Source: Trichodesmium erythraeum IMS101 (GTDB lineage: Bacteria; Cyanobacteriota; Cyanobacteriia; Cyanobacteriales; Microcoleaceae). Taken from it: 32,000 bases of DNA. Every line of letters starts with the position of its first letter. Positions within the stretch are counted from its first letter, which is position 1. The stretch is from positions 6,630,001 to 6,662,000 of the forward strand of contig NC_008312.1 of the NCBI RefSeq assembly GCF_000014265.1, written 5' to 3'. The notes beneath the pieces were generated by a model that was not told where the DNA came from, ran no database searches, and saw only the letters and a list, made by a program, of their open reading frames with translations. Positions 1 through 32,000 of the stretch are shown here, piece after piece. The position numbers and the translations under genes were made by a program.

Positions 1-1
1 G

Positions 2-622
2 TCGCCTAATGGAGGGGATATTCTGAATACAGGAGATACTTATAATATTACTTGGGATGATAATATTGGGGAGAATGTTCGTATTTATTTGTTTCAGGGT
101 AACAGGTATAAGCAGATGATAAGTAATTCAACTCCTAGTGATGGTAGTTACAGTTGGAAGGTACCGACAAATTTGACTACTGGTGGTAATTATCAAGTTG
201 CTATTCAAAGTGTTGAGAAGGGTAGTCTTTATGATTTTAGTAATAGCAATTTTAGTATTAAAACAGAAGATGTGAGTTCTGATAAATACTATTTTACTTA
301 TTATTATAATGTAGGTGATTCTTATAGTGGTTTTTTGTATGAAAAATCGGGTACATATTCTTCGGATGATATTTTAAGTGTTACTAGTGGTTTTTACCAG
401 ATAGATGATATTGAGAGTGGTGTAGGTAATAAAGATGATATTGGTGATGTTTACATTTCTTCTTACTATGATAGTAATTATACTGGGAATACTTACCAAC
501 CATTATTATCGCGTTATGGATGGCGGTCAGGTGGAAATGGTTTGGGTAGCGAGCGTGACTATTTAGGTTTCCCTAGTTATCAATCTTTTGACTCTAATAA
601 TGAGTTTAATGGTTTAATCTAG
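2..622 (+). CDS. 3' portion of a larger secreted/surface protein: Kre9/KNH-like (Ser-Thr-rich GPI-anchored family type) beta-sandwich module followed by a Y/S/G/D-rich tail
   Basis: Frame 2 is open from the window edge (SPNGGDILNTGDTYNITWDDNIGENVRIYLFQG...), so the TTG at 89 in the ORF track is probably internal. The pattern G..w..G....I.W......V.I.L.....I....DGSYSWKVP..L..G.NYQV.I....GSLYDFS.S.F.I matches that domain family from memory. Stop at 620-622. Confidence 0.6.
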   Translation, partial: SPNGGDILNTGDTYNITWDDNIGENVRIYLFQGNRYKQMISNSTPSDGSYSWKVPTNLTTGGNYQVAIQSVEKGSLYDFSNSNFSIKTEDVSSDKYYFTYYYNVGDSYSGFLYEKSGTYSSDDILSVTSGFYQIDDIESGVGNKDDIGDVYISSYYDSNYTGNTYQPLLSRYGWRSGGNGLGSERDYLGFPSYQSFDSNNEFNGLI

Positions 623-639
623 GGGTTTAAATGTTAAGT

Positions 640-674
640 CCTAGGAGGGGAGCTGACTCTTAATCCCTCCTGGG
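640..674 (+). terminator. Stem-loop just after the stop of the 2-622 CDS (cctaggaggg / ccctcctggg, 9 of 10 bp, 15-nt loop); no clean U-tract
   Basis: Inverted repeat read directly: 640-649 pairs with 665-674. The downstream sequence is only moderately T-rich, so terminator function is uncertain. Confidence 0.3.
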
Positions 675-799
675 ATGGGGATTTGGATATGTTTGTTTCT
701 TGATTTTTTCTTCTGGTAGACTATGGTAGGAAGGTTTTGGTTATGGGGATATGGTTTTTTTATTTGAAAGTCTCTTGAGGCTTTTTTTGTCGGTTTAAT

Positions 800-3268
800 T
801 TTGGTTTTGGCGATCGCTTTCCTATTCTTTTTTTTTGTTGAATAAATAATCATGTGTATGGGCGTGTTTGGCCTTATATTCATAGTTTATCAATTTTTTT
901 CAAAAGTCGCAACCCCTATACCTCTTTTTTTTTTTGAGCTCCACAGGATGAAAAATCTCGGTACAGTAAAGCAGCGCTTTGAATATTAGTTGATCAGCTC
1001 TATACCTCTTTTTTTTTCGGGGCTCCACAGGATGAAAAGTCTGGGTTCTGGGTAAAGTAAGTCAGCACTTTGAATACTAGCCTACCAGCTCTAATTTATT
1101 GATGATTTTTTGATGAGCTTCTTCTTAGACTTGCTTGCTTTGGTTTTCTTCAAGAGCGATCGCTTTCCTATTCTCTTTTTTGTGTTGAATAAATAATCAT
1201 CCGTATAGGCGTGCTTCCCCTTATATTTATAGTTTATCAATTTTTTTCAGAACTTGCAACTCCTATACCCCTTTTTTTCTTGAGCTCCACAGGATGAAAA
1301 ATCTCGGTACAGTAAGGCAGCACTTTGAATATTGGTTTGTCAGCTCTAATTTATTGATGATTTTTGTGATGAGCTTCTTCTTAGACTTGCTTGTCTTGGT
1401 TTTCTTCAAGAGCGATCGCCTTCCTATTCTCTTTTTTTTTGTTGAATAAATAATCATGAGTATGGGCGTAGTTACCCTTATATTCATAGTTTATCAATTT
1501 TTTTCAAAAGTCGCAACCCCTATACCTCTTTTTTTCGGAGCTCCACAGGATGAAAAGTTTGGGTAAAGTAAAGCAGCGCTTTGAATATTAGTTGCAATTC
1601 CCATACCTCTTTTTTTCGGAGCTTTACAGGATGAAAAGTCTGGGTAAAGTAAGTCAGCACTTTGAATACTAGCCTACCAGCTCTAATTTATTGATGATTT
1701 TTGTGATGAGCTTCTTCTTAGACTTGCTTGCTTTGGTTTTCTTCAAGAGCGATCGCTTTCCTATTCTCTTTTTTTTTGTTGAATAAATAATCATGAGTAT
1801 GGGCGTGTTTACCCTTATATTTATAGTATATCAATTTTTTTCAAAAGTCGCAACCCCTATACCTCTTTTTTCGGAGCTCCACAAGATGAAAAATCTCGGT
1901 ACAGTAAAGCAGCACTTTGAATATTAGTTGATCAGCTCTAATTTATTGATGATTTTTTGATGAGCTTCTTCTTTTTTTTTTCAGAGCTCCGCAGGATGAA
2001 AAATCTCAGTACAGTAAAGCAGTACTTTGAATATTAGTTGCAACTTCTACCCCTCTTTTTTTTCGGAGCCCCACAGGATGAAAAATCTGGGTACAGTAAA
2101 GCAGTACTTTGAATATTAGTTGCAACTTCTAGACCTCTTTTTTTTCCGGAGCCCCACAGGATGAAAAATCTGGGTACAGTAAAGCAGCACTTTGAATATT
2201 AGTTGATCAGCTCTAATTTATTGATGATTTTTGTGATGAGCTTCTTCTTAGACTTGCTTGCCTTGCTTTTCTTCAAGAGCGATCGCTTTCCTGCCCTCTT
2301 TTTTTTGTTGAACAAATAATCATGTGTATGGGCGTGCTTCTCCTTATATTCATAGTCTATCAATTTTTTTCAGAAGTTGCAACTCCTATACCTCTTTTTT
2401 TCTCGAGCTCCACAGGATGAAAAATCTCGGTACAGTAAAGCAGTACTTTGAATGCTAGTGGCAACTTCTAGACCTCTTTTTTTTCAGAGCTCCGCAGGAT
2501 GAAAAATCTCAGTACAGTAAAGCAGCACTTTGAATATTAGTTGATCAGCTCTAATTTATTGATGATTTTTGTGATGAGCTTCTTCTTAGACTTGCTTGTC
2601 TTGGTTTTCTTCAAGAGCGATCGCTTTCCTGTCCTCTTTTTTTTGTTGAATAAATAATCATGCATATAGGCGTGCTTCTCCTTATATTCATAGTCTATCA
2701 ATTTTTTTCAGAAGTCGCAACCCCCATACCTCTTTTTTTTTCAGAGCTCCACAGGATGAAAAATCTGGGTAAAGTAAAAAAAAGCAGCACTTTGAATATT
2801 AGTTGCAACCCTAGACCTCTTTTTTTCGGAGCTCCACAGGATGAAAAATCTCGGTAAAGTAAAAAAAAAAGCAGCACTTTGAATATTAGTTTGTCAGCTC
2901 TAATTTATTGATGATTTTTTTGATGAGCTTTTTCTATGACTTGCTTGCTTTGGTTTTCTTCAAGAGCGATCGCTTTCCTGTCCTCTTTTTTTTGTTGAAT
3001 AAATAATCATGCATATAGGCGTGCTTCTCCTTATATTCATAGTCTATCAATTTTTTTCAGAAGTTGCAACTCCTATACCTCTTTTTTTTTCTCGAGCTCC
3101 ACAGGATGAAAAATCTCGGTAAAGTAAGTCAGCACTTTGAATACTAGCCTACCAGCTCTATGATGATTTTTTGATGAGCTTCTTCTTAGACTTGCTTGCT
3201 TTGGTTTTCTTCAAGAGCGATCGCTTTCCTATTCTCTTTTTTTTGTTGAATAAATAATTATGTGTATG
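800..3268. repeat. Compound tandem array A: 8 long modules (~190 bp, each with one HIP1 GCGATCGC site) interleaved with 14 short modules (~75-85 bp, core GAGCTCCACAGGATGAAAAATCT(C/G)GGTA(C/A)AGTAAAGCAGCACTTTGAATATTAG)
   Basis: HIP1 sites lie at 810, 1156, 1412, 1749, 2279, 2617, 2966 and 3217, with spacings of 251-530 bp. The spacing depends on whether 1, 2 or 4 short modules separate them. Short-module cores start near 948, 1024, 1285, 1541, 1621, 1875, 1985, 2068, 2150, 2406, 2487, 2745, 2830 and 3095. An internally deleted long module lies at about 1931-1980. Confidence 0.95.
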
Positions 3269-3324
3269 GGAGAAGAACCCCTAATGCTTCAGCTCTATCA
3301 TCAGCTATTGATCTAACACCGAGA

Positions 3325-3370
3325 AAACCTAAAGCCTAAAACCTAACGCCTAAAACCTAATGCCTATTTT
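3325..3370. repeat. Short tandem repeat, about 3 copies of a 14-nt unit GCCTAAAACCTAA(C/T)
   Basis: Read directly: aaacctaaa gcctaaaacctaac gcctaaaacctaat gcctatttt. Confidence 0.8.
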
Positions 3371-3460
3371 GAAGAACTGATAATTTTGTCATTTTTTTAC
3401 TTAAGGCTTTTGTCATCTGTCTCAGATTTAAGACATTTGACATTTAGTTCTAAAAAATTT

Positions 3461-3477
3461 TTCCCGCGGAGCGGGAA
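3461..3477 (-). terminator. GC-rich hairpin (TTCCCGC-GGA-GCGGGAA) 40 nt downstream of the vWA-FGE stop; on the minus strand it is followed by AAAATTTTTT
   Basis: Perfect 7-bp stem with a 3-nt loop, read directly. It could be an intrinsic terminator, or alternatively a DGR-type target-site hairpin (see findings). Confidence 0.5.
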
Positions 3478-3484
3478 GTAAAGA

Positions 3485-3515
3485 ACAAGAGGGCAAGAGG
3501 GCAAGAGGGCAAAGG
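3485..3515. repeat. Microsatellite-like repeat, about 3.5 copies of GCAAGAGG, between the stop codon and the hairpin
   Basis: acaagagggcaagagggcaagagggcaaagggc read directly. Confidence 0.85.
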
Positions 3516-3516
3516 G

Positions 3517-6105
3517 CTATTCAAAAGTCCTGGGGGGGAAACTCACAAGACGAAAACCAATATAGAAGTTGTCCGCCTCGTCCGAGATACAGTAGGAGCG
3601 GGACGCAGAGCGACACCTCCAAGGATAGATGATCCAGGAGCCGCCACGAAGTACTTTTATACTATTTTTATTACTATTTTTATTACTGTTGATTCTAGCA
3701 CTTCCATCTGTAGGAGCTCCTACATAATTATTATACCTGTCGTCAGCACACCATTCATAAACGTTTCCGTGCATATCATATAAACCAAAAGCATTTGGTG
3801 GAAATTTACCTACAGGAGTTGTTTGGTTTCTATCTTCTCCTTTTGGCCCGTCGCCGTAAGTATCGTTGCCATTATAGTTAGCTAACTCAGGTGTTATGGT
3901 TTCTCCAAAGTAGAATGGTGTACTCGTTCCTGCACGACAAGCATATTCCCATTCGGCTTCACTGGGTAACCTGTACTTTCTTCCTGTTAGTTTTGATAGT
4001 CTTTTACAAAATTCTACTGCTTGGTTCCAGTTTACCTGCTCCACTGGTCTCTGCCATCTATCTATACTTTCGTATGGTTTAAAATATGATGGCTCTGGGT
4101 CTAGGTCTCGTTCTACTTTTATGTCTGTTCGAGTGGCGATCGCTTTCCACTGTCCTTGAGTTACTGGATATTTGCCCATAAAAAAGGAAGGAACAGTTAC
4201 CTGATGTTGGGGCCGTTCATCATCTTCGCTATCCTCTTCATTTTCAGGAGAACCCATGGTAAAAGTACCACCAGGAATATAAACCATTTCTAGCTCTACC
4301 TTTTCTCGAAGACTTTCTTTAAAGTATCGGGCAGAGTTAATATCTTCCTTAATAATTTCTCCTTTTTGGTTGACTTTGGGAGTTTTATACTCATACTTAA
4401 AAACCTCGATATCTGAGGGAAAAAATATTCCACCTGTTTCTAAGTTTTCAACAAAAGCTGTATAGTCTCCCCCTAGTTCTTTTAAGATATTAAATCCAAT
4501 TTCGGCAAAAGCTGGCACAGTTTCTTCCGTATTTGTAGGTAGTTTTAATAAGGCTACAAATTCTTTCATTGACTTCCCAAAATGCTCTTTTAAATATTGA
4601 GAAACTGCATCAAAAACTTTTTGAGAATCACTGACTGGAGCACTTTTTAATAAGATATTTCTAATTTTTTCGTCTACAAATTTATATTCTACTAATTCTG
4701 AGTTTGTGTCAGGAGTAATTTCTTGGGTTGGCTTTAATAAACCTCCTAAAAATACTTCGGCTGTATGAATAGGTAAAGCTTGTGATAAAAGTTTTGCTTG
4801 AATTATTCTGACTACGGGAAGGCATATCATTGGTGCGGCAGATAATAAGCTTGCTAATTTTCTGGCTATAGGAGAAGCGTTCATTCTAAAACGATGAACT
4901 CTTTTTTCTGGGTTTAATTTTTCAATTTTATTTTCTGGTAAATTTTCAGATTTTAGGTGAAGTTCATTTGGCAAAAGAAAGCCTGATACTAATGCTTCGG
5001 GTTTACCTATTAACATTTGACTCCAAACTTTTGCTAGTTCTGGTTGGAGAGTTAATATGGGAATTTTTATTCCTTGTTCTAATAAGAGATTTCTCCATAA
5101 CAAAAATTCTTTAATAATCAAGTTTTTGTTGCTATTTCCTGGTACTAAATTTTGTAGTTGAACTGAGGATCCTATTCTTAAACCTGTTCTTCTCCACATC
5201 CAGTCTGGTAACATTTGTAAAATTGCTAATGGTTGGTATTCTCCCCATTCTCGTAAGGTTGATAGTATTGAACCGTCATGCCAAAAGGGTGCAATACAAT
5301 CACTTACTATTAATATTAAACGACGACCTGTTCTGTCTATTAATTCTTGAGTTTTAGGGAAAGTTTTTTGTTTTCCTATTCCTGCTGTTAGTAAAATTTT
5401 ATCTGAGTTTTTTTGATTTTTTTGAGTGTATTTTTGTTTTTGAATTGCTGCTAATTCTTGAGGGTATAGTCGGCATATTTTTACTTCTCGAAAGATGCCA
5501 TAATTTTTGAGGAGTTGTTTTAATTCTTTGATGGTGTGTTGCCATAAAGTCATTGATTTATATTTGTCTATGACTAAAACTAGGTCTAACCAAGGTTCGG
5601 GTTCTGATTTTAATATTGGAATACAAATACCGCTTTTGGCTGTTTGGTTTACGGTTTCTATTTCGTCTAAGGTTGTTTTTTTTGGGGAGTTTACTTTTTG
5701 CATTAGAGGTTGTAATGCTTTAGCGAATTCTAATGGTTTTGGTATTGAGGGGGCGTCGGGTATTCTTAAGGGTAAGTTTTTTTGAGTGTCTATTTTTTGT
5801 TTGGTGTTATCTCTAATGTCTAAATAAATAAGGGTTGTTTTTTGGGGAGTTTTAGGATGTGGGGTTGATGTTATTTTTTTAGGGGTATGGGGGGGTGAGT
5901 TGGGATGGATGTTTGGTTTTTTCTTATTTTGATTATCAATGTTTGTTTGGGTTTTGGTTGATTTTTTGGTTGGTATTAGTTCTTGGCGTTTTAATGATAA
6001 CCATAATATTTCGGCTATTTCTCTTCCGGTAAATTCTAGGTCTATACCTAAAGTTTTGATTAGTTTTTCAATTTTTTGTTGTTGATTATTATTGGGAGAT
6101 TTCAT
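3517..6105 (-). CDS. Multidomain protein: SAV_2336-like N-terminal helix, P/T/K-rich linker, vWA-like domain with a degenerate MIDAS motif, helical middle region, and C-terminal formylglycine-generating-enzyme (FGE-sulfatase/CLec) domain
   Basis: The N-terminus has REIAEILWLSLKRQ, the ELADALWLA-type motif of vWA partners of MoxR ATPases. The vWA-like core has LDLVLVIDKYKSMTLW, then RRLILIVSDCIAPFWHDGSI, then PLAILQMLPDWMWRRTGL. FGE hallmarks are MVYIPGGTFTMGSP, YRLPSEAEWEYACRAG, GLYDMHGNVYEWCAD and LRGGSW...GFRLV. The MIDAS reads D-K-Y-K-S instead of DxSxS. Confidence 0.85.
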   Translation of the reverse strand: MKSPNNNQQQKIEKLIKTLGIDLEFTGREIAEILWLSLKRQELIPTKKSTKTQTNIDNQNKKKPNIHPNSPPHTPKKITSTPHPKTPQKTTLIYLDIRDNTKQKIDTQKNLPLRIPDAPSIPKPLEFAKALQPLMQKVNSPKKTTLDEIETVNQTAKSGICIPILKSEPEPWLDLVLVIDKYKSMTLWQHTIKELKQLLKNYGIFREVKICRLYPQELAAIQKQKYTQKNQKNSDKILLTAGIGKQKTFPKTQELIDRTGRRLILIVSDCIAPFWHDGSILSTLREWGEYQPLAILQMLPDWMWRRTGLRIGSSVQLQNLVPGNSNKNLIIKEFLLWRNLLLEQGIKIPILTLQPELAKVWSQMLIGKPEALVSGFLLPNELHLKSENLPENKIEKLNPEKRVHRFRMNASPIARKLASLLSAAPMICLPVVRIIQAKLLSQALPIHTAEVFLGGLLKPTQEITPDTNSELVEYKFVDEKIRNILLKSAPVSDSQKVFDAVSQYLKEHFGKSMKEFVALLKLPTNTEETVPAFAEIGFNILKELGGDYTAFVENLETGGIFFPSDIEVFKYEYKTPKVNQKGEIIKEDINSARYFKESLREKVELEMVYIPGGTFTMGSPENEEDSEDDERPQHQVTVPSFFMGKYPVTQGQWKAIATRTDIKVERDLDPEPSYFKPYESIDRWQRPVEQVNWNQAVEFCKRLSKLTGRKYRLPSEAEWEYACRAGTSTPFYFGETITPELANYNGNDTYGDGPKGEDRNQTTPVGKFPPNAFGLYDMHGNVYEWCADDRYNNYVGAPTDGSARINSNKNSNKNSIKVLRGGSWIIYPWRCRSASRSYCISDEADNFYIGFRLVSFPPRTFE

Positions 6106-6343
6106 AAGAAAGAATAAGGGGTAGGATAATTAAATAGTGGAATAATAGTGAAATAATTTTAAGTTTGGTTTAGGTGAGCAGTTTGTTTGGTTTCAGGAGT
6201 ATTTAAGGTAAAAGTAAGAATATTAATATTGCTGTTTAATGTTTATTTTTTTAGTTTTGTTTTGATGGCAATTTTAAGTTTGTTACTATTACTATTATTT
6301 TTATTATTATATGATTTTAGTTATAGTGGCAAATATCATAAAT

Positions 6344-6481
6344 AATGAAAATATTTTAATATACTTTTATGGCTATAAAGTAATAATTTAAATGAATCAA
6401 TATTCTAGTTCTAATGAAAATCCTTTAATATACTTTTATGGCTATAAAGTAATAATTGAAATGAATCAATATTCTAGTTCT
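6344..6481 (+). repeat. Tandem duplication of 2 x 69 bp (66/69 identical) covering the mtnB 5' leader and start codon
   Basis: Copy 1 is 6344-6412 and copy 2 is 6413-6481. Each contains ATGAATCAATATTCTAGTTCT. The codon before the ATG is TAA in copy 1 and GAA in copy 2, so both ATGs (6392 and 6461) are in frame. Confidence 0.9.
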
Positions 6482-7150
6482 GTGGTTACTAAGGAAAAAC
6501 AATGGTATCAAAGTGATACTGATAAGTTGGTCTGCGAGCTCTGTCGACACTTCTACAACTTGGGCTGGGCTAGTGGTACTGGTGGGGGCATTTCCATCCG
6601 TGACGAAGATGGGATCCACATTACTCCATCGGGGGTGCAGAAGGAACGGATATCCCCGGATGATGTGTTTCTCCTGGATGCTAGGGCACTTGATGGTGCA
6701 AAAGTTATACGGCCAGCGGCTAACTCTAACTTACGTCTGAGCGAGTGTACCCCTCTATTTATGGCTGCTTACCGACTGCGGAAGGCTGGGGCGGTTCTTC
6801 ACAGCCATTCGATATGGGCTATGTTGGCTGGACGTCTGTGCTCCCCTAATGGTGAGCCTGGGGTTTTTCGTACCCGCAACCTAGAGATGCAAAAGGGTTT
6901 GCGTGGACGTGGCTGTTTTGAAACAGTTGAGGTCCCTATTATCTCGAATACTACCCGTGAGTCCCAGCTTACAGATAGCCTGACGGCGGCTATTGAGGAT
7001 AACCCGGATGTGGATGCTGTGATCGTTGCTGGTCATGGGGTCTATGTCTGGGGTGAAAATTGGGCCCATGCGAAGACTCAGGCTGAATGCTATGACTATT
7101 TGTTCCGTGCGGCAGTAGAGGGGTATCGCTTAGGTTTACCTATCCATTAG
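6392..7150 (+). CDS. mtnB: Methylthioribulose-1-phosphate dehydratase (class II aldolase/adducin fold, MtnB/APIP type); alternative start at 6461
   Basis: Close resemblance, from memory, to eukaryote-type MtnB/APIP: LCRHFYNLGWASGTGGGISIR, ITPSGVQKERI, SECTPLFMAAY, AGAVLHSHS, GHGVYVWGENW..AKTQAECYDYLF. The start is ambiguous because of the 69-bp duplication. Confidence 0.85.
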   Translation: MNQYSSSNENPLIYFYGYKVIIEMNQYSSSVVTKEKQWYQSDTDKLVCELCRHFYNLGWASGTGGGISIRDEDGIHITPSGVQKERISPDDVFLLDARALDGAKVIRPAANSNLRLSECTPLFMAAYRLRKAGAVLHSHSIWAMLAGRLCSPNGEPGVFRTRNLEMQKGLRGRGCFETVEVPIISNTTRESQLTDSLTAAIEDNPDVDAVIVAGHGVYVWGENWAHAKTQAECYDYLFRAAVEGYRLGLPIH

Positions 7151-7164
7151 AGGAGGGAGCTGGG

Positions 7165-10100
7165 TCGGCTAATGGTGCTTAACAAAGGAGGCCAAGGGTA
7201 AAAATAACTGTAGGTTGGGTTGAAGCACGAAACCCAACAGACAGTGGTTGGCAGATAATAACTTTAGGTTGGCTAATGGTTTTATGAAGTAGGTGTGATG
7301 TTTCTGTTGGTTTTGATTTTTTTTGCCTAACTTAGGTTTTATGGTTTTTTGGTGGAATAATTTTTGGGCGGAATAATTTTTTGGTGGAATAACTGTAGGT
7401 TTGGTTGAGGTACAAAACCCAGGAAAAGCTGGTTGGCAGATAATAACTTTAGGTTGGCTAATGGTTTTATGAAGTAGGTGTGATGTTTCTGTTGGGTTTG
7501 ATTTTTTTTTGCCTAACTTAGGTTTTATGGTTTTTTGGTGGAATAATTTTTTAGCGGAATAATTTTTTGGTGGAATAACTGTAGGTTTGGTTGAGGTACA
7601 AAACCCAGGAAAAGCTGGTTGGCAGATAATAGCTTTAGGTTGGCTAATGGTTTTATGAAGTAGGTGTGATGTTTCTGTTGGGTTTGATTTTTTTTTGCCT
7701 AACCTAGGTTTTATGATTTTTTGGTGGAATAATTTTTTGGTTGAATAATTTTTTGGTGGAATAACTGTAGGTTTGCTTCAGGTACAAAACCCAAGACAAG
7801 GTGGTTGGCAGATAATAACTTTAGGTTGGCTAATGGTTTTATGAAATAGATGTGATGTTTCTGTTGGTTTTGATTTTTTTTGCCTAACCTAGGTTTTATG
7901 ATTTTTTGGTGGAATAATTTTTTGGTGGAATAATTTTTTGGTGGAATAATTTTTTGGTGGAATAACTGTAGGTTTGCTTCAGGTACAAAACCCAAGACAA
8001 GGTGGTTGGCAGATAATAGCTTTAGGTTGGCTAATGGTTTTATGAAATAGATGTGATGTTTCTGTTGGGTTTGATTTTTTTTTGCCTAACTTAGGTTTTA
8101 TGATTTTTTGGTGGAATAATTTTTGGGCGGAATAATTTTTTGGTGGAATAACTGTAGGTTTGGCTGAGGTACAAAACCCAAGACAAGGTGGTTGGCAGAT
8201 AATAACTTTAGGTTGGCTAATGGTTTTATGAAATAGATGTGATGTTTCTGTTGGTTTTGATTTTTTTTGCCTAACCTAGGTTTTATGATTTTTTGGTGGA
8301 ATAATTTTTGGGCGGAATAATTTTTTGGTGGAATAACTGTAGGTTTGGTTGAGGTACAAAACCCAGGAAAAGCTGGTTGGCAGATAATAGCTTTAGGTTG
8401 GCTAATGGTTTTATGAAGTAGGTGTGATACTTCTGTTGGTTTTGATTTTTTTTGCCTAACCTAGGTTTTATGATTTTTTGGTGGAATAATTTTTGGGCGG
8501 AATAATTTTTTGGTGGAATAACTGTAGGTTTGGTTGAGGTACAAAACCCAAGACAAGGTGGTTGGCAGATAATAACTTTAGGTTGGCTAATGGTTTTATG
8601 AAGTAGGTGTGATGCTTCTGTTGGTTTTGATTTTTTTTGCCTAACCTAGGTTTTATGATTTTTTGGTGGAATAATTTTTGGGCGGAATAATTTTGTGGAA
8701 TAACTGTAGGTTTGGTTGAGGTACAAAACCCAAGACAAGGTGGTTGGCAGATAATAACTTTAGGTTGGCTAATGGTTTTATGAAGTAGGTGTGATGCTTC
8801 TGTTGGTTTTGATTTTTTTTGCCTAACCTAGGTTTTATGATTTTTTGGTGGAATAATTTTTGGGCGGAATAATTTTGTGGAATAACTGTAGGTTTGGTTG
8901 AGGTACAAAACCCAAGACAAGGTGGTTGGCAGATAATAACTTTAGGTTGGCTAATAGTTTTATGAAATAGGTGTGATGTTTCTGTTGGGTTTGATTTTTT
9001 TTTGCCTAACCTAGGTTTTATGATTTTTTGGTGGAATAATTTTTTAGCGGAATAATTTTTTGGTGGAATAATTTTTTTGTGGAATAACTGTAGGTTTGGT
9101 TGAGGTATAAAACCCAGGAAAAGCTGGTTGGCAGATAATAGCTTTAGGTTGGCTAATGGTTTTATGAAGTAGGTGTGATACTTCTGTTGGTTTTGATTTT
9201 TTTTGCCTAACCTAGGTTTTATGATTTTTTGGTGGAATAATTTTTTAGCGGAATAATTTTTTAGCGGAATAATTTTTGGGTGGAATAACTGTAGGTTTGG
9301 CTGAGGTACAAAACCCAGAAAAAGCTGGTTGGCAGATAATAACTTTAGGTTGGCTAATAGTTTTATGAAATAGATGTGATGCTTCTGTTGGTTTTGATTT
9401 TTTTTGCCTAACTTAGGTTTTATGATTTTTTGGTGGAATAATTTTTTGGTGGAATAATTTTTTGGTGGAATAACTGTAGGTTTGGCTGAGGTACAAAACC
9501 CAAGACAAGGTGGTTGGCAGATAATAGCTTTAGGTTGGCTAATGGTTTTATGAAATAGATGTGATGTTTCTGTTGGTTTTGATTTTTTTTGCCTAACCTA
9601 GGTTTTATAATTTTTTGGTGGAATAATTTTTTGGTGGAATAATTTTTTGGTGGAATAACTGTAGGTTTGCTTCAGGTACAAAACCCAAGACAAGGTGGTT
9701 GGCAGATAATAGCTTTAGGTTGGCTAATGGTTTTATGAAATAGATGTGATGTTTCTGTTGGGTTTGATTTTTTTTTGCCTAACTTAGGTTTTATGATTTT
9801 TTGGTGGAATAATTTTTGGGCGGAATAATTTTTTGGTGGAATAACTGTAGGTTTGGCTGAGGTACAAAACCCAAGACAAGGTGGTTGGCAGATAATAACT
9901 TTAGGTTGGCTAATGGTTTTATGAAATAGATGTGATGTTTCTGTTGGGTTTGATTTTTTTTTGCCTAACCTAGGTTTTATGATTTTTTAGCGGAATAATT
10001 TTTTGGTGGAATAATTTTTTGGTGGAATAACTGTAGGTTTGCTTCAGGTACAAAACCCAAGACAAGGTGGTTGGCAGATAATAACTTTAGGTTGGCTAAT

Positions 10101-10531
10101 GGTTTTATGAAATAGATGTGATGTTTCTGTTGGTTTTGATTTTTTTTGCCTAACCTAGGTTTTATGATTTTTTGGTGGAATAATTTTTTGGCGGAATAAT
10201 TTTGTGGAATAACTGTAGGTTTGGTTGAGGTACAAAACCCAGAAAAATCTGGTTGGCAGATAATAACTTTACGTTGGCTAATGGTTTTATGAAATAGGTG
10301 TGATGCTTCTGTTGGGTTTGATTTTTTTGCCTAACCTAGGTGTTATGATTTTTTGGTGGAATAATTTTTTGGTGGAATAATTTTTTGGTGGAATAACTGT
10401 AGGTTTGCTTCAGGTACAAAACCCAGGAAAAGATGGTTGGCAGATAATAACTTTAGGTTGGCTAATGGTTTTATGAAATAGATGTGATGCTTCTGTTGGT
10501 TTTGATTTTTTTTGCCTAACTTAGGTTTTAT
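7165..10531. repeat. Tandem array B: about 18 units of 182-203 bp filling the whole gap between the convergent 3' ends of mtnB and the MoxR-like gene; each unit contains 3-4 copies of a nested 16-nt sub-repeat GGTGGAATAATTTTTT
   Basis: The landmark CTGTAGG recurs at 7208, 7393, 7579, 7765, 7966, 8152, 8338, 8522, 8704, 8886, 9089, 9289, 9474, 9659, 9845, 10031, 10213 and 10398. The ~200-bp units carry a fourth 16-mer. A two-unit block starting at 7966 appears identical by eye for more than 300 nt to one starting at 9659 (offset 1693). Confidence 0.95.
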
Positions 10532-10563
10532 AAGTTTTTAGAGATTTATAAATTTTCAAAATT

Positions 10564-11658
10564 TTATTGACTTAAATTTTTAAACAAAATTTCCTTAAGA
10601 GACTCAATATTATTATCATCTTGAGGACTATTTGACTGAGTTAATATATGAATTGTATTGAGTAACTGATCTGTTGCTCTGTCAAATGCTTCACCTTCTT
10701 CTTGTTTGGGCAAAAATTCTTTAATTAATTCCCCAATATAGTCCTGATTTTGATTATACAATTCATCTCCGAAATGAGCTTGAACAATACTTTTTAAAGC
10801 TTCCTCTTTTGGGTCTGGCATTGTCACTCTTAAACAACGTCGTTTAAATGCGGGAGGAAAATCTCTTTCTCCATTACTTGTCATTACAATAATAGGAAAA
10901 GCTGCACATTTTACTTTTCCAGTTTTGAGGGTTACTTTGTCTTCATCTTGTGTCCAAACTGTAAATTGTTGTGGAGATTCTTGTGAAAATTCTTGTGAAG
11001 ATTCTGCTGATTTTCTAGATTTACTTCTACGCATTAATTCGGGAATAATAAATTCTCCTTCCTCAAAAATATTGAGTAAATCATTGGGTAAATTAATATC
11101 ACTTTTATCAACTTCATCTATTAATAAAACCCGAGGAAATTGAGAAGGTAAAAATGCTGTACCTAAGGCACCTAATGTAATATATTCTCCAATGTGTTGT
11201 TCTTTTTTTAATTGAGCATCTTGTAACCTGGCAATAGCATCATAACGATATAGTCCATCTTGTAAAGCAGACCTTGCTGTAATTGACCAAGATAATACAG
11301 TTCCCAAACCTAATTCATAAGCAATGGCATAAGCAAGGGATGTTTTGCCAGAACCTGGTTTTCCAGTTATTAATAAAGGTCTTCTCAAATAAATTGCTGC
11401 GTTAACACTGTTAATTACATCTTTTGCTTCTTTTTGTTGTTGAGGAAGTCGAAAGTTTTTACCTCTTTCTAATCCTTTTTTTTGTTGTTTTGCTAATTTT
11501 CTTAATTCTAACCATCTACTGTCAATTCCTTTTTCATTTACTTTAATATCTGTTGTTTCCCCAAATTTACGCCAAGGAGGAGGCTCTATATTTAAGAGTT
11601 TTTTTTCAACTCCTTTTTCTTTAATTCCATTCCCTTGAAATAAATGCCAATGGCTCAT
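10564..11658 (-). CDS. MoxR-like AAA+ ATPase (the type that partners vWA proteins)
   Basis: Walker A is GKPGSGKT (codons at 11341-11364, verified on the DNA). Walker B is VLLIDEVD. The sensor region has FKRRCLRV. The N-terminus has a PPPWRKF motif, and LRRPLLITG precedes the P-loop, as I recall for MoxR ATPases of vWA-MoxR conflict systems. Confidence 0.85.
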   Translation of the reverse strand: MSHWHLFQGNGIKEKGVEKKLLNIEPPPWRKFGETTDIKVNEKGIDSRWLELRKLAKQQKKGLERGKNFRLPQQQKEAKDVINSVNAAIYLRRPLLITGKPGSGKTSLAYAIAYELGLGTVLSWSITARSALQDGLYRYDAIARLQDAQLKKEQHIGEYITLGALGTAFLPSQFPRVLLIDEVDKSDINLPNDLLNIFEEGEFIIPELMRRSKSRKSAESSQEFSQESPQQFTVWTQDEDKVTLKTGKVKCAAFPIIVMTSNGERDFPPAFKRRCLRVTMPDPKEEALKSIVQAHFGDELYNQNQDYIGELIKEFLPKQEEGEAFDRATDQLLNTIHILTQSNSPQDDNNIESLKEILFKNLSQ

Positions 11659-11666
11659 TAATTATG

Positions 11667-11672
11667 CTCCTT
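11667..11672 (-). promoter_or_regulatory. Shine-Dalgarno AAGGAG 8 nt upstream of the MoxR-like ATG, inside the 29-nt gap after the 570-aa gene
   Basis: Plus-strand ctcctt at 11667-11672. The position implies co-transcription or coupling with the upstream gene. Confidence 0.55.
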
Positions 11673-11687
11673 TTTTTTTATTTTATT

Positions 11688-13400
11688 TTACCCAAAAGTG
11701 TAGGCATCGTCTTCTTCAAATCTTGATAAAATTCGGTAAGGGTTATCACATAAAAATCCTAAGCCATATCCTAGTTTTTCTTCATTGTTATCATCAATAT
11801 AAGCTTCTTCTCGTAATTTTTTTATGGAATTTAAAAGACTGGTTAAACTTTTAATATCTTGCAGTGTTAAGATTTGCAGAAAGTTTGTTTTTAACTTTTC
11901 AGGAGTATATTTAAGGTTAATACTCCATAATGCAATGGGAATTCCAGCAATAATAATTGCTTTCATAATCTCTTTGATTTCTTGAATATTTTTTAAAGGT
12001 GAAATAATGTTTATTCCTATTTTTTGATTGTCTCTTAAACGTGCTTCTAGTATTTTCCATTTTTCATAGCGACTATGATGTTCAAATTTATTTTCAATTA
12101 TTTCTGAAGTTAATGGTGACTGGGATATAAAAAAATCATTTACTTCTTGCCAGTTATTTTCTAATCTCAGTAAATATTCACGATTATTTTGATAAGTTTC
12201 AAATCTTTCCAAAATTCTAAAAGTTAATGGGTGCTCACAACAAAGCTTTCTACTTTCTCCTGCAAATAGTGTTGAATTTTTTATTGGTAAAGGGATAGCT
12301 TCCATGGGCTTTAAAAAATATTTGATAGGCAAGAATAATTCAATAATGATTGACGGCTCAAACCTAATATTACTATTTCGAGAACGATAATGTTGTAATT
12401 TCCAATAACTTTTCTGAATAAATTTTTTAAGACAGTTTCCTATTTTTTTGAAGTTTTTTGCACATCTAACAGCTTGTGTTTGCTCCTGAATATAAATAGG
12501 TTTTTGTTTCAGAATTTTCTTACTATGATCTTTTTCTAGGACTAACTCACCTTGCAATAGTAAATCAGAACCAGCATCTTCTAAACTTATTAATAAGTAA
12601 GGCTGAATTTTTTCTGTGGGCAAGAATTTTGATAGATTTTTATTTTTTTCTTGAGTCTTTAATAGGGTATCTTTTTTCTGGAGTCGAGCAGTAAATTTTG
12701 AAAGCCATATTTTTAAATTAGATCTACTTTCCTTTTGTTTTTGAGTCTCTAATTGAATATTTAGTTGATGAGAAACTTCTGAAACCCATGTTTTAAATTC
12801 ATTGGGAATGGTAGATTTTGTTGGAAGATAATTAGGGTTTGATAATATTGTCTGAAGTGATATATCTATTTGTTCATATGGCATTCTGCTTAAATAATCA
12901 ACAAATTCTAAAACTACGGGAATTTCTCTTGAACTTTGCTCTCGTTTTTTAATTAAATTATCTTTTAAAGTATCTTGAGTTTCTTCAGCTTCTAAGGATT
13001 TTAAGTTAATTAATCTTGGATCAACTTCCACAATTTCTTTTGGTTGAAAGGTTTCCTGAAAAGCTAAATCTAAATAAGTTGGATGAATCTGAGAGAGTAA
13101 TTTATATAACTTTTCCCATTGTTTTTCGGTAATGTAGAAAAGTTGATAAGTTATGTTTTTAATTGGCAAATTATGGGGATTTTGATCATTAGCTCCCCAA
13201 ACTAAGTCTAATAGTTTATTTTGACTTTCAGCCCATTCAATTAATGCCAGAATAACATTGTCAAGAGGGTCTCGTTTAACAATCTCCTCAAGATTTTTTT
13301 CTAGATTTAATCTAAACATTATTCTAAGTTGATCATAGCTTCGATAGCCATCTTCTAAAGCTTTAAATAGATATTTCCTTTCAGATTTAGACAAGTTCAT
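11688..13400 (-). CDS. 570-aa protein: N-terminal effector-associated-domain (EAD)-like helical module (residues ~1-80) plus a large K/E/L/I-rich domain without a P-loop; candidate VMAP-like (vWA-MoxR-associated) scaffold
   Basis: Residues 1-77 align without gaps to the N-terminus of the protease at 14783-15853, with 35/77 identical by my own count. No GxxxxGK[ST] motif is present. The gene lies directly upstream of the MoxR-like gene. The VMAP assignment rests on context only. Confidence 0.6.
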   Translation of the reverse strand: MNLSKSERKYLFKALEDGYRSYDQLRIMFRLNLEKNLEEIVKRDPLDNVILALIEWAESQNKLLDLVWGANDQNPHNLPIKNITYQLFYITEKQWEKLYKLLSQIHPTYLDLAFQETFQPKEIVEVDPRLINLKSLEAEETQDTLKDNLIKKREQSSREIPVVLEFVDYLSRMPYEQIDISLQTILSNPNYLPTKSTIPNEFKTWVSEVSHQLNIQLETQKQKESRSNLKIWLSKFTARLQKKDTLLKTQEKNKNLSKFLPTEKIQPYLLISLEDAGSDLLLQGELVLEKDHSKKILKQKPIYIQEQTQAVRCAKNFKKIGNCLKKFIQKSYWKLQHYRSRNSNIRFEPSIIIELFLPIKYFLKPMEAIPLPIKNSTLFAGESRKLCCEHPLTFRILERFETYQNNREYLLRLENNWQEVNDFFISQSPLTSEIIENKFEHHSRYEKWKILEARLRDNQKIGINIISPLKNIQEIKEIMKAIIIAGIPIALWSINLKYTPEKLKTNFLQILTLQDIKSLTSLLNSIKKLREEAYIDDNNEEKLGYGLGFLCDNPYRILSRFEEDDAYTFG

Positions 13401-14340
13401 TATTGTGATTGTTTAATTTAATCAAGTTACATTTTTTCTAAAAATATTAGAGCTATAAATTTGGATTAATTTGCTTTAAAGTTTTAGCTATAAATAGCCT
13501 GCAAATAATTAATATAAATATTTTTTTAGAAATAGCGATCGCTCAATAGATATTTGATTTTAAATTGAGATTGGTTGATTATCATTGTGCTTATTTAATT
13601 AATTTAATTTACGTTGTATTCAAATAAATTATAGGCATAATTTTGTATTAATTTGCCTTAATATTTTATCTATAAATATCCTGAAAATAACTAATATAGA
13701 TATTTTTTTAGGAGTAGCGATCGCTAAATATATATTTGATTTTAAATTGAGATTGGTTGATTATCATTGTGCTTATTCAATTAATTTAATTTACGTTATA
13801 TTCAAATAAATTATAGGCATAATTTTGTATTAATTTGCCTTAATATTTTAGCTATAAAGATCCTGAAAATAACTAATATAGATATTTTTTTAGGGGTAGC
13901 GATCGCTCAATATATATTTGATTTTAAATTTAAATTAGTTGATTATCATTGTGCTTATTTAATTAATTTAATTTACGTTGTATTCAAATAAATTATAGGC
14001 AAATTTTGTATTAATTTGCTTTAAAATTTTAGCTATAAATATCCTGAAAATAACTAATATAGATATTTTTTTAGGAGTAGAGATCGCTCAATATATATTT
14101 GATTTTAAATTTAAATTAGTTGATTATCATTGTGCTTATTTAATTAATTTAATTTACGTTGTATTCAAATAAATTATAGGCAAATTTTGTATTAATTTGC
14201 TTTAAAATTTTAGCTATAAATATCCTGAAAATAACTAATATAGATTTTTTTTTAGGAGTAGCGATCGCTCAATATATATTTGATTTTAAATTTAAATTAG
14301 TTGATTATTATTGTGCTTATTCAATTAACTTAATTTACGT
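13398..14340. repeat. Tandem array C: about 5 units of 181-182 bp, an amplification of the entire spacer between the membrane-protein stop and the 570-aa gene start
   Basis: HIP1 or its degenerate form occurs at 13535, 13717, 13899, 14080 (GAGATCGC) and 14261. The junction motif TTTACGTT occurs at 13611, 13793, 13975, 14156 and 14337, with a diverged copy at 13429. The last unit overlaps the final codons of the 14325-14747 gene. The first unit overlaps the ATG at 13398-13400. Confidence 0.95.
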
Positions 14341-14747
14341 TTTTCTAGAGGAATTAGAGGAATAACTACTGTATAAAGCACCATTAATATTGAGCCATAA
14401 ATAGGCTGATACCAACTAATAGAAATAAATGGTTTTCCACCAATAGCGATCGCCCAAACTATAAATGCTCCTACGGAAATAATCCCTTGTTTAATAGTAG
14501 GTTTCTTCTTTGAACTGACTGGTAATAAACAAATATAAGCGAAAGTTAAGAACAAACAAAAAATAAATATTCCCCATAAAATACTATTTTCAGGAACATT
14601 ATTGTTTCCTTCTACCATAGTTTTAATAGTAATCCATACTCCTACTATTTCTGAAGGAATATATTTCACTATCTTGTCGAAATAATTATCTATATCAGAT
14701 TTTGTTTCTGATGCTTGTAGTTCAGTTTCAATAATAGAACGGTTCAT
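14325..14747 (-). CDS. Small integral membrane protein (140 aa; soluble ~30-aa N-terminus, then 3-4 predicted transmembrane helices)
   Basis: Hydrophobic stretches are ILWGIFIFCLFLTFAYICLLPV, GIISVGAFIVWAIAIGG and IYGSILMVLYTVVIPLIPL. The start is 35 nt after the protease stop. I recognise no family. Confidence 0.65.
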   Translation of the reverse strand: MNRSIIETELQASETKSDIDNYFDKIVKYIPSEIVGVWITIKTMVEGNNNVPENSILWGIFIFCLFLTFAYICLLPVSSKKKPTIKQGIISVGAFIVWAIAIGGKPFISISWYQPIYGSILMVLYTVVIPLIPLEKRKLS

Positions 14748-14782
14748 ATTTTTCAGTAATTTAATGATTTAATAAATAGAAT

Positions 14783-15853
14783 TTAGTTAAGTTGAATTGA
14801 TTTTTGTTCTAAATCATGATGAATAGAACTAAACAAAATACCTTCACGAATAGTGCCAAAATATTTAGAACGTTGAGCATGATGTAAAGCTACTAATTCT
14901 CCATTTTCATTAAAACAGGGTGAACCACTGGAGCCTCCTGCTGTTCTATTAATATACTGAACTAATCCACTATGAGGATAAACTCCTGTAATTCCATCAC
15001 AAGTAATAGAAAGTTTCATTGATTCTCCATTGGGATGTTGTAGAATATTAATACTATCAGCTTCAGAGAGGAAAATATGAGGCTGCCATTTAGCAGGTTT
15101 AATCTTTGTATCTTCTGAATCTAAAGCTTGACTAAAAGTTTTTTCAAGCTGTAGTAAAATATAATCAAGTTCTCCTACAGGACTAGAGGAAATAATAGGT
15201 TTTTCAGAATCTAATAAAAAGGATTTTGATGTGCTTTCTCTACTGTTATTTAAACTAAAACAGCCAAAACTAATACGAATATTCTTGGCATTTAACTCAA
15301 GATTATTATTGTTATTTTGTTTAAGCACATGATAATTAGTTAAAACATATTTTGAAGCAATTAATACCCCTGTTGCTGTAATATTTAGATTTGGTACATC
15401 AAGCCGACAAACTGATTTAGCTTGCTCAATAATTTTCTGCAAAAATCCTACATCATACCAATCTGGTTGTTTTTTAAATAATCCTTGTAATTCAATTTGG
15501 TCAGTTTTTCCATGCCAATCAATATTCGGACCAAAATCTCTAATGGGAGTCAAATCATAATCTAAAATTGCTCTTTTCTGAAAGTCTTTTGAGATTGTGT
15601 GAAAAAATTTTTTTAACTTTTGATTATCAGGATTTTGTTCATAAGCTCCTATAATTAAAGACTTTAATTTTCCCCGAGCTTCTGCTGAGTCAATTAAATT
15701 AAAAACGACTGTTTCTAAATCACCTTTCCCGGCAAATCTTTCTAAATTTTCTTCTAACTTAAATCTAACCATTCTTTGAAGCTTGCCATAGTCTCTATAA
15801 GAATCTAATAAAGCTTCAAATAGTTCTTCAGTTTCAAAACCTGATAATGTCAT
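14783..15853 (-). CDS. EAD-like N-terminal domain fused to a trypsin-like (S1/Trypsin_2-type) serine protease
   Basis: The catalytic triad is recognisable: H175 (LTNYHVL), D230 (GELDYILLQL) and S309 (TAGGSSGSPCF; Ser codon at 14927-14929, verified on the DNA). The N-terminal 77 residues are paralogous to the N-terminus of the 570-aa protein. Confidence 0.85.
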   Translation of the reverse strand: MTLSGFETEELFEALLDSYRDYGKLQRMVRFKLEENLERFAGKGDLETVVFNLIDSAEARGKLKSLIIGAYEQNPDNQKLKKFFHTISKDFQKRAILDYDLTPIRDFGPNIDWHGKTDQIELQGLFKKQPDWYDVGFLQKIIEQAKSVCRLDVPNLNITATGVLIASKYVLTNYHVLKQNNNNNLELNAKNIRISFGCFSLNNSRESTSKSFLLDSEKPIISSSPVGELDYILLQLEKTFSQALDSEDTKIKPAKWQPHIFLSEADSINILQHPNGESMKLSITCDGITGVYPHSGLVQYINRTAGGSSGSPCFNENGELVALHHAQRSKYFGTIREGILFSSIHHDLEQKSIQLN

Positions 15854-16411
15854 ATTTAATTCCTAGGGTGATAAATATTTTCTAACTTATATAAAGCTAC
15901 TAATTTTCTATGGAATATCTAAGTATTTAGCTGAAGTTTAGAGTTTTCGTTTTTATTTTTCATAATTGTTAAGACAGGAGCCTGAATCAAAATTTTTCCT
16001 TGAAAATAAAAATCAAAAAATCACAAAACCAATTTAAAATTTGGCTATAACTTAGGCTTAAATATACCCAATACAATAGAATATTTTTGTAATCAACCCT
16101 TGTCAAATTGCTAGTAATTGTGGTAAAGTTATAATATAATAATATGATTAATAGTTTTGATGTATTAATTGGGACGACTAAATCTATATTTTATTTGATA
16201 ATAATAGTCAAAATTTAACTATATTTAAATGTAGGAGCATCCTCAAATATTTTAGAAATTCTATTAATTTTTCAGATAAAGTTTTTGATTAAATCCCCTA
16301 ATTTAAAATCACTGTAAGCCATTATTTTTATTTACTTGGGCAGTAAAAAAAAATTATATAGCAATCTGCCGATAAGTCGTAATATATGATATAATTTAAA
16401 TGAAAACTAGA

Positions 16412-16648
16412 TAGGGTTTGCTCAAAAAATCTTTTTAAGGAATAAACCCGTCACGAAACCCCTCAAAAGAGGGGAAAGGATGGGGCTGTTTTATAATAAA
16501 GCTTCTAAAGATGATTATTTAGTTATGGGAAAGCTCAAAGTGCTAAATTTTTCAGCTTGTAAGGAGGGAAAACCAGGAATTTTTCTTCGACAAAAAAAGG
16601 CTAATACTTTTATGTGTCAATGCTTTTATATTTAATCAGCAAGCCCTA
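16412..16648. mobile_element. MITE-like element copy 1 (~237 bp) with terminal inverted repeats TAGGGTTTGCT ... AGCAAGCCCTA
   Basis: The termini are 10/11 complementary. The element ends 70 nt downstream of the gdhA stop. It is related, in inverted orientation, to the element at 18043-18277. Confidence 0.6.
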
Positions 16649-16718
16649 ATTAACCAAAGAGTCCATGACTTACAAATAGCAGATTCAAGAAACTTTGAAC
16701 TCATAACTAATAACTGAA

Positions 16719-18008
16719 CTACCTTTTGGCATAAAAAGCTCTAGTTCCTTTAGCATTAATTGCTTGTCCTAATCTATCTAAACCATGCACATAAGCAGCA
16801 GTTCGCATAGAAATAGATAACTCCTGAGATATTTGCCAAATATTCTCTGTTTCTGCGACCATTTTTGCTTTCAATTTTTGATTAACTTCATCCAAAGTCC
16901 AATACAAACCACTACGATTTTGTACCCACTCAAAATAACTGACAGTCACACCACCAGCATTTATCAAAATATCAGGAAATACATAAACTCCACGGTCTTC
17001 TAAAATTTTATCTGCACCAGAAGTAGTCGGACCATTAGCAGCTTCAAAAATAAACTTTGCCTGAATATCTTTGACATTTTCCTCAGTAATTTGATTCTCC
17101 AAAGCAGCAGGAATTAAAATATCAACATCCAAAGCTAAAAGTTCTTCATTAGTCAAAACTGTATGCTCAACAATATTGCAAACACTATCCTTGCAATAAA
17201 CTGCTTGTATCTGTTTATTAACTTCCTTATATTGACGAATACTTGGAATATCTAAACCTTGTGCAGAATAAATACCTCCCTGAGAATCACTAACAGCAAC
17301 AACCTTATAACCATGAAGACATAGTAACTCAGCTAAAAACGCCCCGGCATTACCAAACCCTTGTATTGCTACTGTAGTTTTTTCAGGAGTATATTCAAAC
17401 TTCGGCATAATAGTTTCAATAGCAAAAAAAGCACCCATTGCCGTTGCAGTATTTCTTCCCAAACTACCACCGATGCTCACAGGTTTACCCGTAATAACTG
17501 CCGGACTTAGTTGTCTGCGAATAATGCTGTATTCATCCATCATCCAACCCATTATCATGGGGTTAGTATACATATCCGGTGCAGGAATATCGGTATCAGG
17601 ACCGATAAAATCAGCGATCGCATCAATATACCCCCGACTCAAACGTTCCAATTCCATCCGAGATAATTCTTTAGGATTAACAGTAATGCCACCTTTGGCC
17701 CCTCCAAAAGGCAAACTGACAACAGCACATTTAAAAGTCATCCAAAAAGCCAAAGACTTTACTTCATCAATAGACACATTGGGATGATAACGAATGCCAC
17801 CTTTTGTGGGTCCTCTTGTATCATCATAACGAACTCGATAACCTTGAAAAACTCGTAATGAGCCATCATCCATCCGGACAGGAATAGAAACTATTAAGGT
17901 AGCTTTAGGGTATTTGAGACGTTCTTTTGTATCTTCTGAAAGAGAAACATATTGTAAAGCCCTTTCTAACCTACGACTAGCATCATCAAACAAAGAATCT
18001 GACATCAA
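16719..18008 (-). CDS. gdhA: Glutamate dehydrogenase (Glu/Leu/Phe/Val dehydrogenase family)
   Basis: Catalytic-lysine motif LPFGGAKGG, dinucleotide-binding motif [10 protein letters not shown], and family-typical [21 protein letters not shown]. Confidence 0.95.
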
Positions 18009-18042
18009 TACCTCTTTCTATAAATAAAATTATGTTGGTATT

Positions 18043-18277
18043 TAGGGCTTGCTGATTAACTTTTAAAGCATTGACTGATATTGGCAAGTGCTTTTTTTAC
18101 CTGGACAAAAGTGTTAGCTTTTGGGTTGCTCAAGATCGTGTATGTTAGTATTTTGGGCAAACACCAGATAGAAGAATCAAAAAAAGGGCAATTCTGGGTG
18201 CTACTTCCTAATTAATTCCCATTTATTCTGAGTGATGATTTCTATCTTCACTTGTCAAGATTTTTCAGCAAACCCTA
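18043..18277. mobile_element. MITE-like element copy 2 (~235 bp), inverted relative to copy 1, starting 35 nt upstream of the gdhA start codon
   Basis: The termini are TAGGGCTTGCT (18043-18053) and AGCAAACCCTA (18267-18277). The inner 34 nt match copy 1 at 29/34, including a perfect 18-mer TTAATCAGCAAGCCCTAA (16632-16649 against the reverse complement of 18042-18059). The outer ~21 nt also match. The interior is strongly diverged. Confidence 0.6.
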
Positions 18278-20223
18278 TTCAGATCATAAATCTCTTGATT
18301 GATTGTAATGATTAAGAAAATTTAAGAAGATTTTATGCTAATTAATTTATTGTATTACGTCCGGATCATAACTTATCAAAAAACATCAGGACAGTAAGTG
18401 CCAATTCTATCTTTCTGCTCCAGAGCCAGAGGGTCTCTTGCAGAAATTCTCCAAAGTGTTAGGTATTCAAACCGGAGATGATATTAATTATCCACAGGAA
18501 TTGATGGGTCTTGTAGGAGTGCATTTTTTAAATTTAAATTTATACTGAGGTTGAAATCTTGATCTTCTCTTGACCAAAAAATAAGTTCAATAGTAAGTCT
18601 TTTCAAGATTTAGGAAAAAAACTTGACTTTGGGTATTTCAATTTGGAGCTGAGAGGTTCTAGTTGCTTGTAATTGATAAGTGATCTTAAATATGAGTGCA
18701 TCTATAGCAAGGTTTGAGAATTATTGCCACAGAAAATATGAAAAGTAGCGATCGCTTCACTACTCCGCTTTAAAGCCAGGCCTTCTCTAAATTGTTTCAA
18801 AGCTGGTCAAATAGGCATTTTCCTAATAGCTTAGGCTTTTTGAGTAGAAGCGATCGCTTCGTCTAACTTTCCCTCTGGTGAAAATTTATTTTCTATAGCA
18901 AAGGCGTTGGTAATTATGTGATTTTTTTGTTTTTGTTGTGTTTTTGTTCTTTTAAAGCGGATAATTTGGGCTAATTTTAATAGAGTCAAAAATTTATCTA
19001 GAAAGACTTTTGTTGTGCTTATGGGACTACATAGGATTTAAAGATTGTCTTTTCTCTCTCATCAGAGGTATGATTTGTCTTACGATTATATAACTTGACG
19101 ATATCTTTTGATTAGTATTTACTTATGCGACGATCTTCACACTTTGTTTTATGGGTTGAAACTCCGTTATGCTTCGCGATCGCTTGACTATTGATTAAAA
19201 ACGCTTGAGTTATCAGAGTCACATAAATTTAATTTTCATTGAAGAATATTTAAATTGTGATGCCAAATAGTCTGATCACAATTCATCCCTGTTTTTAATC
19301 AATAGTTTTTCTTATTTTCCCAATCTATTTTTTTTCCTCACACTAAAATTTTGCAAGGTATGAAGATTAGGGTTTATTGTTTTCAGACAATATTTACAGG
19401 AGCCCGGAGCTTATTAATTGCTTAATTAATATGTAAAATTCTTGGATTTTCCATCTAGAAATAGATGCTAGTTTACATCATATTTACTGTATTAACTAAG
19501 GTTATTAATAGTAGTATATTCTGTCCAAGTTGTTAGAAAAAACTCTATATGAGCTGCTTTTTTTATTCCGAAATAATTCCTTTAGTGCTAACTATTTTTA
19601 CCTGATATTGTTTCCGAGCTTTTATATTTTTTTATACTACCAATTCCATTTACGGGACTAATTCTTTTTTAATAGACCATAATATTTTTTCACAATTTGT
19701 AATTAATTAAACTTTTATTGTATCATATTTTTGATTTTTTAATAATTAATGTTACATTTTAGTAATTTTTTAATAATTAATGTTTTGTTTTAATACAAAT
19801 ATTTTTACCTATACAAGAACGCTACTTATGTAGTACTTGAGTAATTCCTGTTGCTATAAATTTAAAAATTTTACCATTACCGAAGCTGTACTATTGTCAC
19901 AAACCAAAGCCAGTATAGACATTCCATGAAAAGTCCTGAGTTTGGTCTACCGAGAAAAATCAAAAGTAGGGGATAAATACCTGGTTACACTTAAACATAA
20001 TAGATAATTCCCAAAATACCAACTTGATAACCATATAATCAGGGTTTGAGAACCTTTTCGGGAAAAGTCTAATAACTAGATCCCAAAGTGCAAAAATACT
20101 GGTCATCACCTTTATACCCCATGCCCCTGAGGTCTTAAACCCCTTAAACTCTTAGTAATTATCAGAAAAAAAAAAGGGTAAAATAGATAGTAATGCTTTT
20201 TTTGTACTTTATGTTTGTACTAT

Positions 20224-20817
20224 ATGCTAGAAGTCCTCGCTGCCTTATCTGCATCAGCTGCGGCAGGCATTAGAATAGCTCTACCCCTACTGCTAATAGG
20301 CTTATTACAAAATGACCTATGGGCAAAAGTGCCTATGCTTTCTAAAATATCGCCGCAAATAGTGGTGGGAATTTTGGTCAGTTGGTCTTTATTTGAAATA
20401 TTTGCCTCAAAACATCTCTTAGGCCAACGCGTTCTCAATTTAGTTCAAATTATATTTTCTCCCATAGTAGGAACAATTATGAGTATGGCGATCGCTGAGG
20501 CTACTCATTCAAAGGGCTGGTTAATCATAGTTATTGGAGTTGTCGGAGGTTTATTGGCCTTAGTGCTACAAATAGTTCAGGTTGGGTGGTTTTTTCGGTG
20601 GCGCGGTTTACCTGTTTGGATGCTTTTATCTCAAGACATTCTCTGCATTTGCTTAGTAATTTTTGCGTTGGACGCACCGCAACAGGGAGGATTAATTGCC
20701 TTACTATTGTTATGGCTAGCCATTCATAGCTATCAAGATTGGTACAAATTATATCAAGGAAAAACAAAACGAGGGAGTAGTCTTCAGCCACAAACTCATA
20801 GTAGTAATTTTGATTAA
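20224..20817 (+). CDS. Integral membrane protein, DUF4126-like (family name from memory)
   Basis: The N-terminus is MLEVLAALSASAAAGIRIALPLLLIGLL, followed by about 5 hydrophobic helices. I prefer the ATG at 20224 to the TTG at 20215 in the ORF track. Confidence 0.7.
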   Translation: MLEVLAALSASAAAGIRIALPLLLIGLLQNDLWAKVPMLSKISPQIVVGILVSWSLFEIFASKHLLGQRVLNLVQIIFSPIVGTIMSMAIAEATHSKGWLIIVIGVVGGLLALVLQIVQVGWFFRWRGLPVWMLLSQDILCICLVIFALDAPQQGGLIALLLLWLAIHSYQDWYKLYQGKTKRGSSLQPQTHSSNFD

Positions 20818-20832
20818 GATTAATAGAAGCAA

Positions 20833-20847
20833 GGGGCCCAATGCCCC
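20833..20847. terminator. Short GC hairpin (GGGGC-CCAAT-GCCCC) in the 35-nt gap between the convergent stops of the DUF4126-like gene and hemH; possible bidirectional terminator
   Basis: Read directly. The stem is only 5 bp and the flanks are only weakly U-rich. Confidence 0.4.
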
Positions 20848-20852
20848 CAGAT

Positions 20853-22016
20853 TTATAATAAACCAGCAAAGTGTAAGGGACCATAACCAGTAATCAACTC
20901 CAACAACAAAGCCATAAAGCCCACCATTGCTAATCGTCCATTCCAGACTTCTGCTGTAGTAGTTAAGCCCCATTGCCATCTTTCTTGGGGATACATTTTA
21001 ATAATTTTTTTCATCTGAATAGCATCAGAAAAATCACGGCTTGGAGCATCTAAAGCTTCCATAACCAAATCTGCTAAATCATTAATAAATACTGGGTGAG
21101 TATTCAGAGCAGGTACTCGGTAAAAATTACTAATTCCAGCTTCTTCTGCTAGTTCACGATATTCTATGTCAATTTCTTGTAGAGTCTCAATATGTTCAGA
21201 AACAAAACTAATAGGAACTACCAATAAATCTTTAACTCCACCAGCAGCCAATTCTTCGATAGCATCTTCGGTGTAAGGCTTCAACCATTCCACTGGGCCA
21301 ACCCGACTTTGATAAGCTAAAGTATGAGGGTTAGAGCAATTCAAAGTTTTCATTATCTTATCTACACACTCTTCAATTTCTGCCTGATAAGGGTCTCCGG
21401 CTTCTTCAACATAGCTGACCGGTACACCATGAGCGCTGAAAAAGATATGTACTTGATCTGGGTTGGGAGATTGGTCTAATTGTTGAGTAATTAATTCTAC
21501 CATTGCCTGAACATATCCTGGTCGTTGATGCCAAGAGGGAATAACAGTGTATTCAATTTTCTTCAGTTCTGAGTCTTTTTCCCAAAGTTTATCAAGCAAT
21601 CTAAAACTTGAACCACTTGTGCTGATAGAATATTGAGGATATAGTGGTAGGATTACTAACTTTTCTACTTGCTCGCGCTTAATTCTAGTGAGAGCTTCTT
21701 CTGTAAAAGGATGCCAGTAACGCATTCCTATATACATTTGAGTCAGTAGTCCTTTTTGTTCTAACTGTTGTTGAATAGCCAGAGCTTGCTCTTCTGTAAT
21801 TGATCTTAATGGAGAGCCACCGCCAATTTCTTTATAATTTTCCTGAGACTTTTGAAAACGCATAGTGGAAATGAACCATGCCAAAGGTTTCTGTAGCCAA
21901 GGAAAGGGTAGACGAATAATTTCTGGATCAGAAAACAAATTGAAAAGAAAGGGACGTACATCTTCAAGTTGTTCTGGCCCACCTAAATTAAGTAATAATA
22001 TTCCAACACGACTCAT
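20853..22016 (-). CDS. hemH: Ferrochelatase with C-terminal CAB/LHC-type transmembrane helix (cyanobacterial/plastid type)
   Basis: [15 protein letters not shown]...[15 protein letters not shown] and FSAHGVP are ferrochelatase signatures. The C-terminal [23 protein letters not shown] is the chlorophyll-binding-like motif. Confidence 0.95.
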
Positions 22017-22209
22017 AGTGTTAATCAGGCTCCCATTTTGATATTTGTTACCAAACTTAAAATATTTATATTTTTTTAATTATATTTTCTGAATAATGTA
22101 GAGTCAACCATAAGCCTAAATCTATTTTCTTTTAGTGATTAAGTATAAACCTAATTTATATACTTGCGACTTTTGTTTTTTTATTTTTGACTTTTGACTT
22201 TTCAATCCA

Positions 22210-22848
22210 ATGGCAACAATTTTAAGAGACTGGAGCTATAGATATCAATGGCTGTATGACGGAATTTCCCGTTTAGCATCCCTAAGTGTTGGGGGAGAAA
22301 CTCGCTTTCGCCAACTAGCTTTAGAAGGATTAATCATTGAGGAAAATACTCAGATACTTGACCTCTGTTGTGGTAGTGGTCAAGGGACTAATTTTCTGGC
22401 TAAATACTCCCAAAGTGTTACAGGGTTAGATGCTTCACCACTATCAATAAATAGAGCTAAAAAAAATGTGCCATCAGCTAAATATGTTGAGGGATTTGCT
22501 GAGGATATGCCATTTTCAAGTAATCAATTTGATTTAGTACATACCAGTGCGGCTTTACATGAGATGAATTATGAACAATTACGGCAAATTATTCAAGAAG
22601 TTTATCGAGTTCTGAAGCCTAGTGGAATTTTTACTTTTGTTGATTTTCACAGTCCAACTAATCCTTTGTTTTGGCCTGGGTTTGCCATGTTTTTATGGTT
22701 ATTTGAAACTGAAACTTCTTGGAAATTTATTAATACAAATATATTGGAATTATTGACAACAATAGGATTTAATTTAGTTGATACTAAGTTACCATTACCT
22801 ATTTTATATGCTGGTGGTAGTCTTCAGGTAATTCAGGTTCAAAAATGA
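22210..22848 (+). CDS. Class I SAM-dependent methyltransferase (Methyltransf_11-like)
   Basis: Motif I is ILDLCCGSGQGT. The post-I acidic residue lies in GLDAS. Motif II-III region is FDLVHTSAALHEM ... LKPSGIF. Confidence 0.85.
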   Translation: MATILRDWSYRYQWLYDGISRLASLSVGGETRFRQLALEGLIIEENTQILDLCCGSGQGTNFLAKYSQSVTGLDASPLSINRAKKNVPSAKYVEGFAEDMPFSSNQFDLVHTSAALHEMNYEQLRQIIQEVYRVLKPSGIFTFVDFHSPTNPLFWPGFAMFLWLFETETSWKFINTNILELLTTIGFNLVDTKLPLPILYAGGSLQVIQVQK

Positions 22849-23982
22849 ATAGATAGTAGTTGAATACTAACTCTGGGTTATCCAAAAAATTATAATTTTT
22901 CCCAGATTCAACTGTAGTTTTAATCTTGAGTTATAATAAGTCAAATAAAAGGAAGAAAGAAAACAAGCAAAATTCGCATTTTCAATTTTTTTGAGAGTAT
23001 CTTATTTAAGAATATAAGTGATAAATTGACATAATTTGGTCAATAATTTATAAAGTTTTGATAGAGGCTATAATTGCTACTAAAATCTGAATCTAGATAA
23101 TCCTATCTCAAGATTAAACGGTTTAGCCTGCTTGAAGACAGGAAGCAAGAGGTAGTTGTGGCAGAGGAAATGGATTTGGAGTTATTTTTTTTATAAGTTC
23201 AATGGATGTGCATAACATTGAGGATTGGTATATATTCTAAAATATTAGTCTCTGAAAATATCTTTTTTCCTAGCTTACTAAGTTTCAATTATAATCCGAT
23301 TTATACCCCAGAAAGTATTTCTCTTTGTTAGCCTTATTGTAAACCCATTTTAATACCTATTGTAAGATTTTTTTCTACTCAAGAGATTGTTGCAAAACTG
23401 CCATATCATACCTCATAATTTTCCCAATGAAATTATTTTAAGATTCTAGTTTTCAAGGTTGGGAAAGAAAACAAAGTTTATTGTTAATACAAATAAATCA
23501 AGTTCCACCCACCTGATTAATTTTAATATACAGCGCTTTCCTTTGTTATAAGGTCCACCCACTCAGGCAAGATGCCCGGAATACATAATTTTCACTATTT
23601 ACTTTGTATTTTATATGGCAGAAATATCTTGTAAAAATGTACATCTTGATGTTGCCTATAATCTCATATTAATTATGAGTAAAAAATGAAATATGATAAC
23701 AAATCTGATGGAATAAAAGCTGATTATATATTCTGTATATCAGACTAATTTAAATACATTAATTATAACTTTTTTTTACTTCAGTTATTAAATAATTAAT
23801 ACAAAAGGAAGAAATTTTTGGCACGAAAAACTAAGTTAATGCTAATTCTTATAAAGCCTAAGTTAAAAAGTTACTGAGAATAGTATTATCTCACCCTGTA
23901 ATCAGTCTATAATAATCAGATTTAGTATGATATCTTGCCTTGTATGGTCGGAGATACTGATAACCGATAACTGATAAATAAA

Positions 23983-25119
23983 ATGACTAACCAAGTTTTA
24001 ATCATAGGTGGATACGGCAGAATTGGGAGTAGTGTTGCTCGAGATTTAGCAACTTATACCAACTCAGAAATTACTATTACCGGACGTAAACCAGAAGCAA
24101 ATATCCAAGAAATTCCAATTTCTGGAGTTAAATATTTAGCTCTAGATTTAGCAGACAAAGAAAGGGTAAAAAATATTATTAATTCTTACAATAAGTCCTC
24201 TAAAAATTTAGTGATTAACTGTGCTGGTCCGTTTCATTATAGAGATGCTAATGTTTTAAAAAATTGCATCAAAGCTGGCATTAATTATATCGATATTAGT
24301 GACTATAGAGGTTTTACTTGTAAAGCTTTAGAATATTCTGAAGCTGCCAAAAAAGCTGGAGTTACAGCAATTATTAATACAGGAATTTTTCCAGGAATTT
24401 CTAATAGTTTATCCCGTGAATCTATAGAAAAACTTGATGAGCCAGAGGAGATACATTTAAGTTATGTTGTAGGTGGTTCCGGTGGAGCAGGAGTAACAGT
24501 TATGCGGACAACTTTTTTAGGTTTACAAAGTCATTTTGATGCCTGGATAAATGGTAAATGGCAATCTGTTAAACCTTATAGCGATCGCCAAGTTATTGAC
24601 TTTCCAGCTCCCTATGGTAAAATTGGAGTTTATTGGTTTGATATGCCAGAATCTTTGACTCTAGCTACTTCTTTTCCTGTGAATACTGTAACTACAAAGT
24701 TTGGTTCTTTTCCTGACTTTTATAATCATCTGACTTGGATGACTGCTCATTTATTTCCTGTTAGTTGGTTAAATAATTTAGGGGTAATAGAGTTTTTGTC
24801 TCAAGTAAGTTATAAAATGACTGAATTTACTGATAAATATAGTGGTACTGGTGTAGTAATTCAAGCAAAAGTTATTGGGAAAAAGTCAGGGAAAAAAGCT
24901 GATTTTTCCTCGTCAATTATGCATAAAGATACTGCAACTGTTACGGGTATTGGTGCTGGTAGTATTGCTGAATTAATTTTATCTGGAAAGTTGAATAAAC
25001 CTGGTGTTTCATCTGTGGAAAATAGTTTATCTACGGAATTATTTGAACAGGTAATGCAGAGCCGTGGTTTTGTGAAAAATTATGGTGATAACTGTGTGAT
25101 TTATCAACCTTTGAACTGA
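23983..25119 (+). CDS. Saccharopine dehydrogenase-like NAD(P)-binding oxidoreductase
   Basis: N-terminal Rossmann motif VLIIGGYGRIGSSVARDL. The overall length and the INCAGPF...YIDIS pattern are typical of the family. Confidence 0.75.
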   Translation: MTNQVLIIGGYGRIGSSVARDLATYTNSEITITGRKPEANIQEIPISGVKYLALDLADKERVKNIINSYNKSSKNLVINCAGPFHYRDANVLKNCIKAGINYIDISDYRGFTCKALEYSEAAKKAGVTAIINTGIFPGISNSLSRESIEKLDEPEEIHLSYVVGGSGGAGVTVMRTTFLGLQSHFDAWINGKWQSVKPYSDRQVIDFPAPYGKIGVYWFDMPESLTLATSFPVNTVTTKFGSFPDFYNHLTWMTAHLFPVSWLNNLGVIEFLSQVSYKMTEFTDKYSGTGVVIQAKVIGKKSGKKADFSSSIMHKDTATVTGIGAGSIAELILSGKLNKPGVSSVENSLSTELFEQVMQSRGFVKNYGDNCVIYQPLN

Positions 25120-25265
25120 AGTTTTACTTCTACTTATAAGTTGTCAGTAACTCTGATAAATATTTAAGGATGATAGACTTATAAATTATGATCAATAATA
25201 TCTAAGTTTTAATTCTAGTAGAATTAAATAATAGTTTACAAAATGTATCTTGCTTTGGGGTACTG

Positions 25266-25405
25266 AATAATAGGTTATACCAAATCCGATTGACAAGGGA
25301 GATTGATTAAAATAGTAAGGCAGGAAACTGGAGGCAATTATGCTGAAAATTTAGAAGGATTTGGAGGAACTAGCCTTTCATAACCGGATTTGGTATTATA
25401 TTATT
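25266..25405. repeat. 140-bp element bounded by imperfect 22-bp inverted repeats (core ATACCAAATCCG / CGGATTTGGTAT is perfect); either MITE-like or a long hairpin RNA
   Basis: 25277-25288 is the exact reverse complement of 25385-25396. Extending outward gives 19/22 matches. Confidence 0.55.
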
Positions 25406-26388
25406 GATGAAAAAGTTTTAAAATTGGCACTTTAAGTCAGTAACCTACCCTTAATCCCGACAGTGGAGGGGTAGGAAAGTTGTATGAGAGCATCTCTACA
25501 ACATAAGAATAATTAACATTAACTGAGCTAAAATTAGCAAGAAAGTTATTCTTTTGTATGAATTAATTAATGACTAAAGTATTCTCTAAGCGTAGCATTA
25601 ATGCATAGAAATTAGTATAACTTTGAAGGGCTTTCAAACATAAATTTTCCCTCTTAAAACTTTTGACTATTGTTGGGGAATTTATGGTTTTTATAATAAG
25701 GAAAATTTATCTCTCAATAAAATTATAGAATATCATTCTCTCCACGGTGCAACAATAAACATCATACTGCTTTTGCCATTGACTTAACTGATGTGAACTT
25801 TCCTAAAAAGGGTATGACTATCAAATTTGAAAAGCCTAAAAGTTACCGGTGGTTAGTTAATTTATCTTGCTCAGGAGTTGGGTTTTGAATACTTAATTCC
25901 ACAAAAAAATTCACAAGGAGTAAGCTACGAACCTTAGCACTGAAGATATATTGGCTCGTGGCTAAGATGCTGCTGCTTTTGCTTAAGGAAGAAAGTTTGA
26001 GCCCAGGAGAGATAACAGTTGAGGTTATATAAAATGTATCTATTTGAGAGATAAATGAGTCAACCCTTTATCTCATATAAAATCCGATGAAAAGTTGTCA
26101 TTGCCATGAAACCCAAGCAATAAACTTCCACTCTTAATTATTGCTTCTTTCCACTCCGTTCAAGTCGCTGGGGACTTGCAGTAAGCTGATTCAAACTAAG
26201 TTATTTCAACAAAGCGCGATCGCTTACAATTATTAAATACTTTGGTAATTAACTTATAGTTATAGCATATGAAAAAAAAATATATTATTGTGTATAATAT
26301 AGTCCAATTATTTAACTTCAATAATTAGTCTTATTAAATTATTCATGATCCCAATTTAAAAAACTCACATTAAGGACAAAAAATCAAG

Positions 26389-27726
26389 ATGATTACAACA
26401 ACTGTAGCCTTACAACGACCAAAAGATATTTCCCTAGGAGAAATAGAAGAAGAACTAAGTAAAATCTGGCTTAGTCAAAATCAAGGTAAAGTAACTTCCA
26501 TTGCTACTAAAGCTGCCACCTTTAGTATAGTAGTTTATGAACCGGAAGAATTCCAACAATTGCTAGGAGGACTAGGATTCTATAATGGTCCAATTGATGG
26601 TATTCATGGGCCAGAAACTAGAAATGCAGTTAAAGAGGCACAAAAAGCCTATAAACTGACAATTACAGGTAGAGTAGATCCTAAAACCCTAGCTAAATTG
26701 CGGGAAGAATTTGCCAAAAAACCAGAAGACTCTCAAAAAATCACAAATGTGAATCTGAGGGGGTTTAGTATGTCAAATGTGATCGCTGCTCAAAACCCTA
26801 GTCGTGTTATGACCCTATGTCCAACTATGGGGGAAGAAGATACAGGGGTTACAGCTCAAGTATCTGCCTATTGCCCAATTCAGAAGCAAAGTAACTCAAA
26901 TCTAGTTTGTAGTGAGTATGTCACCCTCCGAGGAACAAAGTCAGCAATGCAAAGGGTAGATGAAACAATAAAATCATTAATGGTTCCCGAACTACCAAAG
27001 TTTGTCTGGTGGAAAGCGACCCCTAACACAGAGCAAAAATTATTTCGTACTTTGTGTGAGACGAGCAATTGCATGATTATGGACTCTTGTTACTTTTCCG
27101 ATCCCGAGTCAGAATTTTTAAAGATGCAGGAGTTGATAGAAAAGAAAACTTATATTGCTGATCTCAATTGGCATCGTCTATCAGCTTGGCAAGAATTAAT
27201 TGCTGCTAGTTTTGATCCTCCCCAACGCCGGGCAGCTTTATGGGAAGTTGATACTGTGACAATTGACTATGAAAAAGGAAATGCTGCTCAAGCACTAATG
27301 TTTTTAGGTTGGTTTGCTAGTCGTCTGAATTGGGAACCAGTATTTTATAAAGAATTAGGTGGTGATTATGATATTACCCATATCAAGTTTAGTGGGAATA
27401 AGGATCAAGAAATCTTGGCTGAGTTAGGAGCTATTCCTACTGCTGACTTTGGTGAGGTTCCAGGAGATTTGGTGGGTTTACGTTTAGGTTCGAGTAATCA
27501 AGATGCTGATGTTAATTGTTGCACAATTTTGTGTTCTGAAACTACTGGTTGTATGCGGTTAGAGTCTGGGGGTAAGGCGCAGTCTTGTTTGACTGAGCAG
27601 GTGACAGCATTAAGCGATCAGAAAGCAGAAGCTTTGATGGCACAACAGTTACAACGTTGGGGACAGGATGTTTTGTATGAGGAAAGTTTAGCATTGACAG
27701 TACAAATGCTGAAGTTAAGAACATAG
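26389..27726 (+). CDS. opcA: OpcA (glucose-6-phosphate dehydrogenase assembly/allosteric effector protein) with an embedded peptidoglycan-binding-like module
   Basis: The N-terminus LQRPKDISLGEIEEELSKIW...ATFSIVVYEPEE and the C-terminus QLQRWGQDVLYEESL match cyanobacterial OpcA from memory. GFYNGPIDGIHGPETRNAVKEAQKAYKLTITGRVDPKTLAKL is PG_binding_1-like. Confidence 0.85.
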   Translation: MITTTVALQRPKDISLGEIEEELSKIWLSQNQGKVTSIATKAATFSIVVYEPEEFQQLLGGLGFYNGPIDGIHGPETRNAVKEAQKAYKLTITGRVDPKTLAKLREEFAKKPEDSQKITNVNLRGFSMSNVIAAQNPSRVMTLCPTMGEEDTGVTAQVSAYCPIQKQSNSNLVCSEYVTLRGTKSAMQRVDETIKSLMVPELPKFVWWKATPNTEQKLFRTLCETSNCMIMDSCYFSDPESEFLKMQELIEKKTYIADLNWHRLSAWQELIAASFDPPQRRAALWEVDTVTIDYEKGNAAQALMFLGWFASRLNWEPVFYKELGGDYDITHIKFSGNKDQEILAELGAIPTADFGEVPGDLVGLRLGSSNQDADVNCCTILCSETTGCMRLESGGKAQSCLTEQVTALSDQKAEALMAQQLQRWGQDVLYEESLALTVQMLKLRT

Positions 27727-28341
27727 GGAGGTATAGCTGAAGTAAGAAACTGGTATAAGTATCACTAGGGGAAACATTGGCCTAATAAAAGAGTCACAGT
27801 ATAAGAAATGATCAAACAATTAAATTTAACTGTACTCAATCTCAATGAAATCAATCAGAAGTCAGCCTGTAGATAAGCAACTGCTGAGGGTATCATGGTC
27901 AGCAGGAAGGGGAGCTATTTTGTATCATTTTTTATATGAATTTATGATTCCTAATGCTATACTATAGGTGGCACTTCAGAAATTTAGGTGATTAACACAA
28001 GGTAAATAACTTTTTTGCGTGCTTTAATTTAAGTCAAGTTAATATTAATTTTTTTATGTTGTATGAACGGCCTTATGCAACTTCCCTACCCCCACCCTCA
28101 TTCTCTCGGTGGTAGGGAGAACTTTTGGAGGGAGGTCCACTGGGATGATAAATGTAGAAAAGTTTTTGAGAAATGGTATTGTAGAGCAGTATTATAGGAG
28201 TAACAATTACTAGGTCGGATATTCTTGCGCCTCTCAAATTTAGTCCGTGGTGGGAATGTACTACAAATGGCCATTCAACCCCCTACTGACTTCTGACTTA
28301 GCGCCTTCTATTTCAGCTATACCTCACTAAACCTAAATCTT

Positions 28342-28346
28342 GGAGG
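28342..28346 (+). promoter_or_regulatory. Shine-Dalgarno GGAGG 7 nt upstream of the ATG at 28354
   Basis: tggaggattttagATG read directly. Confidence 0.55.
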
Positions 28347-28353
28347 ATTTTAG

Positions 28354-29658
28354 ATGACAACGAATAAAAAAAACACAGAAAATTTACCAAACAATAGGCT
28401 GAAAGACCATAAGAGTGTAGATAGTCTTGCTGAAAATTTGATGGAAGACTTGTTCAATGATATTGACCGAGTATTAGATGGTGGTAGTCGCTTACCAAAG
28501 GAAGTAACTCGACCAGAAATTGTTTCTTTGACGCCAATTAAAATACCTCAAATAGTTTTGCCTGACAAGAAGACTGAATCTCAAGATGCTGAGAAAGAGA
28601 AACATATCAAATTAGCTAAGACACAAGTAGTAAAAAAAGAAAATCAATCATTAGATAAATTGCTTTTAGGGGCGGCTTTTACATCTATATTAGTAACTCT
28701 GTCTTTGTGGTTAGCAACTAGAGGAGGATTTGATAAAATTTTAGGCTATTTAGGCTATGTAGAAAAGCCAGATTCATCATTAGAAACATTAAATCCTAAG
28801 GCAGCAGCAGATGCTAAATTTGCAGATTATATTGAGCGATCGCTAAATATGATTGAGCAACAAGAGGCAACTCAGAAACAACAAAAAAATCTAGGTGTAC
28901 CACCTGCTCCATCTAGTAGTAACTTACCAACAATACCAGTACCAGCTAACCCACCCATAAATACTAGCTTACTCCTACCCCTCTATCGACTGGTGGACTT
29001 GATGGAGGCACAACTAGCAAAAGAACCTCTAAGGGTTCCTGAAACTAAAGTAGTAGTAATTCCACCTATGCCTACAGCGGTAGCAGTGACAACCCAATCT
29101 GAGGTAGCTTCCCCAAAGCTATCAGCAGCATCTGCATCTAAAGCTTCCGCAGAAGCTGCTGAAAAAGTTCAAGAAAAACCGGAAGCGCAAGTAACTGCCA
29201 AAGCAGAAGTCAAACCAGAAACTAAAGCTAAGATTAATAGCTCTAGTTCGGCGAAAGTTGAAACAAAAACAAAACCGAAACCTCCAGCCAAAACAACGGC
29301 ACAAGCTAAACCAGAAAAAAGCTCAGAACCAGAACTAGAAACAAAAGTAGAAGCTAAATCAGAAATAGAAAAGCCAACACAGCCAGTATCATTGCCTCCA
29401 CCTATGCCAGCAAAAATACCTGTAACAGAAGCAGTATTACCCAGTCAAATTCAAACCCCTATTAATCTTTTAGTAGGGATATTAGAATTAGGGGAACGTT
29501 CCGCTGCCCTATTTGAAATTGATGGTGTAGCGCGTCGGATATATGTGGGAGAAAATATTGGCAGTAGTGGTTGGACTCTTGTGAAGGTAGTAAACCAGGA
29601 AGCTGTGGTTCGTCGTAATGGTGAAGTTCGTTCTGTTTTTGTAGGCCAACAATTTTAG
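28354..29658 (+). CDS. Single-pass membrane-anchored protein with a long P/A/K/E-rich low-complexity linker and a small C-terminal beta-rich domain (weakly PilP/GspC-like)
   Basis: The transmembrane helix is LLLGAAFTSILVTLSLWLAT. The linker contains KAEVKPETKAK-type repeats. The C-terminus is LVGILELGERSAALFEIDGVARRIYVGENIGSSGWTLVKVVNQEAVVRRNGEVRSVFVG. The gene is preceded by a good RBS. Confidence 0.7.
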   Translation: MTTNKKNTENLPNNRLKDHKSVDSLAENLMEDLFNDIDRVLDGGSRLPKEVTRPEIVSLTPIKIPQIVLPDKKTESQDAEKEKHIKLAKTQVVKKENQSLDKLLLGAAFTSILVTLSLWLATRGGFDKILGYLGYVEKPDSSLETLNPKAAADAKFADYIERSLNMIEQQEATQKQQKNLGVPPAPSSSNLPTIPVPANPPINTSLLLPLYRLVDLMEAQLAKEPLRVPETKVVVIPPMPTAVAVTTQSEVASPKLSAASASKASAEAAEKVQEKPEAQVTAKAEVKPETKAKINSSSSAKVETKTKPKPPAKTTAQAKPEKSSEPELETKVEAKSEIEKPTQPVSLPPPMPAKIPVTEAVLPSQIQTPINLLVGILELGERSAALFEIDGVARRIYVGENIGSSGWTLVKVVNQEAVVRRNGEVRSVFVGQQF

Positions 29659-30166
29659 TTATTGACACAGCCAAACAAGAAACCGGGTTTATACCCCTGA
29701 TTATTGTTTTTCGTACATACAATTAAGTGCATCTGGGAAATTTTGTTGATCAACCTGGTTTCTGTCTCAGTCTTAATACCATACATTAAAAAAGAATGTT
29801 TTCGAATAATAAGCACTATTAAAATACTTTAATTTGAAATGTCTATTTTATTATGACTCTTGATTCCTGACTCTTAAATTATAAGAAATACTCTAACTAT
29901 TTATAAGAAAAATTTATCAATTGGGCATAACCATAAAGTATATGATTTCGGGGAAAACATTAGATGCCCTACTATACTTACAGATGTATCCCATAAACTC
30001 CGTTTCTTATAATACTCAAATTAATTCGCAGATTTGATATCAAACCTTGCCCTTAGAATTAAGAAAAAATAATATTAGCCATACATCTTTGAAGGCTCTA
30101 ACTAAGGGCAGTCAGTGCTAATAACTGATAAGGTTTAATGGTGATAACTGATAACTGGAATAACTT

Positions 30167-30745
30167 ATGGGTTTATTTGACGATTTCAGCCAATTTCTCG
30201 AAAACAGACTTGAAGAGTTCCTGCAGAATAACCCCCATTTAGAACTACAGGCACTTGAAGAGCAACTTCGCCAACAGGAAGAAGACACCCTGCGTCTCAT
30301 TGTACAACTCCAGCGCCAAGAAAAAAAATTAGAACAAGATATTCTCTCAACGGCTCAAGAAGTTAAGCTTTGGCATAACCGAATTGAAAAGGCACAAACA
30401 GCTAATAGAATAGATTTAGTTCAAGCGGCTCAGGAAAGAGAAGCATCTTTTTTACGACAAGGTAATCAACAGTGGGGACAGATGCAAGGATACAAGCAGC
30501 GTATTCAGCAGGCGACAGAACTATATCATCAGATTAAACAACGTCGTAAGGAGGTACGAGCAAAAGCTACTCAAGCTGAGACTAGTAGTTATACTGCTAG
30601 GAATGAAAAACGTTGGGAAACTGATGGCTGGAATCAAAACAGCTCCTATAATTTTGATAATTTATTCGACGACTTAGAGGAACAGTTTAAAAGCATGGAA
30701 ACAAACGAAGAAATTGAAAGAATGAAGCGGAATATGGGAAAGTAG
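30167..30745 (+). CDS. Conserved cyanobacterial coiled-coil protein (TIGR04376-like; PspA/IM30-like N-terminus)
   Basis: MGLFDDFSQFLENRLEEFLQNNPHLELQALEEQLRQQEEDTLRLI matches my memory of that family. The gene is followed by a strong terminator. Confidence 0.8.
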   Translation: MGLFDDFSQFLENRLEEFLQNNPHLELQALEEQLRQQEEDTLRLIVQLQRQEKKLEQDILSTAQEVKLWHNRIEKAQTANRIDLVQAAQEREASFLRQGNQQWGQMQGYKQRIQQATELYHQIKQRRKEVRAKATQAETSSYTARNEKRWETDGWNQNSSYNFDNLFDDLEEQFKSMETNEEIERMKRNMGK

Positions 30746-30760
30746 TTGGATCTTTAGTAG

Positions 30761-30790
30761 GTCAGGAAATTTAATGATTTCCTGACTTTT
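30761..30790 (+). terminator. Intrinsic terminator: perfect 10-bp stem GTCAGGAAAT / ATTTCCTGAC, 6-nt loop, then TTTT
   Basis: 30761-70 pairs with 30777-86, and the T-run is at 30787-90. It lies 16 nt after the stop at 30745. Confidence 0.8.
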
Positions 30791-30974
30791 CTACCCAGGA
30801 AAAATACAGTCATTATGTCAACTAGGCATGTAAATGCTAACGTTATCCCAGAGATGAAAACCTCAGAAGGATGAGAAAAGTAGGAGGCAAAAAATGAAAA
30901 CGTGAATTTGGCTAGTAGCTACTCTCGTTGTCATAAACCACAATGAGATGACTTAAAGCCCTATTTGGAGGTGA

Positions 30975-31451
30975 CGACGATGAAAAAACGAGCAAGTCGA
31001 TTTATATTGGCGTTGCCAATATCCTTGATAGGATAAGATGGAATTGACTACAGAAGAAATGCTATTTAAATACAAGGGAAAACAATCTGTTGAAAAAGAT
31101 TTTAGTTTTTTTACCCCCCTAGAATTAACTGATAGCATATTTCTTAAATCCCTTCATAAAGTAGAAGCTTTAGGACTAATTATGAGCTTATGTTTATTAA
31201 TTTATACTTCAGGCCAACCTCAAGTACGTCAAACTTTAAACTGAACTAAATCTACTGTAAAAAATTAACTAGGCTTTTCTACTAATAAACCTACAAAATG
31301 ATTAGACATTTCAGTGTTTTCAGTTGATTTATTGATTGATTAATTATTGATTAATTGTGGAGTTAGGAGTATCTCTAATCTAACTTATTGGCCCTGAGAA
31401 TTATTGAATTTTTTTCCTCTAAGTTGTCAAAGATACTATCTACTCAGTTGA
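30975..31451 (+). pseudogene. 5'-truncated, decayed IS1634/IS4-like transposase remnant (C-terminal ~160 codons)
   Basis: Pieces that match transposase C-termini from memory: RFILA..., EEMLFKYKGKQSVEKDFSFF, FLKS..KVEALGLIMSLCLLIY, KN*LG..TNKPT.*..., ISNLTYWP*ELLNFFPLSCQRYYLLS*. The reading is interrupted by one frameshift near 31035 and by in-frame stops (TGA at 31242, TAA/TGA in 31260-31300, TAA at about 31350, TGA at about 31396). Confidence 0.55.
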
Positions 31452-32000
31452 GAAACTTGATACAAGAACAGGTACAACGTGAAAATCATCAATGATTGAG
31501 TGGCTTGACCAGCAAGTCAAGTGATAGAGAGACTTTGGCTATTTTTGCAGATGTTTATTGGCGATTTAGAGTAACTGATCTCATTCTCAAAGCTGTGTAG
31601 GAGGAGTTAAGGGAGTTACAAGTAAGTTAAAAAGCTGAACCCAAAAACTTTTTCGTCTACGTCCCTCAATAAAAATTTAGGGTAGGGAATAGGTCATTGA
31701 TGTATTGGTTTGGGTTGTTGGAGCCTAGGGGTAGCGATATCACCTCCTACTACTTACTATAAATTTAAGTACTTACTCAAGTTTTCTCGTCTTTTTATAC
31801 TACATTTTATAGTGTAACATGTATGCTAAATGATTTTGAAGATAAATGAGGTATCATGAAAAAGTATAATTGTTTAGCAAATCTGATTTGACTACATATG
31901 ATAGATACTTTTTCTAATATAATGATAAATTTCTATAAAACCAAAACTAATTTTGATAGAGATAAAAGTAGTGTATGTACCATAATCTTTACTAAAGGGA

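Follow-up and report, generated by a model that had tools for sequence, protein, structure and literature searches.

The window, a 32,000-nt stretch of the Trichodesmium erythraeum IMS101 chromosome, carries three large tandem repeat arrays (A, B and C) within and beside the genes of a predicted conflict system. We interpret the arrays as young, lineage-specific, in situ amplifications of local DNA and not as components of that system (probability about 0.72). They are best read as one local case of the expansion of non-coding DNA documented for T. erythraeum; the IMS101 genome is 60% coding and 40% non-coding (PMC4143802), and the genus has been described as repeat-rich (PMC9950141). The main consequence of the arrays would be the division of an operon into three separately transcribed pieces.

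Genes of the locus

The genes and the one terminator-like element at the locus are listed here from left to right.

89..622, + strand, 3′ end of a surface-protein gene with PPC, Kre9_KNH and fn3 domains (Pfam; the whole gene is present in contig L013)
3461..3477, − strand, hairpin TTCCCGCTCCGCGGGAA followed by a T-run (terminator scan), 40 bp downstream of the FGE stop codon
3517..6105, − strand, FGE gene, 862 aa, with a SAV_2336 N-terminal domain (putative vWA-type component) and FGE/CLec; putative last gene of the ancestral operon
6392..7150, + strand, mtnB, methylthioribulose-1-phosphate dehydratase (NCBIfam TIGR03328, 190.6 bits against a cut-off of 137)
10564..11658, − strand, MoxR-like AAA+ ATPase gene (Pfam AAA and AAA_5; homologues are named MoxR family ATPase)
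11688..13400, − strand, EAD1 and VMAP-C gene, 570 aa (Pfam)
14325..14747, − strand, membrane protein gene, 140 aa (ORF call), the 3′ end of which appears to template most of the array C unit
14783..15853, − strand, EAD1-trypsin effector gene, 356 aa, with EAD1 and Trypsin_2 (Pfam); by synteny it would have headed the ancestral operon

Three components of a VMAP ternary system are found among the five leftwards transcribed genes, namely a MoxR-type AAA+ ATPase, a VMAP-C protein (the 570-aa product, matching PF20028 VMAP-C at 1.5e-15 and PF19955 EAD1), and the pairing of EAD domains with an effector. As judged from domain content, these genes are a VMAP/MoxR ternary conflict system of known type, the FGE sensor of which shows DGR-type hypervariability, and the gene set matches that of the described VMAP systems with DGR-diversified vWA-CLec/FGE sensors (Kaur et al. 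2020, PMC7159879; Dore et al. 2024, PMC10907252). The FGE protein matches the NCBIfam model SAV_2336_NTERM with 405 bits and has no Pfam vWA match; its MIDAS-like motif is DKYKSM, aligned with DQSQSM in the Crocosphaera orthologue. Its C-terminal stretch, at approximately 3550–3670, is hypervariable among near-identical orthologues: these are 94–98% identical overall and differ at many positions in the last 45 or so residues, whereas the motifs RGGSW, CRS and GFRLV that flank the variable stretch do not vary. This alignment pattern is a signature of a DGR variable region. The GC-rich hairpin at 3461–3477, which precedes array A, is likely a terminator, with a DGR-associated hairpin as the other candidate.

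Two genes of the region are not part of the system. The surface-protein gene encodes more than 1292 aa and meets the FGE gene tail to tail across array A, and mtnB is a housekeeping gene in inverse orientation between the MoxR and FGE genes, an arrangement seen only in the T. erythraeum clade; the mtnB-FGE spacer is 286 bp. The other members of the homologue cluster of the window proteins are all from Trichodesmium (T. erythraeum 21-75 and Trichodesmium sp. MAGs). There are no tRNA genes in the window.

Anatomy of the arrays

TRF and unit maps show arrays of units joined head to tail, each of roughly 100 bp or longer, that fill intergenic spacers. The three arrays and a smaller duplication are as follows.

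810..3270 (approximate), no strand, array A, composite two-level tandem array (TRF, unit BLAST)
6343..6481, no strand, tandem duplication at the mtnB start, 69 bp × 2 (TRF, ORF translation)
7203..10539, no strand, array B, 18 units (TRF, 185 bp × 17.8, 91% matches)
13366..14341, no strand, array C, five 182-bp units and a degenerate copy (TRF, BLAST)

A preliminary description of this DNA had reported three large arrays with mutually unrelated units; TRF recovers all three with coordinates that agree to within a few tens of bases, and in cross-BLAST all matches at E≤1e-3 fall within a single array. Array A is the most complex. TRF reports it at 1000–3262 with periods of 82, 251, 256 and 338, and BLAST with its units widens the span to about 810–3270, with 14 matches to the 82-bp S subunit and nine to the ~175-bp L unit when partial copies are included (13 and six, respectively, at 80% or more of unit length). 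The modules are arranged in the order l-SS-L-S-L-SS-L-S-l-sSS-L-SS-L-SS-L-S-l, between the convergent 3′ ends of the surface-protein and FGE genes. A heptameric STRR-like run (AAAACCT/AAAGCCT) is present at 3324–3366.

Array B is bounded by mtnB and the MoxR gene, whose 3′ ends converge on it. Its units, aligned individually, are 182–202 bp (17 full units and one of 144 bp), and each ends with 2.6–4 copies of the 16-mer ATTTTTTGGTGGAATA. The units differ from each other by 3–12% with consistent variant patterns, and the identity matrix reveals a most divergent edge unit, mosaic haplotypes, and two identical pairs (B05=B14 and B08=B09). The combination of mosaics with identical non-adjacent units points to unequal crossover or conversion. 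The edge unit B01 retains a hairpin motif with an 8-bp stem, GTTGGGTT-GAAGCACGA-AACCCAAC. Array C proper is at 13455–14341 (182 bp × 4.9, 94% matches by TRF), and its degenerate copy at 13366–13452 overlaps the start of the VMAP gene. The 69-bp duplication spans the mtnB start, so that MNQYSSS is repeated, and is found in MAG_R01 too; it represents an early stage of this type of junction duplication.

Comparison with related loci

The orthologous system of Crocosphaera XPORK-15E is one compact operon of the five genes, with spacers of 64, 8, 23 and 6 bp and with bAvd and RT genes directly downstream; TRF reports no arrays at this locus. Thiebautii-like Trichodesmium is represented by a TARA scaffold (L022) and a MAG_R02 contig (L033), both of which share the chromosomal neighbourhood of the window locus. 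In these the membrane-VMAP spacer is 17 bp, so array C is absent, and the MoxR gene is followed by a spacer of about 470 bp (472) and then the FGE start, so array B is absent; mtnB is likewise missing from between the MoxR and FGE genes in both. A GC-rich element of about 200 bp upstream of the FGE gene in the thiebautii-like loci has only a chance FMN match in Rfam (E=0.9). Okeania KiyG1 has the same gene order with expanded spacers, and arrays are absent at the corresponding positions. The dN/dS values of the system genes between clades are 0.17–0.42, from which we conclude that the conflict system is not decaying.

Within the T. erythraeum clade the arrays persist in several lineages (IMS101, the assembly GCA_018457135.1, MAG_R01, St5_bin8 and ALOHA_ZT_67). 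Synonymous divergence is about 0.3 between T. erythraeum and the thiebautii-like clade and about 0.03–0.06 between IMS101 and MAG_R01, and the order of array A modules differs between the latter two, which are 97%-identical genomes. Short-read assemblies contain 0.8–3.8 B units and 1–4.9 C units, or have contig breaks inside B and C. We rejected these assemblies as a source of copy-number polymorphism, for which metagenome assemblies are unreliable; a count of n + 0.8 units is the product expected of de Bruijn collapse.

Origin of the array units

The array C unit is colinear with the membrane-VMAP junction of L022 (alignment score 151; 69.5% identity over 197 bp, E=5e-15), and is made up of about 140 bp of the membrane-gene 3′ end, the 17-bp spacer, and about 30 bp of the VMAP 5′ end. 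This alignment identifies it as a decayed copy of the ancestral gene junction. The array B unit is similarly traced by homology to the ancestral MoxR-FGE spacer, with positions 1–68 and 99–146 matching the single-copy L022 spacer as two colinear pieces, and relatives of the B01 hairpin motif occur twice in that spacer. The array A unit gave no such match. The preliminary description had offered slippage amplification at an island hotspot as one of two readings, and the amplification part of this is supported, both by the derivation of B and C from sequence present once at the corresponding position in thiebautii-like Trichodesmium and by the differences in array organization between close relatives, together with the mosaic and non-adjacent identical B units.

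The following history is consistent with these observations. The five genes (EAD1-trypsin, membrane, EAD1-VMAP, MoxR and the vWA/FGE sensor) would ancestrally have formed one compact co-directional operon. A 182-bp segment across the membrane/VMAP junction was probably duplicated in tandem, and its inner copies decayed and were re-amplified to give array C, while some 185 bp of the MoxR-FGE spacer was probably amplified to 18 copies beside an inverted mtnB insertion to give array B, and a composite unit was probably amplified downstream of the FGE gene to give array A. These events would fall after the split from the thiebautii-like clade and before the divergence of IMS101 and MAG_R01. We infer replication slippage or unequal recombination between copies as the mechanism, with conversion and block duplication, and a lack of dedicated function for the products. 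The locus illustrates, in a concrete case that can be dated, how T. erythraeum may have gained its unusually large non-coding fraction, and suggests that junction and spacer segments can undergo tandem duplication, decay and re-amplification inside an operon under purifying selection.

Placement of the arrays

The location of A and B between convergent genes, as originally proposed, agrees with the gene calls, with the qualification that the other neighbour of B is the housekeeping gene mtnB and that of A the PPC/Kre9 surface-protein gene. The reported lack of such arrays in the housekeeping half of the window is also confirmed: between 15.9 and 32 kb TRF finds only an 11-bp microrepeat, a direct-repeat search finds no repeats of 40 bp or more, and no array is present in a contig of a near-identical strain that reaches the window equivalent of about 40.7 kb. 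The contrast drawn between a conflict island and a housekeeping half holds for array placement but not as a clean split, as mtnB lies inside the island and borders array B.

Arrays occupy three of the four island spacers of at least 100 bp and none of the eight housekeeping spacers (none of about 15 outside the island when contig L028 is included). The chance of all three array-bearing spacers falling among the four island spacers, calculated by hand as C(4,3)/C(12,3), is 0.018; this p of about 0.02 is post hoc, the window and island boundary having been picked after the arrays were seen. The claim that placement is non-random is thereby nominally supported, by a post hoc value at one locus, and we regard the clustering as suggestive only. 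Two points count against our reading: the presence of all three arrays in the 15-kb island and of none in the next 25 kb or so is nominally non-random and not explained by pure neutrality, and the arrays persist in several lineages of the T. erythraeum clade.

Search for a product or function

The other original reading, a functional tie between the arrays and the system, is unsupported. The Crocosphaera orthologue is compact and array-free, B and C are missing from thiebautii-like Trichodesmium in which the genes are intact and under purifying selection, and the units carry neither an RNA-structure signal nor an Rfam match. No unit matches Rfam at the gathering threshold, and at E≤1 the lone match is a chance snoRNA inside the VMAP gene. 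On both strands the units fold no more stably than their shuffles (z-scores +0.25 to +1.1). No ORF of 60 aa or more recurs across units; lysine-rich ORFs of 74–80 aa at 641–883 and 1263–1487 were considered as conserved small ORFs of array A and dismissed, as they are missing from most units.

The units also appear confined to the locus, the rest of the IMS101 chromosome having been probed through the genome contig scan with array A. In that collection the array A core has two chance matches, in unrelated bacteria, and the window locus itself is unmatched there, so this null result is weak for the rest of the genome. The B and A cores have single chance matches at most among metagenome contigs, no unit core matches viral contigs, and the array A higher-order unit has no match among plasmids and phages. 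A mobile or phage origin was rejected on these searches, as was a MITE or other dispersed mobile repeat, no copies being found beyond the arrays in the window or the searched collections. A CRISPR-like array was rejected too, the units being contiguous, 82–185 bp long and free of unique spacers.

Alternative explanations

Among the alternatives to local amplification, we consider it unlikely that the arrays are non-coding RNA gene arrays or regulatory modules, in which each unit would be transcribed from a promoter of its own into a small RNA of high abundance, like the Tery_0080 units. The same applies to a version in which VMAP-MoxR expression is tuned through several promoters or pseudo-5′ ends within array C and copy number works as a dosage or phase switch. 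IMS101 itself offers a precedent, in that a 7-unit array produces RNAs of about 260 nt that account for 44.7% of primary reads (PMC4143802), and four C units bear a minus-strand promoter-like site, ATGATA-17-TAAAAT; this site, however, matches at just 9 of 12 positions and falls on the decayed start codon, and the region as a whole has fewer promoter-like sites than its shuffles do (52 versus 62.3). Splitting of the operon would mean that VMAP-MoxR and the FGE gene now need promoters of their own, which would have to sit in or near array C and the mtnB-FGE spacer, but orthologous systems are intact and under selection while array-free, and the structure and Rfam signals are absent. Block identity between IMS101 and MAG_R01, including the C units, is about 96–97% and not above that of unique spacers, and although apparent copy number varies among assemblies, the differences come from short-read assemblies and fit de Bruijn collapse. 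Transcription of A, B and C is itself plausible: the one Trichodesmium array examined by experiment has a TSS inside its units and is transcribed at a very high level. An adaptive version, in which splitting of the operon by expandable arrays is beneficial, strikes us as very unlikely. In it, C units (as VMAP pseudo-5′ ends) and B units would give rise to abundant RNAs from promoters inside the units, or would serve as copy-number-variable insulators, and slippage-changed unit number would tune or phase-vary a potentially suicidal VMAP-MoxR-trypsin system from cell to cell in a Trichodesmium colony.

A specific structural hotspot created by the island's own biology, with a locus-specific instability in place of a genome-wide repeat load, is quite unlikely. 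Repeated duplication at the junctions could then be promoted by DGR or retroelement activity at the FGE gene, by strong diversifying selection with frequent recombination among alleles, or by the rearrangement that inserted mtnB. The clustering of the arrays favours such a hotspot, as do the DGR-type C-terminus of the FGE gene (dN/dS 1.07 versus MAG_R01), the bAvd and RT genes beside the Crocosphaera orthologue, and the position of the mtnB insertion between two repeats, the 69-bp duplication and array B. Against it, no array unit resembles DGR parts (tblastx with the Crocosphaera DGR cassette), and array A, tried as a relic of the DGR cassette 3′ of the Crocosphaera FGE gene, has no similarity to it (tblastx, blastn); the IMS101 DGR RT lies elsewhere in the genome (RT and template repeat at about 2.63 Mb) and is pseudogenized; arrays C and B are 8–10 kb from the FGE variable region; and at a single locus a hotspot is indistinguishable from chance clustering. 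That the arrays are spurious expansions in the reference assembly is extremely unlikely: 18 B units are present only in the finished IMS101 chromosome, but independent assemblies hold at least 2–4 B units, 2–5 C units and an array A of about 2.1 kb, many contigs break exactly within B and C, and the variant patterns among units are consistent.

Comparison with described repeats

Local amplification has its closest parallel in the Tery_0080 array (Pfreundt et al. 2014, PMC4143802), which is in the same genome, spans more than 6 kb in seven units, and is the source of the most abundant IMS101 RNA. It too is a multi-kb head-to-tail intergenic array with unit sequence otherwise unique to its locus, and its units, like those of array C, carry a duplicated piece from the 3′ region of the neighbouring gene, Tery_0080; units from an adjacent gene or spacer are found for C and B, and A has no such match. 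The Tery_0080 units are larger (736–973 bp versus 82–185 bp in A, B and C) and the array adjoins transposases, whereas A, B and C are in a conflict operon region; its unit-internal TSS is mapped and its ~260-nt RNA is hugely abundant. If A, B and C were transcribed similarly, they would add to the abundant repeat-derived RNAs of this ecologically important nitrogen fixer.

CRISPR arrays and the STRR and LTRR families are likewise repeated DNA near defence-type genes in a cyanobacterium, but the window units are contiguous, are not heptamers, have no unique spacers or cas genes, and appear to stem from neighbouring genes and spacers. The published VMAP systems and the Crocosphaera orthologue are compact and repeat arrays are not among the parts by which these systems are defined, whereas in the window two arrays and a housekeeping gene of inverse orientation break up the operon. 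Repeat arrays beside defence genes are not automatically defence parts, as the sister clades show the arrays here to be add-ons. Satellite-like arrays evolving by unequal crossover and concerted evolution are similar in having the most diverged units at the edges and mosaic or identical ones in the interior, in higher-order periodicity (371 bp in B and 251–338 bp in A), and in differing between close relatives; the window arrays differ from them in being small (1–3.4 kb) and in lying inside an operon of a bacterial chromosome.

Organization of the arrays and their flanking genes

The three large tandem arrays in the left half of the window, A, B and C, are real, and all were recovered both by TRF and when single units were used as BLAST queries on the window:

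1000–3262, array A, periods of 82, 251, 256 and 338 bp (TRF)
about 810–3270, array A, refined extent (single-unit BLAST)
7203–10539, array B, 185 bp × 17.8 copies, 91% matches, alternative period of 371 bp (TRF)
7211–7238, hairpin motif TAGGTTGGGTTGAAGCACGAAACCCAAC with an 8-bp stem, at the edge of array B
13455–14341, array C, 182 bp × 4.9 copies, 94% matches (TRF)

Array A is composed of an 82-bp subunit (S) and a unit of about 175 bp (L), with 14 S and 9 L matches when partial copies are counted and 13 S and 6 L when restricted to at least 80% of unit length, arranged as l-SS-L-S-L-SS-L-S-l-sSS-L-SS-L-SS-L-S-l. Array B has 18 units in unbroken succession, and array C has an extra degenerate copy at 13366–13452. 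In the unit BLAST there were no matches between different arrays, bearing out the preliminary description, which held their sequences to be unrelated and the housekeeping half to be array-free; TRF found no array in the right half of the window, which also has no direct repeat of 40 bp or more. No array was found in a near-identical strain's contig extending to the window equivalent of about 40.7 kb. Strand asymmetry is very strong in the array B region (GC skew +0.46 to +0.53 over 7001–10000), the plus strand being G-/T-rich and the MoxR-sense strand C-/A-rich.

Together the island genes fit the definition that Kaur et al. 2020 (PMC7159879) gave of a VMAP ternary conflict system. The gene identities agree with those proposed previously, with the addition that the gene between MoxR and the FGE-domain gene is a bona fide mtnB (6392–7150, plus strand; TIGR03328 score 190.6 bits, cut-off 137), so that a housekeeping gene lies within the 'island' and adjoins array B. 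On one side of array A, the FGE gene has a good GC-rich hairpin followed by a T-run at 3461–3477, 40 bp past its stop codon; an STRR-like heptamer run (AAAACCT/AAAGCCT × 6) is present at 3324–3366, and four copies of the octamer CAAGAGGG at 3486–3517 end in the FGE stop codon itself. The other neighbor of array A is the 3′ end (89–622) of a PPC/Kre9 surface-protein gene of more than 1292 aa, with in-frame 285-bp and 351-bp tandem repeats, and coding-region tandem repeats thus adjoin the non-coding array. In the MAG_R01 locus (L013) these are:

15450–16629 and 17906–18680, surface-protein tandem repeats, Ig-like Kre9/PPC domain repeats

Orthologous loci

In Crocosphaera sp. XPORK-15E, whose MoxR is 74% identical to that of the window, the EAD1-trypsin, 140-aa membrane protein, EAD1-VMAP-C, MoxR and 1019-aa FGE genes follow one another on a single strand with spacers of only 64, 8, 23 and 6 bp, TRF finds no arrays, and bAvd and reverse transcriptase genes lie directly downstream of the FGE gene. 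The thiebautii-like lineage of Trichodesmium, recognized from its MoxR, which shares 87% identity with that of the window (a 57-member cluster of St* MAGs and MAG_R02), has the island in the same chromosomal neighborhood as IMS101 (saccharopine DH, methyltransferase, ferrochelatase, DUF4126, GDH). In both loci compared, a TARA scaffold (L022) and MAG_R02 (L033), 17 bp separate the membrane and VMAP genes, the co-oriented FGE gene begins about 470 bp past MoxR, and array B, array C and mtnB are all absent. Just upstream of the FGE start these loci contain a GC-rich segment of about 200 bp (L033 ~11380–11560; L022 ~4450–4600) with no counterpart in IMS101; a structured 5′ leader is one possibility, and the Rfam scan gave a chance FMN match alone (E = 0.9).

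Okeania sp. KiyG1 has an identical gene order with enlarged spacers, and the arrays were not found at the corresponding junctions. Its island contains a different array (117 bp × 3.8, 98% matches) downstream of FGE at the end of a PIN_2 gene and, on the upstream side of the trypsin gene, long arrays of the heptamer TCAAAAG. The Okeania VMAP gene is broken into two ORFs that overlap, perhaps through a frameshift or because it is a pseudogene.

13282–13725, 1554–1828 and 4246–5822 of L032, the Okeania KiyG1 features just described

Origin and age of the arrays

The sources of two of the units are apparent from the thiebautii-like loci. Read in the gene sense, the array C unit is colinear with the membrane/VMAP junction of L022 (alignment score 151; blastn 69.5% identity over 197 bp, E = 5e-15), running from about 140 bp of the membrane-gene 3′ end through its stop codon and the 17-bp spacer into the initial ~30 bp of VMAP. 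Array C is thus a tandem duplication across a gene junction, whose inner copies have lost coding capacity and risen in AT content. Positions 1–68 and 99–146 of the array B unit match two colinear pieces of the single-copy L022 MoxR-FGE spacer, including the hairpin motif, which is retained in canonical form in the edge unit B01. The TAGGTTGGGTTGAAGCACGAAACCCAAC hairpin, which we take to resemble a short palindromic element common in cyanobacterial spacers, is degenerate in interior B units and has two variant copies in the thiebautii-like spacer (L022 4230–4260 and 4385–4415). No relatives of array A were found in metagenome, viral, plasmid or phage collections or in the compared loci, nor of its core among genome contigs, where the window's own locus is also unmatched.

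Within the genus, MAG_R01 (96–97% identical) carries all three arrays, and B and C recur in St5_bin8, ALOHA_ZT_67, GCA_018457135.1 and TARA contigs of the T. erythraeum clade. The most parsimonious reading is that both the arrays and the inserted mtnB are derived in this clade. Synonymous divergence is about 0.3 between the T. erythraeum and thiebautii-like clades and about 0.03–0.06 between IMS101 and MAG_R01, which, with a mutual divergence of 3–12% among array units, is compatible with an origin between the two splits. The mtnB gene, found here only in the T. erythraeum clade, is inverted relative to the MoxR and FGE genes and has repeats on both sides, array B and a 69-bp × 2 tandem duplication across its start codon (6343–6481). 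The latter is kept in MAG_R01 and yields two in-frame MNQYSSS starts (a 252-aa ORF versus a 229-aa MAG_R01 gene call), and it shows the array-forming process at an earlier stage.

Divergence within array B is greatest at the edge unit (88–93% identical to the remaining units), a small number of variant blocks make up the interior units in mosaic fashion, and identical pairs occur both adjacently (B08 and B09) and nine units apart (B05 and B14), the pattern expected from unequal crossover, conversion and block duplication. The module order of array A differs between IMS101 and MAG_R01. Many short-read contigs end within B and C; assembled from short reads, the MoxR-mtnB gap measures 225, 410, ~595 or 781 bp (0.8, 1.8, 2.8 or 3.8 units) and the array C gap about 1, 2, 3 or 4.9 units. 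These show that multi-copy arrays are present in natural populations, although copy numbers cannot be read from them reliably, 'n + 0.8 units' being the output of a collapsed de Bruijn path.

Amplification or function

The preliminary description offered two alternatives, that the arrays are functionally tied to the conflict system or that the island is a hotspot of replication-slippage amplification, and was only partly right. The second matches the best-supported account, namely in situ amplification of all three arrays within this lineage, given that the B and C units come from ancestral single-copy sequence. On this account the arrays are a local instance of the non-coding expansion that characterizes T. 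erythraeum, and have fragmented an ancestrally compact VMAP operon. The IMS101 genome is only 60% coding, and its most abundant RNA comes from a seven-unit tandem array of more than 6 kb, each unit of which contains a duplicated 3′ part of the neighboring gene Tery_0080 (Pfreundt et al. 2014, PMC4143802); the genus is noted for 'large, repeat rich genomes' (PMC9950141). The arrays are new examples of a phenomenon already known in this genome, and the comparative reconstruction is of modest interest for its junction duplication, operon splitting and insertion of a housekeeping gene into a defence operon.

A functional tie is the less likely reading. In its favor are the massive transcription of the Tery_0080 array, the only one in Trichodesmium studied experimentally, and the new promoters that the split operon now requires, necessarily in or near the array spacers. 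Comparison does not support it, since orthologous loci with intact genes lack B and C. Folding of the units on both strands is no more stable than that of dinucleotide shuffles (z = +0.25 to +1.1), Rfam gives nothing at the gathering threshold (one chance snoRNA match at E ≤ 1), promoter-like and terminator-like sites in 1–16.5 kb are no commoner than in shuffles, and array A units have no recurring ORF. Long IMS101/MAG_R01 alignment blocks containing C units are about 96–97% identical overall, compared with 95.4–97.6% for unique spacers and 96.7–99.1% for coding regions, and special constraint is therefore not indicated. Instability specific to this locus, tied to the mtnB rearrangement or to the DGR target, is a minor rival. 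The non-random placement claimed earlier reaches nominal significance, with arrays in three of four island spacers and none of eight housekeeping spacers (probability of finding all three array-bearing spacers within the island's four, C(4,3)/C(12,3) = 0.018 by hand calculation), but the calculation is post hoc and on one locus, and array B is bordered by the housekeeping mtnB.

The housekeeping spacers of IMS101 and MAG_R02 are unalignable, though the flanking genes are 85–90% identical, and are much longer in IMS101 (18009–20214, 2206 versus 944 bp; 22849–23982, 1134 versus 454 bp), indicating fast non-coding turnover and expansion here even without tandem arrays.

Variation in the conflict-system genes

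The conflict-system genes are all intact, and comparison between clades indicates purifying selection on them (dN/dS 0.17–0.42). The FGE gene departs from this within the T. erythraeum clade (dN/dS 1.07), as explained by its hypervariable C-terminus. EAD1-trypsin (14783–15853) has a dN/dS of 0.30 between clades and 1.42 between IMS101 and MAG_R01 (dN 0.013, dS 0.009), which reflects few substitutions and could be either noise or recent diversification. Among FGE orthologues 94–98% identical overall, the final ~45 aa (3550–3670, minus strand) show many discrete differences, bounded by the invariant motifs RGGSW, CRS and GFRLV, a pattern that fits what would be expected of a DGR variable region. 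DGRs of cyanobacteria often target the vWA-CLec/FGE component of VMAP systems for diversification (Doré et al. 2024, PMC10907252), and 12 such FGE-domain targets are reported for IMS101 (Pfreundt 2014, PMC4143802).

What the first reader, a model, noticed from the sequence alone, without database searches (positions are those of the whole stretch)
3550..3648. The 3' end of the FGE domain looks like a diversity-generating-retroelement variable region, with no TR or RT in the window
The segment encoding RGGSWIIYPWRCRSASRSYCISDEADNFYIGFR is compositionally abnormal. In 3571-3650 I count 49/80 G+C. Only 9/80 positions are adenine on the coding strand. The adjacent 60 nt (3651-3710) has 15/60 G+C. 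DGR variable regions in cyanobacteria classically sit at this position in FGE/CLec-fold proteins, between RGGSW and GFR. They are adenine-depleted relative to their template repeat. Many codons here are NNC/NNT, as expected from mutated AAC/AAT codons. A GC-rich hairpin (3461-3477) lies downstream. DGR targets are reported to need a downstream hairpin/cruciform (Guo et al. 2011, from memory), although the spacing here is larger than in the phage paradigm. From memory, Trichodesmium was reported to have one transcribed template repeat that targets at least 12 dispersed genes (Pfreundt et al. 2014), so a remote target is plausible.
Basis: partly seen in the sequence, partly recalled or inferred. 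Interest (0 to 1): 0.7.

Follow-up and report, generated by a model that had tools for sequence, protein, structure and literature searches.

The report
Known remote DGR target in Trichodesmium
The odd GC-rich, adenine-poor tail of this gene is a real variable region rewritten by a diversity-generating retroelement encoded elsewhere in the Trichodesmium erythraeum genome, but this gene is already catalogued as such a target.

Summary

- **Source.** The window is Trichodesmium erythraeum IMS101. The ORF 3517..6105(-) is Tery_4304 (ABG53299.1), 100% identical.
- **Composition.** Its last ~115 coding bases (3530..3644) are the most G+C-rich 80-nt stretch in the 32-kb window. They are also the most A-poor stretch in the gene.
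- **Template repeat.** I recovered a TR next to a reverse transcriptase in a related Trichodesmium genome (locus L006). The window differs from it at 14 of 115 positions, and all 14 are TR adenines (P = 2e-10).
- **Population data.** Five alleles of the gene differ by 12-17% in this segment and by 1.3-2.5% elsewhere. Of 29 polymorphic sites, 26 are TR adenines (P = 3e-19).
- **RT and TR.** Neither lies in the window.
- **Prior work.** Vallota-Eastman et al. 2020 (Table S1) list ABG53299.1 as a remote variable protein. Pfreundt et al. 2014 described one TR with 12 targets.
- **Added context.** The target appears to be the sensor of a vWA-MoxR (VMAP) ternary conflict system encoded in the window. 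The downstream hairpin looks like an intrinsic terminator.

The parts
3517..6105 (-). Tery_4304 (ABG53299.1), 862 aa. It has a SAV_2336 N-terminal domain (aa 27-511), a linker and a C-terminal FGE-sulfatase/CLec domain (aa 606-854).
   Evidence: 100% identity to P0125. Pfam hit. NCBIfam NF041121, 405 bits.
3530..3644 (-). Variable region: 115 nt homologous to the template repeat, from GCGGCTCCTGG to CCCCCCCAG.
   Evidence: Alignment to the L006 TR gives 14 mismatches, all at TR adenines, P = 2.2e-10. The VR has 15 A against 29 in the TR.
3561..3633 (-). Mutable core, from the first to the last TR adenine seen substituted. All TR adenines lie at codon positions 1 or 2.
   Evidence: Of 29 sites polymorphic among five alleles, 26 are TR adenines.
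3530..3560 (-). Invariant 3' block shared by the TR and all the VRs compared (TTGGTTTTCGTCTTGTGAGTTTCCCCCCCAG). Probably part of the homing (IMH-like) region.
   Evidence: Pfreundt 2014 describes a 35-bp 3' homology region.
3517..3529 (-). GACTTTTGAATAG (includes the stop codon). It is shared, with 0-3 substitutions, by the VRs compared and diverges from the TR, which reads CACTCTTCTGTGC. This fits an IMH versus IMH* distinction.
3486..3517 (.). Tandem octamer, CAAGAGGG x 4.1 on the + strand (CCCTCTTG on the coding strand), directly after the stop codon. It is also present 3' of the paralogous VRs.
3451..3477 (-). GC hairpin TTCCCGC-TCC-GCGGGAA followed by AAATTTTTTA. It has the form of an intrinsic terminator.
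10564..11658 (-). AAA+ ATPase, 364 aa. Presumed to be the MoxR-like component of the ternary system.
   Evidence: Pfam AAA and AAA_5 hits. The same gene sits next to the orthologues in L001 and L008.
11688..13400 (-). EAD1 + VMAP-C protein, 570 aa.
   Evidence: PF20028, 58 bits, and PF19955, 49 bits.
14783..15853 (-). EAD1 + trypsin-like peptidase, 356 aa. Candidate effector.
   Evidence: PF19955, 65 bits, and PF13365, 66 bits.

Best explanation
Window 3530-3644(-) is the variable region of a remote target gene (Tery_4304) of a Trichodesmium diversity-generating retroelement (DGR).

**Mechanism.** A template repeat encoded elsewhere, next to a DGR reverse transcriptase, is transcribed. It is then reverse-transcribed with random misincorporation opposite adenines. 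The cDNA replaces the VR by mutagenic homing. This rewrites about 17-18 codons (AAC, AAT, AGG, TAT, GAC, GAG, ACG, ATT) in the ligand-binding face of a C-terminal CLec/FGE-fold domain. Adenine loss in the VR explains the G+C-rich, A-poor composition.

**What is shown.**
- The adenine-specific TR/VR relation, tested against the TR of a related strain.
- Hypervariation confined to TR-adenine sites among natural alleles.
- An intact match at all 86 non-adenine positions.

**What comes from the literature.**
- The IMS101 TR lies at nTSS 2632789r, beside the pseudogenised RT Tery_1728/1729.
- The VRs did not change in culture.
- ABG53299.1 is listed as a remote variable protein.

**What is inferred.** The protein is the diversified sensor of the adjacent VMAP (vWA-MoxR-associated) ternary conflict system. 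In strain IMS101 the allele is currently frozen.
For: - Identity to Tery_4304.
- DGR cassette in L006: RT (RVT_1), then the TR, then a CLec-only variable protein.
- Window VR against that TR: 14 of 14 mismatches at adenines, P = 2.2e-10.
- All 29 TR adenines are at codon positions 1 or 2.
- Five alleles differ by 12-17% in the VR and by 1.3-2.5% in the rest of the gene. 26 of 29 polymorphic VR sites are TR adenines, P = 2.7e-19.
- Paralogous VRs in L003, L004 and L006 share the scaffold and the 3' flank.
- The domain matches the DGR variable protein TvpA (PDB 2y3c) at E = 4e-20.
- Pfreundt 2014, PMC4143802.
- Vallota-Eastman 2020, PMC7517822, Table S1, lists ABG53299.1 as a remote VP.
- VMAP-C, EAD1-trypsin and AAA genes lie in the window. 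Doré 2024, PMC10907252, proposes this role.
Against: - The TR used is from Trichodesmium sp. ALOHA_ZT_67, not IMS101. IMS101 DNA outside the window could not be retrieved.
- According to Pfreundt 2014, the RT beside the TR is a pseudogene in IMS101 and resequencing of the VRs showed no change. Present-day activity in this strain is therefore unlikely, unless the second RT (Tery_1035) acts in trans.
- The hairpin is about 52 nt beyond the end of TR homology, unlike the phage BPP-1 paradigm. It resembles a terminator.
- Three polymorphic VR sites among the orthologues are not at adenines.
Confidence: 0.95

Rival explanations
1. The segment is a relic. It was once written by a DGR but is no longer a competent target, and its present diversity among strains is only inherited.
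For: Pfreundt 2014 reports that the RT is pseudogenised in IMS101 and that resequencing showed no VR change. They also judged most of the five VRs that carry non-adenine mutations to be no longer targets. Two environmental contigs (P0130, P0134) carry the same VR peptide as IMS101.
Against: The window VR matches the TR at all 86 non-adenine positions, including the 31-nt 3' block. Four other natural alleles each carry a different adenine-site pattern in otherwise 97.5-98.7% identical genes. That indicates rewriting more recent than the divergence of the strains.
Confidence: 0.25
2. The variation comes from ordinary diversifying selection or from gene conversion among the many FGE-domain paralogues, with no retroelement involved.
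For: T. erythraeum has many CLec/FGE paralogues. Diversity is also somewhat raised just upstream of the VR (3645-3700) and at 4200-4320, where no TR homology exists.
Against: Substitutions are confined to TR adenines (26 of 29 sites, P = 2.7e-19). They fall only at codon positions 1 and 2, with third positions invariant. A matching A-rich template sits beside an RT gene. Neither selection nor gene conversion predicts this.
Confidence: 0.03

Closest known systems
T. erythraeum IMS101 DGR with remote targets (Pfreundt et al. 2014, Sci Rep 4:6187; Vallota-Eastman et al. 2020, BMC Genomics 21:664)
   Same: It is the same organism and the same gene. ABG53299.1 is listed as a remote variable protein. 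I count 18 adenine-bearing codons and 29 TR adenines, of which 26 are seen to vary. That fits the published figures of 17 codons and 26 adenines.
   Different: Nothing essential differs. The two papers appear to tie the remote targets to different RTs. Pfreundt ties them to the TR beside the pseudogenised Tery_1728/1729. Table S1 of Vallota-Eastman puts them in the row of the intact Tery_1035. I could not resolve this.
Bordetella phage BPP-1 DGR (Mtd / TR / bRT / Avd)
   Same: Both show adenine-specific TR-to-VR mutagenesis and a VR at the 3' end of a CLec-fold gene. Both have a conserved G/C-containing 3' block. In both, the sequence just past the block differs between VR and TR (IMH versus IMH*).
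   Different: The target here is megabases from the RT and TR and is one of about 12 targets. The fold is the FGE subtype of CLec. The hairpin lies about 52 nt downstream rather than adjacent, and it looks like a terminator. The host is cellular, not a phage.
DGR-diversified sensors of VMAP ternary conflict systems (Kaur et al. 2020; Doré et al. 2024, PNAS 121:e2316469121)
   Same: A CLec-bearing target sits beside an AAA+ ATPase, a VMAP-C/EAD1 protein and an EAD1-trypsin effector.
   Different: In the systems described by Doré et al., the DGR is usually at the same locus. Here the ternary system is served in trans. The vWA fold of the N-terminal domain has only weak support (Foldseek top hit NorD, E = 2.7e-4).
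Treponema denticola TvpA (PDB 2y3c)
   Same: It is an FGE-type CLec domain diversified by a DGR. The sequence match is E = 4e-20.
   Different: TvpA is a surface lipoprotein encoded next to its DGR. Tery_4304 has a long N-terminal domain of the SAV_2336 type.

Membership tests
Diversity-generating retroelement target (VR) | A TR/VR pair whose differences fall almost only at TR adenines. | tested here: met
   14 of 14 mismatches are at adenines over 115 nt, P = 2.2e-10, against the TR of a related strain.
Diversity-generating retroelement target (VR) | A DGR-type reverse transcriptase adjacent to the TR. | tested here: met
   In L006 an RVT_1 gene ends at 827 and the TR lies at about 944-1065. 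None is in the window. For IMS101 the RT is known from the literature only.
Diversity-generating retroelement target (VR) | The VR lies at the 3' end of the ORF, in a CLec/FGE-fold domain. | tested here: met
   Pfam FGE-sulfatase covers aa 606-854 of 862. There is a match to TvpA, 2y3c.
Diversity-generating retroelement target (VR) | Hypervariability among natural alleles, confined to TR-adenine sites. | tested here: met
   The VR differs by 12-17% against 1.3-2.5% elsewhere. 26 of 29 polymorphic sites are TR adenines, P = 2.7e-19.
Diversity-generating retroelement target (VR) | An IMH-type 3' element and a downstream hairpin or cruciform needed for homing. | tested here: inconclusive
   The conserved 3' block and a VR-specific sequence that diverges from the TR are present. 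The hairpin is present but about 52 nt away and is terminator-like. Function was not tested.
Diversity-generating retroelement target (VR) | An accessory Avd protein in the cassette. | not tested
   The L006 contig starts inside the RT gene. A second Trichodesmium-type cassette (L007) does carry bAvd.
VMAP ternary conflict system | A VMAP-C domain protein. | tested here: met
   PF20028 scores 58 bits against a cut-off of 27, at 11688-13400(-).
VMAP ternary conflict system | A MoxR-type AAA+ ATPase. | tested here: inconclusive
   There are only generic AAA and AAA_5 hits (33 and 30 bits) at 10564-11658(-). No MoxR-specific model matched.
VMAP ternary conflict system | A vWA-domain partner. | tested here: inconclusive
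   The AlphaFold2 model of aa 100-520 has pLDDT 77. Its best PDB match is the NorQD complex, chain G (E = 2.7e-4, TM 0.24/0.38). Integrin beta chains appear lower in the list.

The most novel reading that the evidence does not exclude
The stretch 3' of every VR examined may be a portable target-recognition module. It consists of a VR-specific sequence, a C/T-rich octamer repeat and a GC hairpin with a T-run. The TR lacks it, yet it is conserved among paralogous targets and, in altered form, among targets of a second TR family. Such a module could let one TR home in trans into about a dozen dispersed genes, including the sensor of a VMAP ternary defence system. In IMS101 the intact second RT (Tery_1035) might then serve the TR that sits beside the dead RT.
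Probability: 0.25. Interest if true: 0.45.

Novelty: already known. Interest (0 to 1): 0.2.

Why it matters
The result confirms that composition alone (an A-poor, G+C-rich NNC/NNT codon run between RGGSW and GFR) can flag a remote DGR target that has no RT or TR nearby. That is useful for scanning. Biologically it adds little, because the gene is already listed as a remote variable protein of the T. erythraeum DGR.

The modest additions are:
- direct allele-level evidence for this particular gene;
- its placement beside a VMAP ternary conflict system;
- the conserved 3' module shared by the targets.

Tried and rejected
- **Exact-protein look-up of the window ORF.** It found nothing, although the identical Tery_4304 is in the protein collection. 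IMS101 DNA seems to be unavailable.
- **Genome-collection scan.** I used TGTCGCTCTGCGNNCCGCNNCNNCNNTNTCTCGG and found only two paralogous VRs (L003, L004) and no TR.
- **Metagenome scan.** The predicted TR core TGTCGCTCTGCGAACCGCAACAAC hit only an unrelated G+C-rich DGR (L005). The prediction itself proved correct once L006 was found.
- **Protein search with the last 130 aa.** It returned only fragments of 227 aa or less. A 267-aa query was needed to reach the CLec-only variable proteins next to the RT.
- **Pfreundt 2014 gene list.** The 12 genes are listed only in Fig. 6C, and no supplement is held. The inclusion of Tery_4304 in those 12 is therefore inferred: 10 remote VPs plus 2 local ones in Vallota-Eastman Table S1.
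- **Search for a hairpin immediately after the VR end.** Folding 3440-3565 gave only the terminator-like hairpin, and the overall z-score was -1.07.
- **P0002/L002 as an orthologue targeted by another TR.** Synteny is not conserved, so I call it only a 73%-identical homologue.

Full report
**Observation**

On the coding (-) strand, 3571-3650 has 49/80 G+C and 9/80 A, and 3651-3710 has 15/60 G+C. The ORF 3517..6105(-) encodes 862 aa that end in ...VLRGGSWIIYPWRCRSASRSYCISDEADNFYIGFRLVSFPPRTFE. Pfam places an FGE-sulfatase domain at aa 606-854.

The anomaly is not chance. 49/80 is the highest G+C of any 80-nt stretch in the whole 32-kb window. 9 A per 80 nt is the minimum in a CDS that averages 31.6 (sd 6.6). 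A low-stringency BLAST and an "A-tolerant" ungapped scan found no TR-like copy in the window. None of the ORFs of 110 aa or more has a reverse-transcriptase domain.

**Identity**

The protein is 100% identical to ABG53299.1 / WP_011613625.1, Tery_4304 of Trichodesmium erythraeum IMS101. IMS101 DNA outside the window could not be retrieved. The exact-protein look-up and a genome scan that should have hit the window's own sequence both missed it.

**Finding the template**

I aligned the window with a 95%-identical orthologue (L001) and two paralogous VRs (L003, L004). From these I predicted a TR with A at every variable site. My genome scan pattern wrongly fixed a T in one codon that is AAC in the TR, so it missed the TR. 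A metagenome scan with the predicted core hit only an unrelated DGR.

A protein search with the 267-aa FGE domain then recovered CLec-only variable proteins. Two of their contigs are DGR cassettes.
- **L006** (Trichodesmium sp. ALOHA_ZT_67): RT, then the TR, then a 292-aa FGE protein.
- **L007** (a marine metagenome contig): VP, bAvd, RT, TR, then a 295-aa FGE protein.

The L006 TR, at about 944-1065, reads GCGGCTCCTGG AAC AAC TAT CCT AGG AGG TGT CGC TCT GCG AAC CGC AAC AAC TAT AAC TCG GAC GAG ACG GAC AAC AAC AAT ATT GGT TTT CGT CTT GTG AGT TTC CCC CCC AG. It contains exactly the core I had predicted.

**The decisive tests**

*Window against the TR.* Over the 115 nt of homology (window 3530-3644), the window differs from the TR at 14 positions, and all 14 are TR adenines. 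The TR has 29 A in 115 nt, so the hypergeometric P is 2.2e-10. All 86 non-adenine positions are identical. All 29 TR adenines lie at codon positions 1 or 2. The VR retains 15 A against 29 in the TR. The orthologue and the three paralogous VRs show the same pattern: 13-18 adenine-site mismatches and 1-4 others.

*Natural alleles.* I fetched DNA for four natural alleles of the same gene (L001, L008, L009, L010). Pairwise differences are 12-17% inside the VR and 1.3-2.5% in the other ~2,475 nt. Of 29 polymorphic VR sites, 26 are TR adenines (P = 2.7e-19).

*Amino acids.* The residues seen at each position are those reachable by changing only the adenines:

| TR codon | Reachable codons | Residues observed |
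|---|---|---|
| AGG | NGG | R, W, G |
| TAT | TNT | Y, C, S |
| GAC | GNC | D, V, A |
| ATT | NTT | I, V, F |

**Literature**

Pfreundt et al. 2014 (PMC4143802) describe a 265-nt TR transcript from nTSS 2632789r, downstream of the RT Tery_1728/1729. They report 12 VR genes, 17 rewritable codons and 26 adenines, and a 35-bp 3' homology region. In IMS101 the RT is pseudogenised, and resequencing of the VRs showed no change. Their gene list is only in a figure that I could not read.

Vallota-Eastman et al. 2020 (PMC7517822), Table S1, explicitly list ABG53299.1 among ten remote variable proteins of IMS101. Ten remote plus the two local proteins (ABG50990.1, ABG50993.1) gives Pfreundt's twelve. 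That equivalence is my inference.

The finding is therefore already known. One loose end remains. Table S1 places the remote VPs in the row of the intact RT Tery_1035. The cassette layout I recovered (RT, then TR, then a CLec-only VP) fits Pfreundt's Tery_1729/1728, TR, Tery_1727 arrangement.

**Anatomy of the target site**

- The mutable core is 3561-3633.
- A 31-nt block, 3530-3560, is identical in the TR and in the window VR. Two of the VRs compared (the L001 orthologue and the L006 variable protein) each differ from it at one position.
- The next 13 nt (GACTTTTGAATAG, which includes the stop codon) are shared, with 0-3 substitutions, by the VRs compared but read CACTCTTCTGTGC in the TR. 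This is what an IMH versus IMH* distinction would look like.
- Next come 4.1 copies of the octamer CCCTCTTG (3486-3517).
- Last is the hairpin TTCCCGC-TCC-GCGGGAA plus a T-run (3451-3477).

The octamer tract and a GC hairpin with a T-run also follow the paralogous VRs. In altered form they also follow the VRs of the second TR family in L007.

The hairpin is real. However, it lies about 52 nt beyond the end of TR homology and has the form of an intrinsic terminator. It is therefore weak evidence for a DGR cruciform. The local fold is not unusual overall (z = -1.07).

**What the target is**

The N-terminal 485 aa match NCBIfam SAV_2336_NTERM at 405 bits. An AlphaFold2 model of aa 100-520 has pLDDT 77. 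Its best PDB match is chain G of the NorQD complex, a MoxR-type AAA+ ATPase (NorQ) with its vWA-domain partner (NorD). That match is weak (E = 2.7e-4, TM 0.24/0.38).

On the same strand, further along in window coordinates, lie three related genes:
- an AAA+ ATPase (10564-11658);
- an EAD1 + VMAP-C protein (11688-13400);
- an EAD1 + trypsin-like peptidase (14783-15853).

The ATPase and the VMAP-C gene also flank the orthologues in L001 and L008.

This is the architecture of a VMAP ternary conflict system. Doré et al. 2024 (PMC10907252) propose that the DGR-diversified vWA-CLec protein is its antigen sensor. I adopt that as the likely function, as an inference. The FGE domain also matches the DGR variable protein TvpA (2y3c, E = 4e-20).

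**Verdict**

Novelty: already known. In IMS101 the allele is probably frozen, because the cognate RT is dead according to Pfreundt 2014. The site is still an intact target, and the gene is clearly being rewritten in natural populations.

Noticed in passing
window 7203-10539: A 3.3-kb tandem array (period 185 nt, 17.8 copies, 91% matches) lies between the aldolase_II gene and the AAA+ ATPase. The orthologous loci L001 and L008 have only about 230-600 nt there, so it is an IMS101-specific expansion inside the ternary-system locus.
   Followed up: partly
window 1000-3262: Dense tandem and dispersed repeats (periods of about 82, 256 and 338 nt) lie immediately downstream of Tery_4304.
   Followed up: no
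window 3486-3517; L001, L003, L004, L006 3' of their VRs: An octamer repeat, CCCTCTTG on the coding strand, follows the stop codon. It is conserved, with variable copy number, behind paralogous VRs but is absent from the TR.
   Followed up: partly
window 3645-3700: Diversity among orthologues is raised just 5' of the TR homology, in the NSNKNSIKVL loop (which includes a 12-nt repeat at 3655-3687). The changes are not adenine-specific, so this TR does not explain them.
   Followed up: partly
L002 3925-4076 and L007 4046-4153: A 73%-identical homologue with the same architecture (P0002) carries a VR that matches a different TR family, the L007 cassette (bAvd, RT, TR). 13 of 15 mismatches are at adenines. 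Two TR families therefore serve SAV_2336-FGE proteins in Trichodesmium.
   Followed up: partly
window 6343-6481: A 69-nt direct duplication (2.0 copies, 95% matches) spans the start of the aldolase_II ORF and repeats the MNQYSSS N-terminus.
   Followed up: no
proteins P0130 and P0134 (cluster of P0001): Two environmental contigs encode the IMS101 VR peptide and N-terminus but a different FGE core (aa ~619-790). They could be recombinants between paralogues or assembly chimeras.
   Followed up: no
L005 1497-1600: An unrelated G+C-rich metagenomic DGR has a TR that shares the 24-nt core TGTCGCTCTGCGAACCGCAACAAC with the Trichodesmium TR. This shows how stereotyped the TRs of FGE-type targets are.
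   Followed up: no

What the first reader, a model, noticed from the sequence alone, without database searches (positions are those of the whole stretch)
3517..11658. The vWA component appears separated from its MoxR partner by array B plus a foreign mtnB gene
In described vWA-MoxR(-VMAP) systems the vWA and MoxR genes are neighbours. Here both are on the minus strand. They are 4.46 kb apart, and the interval holds only array B, an opposite-strand mtnB of alien composition, and AT-rich spacer. Removing that interval would restore a contiguous five-gene minus-strand cluster: protease, membrane protein, EAD-570aa, MoxR, vWA-FGE. This suggests either a disrupted system or one rewired into separately regulated transcription units.
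Basis: inference. Interest (0 to 1): 0.65.

Follow-up and report, generated by a model that had tools for sequence, protein, structure and literature searches.

The report
Split MoxR–vWA defence operon, Trichodesmium
A known type of cyanobacterial defence-like gene cluster (VMAP, MoxR ATPase, vWA sensor protein) has its last two genes pushed 4.5 kb apart by a tandem-repeat array and a horizontally acquired methionine-salvage gene, yet both genes look intact and in use, so this is an unusual layout of an ordinary system.

Summary
A MoxR-class AAA+ gene (10564-11658, minus) and a vWA-FGS gene (3517-6105, minus) lie 4,458 bp apart. The interval holds an 18-unit, ~185-bp tandem array (7203-10539), an opposite-strand mtnB (6392-7150; GC3 0.47 against 0.15-0.29 for neighbouring genes) and a 286-bp AT-rich spacer.

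Adjacency is the norm. In 79 related loci, the distance from the MoxR stop to the first aligned vWA residue has a median near 27 bp. Only three loci exceed 1 kb, so the window has the widest gap seen.

"Disrupted" is not supported:
- Both ORFs are intact in independent Trichodesmium erythraeum-type contigs.
- dN/dS is 0.12-0.30.
- The vWA-FGS C-terminus shows substitutions of the kind made by a diversity-generating retroelement (DGR).

"Separately transcribed" is plausible but untested. The split is old: Okeania and two other Trichodesmium-like genomes also lack adjacency, each with different filler. mtnB sits in unrelated contexts in Okeania, and its closest named relatives outside this clade are marine Myxococcota.

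Verdict: a member of the known VMAP ternary systems with an unusually expanded operon. Interest is low to moderate.

The parts
14783..15853 (-). EAD1 + trypsin-like peptidase gene (356 aa), accessory effector of the VMAP system
   Evidence: Pfam EAD1 1.2e-17 and Trypsin_2 1.2e-17. The same gene occupies the same position in Okeania KiyG1.
14325..14747 (-). 140-aa protein with three hydrophobic segments, the conserved partner of the trypsin gene
   Evidence: Translation. The Okeania orthologue is highly similar. No Pfam or NCBIfam hit. Whether it is a Trypco family member (PMC7159879) was not tested.
13455..14341 (.). Array C: 182-bp tandem repeat x 4.9 (GC about 0.20) that interrupts the cluster between the membrane-protein gene and the VMAP gene
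   Evidence: TRF, 94% matches. It is collapsed in short-read contigs L002 and L003, giving a gap of 199 bp instead of 925 bp.
11688..13400 (-). VMAP gene (570 aa): EAD1 plus VMAP-C
   Evidence: Pfam VMAP-C 1.5e-15 and EAD1 7.6e-13.
10564..11658 (-). MoxR-class AAA+ ATPase gene (364 aa)
   Evidence: Pfam AAA and AAA_5. Homologues are named MoxR family ATPase. The AlphaFold model (pLDDT 73) best matches NorQ and CbbQ MoxR ATPases, E 4.5e-9 to 7e-8. dN/dS 0.12-0.16.
7203..10539 (.). Array B: 18 tandem units of 182-202 bp. Each unit has a GTAGGTTKGKTTSARG...AACCCA hairpin motif and 2-4 copies of a 16-bp subrepeat (TTTTTTGGTGGAATAA). G greatly exceeds C on the plus strand.
   Evidence: The array starts about 25 bp after the MoxR stop codon.
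6392..7150 (+). mtnB (methylthioribulose-1-phosphate dehydratase), a compositionally foreign passenger gene convergent with MoxR
   Evidence: TIGR03328, 190.6 bits. GC3 0.47. An identical protein is named from T. erythraeum 21-75; the nearest named relatives outside Trichodesmium and Okeania are marine Myxococcota. The gene sits in unrelated contexts in Okeania and a related JGI contig.
6343..6481 (+). 69-bp tandem duplication (2 copies, 95-96% identical) spanning the mtnB start. It adds an in-frame 23-aa N-terminal repeat; the real start may be the second ATG at 6461.
   Evidence: Homologues cover only about 83% of the 252-aa ORF. The duplication is also present in metagenome contig L004.
6106..6391 (.). 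AT-rich divergent spacer between vWA-FGS and mtnB. It is the inferred site of an independent vWA-FGS promoter and holds a degenerate array-B-like fragment at 6119-6175.
   Evidence: GC about 0.23. Promoter-like match on the minus strand at 6332-6303, TTGCCA-18-AATAAT (not above chance). Collinear similarity to the end and start of an array unit, z about 2.
3517..6105 (-). vWA-FGS gene (862 aa): SAV_2336 N-terminal region containing a vWA-like Rossmannoid domain, plus a C-terminal FGE-sulfatase (C-type-lectin fold) domain
   Evidence: dN/dS 0.19-0.30 over the N-terminal 600 codons.
3517..3705 (-). C-terminal hypervariable region of the FGS domain, a probable DGR variable repeat
   Evidence: Against the 95%-identical population variant L095, the last ~160 nt hold 28 of 79 nucleotide differences, mostly at first and second codon positions. 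Amino-acid identity is 69% over the last 62 codons against 98.5% over the first 600, and dN/dS is 1.13. This fits the 12-target T. erythraeum DGR (PMC4143802).

Best explanation
The window comes from a Trichodesmium erythraeum-type genome. It carries one complete VMAP ternary conflict system of the kind described by Kaur, Burroughs, Iyer and Aravind (2020): EAD1-trypsin, a small membrane protein, EAD1-VMAP, a MoxR AAA+ ATPase, and a vWA protein fused to an FGS (FGE-sulfatase, C-type-lectin fold) domain that a DGR diversifies. The canonical order VMAP-MoxR-vWA is kept, but the normally tight MoxR-vWA junction has been opened.

Inferred history:
1. The ancestral state was adjacency.
2. In the Trichodesmium/Okeania lineage the junction was colonised by repeat elements that expand into tandem arrays and turn over quickly. 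Each genome examined has different filler.
3. In the T. erythraeum type, mtnB came to lie at the vWA-proximal end of the array. This gene has high GC and probably came earlier from a marine myxobacterium-like donor. It sits elsewhere in Okeania.

The system is still functional. MoxR and vWA-FGS remain under purifying selection and the FGS tip is hypervariable between populations. Because mtnB converges on MoxR and diverges from vWA-FGS, vWA-FGS is most likely transcribed from its own promoter in the 286-bp AT-rich spacer. The MoxR-vWA complex would then assemble from separately made products.

Shown here: anatomy, rarity of separation, gene integrity, selection, the variable-region pattern, and mtnB composition and contexts.
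Inferred: order of events, promoter, and function.
For: System identity:
- Pfam EAD1, VMAP-C, Trypsin_2, AAA_5 and FGE-sulfatase, and NCBIfam SAV_2336_NTERM at 405 bits.
- The MoxR model best matches NorQ and CbbQ.
- The best PDB match of the vWA-region model is the NorD chain of a NorQD complex.
- Asp180 and Asp269 sit at the ends of strands 1 and 4 and are conserved, which is the vWA criterion given in PMC7159879.

Adjacency is the norm:
- 79 of 82 related loci have the vWA gene downstream on the same strand, with a median gap near 27 bp and only 3 gaps above 1 kb.
- In Rivularia PCC 7116 the three genes are contiguous.
- At least 28 contig lengths are shared between the two homologue lists.

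The split is old and its filler variable:
- Okeania KiyG1 has a 2.4-kb spacer with ~183-bp tandem units and partial gene duplicates, but no mtnB.
- In Trichodesmium MAG_R03 the MoxR gene (91% identical in the best tblastn segment) is followed by unrelated sequence and heptamer repeats.
- In GCA_040262915.1 the vWA-FGS orthologue is preceded by a SnoaL gene.
- The arrays are not detectably homologous to one another.

The system is functional:
- ORFs are intact in independent contigs.
- dN/dS is 0.12-0.30.
- The variable-region pattern is DGR-like.

mtnB is a foreign passenger:
- GC3 is 0.47 against 0.15-0.29.
- The best named hits outside the clade are Nannocystaceae, Pseudenhygromyxa and Paraliomyxa at 65-70% identity.
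- It sits in unrelated contexts in relatives.
- Array-like fragments flank it on both sides.
Against: - No transcription data are available. The promoter match in the spacer is a single consensus hit in a region with fewer hits than shuffled sequence.
- The first MIDAS serine (DxSxS) is a tyrosine in the whole Trichodesmium/Okeania clade, which could mean altered or weakened metal or peptide binding.
- The vWA fold assignment is weak: Foldseek E 3e-3, with phosphoribosyltransferases scoring about as well, and no Pfam VWA hit.
- The similarity of the mtnB flanks to array units is only z about 2-3.4.
- The Okeania KiyG1 orthologous locus shows signs of decay, with a split VMAP ORF and partial duplicates. 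Erosion of this locus type in the lineage therefore cannot be excluded.
- The myxobacterial origin of mtnB rests on ranked hits, most of them unnamed, and not on a phylogeny.
Confidence: 0.72

Rival explanations
1. The system is a decaying relic. Loss of contiguity with MoxR uncoupled the partners, and the genes are on their way to becoming pseudogenes.
For: - Separation is rare among related systems.
- The first MIDAS serine is lost in this clade.
- The orthologous Okeania KiyG1 locus has a split VMAP ORF and partial duplicates of the MoxR 3' end and the vWA 5' end.
- Other exceptional loci are degraded, for example L016, where MoxR is followed only by an FGE fragment.
- In cultured IMS101 the DGR reverse transcriptase is reported to be pseudogenised (PMC4143802).
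Against: - All five ORFs are intact here and in independent assemblies.
- dN/dS is 0.12-0.16 for MoxR and 0.19-0.30 for the vWA region. These values span divergences that post-date the split.
- DGR-type variable-region differences between natural populations imply recent use.
Confidence: 0.13
2. The arrays, especially array B, are functional parts of the system: a repeated structured RNA or a promoter/insulator array that regulates vWA-FGS expression. On this reading the rewiring is adaptive and not neutral filler.
For: - The unit folded as minus-strand RNA (the strand of the system genes) is more stable than shuffles, z = -3.8, with a 12-bp long-range stem. One pair covaries among units.
- Tandem arrays sit in the MoxR-vWA spacer of two different Okeania systems.
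- In T. erythraeum one tandem-repeat array gives the most abundant ncRNAs in the cell (PMC4143802).
- Three arrays (A, B, C) flank or interrupt this one cluster.
Against: - The arrays in T. erythraeum, Okeania and MAG_R03 are not homologous.
- There is no Rfam match.
- The plus-strand fold has z about 0.
- Units are paralogous copies, so the covariation count is nearly uninformative.
- Trichodesmium intergenic regions are generally repeat-rich (PMC4143802).
- The hairpin motif is a dispersed element found in unrelated places.
Confidence: 0.1
3. The apparent insertion is an assembly artefact or a strain-specific rearrangement of no generality.
For: Short-read assemblies break at or collapse the arrays, so the copy number in any one assembly is uncertain.
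Against: Independent metagenome and MAG contigs from different samples (TARA, ENA, NCBI) place mtnB beside MoxR in nine of ten cases, and nine of ten carry vWA-FGS on its other side. L102 is 99.5% identical across 3300-7300.
Confidence: 0.02

Closest known systems
VMAP ternary systems (vWA-MoxR subsystem 1) of Kaur, Burroughs, Iyer and Aravind, eLife 2020 (PMC7159879)
   Same: - Core genes VMAP (EAD1 + VMAP-C), MoxR AAA+ and vWA in the canonical 5'-3' order.
- vWA fused to a C-terminal FGS domain, described there as almost exclusive to cyanobacteria.
- An EAD1-trypsin accessory gene with a small co-occurring partner gene.
- A filamentous, colony-forming host.
   Different: - MoxR and vWA are 4.46 kb apart instead of adjacent or overlapping, with a convergent unrelated gene and a 3.3-kb tandem array between them.
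- A second array splits the accessory genes from VMAP.
- The first serine of the MIDAS DxSxS motif is a tyrosine.
DGR-diversified FGS / C-type-lectin targets of Trichodesmium erythraeum (Pfreundt et al. 2014, PMC4143802) and of cyanobacterial VMAP systems
   Same: A C-terminal FGE-sulfatase domain whose last ~60 codons vary between populations at first and second codon positions, while the rest of the gene is 98.5% identical at the amino-acid level.
   Different: No template repeat or reverse transcriptase lies in the 32-kb window, so the DGR would act in trans. I could not check whether this gene is one of the 12 published targets.
NorQ-NorD and CbbQ-CbbO MoxR-vWA chaperone pairs
   Same: They are the best structural matches for both proteins. 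The ATPase ring and vWA adaptor logic probably applies.
   Different: Those pairs mature metalloenzymes. Here the pair is embedded in a conflict-type system with peptidase and lectin-fold modules. Sequence identity is only 12-16%.
Expressed tandem-repeat arrays of the Trichodesmium non-coding genome (Pfreundt et al. 2014)
   Same: Long, highly similar tandem units in intergenic DNA next to genes. In Okeania the spacer also contains partial duplicates of the flanking genes, as reported for the Tery_0080 array.
   Different: The published array has seven units of 736-973 bp. Array B has 18 units of ~185 bp with internal 16-bp subrepeats. Its expression is unknown.

Membership tests
VMAP ternary system (MoxR-vWA-VMAP) | A VMAP protein with the VMAP-C domain, usually with an N-terminal EAD or enzymatic domain | tested here: met
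   PF20028 VMAP-C 1.5e-15 (58 bits, cutoff 27) and PF19955 EAD1 7.6e-13 in the 570-aa protein.
VMAP ternary system (MoxR-vWA-VMAP) | Gene order 5'-VMAP, MoxR, vWA-3' on one strand | tested here: met
   Minus strand: 13400-11688, 11658-10564, 6105-3517. The order is kept.
VMAP ternary system (MoxR-vWA-VMAP) | Contiguity of the three core genes (operon-like adjacency) | tested here: not met
   VMAP and MoxR are 29 bp apart, but MoxR and vWA are 4,458 bp apart with an opposite-strand gene between them. In related loci the median is about 27 bp and 76 of 79 are within about 560 bp. Contiguity is a typical feature and not a functional definition, and 3-4 other loci are also interrupted.
MoxR clade of AAA+ ATPases | AAA+ core with Walker A and B motifs whose closest structural relatives lie in the MoxR/dynein/midasin (helix-2 insert) clade | tested here: met
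   GKPGSGKT and LLIDEVD motifs. The model's top 15 Foldseek hits are all NorQ or CbbQ ('a MoxR AAA+-ATPase'), followed by Rea1 and dynein. The helix-2 insert itself was not inspected residue by residue. Pfam AAA_5 is only weak, and a sequence search of the PDB finds only P-loop matches.
vWA domain (MIDAS-containing Rossmannoid) | Six-stranded alpha/beta Rossmannoid fold with conserved aspartates at the ends of core strands 1 and 4 | tested here: met
   The model has strands 174-180, 208-215, 237-241, 262-268, 293-297 and 312-317. D180 is conserved in at least 90% and D269 in all of 43 homologues. The top PDB hit is the NorD chain of NorQD, followed by MDN1-MIDAS, integrin and ANTXR1, but E is only 3e-3 and HPRT folds score similarly.
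vWA domain (MIDAS-containing Rossmannoid) | Complete MIDAS motif DxSxS | tested here: not met
   The window has D-K-Y-K-S. Most cyanobacterial homologues have D-E-S-x-S. The Ser-to-Tyr change is shared by the four Trichodesmium/Okeania-clade sequences.
vWA domain (MIDAS-containing Rossmannoid) | Match to a curated vWA sequence model | tested here: not met
   No Pfam VWA-family hit at E <= 1 in any of 43 homologues. The only sequence hint is the integrin alpha-1 I domain at E 0.47, over the strand-1 region.
DGR target (variable repeat in a C-type-lectin/FGS fold) | Hypervariability confined to the C-terminal ~50-60 codons, at codon positions 1 and 2 | tested here: met
   28 of 79 differences from L095 fall in the last ~160 nt. 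Amino-acid identity is 69% there against 98.5% in the first 600 codons.
DGR target (variable repeat in a C-type-lectin/FGS fold) | A cognate template repeat with adenines at the variable positions, plus a reverse transcriptase | not testable with these tools
   Neither is present in the window.
MtnB (methylthioribulose-1-phosphate dehydratase) | Score above the equivalog cutoff of TIGR03328 | tested here: met
   190.6 bits against a cutoff of 137, and Aldolase_II 8.5e-39.

The most novel reading that the evidence does not exclude
The tandem arrays are not neutral filler. Array B, perhaps with arrays A and C, would encode a repeated structured RNA or an array of regulatory sites on the strand of the system genes. 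This would control when the DGR-diversified vWA-FGS sensor is made relative to MoxR and VMAP. The Trichodesmium/Okeania lineage would then have converted a translationally coupled three-gene module into an RNA-regulated, two-unit module.
Probability: 0.1. Interest if true: 0.6.

Novelty: new member of a known kind. Interest (0 to 1): 0.3.

Why it matters
The VMAP ternary systems are proposed to need a fixed gene order, and by implication co-expression, so that the MoxR-vWA-VMAP complex assembles in order. This locus is a natural case in which the order is kept but contiguity is lost for a long evolutionary time, while the genes stay under selection. That suggests tight operon coupling is dispensable for function.

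The locus also shows how the unusually large non-coding fraction of Trichodesmium genomes grows: repeat arrays expand inside former operons, and a horizontally acquired housekeeping gene can lodge there. No new kind of system is implied.

Tried and rejected
- Pfam at E up to 10 on the N-terminal 562 aa, and Pfam on all 43 homologues: no vWA model hit.
- Profile search of PDB sequences with the vWA-FGS alignment: only FGE-type hits plus a marginal integrin I-domain hit.
- Profile search of PDB sequences with the MoxR alignment: only P-loop hits. Structure models were needed instead.
- Rfam on the whole window: no hits. tRNA scan: none.
- Homology between arrays A, B and C and the Okeania array: none beyond the short hairpin motif. 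'One ancestral array' is rejected in favour of recurrent turnover.
- A CRISPR reading of array B is rejected, because whole ~185-bp units repeat at 91% match with no unique spacers.
- Promoter and terminator scans: fewer hits than in shuffled sequence, so uninformative.
- Look-up of P0003, the 65% vWA-FGS homologue: not on record.
- L102 at first looked like a broken vWA-FGS gene because only 257 aa were called. The ORF is in fact intact at 863 aa.

Full report
**1. What is in the sequence**

The ORF map, domain scans and repeat finders give this minus-strand series:
- EAD1-trypsin (14783-15853).
- A 140-aa protein with three hydrophobic segments (14325-14747).
- A tandem array of 182 bp x 4.9 (array C, 13455-14341).
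- EAD1 + VMAP-C (11688-13400).
- A 364-aa AAA+ ATPase (10564-11658).
- A tandem array of ~185 bp x 17.8 (array B, 7203-10539).
- mtnB on the opposite strand (6392-7150).
- A 286-bp spacer with GC about 0.23.
- An 862-aa protein with the NCBIfam SAV_2336 N-terminal domain (405 bits) and a C-terminal FGE-sulfatase domain (3517-6105).
- A further complex repeat region downstream (array A, about 800-3300).

mtnB is a clear compositional outlier: GC3 is 0.47 against 0.15-0.29 for the 11 other genes of the window.

- Array C also interrupts the cluster.
- Pfam does not recognise a vWA domain in this protein or in any of 42 homologues.

**2. Are these really a MoxR-vWA pair?**

*ATPase.* An AlphaFold model of the ATPase (pLDDT 73) best matches the MoxR-class ATPases NorQ and CbbQ (E 4.5e-9 to 7e-8). 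Rea1/midasin and dynein follow. Public annotations of its homologues read 'MoxR family ATPase'.

*vWA region.* A model of the first 600 residues of the 862-aa protein (pLDDT 71) has a six-stranded alpha/beta domain.
- Its best PDB match is the NorD chain of a NorQ-NorD complex. MDN1-MIDAS, integrin and ANTXR1 vWA domains also appear.
- The scores are weak (E 3e-3), and phosphoribosyltransferases score similarly.
- Kaur et al. define the vWA by conserved aspartates at the ends of strands 1 and 4 (PMC7159879). These are present: D180 after strand 174-180 and D269 after strand 262-268. D269 is invariant and D180 is conserved in at least 90% of 43 homologues.
- Most cyanobacterial homologues carry a full DxSxS motif (VVDESKSM). 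The window protein and its three closest relatives have D-[KE]-Y-K-S instead.

I accept the vWA assignment, with a degenerate MIDAS motif.

**3. Is adjacency the rule?**

I scanned one genome per species with a profile of the ATPase and kept the best 80 loci. I then searched their six-frame ORFs with HMMs of the ATPase and of the SAV_2336 N-terminal region. With two loci reached from the vWA side, this gives 82 loci.
- In 79 loci the vWA gene lies downstream on the same strand.
- The distance from the MoxR stop to the first aligned vWA residue has a median near 27 bp. It is 0 or negative in 14 loci and at most 563 bp in 76.
- Three loci exceed 1 kb: a Scytonema MAG (1,208 bp, holding an opposite-strand Uma2 gene), a gammaproteobacterial MAG (1,793 bp) and Okeania sp. 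KiyG1 (2,357 bp).
- In one Scytonema locus MoxR is followed only by an FGE fragment.
- Rivularia PCC 7116 shows the canonical contiguous trio.

This agrees with the published statement that the three genes show 'strict preservation of gene order' (PMC7159879). The window keeps the order but has the widest gap in the set.

Neither was seen.

**4. Disrupted or not?**

- All five ORFs are intact in the window.
- The identical MoxR protein occurs on contigs from many marine metagenomes.
- The vWA-FGS ORF is intact where contigs reach its end (L095 and L102).
- Nei-Gojobori dN/dS is 0.12 and 0.16 for MoxR, against Trichodesmium MAG_R03 and Okeania KiyG1 respectively.
- For the vWA region it is 0.19-0.30, against Okeania, GCA_040262915.1 and a conspecific variant.
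- Those lineages also lack adjacency (see section 5), so this purifying selection acted after the split.
- Between the window and the 95%-identical variant L095, 28 of 79 nucleotide differences fall in the last ~160 nt. They lie mostly at first and second codon positions.
- Amino-acid identity is 69% over the last 62 codons against 98.5% over the first 600, and dN/dS there is 1.13.

This is the signature of DGR mutagenesis. It matches reports that cyanobacterial VMAP systems use DGR-diversified vWA-FGS proteins (PMC7159879). It also matches the report that the T. erythraeum DGR has at least 12 targets, each altered at up to 17 C-terminal residues (PMC4143802). A gene still being diversified in natural populations is unlikely to be a relic.

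**5. History of the interval**

*Okeania sp. KiyG1.* The orthologous cluster has the same accessory genes. Identity to the window is MoxR 85% and vWA 73%. Its 2.4-kb MoxR-vWA spacer holds ~183-bp tandem units, a partial copy of the MoxR 3' end and a partial copy of the vWA 5' end. It has no mtnB.

*Okeania sp. SIO3B5.* A paralogous system has four to five 70-bp tandem units in the same spacer.

*Trichodesmium sp. MAG_R03.* The MoxR gene (91% identical in the best tblastn segment; 93% in global protein alignment) is followed by unrelated sequence and heptamer repeats, and the contig then ends.

*GCA_040262915.1.* The vWA-FGS orthologue (73% identical) is preceded by a SnoaL-like gene and MITE-like repeats.

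The arrays share only a short hairpin motif (GTAGGTTGGGTTGA...AACCCAAC), which is dispersed in several cyanobacterial loci. The junction therefore opened in an ancestor of this clade, and its contents turn over quickly.

*mtnB.*
- An identical protein is annotated in T. erythraeum 21-75.
- The next hits are an Okeania protein and a JGI metagenome protein (85-86% identical).
- After that come 65-75% identical proteins whose named members are marine Myxococcota: Nannocystaceae, Pseudenhygromyxa and Paraliomyxa.
- In the Okeania and JGI contigs mtnB is also a GC outlier (GC3 0.50-0.55 against locus GC 0.37).
- There it sits in unrelated neighbourhoods, between GH57 and ArgJ in one and between ArsA and UbiA in the other.
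- In T. erythraeum-type contigs it lies beside MoxR, and the vWA-FGS gene is on its other side wherever the contig extends that far.
- Short sequences on both sides of mtnB resemble parts of the array-B unit. 6119-6175 matches a unit end plus the next unit start, and 7162-7190 matches unit positions 61-88 (z about 2 and 3.4).

This hints that a ~1-kb mtnB cassette landed inside a pre-existing array. That step is inference.

**6. Transcription**

mtnB converges on MoxR and diverges from vWA-FGS. A single MoxR-vWA transcript would have to cross 3.3 kb of array and run antisense through mtnB. An independent vWA-FGS promoter in 6106-6391 is therefore the simplest reading. I could not test it:
- The one sigma-70-like match (minus strand 6332-6303) lies in a region with fewer matches than shuffled sequence.
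- The published TSS tables are not held.

**7. Array B itself**

- Array B is not a CRISPR array, because whole ~185-bp units repeat at 91% match with no unique spacers.
- It has no Rfam match.
- Folded as RNA, the unit is unremarkable on the plus strand (z -0.09).
- On the minus strand it is more stable than shuffles (z -3.8), with a 12-bp long-range stem.
- Among 17 units, one pair covaries. Paralogous copies make this weak evidence.
- A regulatory or ncRNA role cannot be excluded. T. erythraeum does express tandem-repeat ncRNAs at very high levels (PMC4143802).
- The lack of homology between the fillers of related genomes argues for neutral repeat expansion.

**8. Verdict**

The comparative premise, that partners are normally neighbours, is now quantified.

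This is an interrupted but apparently working VMAP ternary system, and the interruption is lineage-old and not a recent lesion. Only the mtnB placement is specific to the T. erythraeum type.

The system belongs to a described family, and similar though smaller interruptions occur in about 4-5% of related loci. Interest is low to moderate. The residual novelty lies in whether the arrays have a function.

Noticed in passing
window 7203-10539: Array B has 18 tandem units of 182-202 bp. The length differences come from 2-4 copies of an internal 16-bp subrepeat (TTTTTTGGTGGAATAA). GC skew is about +0.5 on the plus strand. Folded as minus-strand RNA, the unit has z = -3.8 with a 12-bp long-range stem and one covarying pair. 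Its function is unknown.
   Followed up: partly
window ~800-3300: Array A is a complex nested tandem-repeat region (periods 82, 256 and 338 bp) immediately downstream of the vWA-FGS gene. Each long unit carries a HIP1 site (GCGATCGC). There are no ORFs and no Rfam hit. It shows no similarity to the FGS variable region, so it is not a DGR template repeat.
   Followed up: partly
window 13455-14341: Array C (182 bp x 4.9, GC about 0.20, with a HIP1 site per unit) lies between the 140-aa membrane-protein gene and the VMAP gene. The cluster is therefore interrupted twice. The array is collapsed in some metagenome contigs, giving a 199-bp gap instead of 925 bp.
   Followed up: partly
window 6343-6481: A 69-bp perfect-frame tandem duplication covers the mtnB start codon and upstream sequence. 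It gives the ORF a duplicated MNQYSSS N-terminus. The same duplication is present in independent metagenome contigs, so it is fixed in the population.
   Followed up: partly
window 6392-7150; L103, L104: mtnB of Trichodesmium and Okeania looks horizontally acquired. It is a GC3 outlier in all three genomes examined, and its closest named relatives outside the clade are marine Myxococcota at 65-70% identity. No named hit among the top 120 comes from any other cyanobacterium.
   Followed up: partly
window 3517-3705: The C-terminal tip of the FGS domain is hypervariable between populations, with changes at first and second codon positions. It is GC-richer (0.44) than the rest of the gene. It is probably a DGR variable repeat served in trans.
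   Followed up: partly
window 5554-5568 (residues 180-184 of the 862-aa protein): The MIDAS motif DxSxS reads D-K-Y-K-S. The Ser-to-Tyr change is shared only by the Trichodesmium/Okeania-clade orthologues, the same clade in which MoxR and vWA are no longer adjacent.
   Followed up: partly
L011 7477-10001 (Okeania sp. KiyG1): The spacer contains a partial duplicate of the MoxR 3' end (7704-7961), a partial duplicate of the vWA 5' end (about 8252-8350) and about seven ~183-bp tandem units. The VMAP gene is split into two ORFs. TRF did not report the array.
   Followed up: partly
L072 4700-5063 (Okeania sp. SIO3B5): Four to five 70-bp tandem units, each carrying the TCAACCCAACCTAC half of the hairpin motif, fill the MoxR-vWA spacer of a paralogous VMAP system.
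   Followed up: no
window 3486-3517 and 3324-3366: An octamer repeat (CAAGAGGG x 4) abuts the vWA-FGS stop codon, and heptamer repeats (AAAACCT / AAAGCCT) lie further downstream. Similar heptamer runs end the MAG_R03 contig after its MoxR gene.
   Followed up: no
L093-L101 (metagenome contigs): Most short-read contigs break inside the FGS domain of the vWA-FGS gene at about residue 650-700. This would be expected if several paralogous DGR targets share near-identical FGS sequence.
   Followed up: no

Follow-up and report, generated by a model that had tools for sequence, protein, structure and literature searches.

Identity of the locus

The question raised by this locus is whether a short series of minus-strand genes in Trichodesmium erythraeum IMS101 forms a conflict system, which of the neighbouring genes belong to it and how its parts would act together. 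The window analysed here is a stretch of 32,000 nucleotides (contig NC_008312.1, positions 6,630,001 to 6,662,000). An earlier note on this DNA had proposed an operon of four genes encoding a protease, a small membrane protein, a 570-aa protein and a MoxR-like ATPase. The sequence evidence supports an assignment of the locus to the VMAP-type MoxR-vWA ternary conflict systems, a class already catalogued in 2020, and the cassette comprises five genes rather than four: EAD1-trypsin, TM140, EAD1-VMAP, MoxR and vWA-FGS (Table 1). We estimate a probability of roughly 0.6 that IMS101 holds a complete five-gene VMAP-type system, now divided by an aldolase gene and tandem arrays, which works by the mechanism proposed below.

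Table 1. Features of the cassette and of its interruptions, in window coordinates.
Feature	Position	Strand	Evidence and remarks
EAD1-Trypsin_2 serine protease, 356 aa	14783..15853	-	Pfam, catalytic triad
TM140, alpha-helical membrane protein, 140 aa	14325..14747	-	Predicted from hydropathy, AF2 secondary structure and alignments
Tandem array, 182-bp x 4.9	13455..14341	.	Separates TM gene from VMAP gene; TRF, sequence reading, blastn
VMAP hub protein, 570 aa	11688..13400	-	EAD1 at 1-84, VMAP-C at 346-554 (Pfam)
VMAP-type MoxR AAA+ ATPase, 364 aa	10564..11658	-	Pfam AAA and AAA_5, N-terminal motifs
Tandem array, 185-bp x ~18	7203..10539	.	Between MoxR and vWA genes; TRF
Class II aldolase gene	6392..7150	+	Between MoxR and vWA genes; Pfam Aldolase_II (E=8.5e-39)
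vWA-FGS component, 862 aa; same protein as Tery_4304 (T. erythraeum IMS101)	3517..6105	-	NCBIfam, Pfam, AF2
Hypervariable region, DGR-type VR	3544..3694	-	3' end of vWA-FGS gene; variant comparison

The four ORFs of the proposed operon were recovered intact and with exactly the same boundaries, separated by gaps of 29 nt (VMAP-MoxR), 35 nt (trypsin-TM) and 924 nt (TM-VMAP). The dN/dS ratios calculated against other Trichodesmium species (MoxR 0.12-0.17, TM 0.25, trypsin 0.30-0.32, VMAP 0.41-0.47) show purifying selection, and the ORFs are therefore real genes rather than chance reading frames, with VMAP evolving fastest among the four.

The 570-aa protein, previously suggested to be a VMAP-like hub, was matched by the Pfam VMAP-C model (E=1.5e-15; 58 bits vs. 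a cut-off of 27 bits), and its variable middle region gave no match to the VMAP-M model, in which the window differs from the VMAP systems described by Kaur et al. (2020, eLife 9:e52696). The N-terminal domain said to be common to this protein and the protease was verified by an identity of 40% over 97 aa (E=2e-17) and by Pfam EAD1 matches to both the hub (E=7.6e-13) and the protease (residues 1-83, nt 15605-15853; E=1.2e-17). The earlier description of such domains as death-fold-like has to be corrected, since EAD1 is an all-alpha adaptor and the death-like EAD is a different family (bDLD/EAD3). In the ATPase the Walker A (GKPGSGKT, residues 99-106, including K105) and Walker B (VLLIDE, 177-182) motifs were present as reported and unchanged in 9 related ATPases. 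Its N-terminal motifs WHLFQG (4-9) and PPWRKF (27-32) were matched by regular expression to WxhapG and PsWRxa, which are specific to the MoxR proteins of VMAP systems (Kaur et al., 2020), occur in all VMAP-type orthologs and are missing from the iSTAND-like ones.

VMAP-C and the two MoxR motifs are shared with the published VMAP systems, as are the VMAP-MoxR-vWA gene order retained in the window, the EAD1 pair that matches the hub to the neighbouring trypsin, the cyanobacterial-type vWA-FGS fusion with its DGR-type hypervariability and the filamentous, multicellular host (Kaur et al., 2020). The ternary system with an EAD pair joining hub and trypsin, as first proposed, is thus upheld by the Pfam matches, the MoxR motifs and the gene order. 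Among the checks suggested at the time, profile-HMM searches returned VMAP-C, EAD1 twice, Trypsin_2 and AAA, and the arrangement of the genes proved to be conserved in other genera.

The vWA-FGS protein and its variable region

The fifth component begins with an N-terminal module identified by NCBIfam as SAV_2336_NTERM (E=4e-121) and ends in an FGE-sulfatase/C-type-lectin domain (residues 606-854, Pfam E=3.5e-59); homologs of the N-module bear variable C-termini. No vWA domain was called in this protein by the Pfam search. The best Foldseek match of the AF2 model was chain G of the NorQD complex, which consists of a MoxR-class ATPase with a vWA partner. This match and that of the module to a CoxE-type vWA in hhalign were both sub-threshold structural and profile matches, on which the fold of the module (core at approximately 120-380, with D180...S184 and D269) is probably vWA-like. 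Residues 45-118 form a long linker predicted to be disordered (pLDDT about 30).

Nucleotide differences from a conspecific contig were concentrated at the 3' end of the gene, where 31 of 79 fall into the hypervariable region, and residues 801-862 hold 34 of the 83 variable protein columns among 9 near-identical natural variants, with at most five residues per column. Hypervariability of the last ~60 residues is what would be expected of a retroelement-diversified sensor. Neither a template repeat nor an RT was found within the window; the DGRs of IMS101 reach at least 12 genes in trans, and in cultures of the strain the main DGR RT is pseudogenised. In Crocosphaera, in Anabaena and at locus L025 the orthologous cassette is followed by DGR genes, and ~80% of cyanobacterial VMAP systems are DGR-linked, with FGS regarded as their primary effector or sensor (Kaur et al., 2020). 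The earlier view that the vWA-FGE protein falls outside the canonical description holds for its detachment only; the fusion itself is canonical according to Kaur et al., and vWA-FGS is the canonical cyanobacterial vWA component.

The protease and its membrane partner

The peptidase domain of the trypsin-like protein (residues 160-323, nt 14885-15376) was identified by Pfam as Trypsin_2 (E=1.2e-17). Its triad was confirmed as H175/D230/S309, lies in the expected contexts TNYHV, GELDYILL and GGSSGSP, and is unchanged in 12 related proteases.

The adjacent gene encodes the protein here called TM140, and the multi-pass membrane protein read from it earlier was borne out by three segments of strong hydrophobicity (hydropathy; roughly 55-78, 88-108 and 115-135) and a weaker helix at 32-46 (AF2 secondary structure), giving four hydrophobic helices in all; the AF2 model itself was poor (pLDDT 50) and its fold is of low confidence. 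The polar N-terminus carries the motif D20-x-Y-x2-K-x2-K-x-IPSE-x2-G36, which is invariant even in an alphaproteobacterial homolog. The searches yielded 199 homologs and a family of 1,849 clusters at 50% identity. The protein is strongly conserved, with 74-83% identity across genera. None of 14 members matched a Pfam family, neither Trypco1/2 nor EACC1, and 6 of the 14 resembled DUF350 small membrane proteins below the threshold. The family is unnamed and without a Pfam model, and it is the new element of this locus.

TM140 is encoded directly downstream of a Trypsin_2 gene in 14 of the 18 distinct loci examined (raw count) and adjoins other peptidases in 3 further loci, whichever hub follows. 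The pair was found with VMAP hubs (the window, L008, L009, L011, L012, L014, L018, L023 and L025), with iSTAND-like hubs (L005 and L015), with an EAD1-nSTAND1-trypsin protein (L017), with EAD1-NB-ARC-TPR (L022) and with no hub at all (L024). Unlike the VMAP-type hub of the window, the EAD1 hubs that accompany the pair in Cylindrospermopsis, Anabaena, Okeania SIO3I5 and Nostoc MS1 are of the iSTAND, STAND or NB-ARC type; between Cylindrospermopsis and the window, the trypsin and TM proteins are 72% and 77% identical, the MoxR proteins 36% identical and the vWA proteins unrelated. Distant members adjoin subtilases and trypsin, or a transglutaminase-like peptidase, and one comes after a haem peroxidase rather than a peptidase. 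No protease-TM fusion was detected among 10 long members of the family.

The membrane protein had been set apart as foreign to the canonical description, and it does go unmentioned in the main text of Kaur et al. (2020), where VMAP systems are treated as not membrane-proximal; unlike in those systems, a four-helix membrane protein stands in the window between trypsin and VMAP, at the place expected for Trypco1/2. It is nevertheless no oddity of this locus, being a conserved partner of the protease. This partnership strengthens the previous suggestion of a joint action of the two proteins. We propose that trypsin and TM140 constitute a portable protease-gated membrane effector, in which cell killing may fall to TM140.

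It is less likely, and in our judgement rather improbable, that TM140 acts as a regulator of the protease, for instance by anchoring it in the membrane, by inhibiting it or conferring immunity, or by sensing membrane stress, with degradation of cellular proteins by the protease as the cause of death. The tight pairing and the 74-83% identity would be equally expected of any obligate partner, the invariant N-terminal motif could serve as a docking site, and the DUF350 similarity points the same way. The characterised small partners of such proteases (Pepco, EACC1, gasdermin), however, are all both substrates and effectors and none is an inhibitor, and the protease-TM order with its 35-nt gap resembles that of their modules.

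Interruption of the cassette

The TM-VMAP gap is filled by the 182-bp array, in which each unit includes a further copy of the TM gene's final codons and stop (sequence reading; blastn search of the window with the TM 3' end) and carries a GCGATCGC (HIP1) site. Elsewhere this gap measures 7-16 nt (Trichodesmium MAG_R02, MAG_R03 and MAG_R04) or 7 nt (Crocosphaera), and the array is an amplified intergenic region specific to the lineage. The vWA gene is separated from MoxR by 4.4 kb, including the aldolase gene and the 3.3-kb array of 185-bp units. This array is missing in MAG_R02, short-read assemblies of T. erythraeum put the MoxR-aldolase gap at ~595 bp, and the array is an interruption without a functional part in the system. 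The aldolase gene, which is not found between MoxR and vWA in L008, L012, L018, L023 or L025, is an insertion or rearrangement outside the system. In MAG_R02 the vWA gene comes next after MoxR with no aldolase between them, and in Crocosphaera the two lie 5 nt apart. Detachment of vWA from MoxR is, on these comparisons, unusual and specific to the Trichodesmium lineage of the window. No promoter or terminator signals above chance were found in the physically split IMS101 operon.

That the locus is a decaying remnant which no longer works as one unit might be suspected from these interruptions, from the pseudogenised RT in culture and from decay in related cassettes (a split VMAP gene in Okeania KiyG1, fragmentary second copies in Trichodesmium MAGs). 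We regard this as the least probable of the alternatives, since the five ORFs are all intact with their catalytic residues kept, the dN/dS ratios are 0.12-0.47, an identical VMAP protein occurs on 18 contigs from natural samples and the variable region is diversified in nature. Furthermore, T. erythraeum often breaks operons into separately transcribed genes.

Proposed mechanism

In the proposed working of the five-gene system, the FGS (C-type-lectin) tip of the vWA protein, diversified in trans by a retroelement, would bind an invader-derived ligand; the hypervariability of the tip is observed, and its role as a sensor would follow the interpretation of Dore et al. (2024). The MoxR hexamer would then remodel the vWA/VMAP complex with ATP, as suggested by the known biochemistry of MoxR-vWA pairs. 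The EAD1 of VMAP, exposed or clustered by this remodelling, would recruit the EAD1-trypsin by a homotypic interaction of the matched pair, following Kaur et al. (2020). The activated protease would cut the adjacent TM140 into a membrane-damaging effector, and the infected cell would be killed or arrested. The trypsin-TM pairing recurs across hubs; the presumed cleavage and toxicity of TM140 are modelled on Pepco and EACC1, small proteins encoded beside defence proteases that are latent pore-formers freed by site-specific cleavage (Evans et al., 2025, bioRxiv 10.1101/2025.11.14.688446).

A different flow was published for the family by Kaur et al. (2020), in which VMAP senses, and the recruited peptidase is switched on by MoxR and cuts the vWA protein to free FGS as the effector; TM140 would then merely tether the protease to the membrane or position it there. 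That VMAP evolves fastest among the four genes might suit a sensor, and the disordered linker of the vWA protein (45-118) could be the cleavage site. We nevertheless consider this order of events unlikely: a hypervariable, retroelement-diversified tip suits a ligand sensor more than a freed toxin, FGS is without known toxic activity, and the trypsin-TM pair also occurs with vWA-less hubs (L017, L022, L024), so that the vWA protein is not the universal substrate.

A role in endogenous signalling or in the regulation of programmed cell death, in answer to stress (nutrients, light, oxidative damage) rather than to invaders, would agree with the interpretation of cyanobacterial DGR targets as regulators by Vallota-Eastman et al. 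and with the PCD-like bloom collapse documented in Trichodesmium. This seems very improbable given that the hypervariable sensor, fast-evolving VMAP, exchange of hubs and patchy, HGT-like distribution are hallmarks of conflict systems, and that related MoxR-vWA and protease-effector modules answer parasites or phages experimentally.

Comparison with known systems

The window differs from the VMAP systems of Kaur et al. (2020) in that an aldolase gene and two tandem arrays break up its cassette, and in having no DGR nearby. With Pepco (= Trypco1/2) and EACC1 it shares a small protein gene adjoining a defence-associated serine protease, the portability of the pair among sensors and hubs, a distribution over cyanobacteria and Actinobacteria, and partners that include FGE-type sensors. 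Pepco, however, is soluble, has ~117 aa and forms a beta-barrel, and only one TM helix is present in EACC1. For TM140 an alpha-helical protein with four hydrophobic helices is predicted; HMM searches matched it to neither, and it lies outside the ten families surveyed by Evans et al. (2025). Bacterial gasdermins likewise pair a protease gene with an adjoining latent membrane-disrupting protein, as proposed here for TM140. Gasdermin, though, is soluble and beta-rich and inserts once cleaved, and TM140, which has no sequence or fold relationship to it, is predicted to reside in the membrane as an integral protein even before any cleavage.

The earlier remark that no member of the class had been characterised remains valid for the VMAP subtype in the literature searched, but has to be qualified for its relatives, since biochemical data exist for Pepco/Trypco and EACC1 and genetic data for Esr. 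The latter, a beta-propeller MoxR-vWA ternary system that supplied the wider class with its first genetic evidence (bioRxiv 10.64898/2026.09.08.750141), resembles the system proposed for the window in that a diversified sensor passes its threat signal on through a MoxR-vWA pair. It differs in having a surface beta-propeller filament as third component, in lacking VMAP, an EAD pair and a protease effector, and in its kinase/FHA output, which leads to Esx secretion.

Identification of the locus as a VMAP ternary system

The four minus-strand open reading frames placed by the earlier note in this stretch were recovered at exactly the same coordinates (see table). The intergenic gaps of 29 nt (MoxR ATPase to VMAP, the 570-aa hub) and 35 nt (EAD1-trypsin to TM140, the 140-aa membrane protein) also agreed, and for the array-filled spacer between the TM140 and VMAP genes, for which no length had been given, 924 nt were measured. 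The protein features read from the sequence were likewise correct, namely the protease triad H175/D230/S309, the Walker A (GKPGSGKT, K105) and Walker B (VLLIDE) motifs of the ATPase, the multi-pass character of TM140 (three strongly hydrophobic segments and a weaker fourth helix), and the N-terminal domain common to the protease and the VMAP hub, whose two copies are 40% identical along 97 residues (E = 2e-17). In comparisons with other Trichodesmium species dN/dS was 0.12-0.17 for MoxR, 0.25 for TM140, about 0.3 for the trypsin and 0.41-0.47 for VMAP, so that purifying selection acts on each of the four genes.

Features of the cassette and its tandem arrays in window coordinates
Feature	Position	Strand	Size	Remarks
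vWA-FGS	3517-6105	-	862 aa	NCBIfam SAV_2336_NTERM (E = 4e-121); Pfam FGE-sulfatase
185-bp tandem array (~18 units)	7203-10539		3.3 kb	Between MoxR and aldolase genes
MoxR ATPase	10564-11658	-	364 aa	
VMAP	11688-13400	-	570 aa	
182-bp tandem array (4.9 units)	13455-14341			Fills the long TM140-VMAP gap
TM140	14325-14747	-	140 aa	
EAD1-trypsin	14783-15853	-	356 aa	

VMAP ternary systems are defined by the strict gene order VMAP, MoxR, vWA, by the N-terminal MoxR motifs WxhapG and PsWRxa, which occur in no other MoxR, by a vWA protein with variable C-terminal domains, and by an EAD on VMAP that is matched by the same EAD on the adjoining effector (Kaur et al., 2020). The profile-HMM searches proposed in the earlier note returned the Pfam families EAD1 and Trypsin_2 for the protease, EAD1 and VMAP-C for the hub, and AAA/AAA_5 for the ATPase. 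VMAP-C (PF20028) was matched over residues 346-554 (E = 1.5e-15; 58.2 bits against a cut-off of 27 bits). The VMAP-M middle region had no Pfam match in the window VMAP at E<=1; VMAP orthologs from Okeania and Calothrix matched VMAP-M1. The window MoxR carries WHLFQG at residues 4-9 and PPWRKF at residues 27-32, and the two motifs are kept in seven VMAP-type MoxR orthologs and missing from two iSTAND-like MoxRs. VMAP and the adjacent trypsin form a matched pair of EAD1 domains, and the order VMAP, MoxR, vWA is retained along the minus strand, interrupted between MoxR and vWA by 4.4 kb that are specific to the lineage, the orthologous loci being contiguous. Taken together, the VMAP-C match, the MoxR motifs, the EAD1 pair and the gene order support the vWA-MoxR-VMAP reading put forward earlier and, as far as sequence can tell, membership of the class catalogued in 2020.

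No system-level model was matched in NCBIfam or in PADLOC, and PADLOC returned nothing for VMAP, TM140 or vWA-FGS, only weak matches to generic P-loop and peptidase models (IetA, mad8, RT-Protease_XI). A MadB_ATPase identity was rejected, the match being partial (residues 241-295) and treated as generic AAA+ lid similarity. No experimental work on VMAP-type systems came to light in a literature search, in line with the earlier note, nor did any paper mentioning Tery_4304 or Tery_4306-4309. For a beta-propeller-type MoxR-vWA ternary pathway there is genetic evidence in a 2026 preprint (Esr, bioRxiv 10.64898/2026.09.08.750141). Of the immune and apoptosis-like systems predicted in bacteria, VMAP ternary systems rank with the most elaborate, and they are enriched in multicellular bacteria. 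The present cassette is compact and fully intact, and its host is a bloom-former of ecological importance in which programmed cell death is known.

The fifth gene and its hypervariable C-terminus

The four genes were not accepted as a self-contained system, since such systems canonically have a fifth member, here the vWA-FGS gene. The view that a vWA-FGE protein lies outside the canonical description was mistaken, since Kaur et al. (2020) name FGS as the primary C-terminal domain in cyanobacterial VMAP systems, about 80% of which are DGR-linked. The 862-aa protein has exactly the sequence of Tery_4304 from T. erythraeum IMS101. Homologs of its N-terminal module end in FGE, WD40, GUN4, caspase, Ras-like small GTPase, TPR or NB-ARC domains, and judged by these domain matches this variety is the variability that Kaur et al. 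(2020) describe for the vWA component.

The same authors expect two conserved aspartates in the vWA component, at the ends of strands 1 and 4 (Kaur et al., 2020). Across 40 homologs D269 (within LIVSDC) never varies and D180 (within LVLVID) hardly ever does, the MIDAS motif being DxxxS and not DxSxS; the N-extension motif [D/E]xxx[D/E]xxxa is only approximated, the window protein having REIAEILW and the family consensus EEIADxLW. With hhalign, the segment LDLVLVID..SM was aligned weakly (16% probability) with the strand-1/MIDAS segment of CoxE-type vWA proteins. The AF2 model of vWA-FGS reached pLDDT 80-92 over residues 120-510, and its best Foldseek match in the PDB was chain G of NorQD (probability 0.99, E = 2.7e-3, low TM-score), with classical vWA domains ranking lower. 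In NorQD a MoxR-class ATPase is paired with a vWA protein, and chain G is presumably this vWA subunit, NorD. Pfam gave no match on the N-module at E<=0.1, vWA included, and a PDB sequence search with it gave only weak matches to mitoribosomal mS22, which were discarded as spurious. From these sequence, profile and structural comparisons, a vWA fold for the N-module is likely but short of proven.

In the Crocosphaera vWA-FGS protein (L008:4705-7764, 1019 aa) a weak EAD1 match (residues 572-638, E = 0.0019) falls after the vWA module and ahead of the FGS domain and would be a third EAD1 copy at that locus.

When the vWA-FGS gene was compared with a conspecific metagenomic contig, 31 of the 79 nucleotide differences fell in its last ~150 nt, and among nine near-identical natural variants of the protein 34 of 83 variable columns lay within residues 801-862, with at most five residues per column. 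The C-terminus thus shows clear hypervariability like that of a DGR variable region, following the pattern RGGSWxxYPxxCRSAxRxxxxSxExxxxxxGFRLV. Neither a template repeat nor a reverse transcriptase (RT) was found within the window. According to the text of the paper on the IMS101 DGRs, these target at least 12 genes with FGE domains in trans, their template RNA is highly transcribed and the RT is pseudogenised in culture; Tery_4304 is not named in that text. Directly after the orthologous cassettes of Crocosphaera, Anabaena UHCC 0451 and one metagenomic genome lies a bAvd gene, with or without an RT. Directly downstream of the vWA-FGS gene in the window (1000-3262) are further tandem arrays with periods of 82, 256 and 338 bp, at the position that is taken up by the DGR accessory gene and RT in orthologous cassettes from other genera.

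Tandem arrays and interruptions of the cassette

Gene-neighbourhood conservation, named in the earlier note as a check, was borne out: the cassette order is contiguous in orthologous loci such as that of Crocosphaera, where the five genes are separated by 63, 7, 22 and 5 nt. The TM140-VMAP gap is 7-16 nt in the Trichodesmium genomes MAG_R02, MAG_R03 and MAG_R04, and in MAG_R02 the vWA gene follows MoxR after ~470 nt with no aldolase between them. Each unit of the 182-bp array contains a copy of the last codons and stop of the TM140 gene and carries the HIP1 palindrome GCGATCGC; the array is missing from three other Trichodesmium species. On these comparisons of loci, the interruptions of the cassette are lineage-specific. 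The published text on IMS101 documents tandem arrays with a duplicated 3' gene end, such as that of Tery_0080, which the 182-bp array resembles in this respect, and also operons split into separately transcribed genes.

The units of the 185-bp array each hold three to four copies of a 16-bp sub-repeat, ATTTTTTGGTGGAATA, and the array has a strong GC skew of about +0.5. The corresponding stretch measures ~595 bp in short-read assemblies of the species, against 3.4 kb in the window, which means either that the repeats were collapsed during assembly or that their copy number varies. In a promoter and terminator scan of the operon and array, counts were at or below the expectation from shuffled sequence. 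A 69-bp direct repeat in two copies (6343-6481) lies at the edge of the inserted segment and extends across the aldolase start at 6392.

Between Trichodesmium and Crocosphaera (10564-15853 against L008:417-4699) the cassette shows a synonymous divergence of 0.64-1.0 and protein identities of ~75% for three genes; since this divergence is low for different cyanobacterial orders, it suggests that the whole cassette was transferred horizontally.

The TM140 family and its linkage to peptidases

TM140 belongs to no Pfam or NCBIfam family. Homologs from Okeania, Cylindrospermopsis and Crocosphaera are 74-83% identical to it; 199 homologs were collected in a profile search, and an exhaustive search gave 1,849 clusters, formed at 50% identity, at E<=1e-3 and 647 at E<=1e-10. 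The signature D-x-Y-x2-K-x2-K-x-IPSE-x2-G, located ahead of the first helix, is invariant even in an alphaproteobacterial member of 21% identity. TM140 is predicted to be all-helical with four hydrophobic helices, three to four of them transmembrane; from its AF2 model (17-sequence alignment, pLDDT 50) the secondary structure alone was used.

The identification of TM140 with Trypco1/2, EACC1 or DUF350 was rejected, as no HMM match reached threshold; Trypco1/2 and EACC1 had no match at E<=1 in any of 14 family members. In a Rosetta-stone test none of 10 long proteins carrying the TM140 module contained a fused peptidase. N-terminal fusions in the members P0245, P0399 and P0360 comprise PG_binding_1 (two) and a GIY-YIG nuclease (one), and in the 540-aa P0266 the TM140 module was matched in four stretches. 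A second, degraded copy, with a C-terminal TM140 fragment followed by VMAP fragments, is present in each of Trichodesmium MAG_R03 (L019:3331-4514) and MAG_R02 (L020:10001-11181).

TM140 directly follows a Trypsin_2 gene in 14 of 18 distinct loci and stands beside other peptidases in three more. The pair occurs with a VMAP hub in the window and at L008, L009, L011, L012, L014, L018, L023 and L025, with iSTAND-like hubs in Cylindrospermopsis and Anabaena, with an EAD1-nSTAND1-trypsin protein in Okeania SIO3I5 and with an EAD1-NB-ARC-TPR protein in Nostoc MS1, so that its contexts comprise four kinds of hub, no hub, and a NucA-peptidase-type cluster. On an acidobacterial (Terriglobales) contig (L024:33-3321) an RT gene is followed by Trypsin_2 and TM140, the latter two overlapping by 23 nt. 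EAD, hub, MoxR and vWA are all missing from the vicinity, and the protease-membrane pair may here belong to another kind of defence context, one linked to an RT. Distant TM140 members lie in subtilase/trypsin/NucA clusters (two) and after a transglutaminase-like peptidase (one); one member found after a haem peroxidase is the sole exception to the peptidase linkage.

The Cylindrospermopsis locus separates the pair from the rest of the cassette: its trypsin and TM140 are 72% and 77% identical to those of the window, whereas MoxR is 36% identical, the hub matches in EAD1 alone and the vWA protein is unrelated. Protease and TM140 therefore behave as an exchangeable two-gene module.

A candidate protease-gated membrane effector

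Small proteins encoded beside defence proteases can be latent pore-formers that are freed by site-specific cleavage, with Pepco (Trypco1/2) and EACC1 as examples, and such pairs are portable between sensors (Evans et al., 2025, bioRxiv 10.1101/2025.11.14.688446). TM140 is not among the ten effector families surveyed by these authors, and has in common with them the position beside a defence protease and the portability between sensors. Pepco/Trypco likewise adjoins a trypsin, but forms a small soluble beta-barrel, whereas TM140 is alpha-helical and multi-pass; EACC1 has a single transmembrane helix and a caspase partner, TM140 three to four helices and a trypsin partner.

For the present locus we propose a chain in which the diversified FGS tip would sense a ligand, MoxR would remodel the vWA/VMAP complex, the EAD1 of VMAP would recruit EAD1-trypsin, and the protease would process TM140 into a membrane-damaging form. 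The domain identities and motifs, the EAD pair, the hypervariability, the trypsin-TM140 linkage and the purifying selection are observed; we infer the physical interactions, the direction of signalling, which Dore et al. (2024) see differently from Kaur et al. (2020), and the cleavage and toxicity of TM140. The most far-reaching reading, with a probability of roughly one in three (0.35), is that TM140 founds an unrecognised and widespread family of alpha-helical membrane effectors, each licensed by the peptidase encoded next to it, be this a trypsin, a subtilase or one of transglutaminase type. Residue 303 of the protease, which bears on S1-pocket specificity, is R, K or Q across homologs, and a prediction of the cleavage site from it was discarded as too uncertain.

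If this reading of TM140 is true, it would be an eleventh class of protease-gated death effector beside gasdermin, Pepco and EACC1, and the first to start out, ahead of its activation, as a multi-pass protein integral to the membrane, with trypsin-TM140 a plug-in killing cassette common to VMAP, iSTAND, STAND and NucA-peptidase systems. Should the pair work as proposed, it would add a new structural class to the protease-gated pore and effector repertoire, account for part of the output of cyanobacterial VMAP, iSTAND and STAND systems, and tie retroelement-diversified sensing to a defined killing step; if the pair does not work in this way, the locus is one more catalogued VMAP system. New here are the recognition of the fifth gene and of its natural hypervariability, the lineage-specific nature of the interruptions, and a conserved, unnamed, peptidase-linked membrane-protein family as a candidate for a small testable effector module. 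The comparison reduces the testable core to the 356-aa protease and the 140-aa membrane protein, a pair that can be expressed on its own, leaving aside the difficult sensor machinery.

Elsewhere in the window, a homolog of OpcA, the glucose-6-phosphate dehydrogenase assembly protein (26389-27726), carries an N-terminal PG_binding_1 domain (E = 2.8e-16); it is unusual for an assembly factor of the cytoplasm to be combined with a peptidoglycan-binding domain.

Follow-up and report, generated by a model that had tools for sequence, protein, structure and literature searches.

The window, a stretch of 32,000 nucleotides from Trichodesmium erythraeum IMS101 (contig NC_008312.1, positions 6,630,001 to 6,662,000), carries a five-gene module on its reverse strand. 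The module opens with Tery_4310 (ABG53305/WP_011613631; 14783–15853), a 356-residue protein in which an N-terminal EAD1 domain is joined by a linker of about 70 residues to a trypsin-like serine protease core (Trypsin_2, residues 160–323, E = 1.2e-17). The triad H175/D230/S310 is intact and coincides in alignment with the catalytic residues known from exfoliative toxins and from V8-type glutamyl endopeptidases (PDB 6e0u, 1qtf; E = 5e-8); by its profile match and its triad Tery_4310 is a chymotrypsin-fold (S1) serine peptidase. The next gene, Tery_4309 (14325–14747), encodes a 140-residue membrane protein, here TM140, with hydrophobic segments at residues 55–78, 88–108 and 115–135 and no match in Pfam, NCBIfam, PADLOC or the PDB. 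TM140 was considered as Trypco1/Trypco2 and this was rejected, the best Pfam result among seven orthologues being DUF350 at E = 0.0057. Tery_4308 (11688–13400) encodes VMAP, 570 residues made up of EAD1, a helical middle and VMAP-C (PF20028, residues 346–554, E = 1.5e-15); its orthologues match VMAP-M1, and the full-length model (pLDDT 87.5) predicts helices at residues 92–245 followed by an alpha/beta domain at 263–551. The MoxR-type AAA+ ATPase that follows (364 residues, 10564–11658; AAA and AAA_5 matches) has intact Walker A (GKPGSGKT, 99–106) and Walker B (LLIDEVD, 178–184) motifs, and near its N-terminus WHLFQG and PPWRKF correspond to WxhapG and PsWRxa, the motifs reported as specific to the MoxR of these systems (Kaur et al., PMC7159879).

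The last member, Tery_4304 (862 residues, 3517–6105), is a vWA-type component with a C-terminal FGS domain of C-type lectin fold. Neither a direct match to a Pfam vWA model nor a canonical DxSxS MIDAS motif was found in it, and we count it as the vWA component because of its matches to the NCBIfam model SAV_2336_NTERM (residues 27–511, E = 4e-121) and to FGE-sulfatase (residues 606–854, E = 3.5e-59) and its orthology to MoxR-adjacent proteins. In 14 related loci its orthologue (41–69% identical) is encoded immediately behind MoxR or within a few hundred bases of it, a placement seen in Crocosphaera, in a Microcystaceae MAG and in relatives of Nostocales type (Calothrix, Mastigocoleus, Richelia, Nostoc). 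The 3' end of the FGS coding sequence (3517–3680) is hypervariable and resembles a DGR variable region: about 30 of the 79 differences between the Tery_4304 gene and a conspecific metagenome copy (L003) are clustered in the last 150 nt of 2.6 kb. A DGR of T. erythraeum targets at least 12 FGE-sulfatase genes (PMC4143802), and its template repeat and reverse transcriptase are absent from the 32-kb window.

VMAP, MoxR and vWA keep their order and strand, the latter two genes being 4.4 kb apart with a 3.3-kb tandem array and an mtnB-like gene on the opposite strand between them. This array (18 copies of 185 bp, 19 in a separate count; 7203–10539; TRF score 5285, GC skew about 0.5) sets MoxR apart from the rest of the system, and the gap from MoxR to mtnB is only about 600 nt in two short-read assemblies (L001 and L003). 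Another array (4.9 copies of 182 bp, 13455–14341; TRF score 1543, 94% matches) lies between TM140 and the VMAP gene; it begins within the final 17 nt of the TM140 gene and each of its units has GCGATCGC. Trichodesmium MAG_R02/R03 lack this array, and about 20 nt separate the two genes there. Tandem arrays split the operon in IMS101, and because these arrays and the opposite-strand gene interrupt the module, its co-expression in this strain is not assured. An earlier note on this DNA had placed the protease and the 570-residue protein in the same operon; the shared orientation stands, but a joint operon is uncertain in this genome, with the TM140 gene and a 925-nt gap containing the array between the two genes.

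The two proteins carry matching N-terminal segments. As the earlier note had located them, the domains occupy 15599–15853 (protease) and 13146–13400 (VMAP) on the reverse strand, which are the first 85 codons of each open reading frame, and its count of 35 identities in 77 ungapped positions was reproduced exactly. Over the full ungapped 85 residues there are 36 identities, BLASTP aligns the two 85-mers without gaps at 68.9 bits (E = 3e-22), and when one sequence was shuffled 100,000 times the maximum was 18 identities and no shuffle reached 36. The likeness of the two domains is therefore real and beyond chance. It also ends where it had been said to end, BLASTP of the remainders (residue 86 to the end) yielding no match at E <= 10. 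Because the two EAD1 segments are identical at only 150 of 255 nucleotides, the pair points to an old duplication rather than a recent copy.

Both segments belong to the EAD1 family (PF19955), in agreement with the family proposed from the letters alone: the protease copy matches over residues 1–83 (64.6 bits, E = 1.2e-17) and the VMAP copy over residues 1–84 (49.2 bits, E = 7.6e-13), above the curated cut-off of 24.2 bits. In both proteins EAD1 is a small, non-enzymatic, all-alpha N-terminal domain of 85 residues. It is not a generic DNA-binding or otherwise common module, as DNA-binding and housekeeping families were absent from the 56 strong EAD1 matches sampled, in which the partners were VMAP-C, other EADs, trypsin, CHAT, TIR, SAVED, GUN4, NYN and AAA. 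One copy sits on the core (VMAP) and the second on a nearby effector (the trypsin-like protease), on the same strand and two genes apart, which is the very pattern described by Kaur et al. (2020; PMC7159879), who proposed homotypic EAD–EAD coupling, as did a later study (Kaur 2021; PMC8195603). The idea that paired EAD-type adaptors bring an effector to a core protein without enzymatic activity fits the Pfam assignments, the VMAP-C domain, the MoxR and vWA-FGS neighbours and the published prediction; homotypic binding of the two EAD1 copies is predicted, and we found no experiments on any EAD1 in the searchable literature.

Our comparison of related loci demonstrates that the module is present in several cyanobacterial genera and that the protease/VMAP EAD1 pair is conserved in at least four. 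Three Trichodesmium MAGs, Okeania, Crocosphaera and a Microcystaceae MAG have EAD1-protease, TM140, EAD1-VMAP and MoxR in colinear order, and vWA-FGS also follows MoxR in the last three of these genomes; the three Trichodesmium MAG contigs end at MoxR or soon past it. The arrangement of core plus effector EAD1 recurs in loci L007–L011 and L014. Elsewhere the gene adjoining EAD1-VMAP encodes EAD1-TIR (Calothrix) or CHAT-EAD1 (Scytonema and one more MAG), so that the effector is exchanged (trypsin, TIR, CHAT) and EAD1 is retained. On a metagenome contig, the protease and TM140 cassette (75–79% identical) precedes an EAD1-iSTAND and MoxR system.

The two copies differ in their rates of evolution. 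The protease-side EAD1 has a dN/dS of 0.22–0.31, a constraint equal to that of the catalytic domain, whereas the VMAP-side copy evolves about twice as fast (0.52–0.68), and these unequal rates are not what simple one-to-one co-evolution predicts. Identity between the two copies within the locus is 42%, against 65–86% (protease side) and 39–69% (VMAP side) between cross-genus orthologues. Adjacent EAD copies tend to be mutual closest relatives, which is a tendency and no criterion of membership (Kaur et al.); the tendency fails here and holds in Calothrix (L016, 62%) and Scytonema (L024, 60%).

AlphaFold2 models the protease EAD1 as six helices (pLDDT 94), and the VMAP-side copy has the same helix pattern in the full-length VMAP model. 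Every full-length PDB match found by Foldseek with TM >= 0.5 is a Death-fold domain (TM 0.54–0.58), including a CARD-like domain of Lysobacter (8srz), the CARDs of Apaf-1 and caspase-9, CED-4/CED-3 and CARD8, all with non-significant E-values above 1. On this model we infer that EAD1 is a small six-helix Death/CARD-like bundle. There is a precedent in bacterial gasdermin defence, which depends on a CARD-like domain carried by a trypsin-like protease (PMC10312443).

A unifying model based on our data, to which we assign a probability of about 0.7, is that the EAD1 paralogues belong to a VMAP-type MoxR-vWA ternary conflict system in which the VMAP copy recruits the protease homotypically. The EAD1 of the VMAP scaffold would bind that of the protease and would so confine the build-up and activation of the protease to sites of VMAP assembly. 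Sensing would most likely fall to the hypervariable FGS lectin domain of the vWA protein, to the fast-evolving middle region of VMAP, or to both, and the MoxR ATPase with the vWA co-chaperone may gate assembly and so set a threshold. Once recruited, the protease would cleave downstream targets, our best guess being TM140 and/or the linker of vWA-FGS, and the infected cell in the filament would stop growing or die. Counting against this model are the non-significant fold matches, the unequal rates of the two EAD1 copies, their low mutual identity (42%) and the interruption of the module in IMS101.

A variant of this model is that EAD1 forms a CARD/Pyrin-like helical filament, nucleated by oligomerised VMAP and drawing in many proteases, in place of a simple 1:1 dimer. 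CARD8, which forms filaments, and the CARDs of Apaf-1 and caspase-9 are among the best structural likenesses, proteins with 4–7 tandem EAD1-like stretches turned up in an exhaustive search, and the same parallel was drawn by Kaur 2021 (PMC8195603); no structural match reaches significance, and we consider filament formation possible but somewhat unlikely. A quite unlikely arrangement, in our judgement, is that the two copies do not bind each other and each docks on one third component, for example the aromatic N-terminal motifs of MoxR or the peptide-binding vWA domain, the adaptors matching because their docking site is shared. Matched EAD types in neighbouring genes fit a common partner equally well, the unequal rates of the two copies are easier to square with separate constraints, and the third, divergent EAD1-like segment on the vWA proteins of Crocosphaera and the Microcystaceae MAG (clean-HMM E = 2e-5 and 7e-7) hints at multi-way docking. 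However, the EAD1-protease cassette occurs with VMAP or with iSTAND as third component, and the MoxR proteins of the two settings are only 37% identical, EAD1 pairs also occur in GTPase-centred and NucA systems lacking MoxR and vWA (PMC7159879), and the modelled fold is like that of homotypically acting domains.

It is also conceivable that EAD1 serves the protease mainly as an autoinhibitory or regulatory pro-domain, and that domain shuffling left behind a copy on VMAP which does not couple the two proteins functionally. The N-terminal site, as in many protease pro-regions, and the long linker before the catalytic core would suit this role, but the pairing recurs with effectors that are not proteases (TIR, GUN4), EAD1 is C-terminal on CHAT proteins, both copies are conserved in at least four genera, and it is implausible that both genes kept EAD1 by chance at every locus. 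We regard a pro-domain role as very improbable and retain homotypic recruitment by VMAP as the preferred reading.

TM140 is the sole element at the locus outside the published descriptions that were accessible. It directly follows the EAD1-protease in 11 of 11 loci examined, one of them with a different core (iSTAND), and its orthologues (51–87% identical) keep this position in L007–L011, L014 and L030–L033. Tentatively, and we think it rather unlikely, TM140 could act as executioner for the recruited protease or be its substrate, the two genes forming a portable protease/membrane-killer cassette that EAD1 plugs into different NTPase cores; TM140 as a target of the protease is speculation.

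The finding is correct but ordinary: EAD1 is a catalogued adaptor and the VMAP/MoxR/vWA conflict system is described. The EAD1 family, the VMAP system and the homotypic-adaptor hypothesis go back to publications of 2020–2021 and have already entered Pfam and NCBI protein names, and public databases label the protease and near-identical copies of the 570-residue protein as EAD1-containing. The locus is of value as a tidy, compact illustration in a filamentous, bloom-forming nitrogen fixer of ecological importance, an organism whose programmed cell death is under debate. Crocosphaera (L010) and the Microcystaceae MAG (L014) offer colinear five-gene versions suited to direct work on the EAD hypothesis.

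Among known systems, the locus is most readily compared with the VMAP ternary system (Kaur, Burroughs, Iyer & Aravind, eLife 2020; 2021), with which it shares an N-terminal EAD1 on VMAP, a second EAD1 on a neighbouring trypsin-like peptidase, a MoxR with both WxhapG and PsWRxa motifs, a vWA protein with the C-terminal FGS typical of cyanobacteria, and a filamentous host. It differs in that the contiguity of VMAP, MoxR and vWA is broken in IMS101 by the 3.3-kb array and the opposite-strand gene, in that the adjacent EAD1 copies are old paralogues (42%) and not nearest relatives, and in that the trypsin is accompanied by a conserved membrane protein other than Trypco1/2. The FGS domain at the vWA C-terminus, hypervariable between conspecific sequences in its last ~150 nt and linked to MoxR and VMAP, recalls the ternary systems with a DGR-diversified FGS/C-type-lectin "antigen sensor" (Dore et al. 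2023, bioRxiv; for T. erythraeum, Pfreundt et al. 2014), here with the template repeat and reverse transcriptase outside the IMS101 window. The Apaf-1/caspase-9 apoptosome likewise places one helical adaptor type on a scaffold and a protease (TM ~0.55) and relies on NTPase-gated, proximity-induced activation, but its protease is a cysteine and not a serine enzyme and its scaffold and NTPase family differ; the likeness is only an analogy and possibly a remote fold relationship. The gasdermin defence operons (Wein et al. 2023) are likewise regulated by an NTPase and likewise equip a trypsin-like protease with a small N-terminal six-helix domain, and the protease gene adjoins that of a membrane-acting or membrane-embedded protein; their CARD-like domain (8SRZ) superimposes on the EAD1 model with a TM of 0.57 and an rmsd of 3.6 Å over 85 residues, at a Foldseek E-value of 3. 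The two share no detectable sequence similarity, the partner is VMAP/MoxR/vWA here and an NLR-like ATPase there, and TM140 is no gasdermin. If the tentative role given to TM140 is true, its cassette would correspond in function, in cyanobacteria, to the CARD-protease-gasdermin axis, with an unrelated membrane protein as its building block.

By comparing the first 85 residues of the protease and of the 570-aa protein, we confirmed that the two begin alike, as the earlier note had claimed: the alignment is ungapped, has the 35 identities in 77 positions it had counted (36/85 over the full length), and is encoded at the coordinates it had given, 15599–15853 (protease) and 13146–13400 (570-aa protein), both on the minus strand. 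The best of 100,000 shuffles reached 18 identities against the 36 real ones, and BLASTP of one 85-mer against the other gave 68.9 bits (E = 3e-22). Past residue 85 the proteins are indeed unlike, BLASTP of the remainders returning zero matches at E <= 10. Nucleotide identity between the segments is 150/255, indicating that the duplication is old and is neither a recent copy nor an assembly artefact. Membership of the EAD family also held: in Pfam, both segments are Effector-Associated Domain 1 (EAD1, PF19955), above the 24.2-bit cut-off.

VMAP ternary systems and EADs were defined by Kaur, Burroughs, Iyer and Aravind (eLife 2020, PMC7159879). Where VMAP starts with an EAD, the neighbouring gene usually encodes a second copy joined to an enzymatic or effector domain (PMC7159879); by analogy with Death-fold domains, EADs were proposed to be adaptors that couple proteins through homotypic contacts (PMC7159879; again PMC8195603). 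The pair described here is of this already known kind and is already so annotated in public databases: UniRef names the protease (Tery_4310) 'Effector-associated domain-containing protein', and near-identical MAG proteins in the protease and VMAP clusters carry the NCBI name 'effector-associated domain EAD1-containing protein'. The reading of the two copies as a putative effector-recruiting adaptor pair is the accepted one. The searchable literature yielded no experimental work on EAD1, and neither it nor the supplement of Kaur et al., where the organism alone appears, contained the locus tags or accessions of the module.

The module comprises five minus-strand genes, which exact sequence matching assigned to Trichodesmium erythraeum IMS101. 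The 356-aa protease (14783–15853) has EAD1 at residues 1–83 (E = 1.2e-17) and Trypsin_2 at 160–323 (E = 1.2e-17). Its closest solved relatives are the staphylococcal exfoliative toxins and V8-type glutamyl endopeptidases, with whose catalytic residues its complete triad, H175/D230/S310, lines up. It is followed by a 140-aa protein with three transmembrane segments, TM140 (Tery_4309, 14325–14747), which has no family in Pfam, NCBIfam, PADLOC or the PDB, and by the 570-aa VMAP (Tery_4308, 11688–13400), with EAD1 at residues 1–84 (E = 7.6e-13), VMAP-C (PF20028) at 346–554 (E = 1.5e-15) and a middle region that is matched by VMAP-M1 in close orthologues. The 364-aa MoxR-type AAA+ ATPase (ABG53302, 10564–11658), matched by AAA and AAA_5, has intact Walker A (99–106) and Walker B (178–184) motifs, and its N-terminal WHLFQG and PPWRKF are consistent with the WxhapG and PsWRxa motifs peculiar to the MoxR of these systems (Kaur et al.). 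The last gene encodes an 862-aa vWA-type component (Tery_4304, 3517–6105; SAV_2336_NTERM, E = 4e-121) fused to an FGE-sulfatase lectin domain (FGS; E = 3.5e-59), the typical vWA-fused domain in cyanobacteria (Kaur et al.). PADLOC, which has no model for VMAP systems, gave weak generic AAA and protease matches alone, and an Rfam scan of the window gave zero matches.

In cyanobacteria, some 80% of VMAP systems have a linked DGR (Kaur et al.), and for the T. erythraeum DGR at least 12 FGE-sulfatase genes are reported as targets. In the vWA-FGS gene, the final ~150 nt (3517–3680, minus strand) are relatively G+C-rich and hold ~30 of the 79 differences between this gene and its conspecific metagenome copy (L003); the segment looks like a DGR variable region. 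The window contains no DGR template repeat.

Related loci were collected by a pattern scan with one genome per species (n = 23) and annotated by local BLAST and HMM. Synteny is conserved: three other Trichodesmium MAGs, Okeania, Crocosphaera and a Microcystaceae MAG have the genes for EAD1-protease, TM140, EAD1-VMAP and MoxR in tight colinear order. Okeania, Crocosphaera and the Microcystaceae MAG also have vWA-FGS after MoxR; it was not seen in the Trichodesmium MAGs because their contigs end at or soon after MoxR. Nostocales-type relatives keep the EAD1-VMAP/MoxR/vWA-FGS core with a different EAD1 protein beside it: Calothrix has EAD1-TIR there, whereas Scytonema and a further MAG have CHAT-EAD1. 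The effector has thus been exchanged while the adaptor was kept.

TM140, with its three hydrophobic segments, is 51–87% conserved among loci. In each of the 11 loci examined (the window, L007–L011, L014 and L030–L033), one of which has an iSTAND instead of a VMAP core, its gene immediately follows that of the EAD1-trypsin. A metagenome scan found only four more TM140 loci, each with the same protease partner, and Pfam and PDB searches found no relatives. The gene stands where published 'trypsin co-occurring' genes do; as TM140 matches no Pfam family at all, the Trypco models do not match it either. On a metagenome contig (L030, 281–4034), a cassette 75–79% identical to that of the window precedes the genes for an EAD1-iSTAND protein and for a MoxR that shares just 37% identity with the window's, so that the protease+TM140 cassette is common to two types of ternary system. 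One cassette on two cores, together with the exchange of effectors on a kept adaptor, is what a plug-in adaptor would be expected to show.

Two further arrangements were observed among the relatives. The vWA-FGS proteins of Crocosphaera (L010, 4696–7761, residues 575–641) and the Microcystaceae MAG (L014, 9016–11946, residues 539–607) carry, between the vWA region and FGS, a divergent EAD1-like segment that lies below Pfam detection (independent HMM E = 2e-5 and 7e-7); the shorter vWA proteins of the window and Okeania lack it. Trichodesmium MAGs also have a second locus of three proteins (L012, 6344–9874; L013, 1799–5311), the outer two being a CHAT protease that ends in an EAD6-like domain and a protein joining an EAD6-like domain to GUN4. 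The middle one, of 345 aa, combines EAD1, a VMAP-M1-like region and EAD6 and shares 55% identity with the window VMAP across 213 residues; it seems to link the EAD1 network to that of EAD6.

The partners of EAD1 bear on the alternative, named in the earlier note, of a generic module unrelated to such pairs. Homologue searches with the 85-aa domain were unusable as a census (4 short proteins from a single sequence, 14 from a 27-sequence profile), and in an exhaustive search the profile grew to 514 positions covering EAD1 and VMAP, so that its 5,657 matches mix EAD1 and VMAP-C relatives and do not measure the EAD1 family. A Pfam census covered 56 strong EAD1-only matches among the 145 top matches of the exhaustive search. 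Their partners were VMAP-C (15), EAD7 (15), Trypsin_2 (5), EAD8 (4), CHAT (3), EAD2 (2) and, once each, TIR, SAVED, GUN4, NYN, AAA and FGE; in this sample EAD1 is therefore not a generic module unrelated to such pairs.

Adjacent EAD copies tend to be mutual closest relatives (Kaur et al.), as holds in Calothrix (62%) and Scytonema (60%), and the present clade departs from this tendency. Within-locus EAD1 identity is 40–56%, below the between-genera identity of the protease-side copies (65–86%; VMAP-side, 39–69%), which places the duplication before the split of Trichodesmium, Okeania and Crocosphaera. Against Trichodesmium MAGs and Crocosphaera, dN/dS of the protease EAD1 is 0.22–0.31, the same as that of the catalytic domain, and that of the VMAP EAD1 is 0.52–0.68 versus 0.28–0.44 for the rest of VMAP, estimates that are imprecise because EAD1 has only 85 codons. 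Non-synonymous evolution is about twice as fast in the VMAP-side copy (13146–13400) as in the protease-side one (15599–15853). Both the relationship of the copies and their unequal rates leave room for a model in which the two EAD1s dock on a common third partner; neither refutes direct EAD1-EAD1 pairing. Other rivals are a variant of the coupling in which EAD1 seeds a filament, and a role of EAD1 as a pro-domain of the protease or a leftover.

In the IMS101 genome the five-gene module is not compact. The 925-nt gap between the TM140 and VMAP genes is occupied by a 182-bp x 4.9 tandem array (13455–14341) that starts inside the final 17 nt of the TM140 gene, stops 55 nt short of the VMAP start codon and bears a GCGATCGC site in every unit; Trichodesmium MAG_R02 and MAG_R03 lack it and have a TM140-VMAP spacing of ~20 nt. 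Directly downstream of the MoxR gene and before the vWA-FGS gene lies a 185-bp x 18 array (7203–10539), with nested 16-bp ATTTTTTGGTGGAATA x 3–4 repeats and a GC skew of ~0.5 (strong G over C). An opposite-strand mtnB-like gene also stands between these two genes, and the MoxR-to-mtnB gap is only ~600 nt in short-read assemblies of the same species, so that in these the array is either collapsed or variable. At the 5' end of this mtnB-like (Aldolase_II) gene, a 69-bp x 2 direct duplication (6343–6481, plus strand) repeats the MNQYSSS protein start. A third set of tandem repeats (1000–3262; periods 82, 256 and 338 bp, 84–94% matches) lies downstream of the vWA-FGS gene, and the three arrays of the window have no sequence relation to one another. 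A scan for promoters and terminators did no better than chance (31 promoter-like sites vs 34.7 expected) and was uninformative on operon structure.

A mechanism that would unite these components, to which as a whole we give a probability of about 0.7, is that VMAP acts as a scaffold, with the MoxR ATPase and its vWA co-chaperone gating how it assembles. Sensing of the invader would fall to the hypervariable lectin domain FGS, to the fast-evolving middle region of VMAP, or to both; the VMAP EAD1 would then bind the protease EAD1, locally concentrating and activating the protease, which would cut downstream targets. Speculatively, the protease could cut the adjacent TM140, the vWA-FGS linker or both, and, equally speculatively, the infected cell of the filament could then be arrested or die. 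Dore et al. 2023 instead propose the DGR-diversified vWA-lectin protein as the sensor, with the effector on the VMAP side. Beyond the adaptor pair, the conserved TM140 partner, the protease+TM140 cassette that serves VMAP as well as iSTAND cores, the unequal rates at which the two EAD1 copies evolve and the repeat arrays that invaded the operon are worth carrying forward.

VMAP-C is reported as not unifiable with known domains. Our full VMAP model (pLDDT 87.5) consists of EAD1, a helical middle (92–245), a linker modelled with low confidence and, at the C-terminus, an alpha/beta domain, and its weak Foldseek matches to RNase H-like folds (best E = 0.028, TM <= 0.33 on target) are insufficient to assign VMAP-C. 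Nearly all weak PDB matches of the confidently modelled residues 263–551 (11688–12610, minus strand) are of this fold: EndoV (E = 0.028), NurA, RNase H1 and hexokinase/Hsp70.

AlphaFold2 predicts the protease EAD1 (22-sequence alignment) as a six-helix bundle (pLDDT 94, pTM 0.83). Foldseek against the PDB gave zero significant matches (all E > 1), and every whole-domain match with TM >= 0.5 was a Death-fold domain, among them 6jcc (TM 0.57), a design named after 1CY5 (the Apaf-1 CARD), as well as CED-4/CED-3, Apaf-1/caspase-9 CARD and CARD8. A relationship in fold between EAD1 and Death-fold domains is suggested by these models, not established. Also matched, at TM 0.57 and rmsd 3.6 Å, was 8srz, the CARD-like domain of a Lysobacter trypsin-like protease. 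Gasdermin-mediated phage defence depends on that bacterial domain (PMC10312443), and the Lysobacter system provides a precedent, from experiment, for trypsin-like proteases that bear a Death-fold adaptor.
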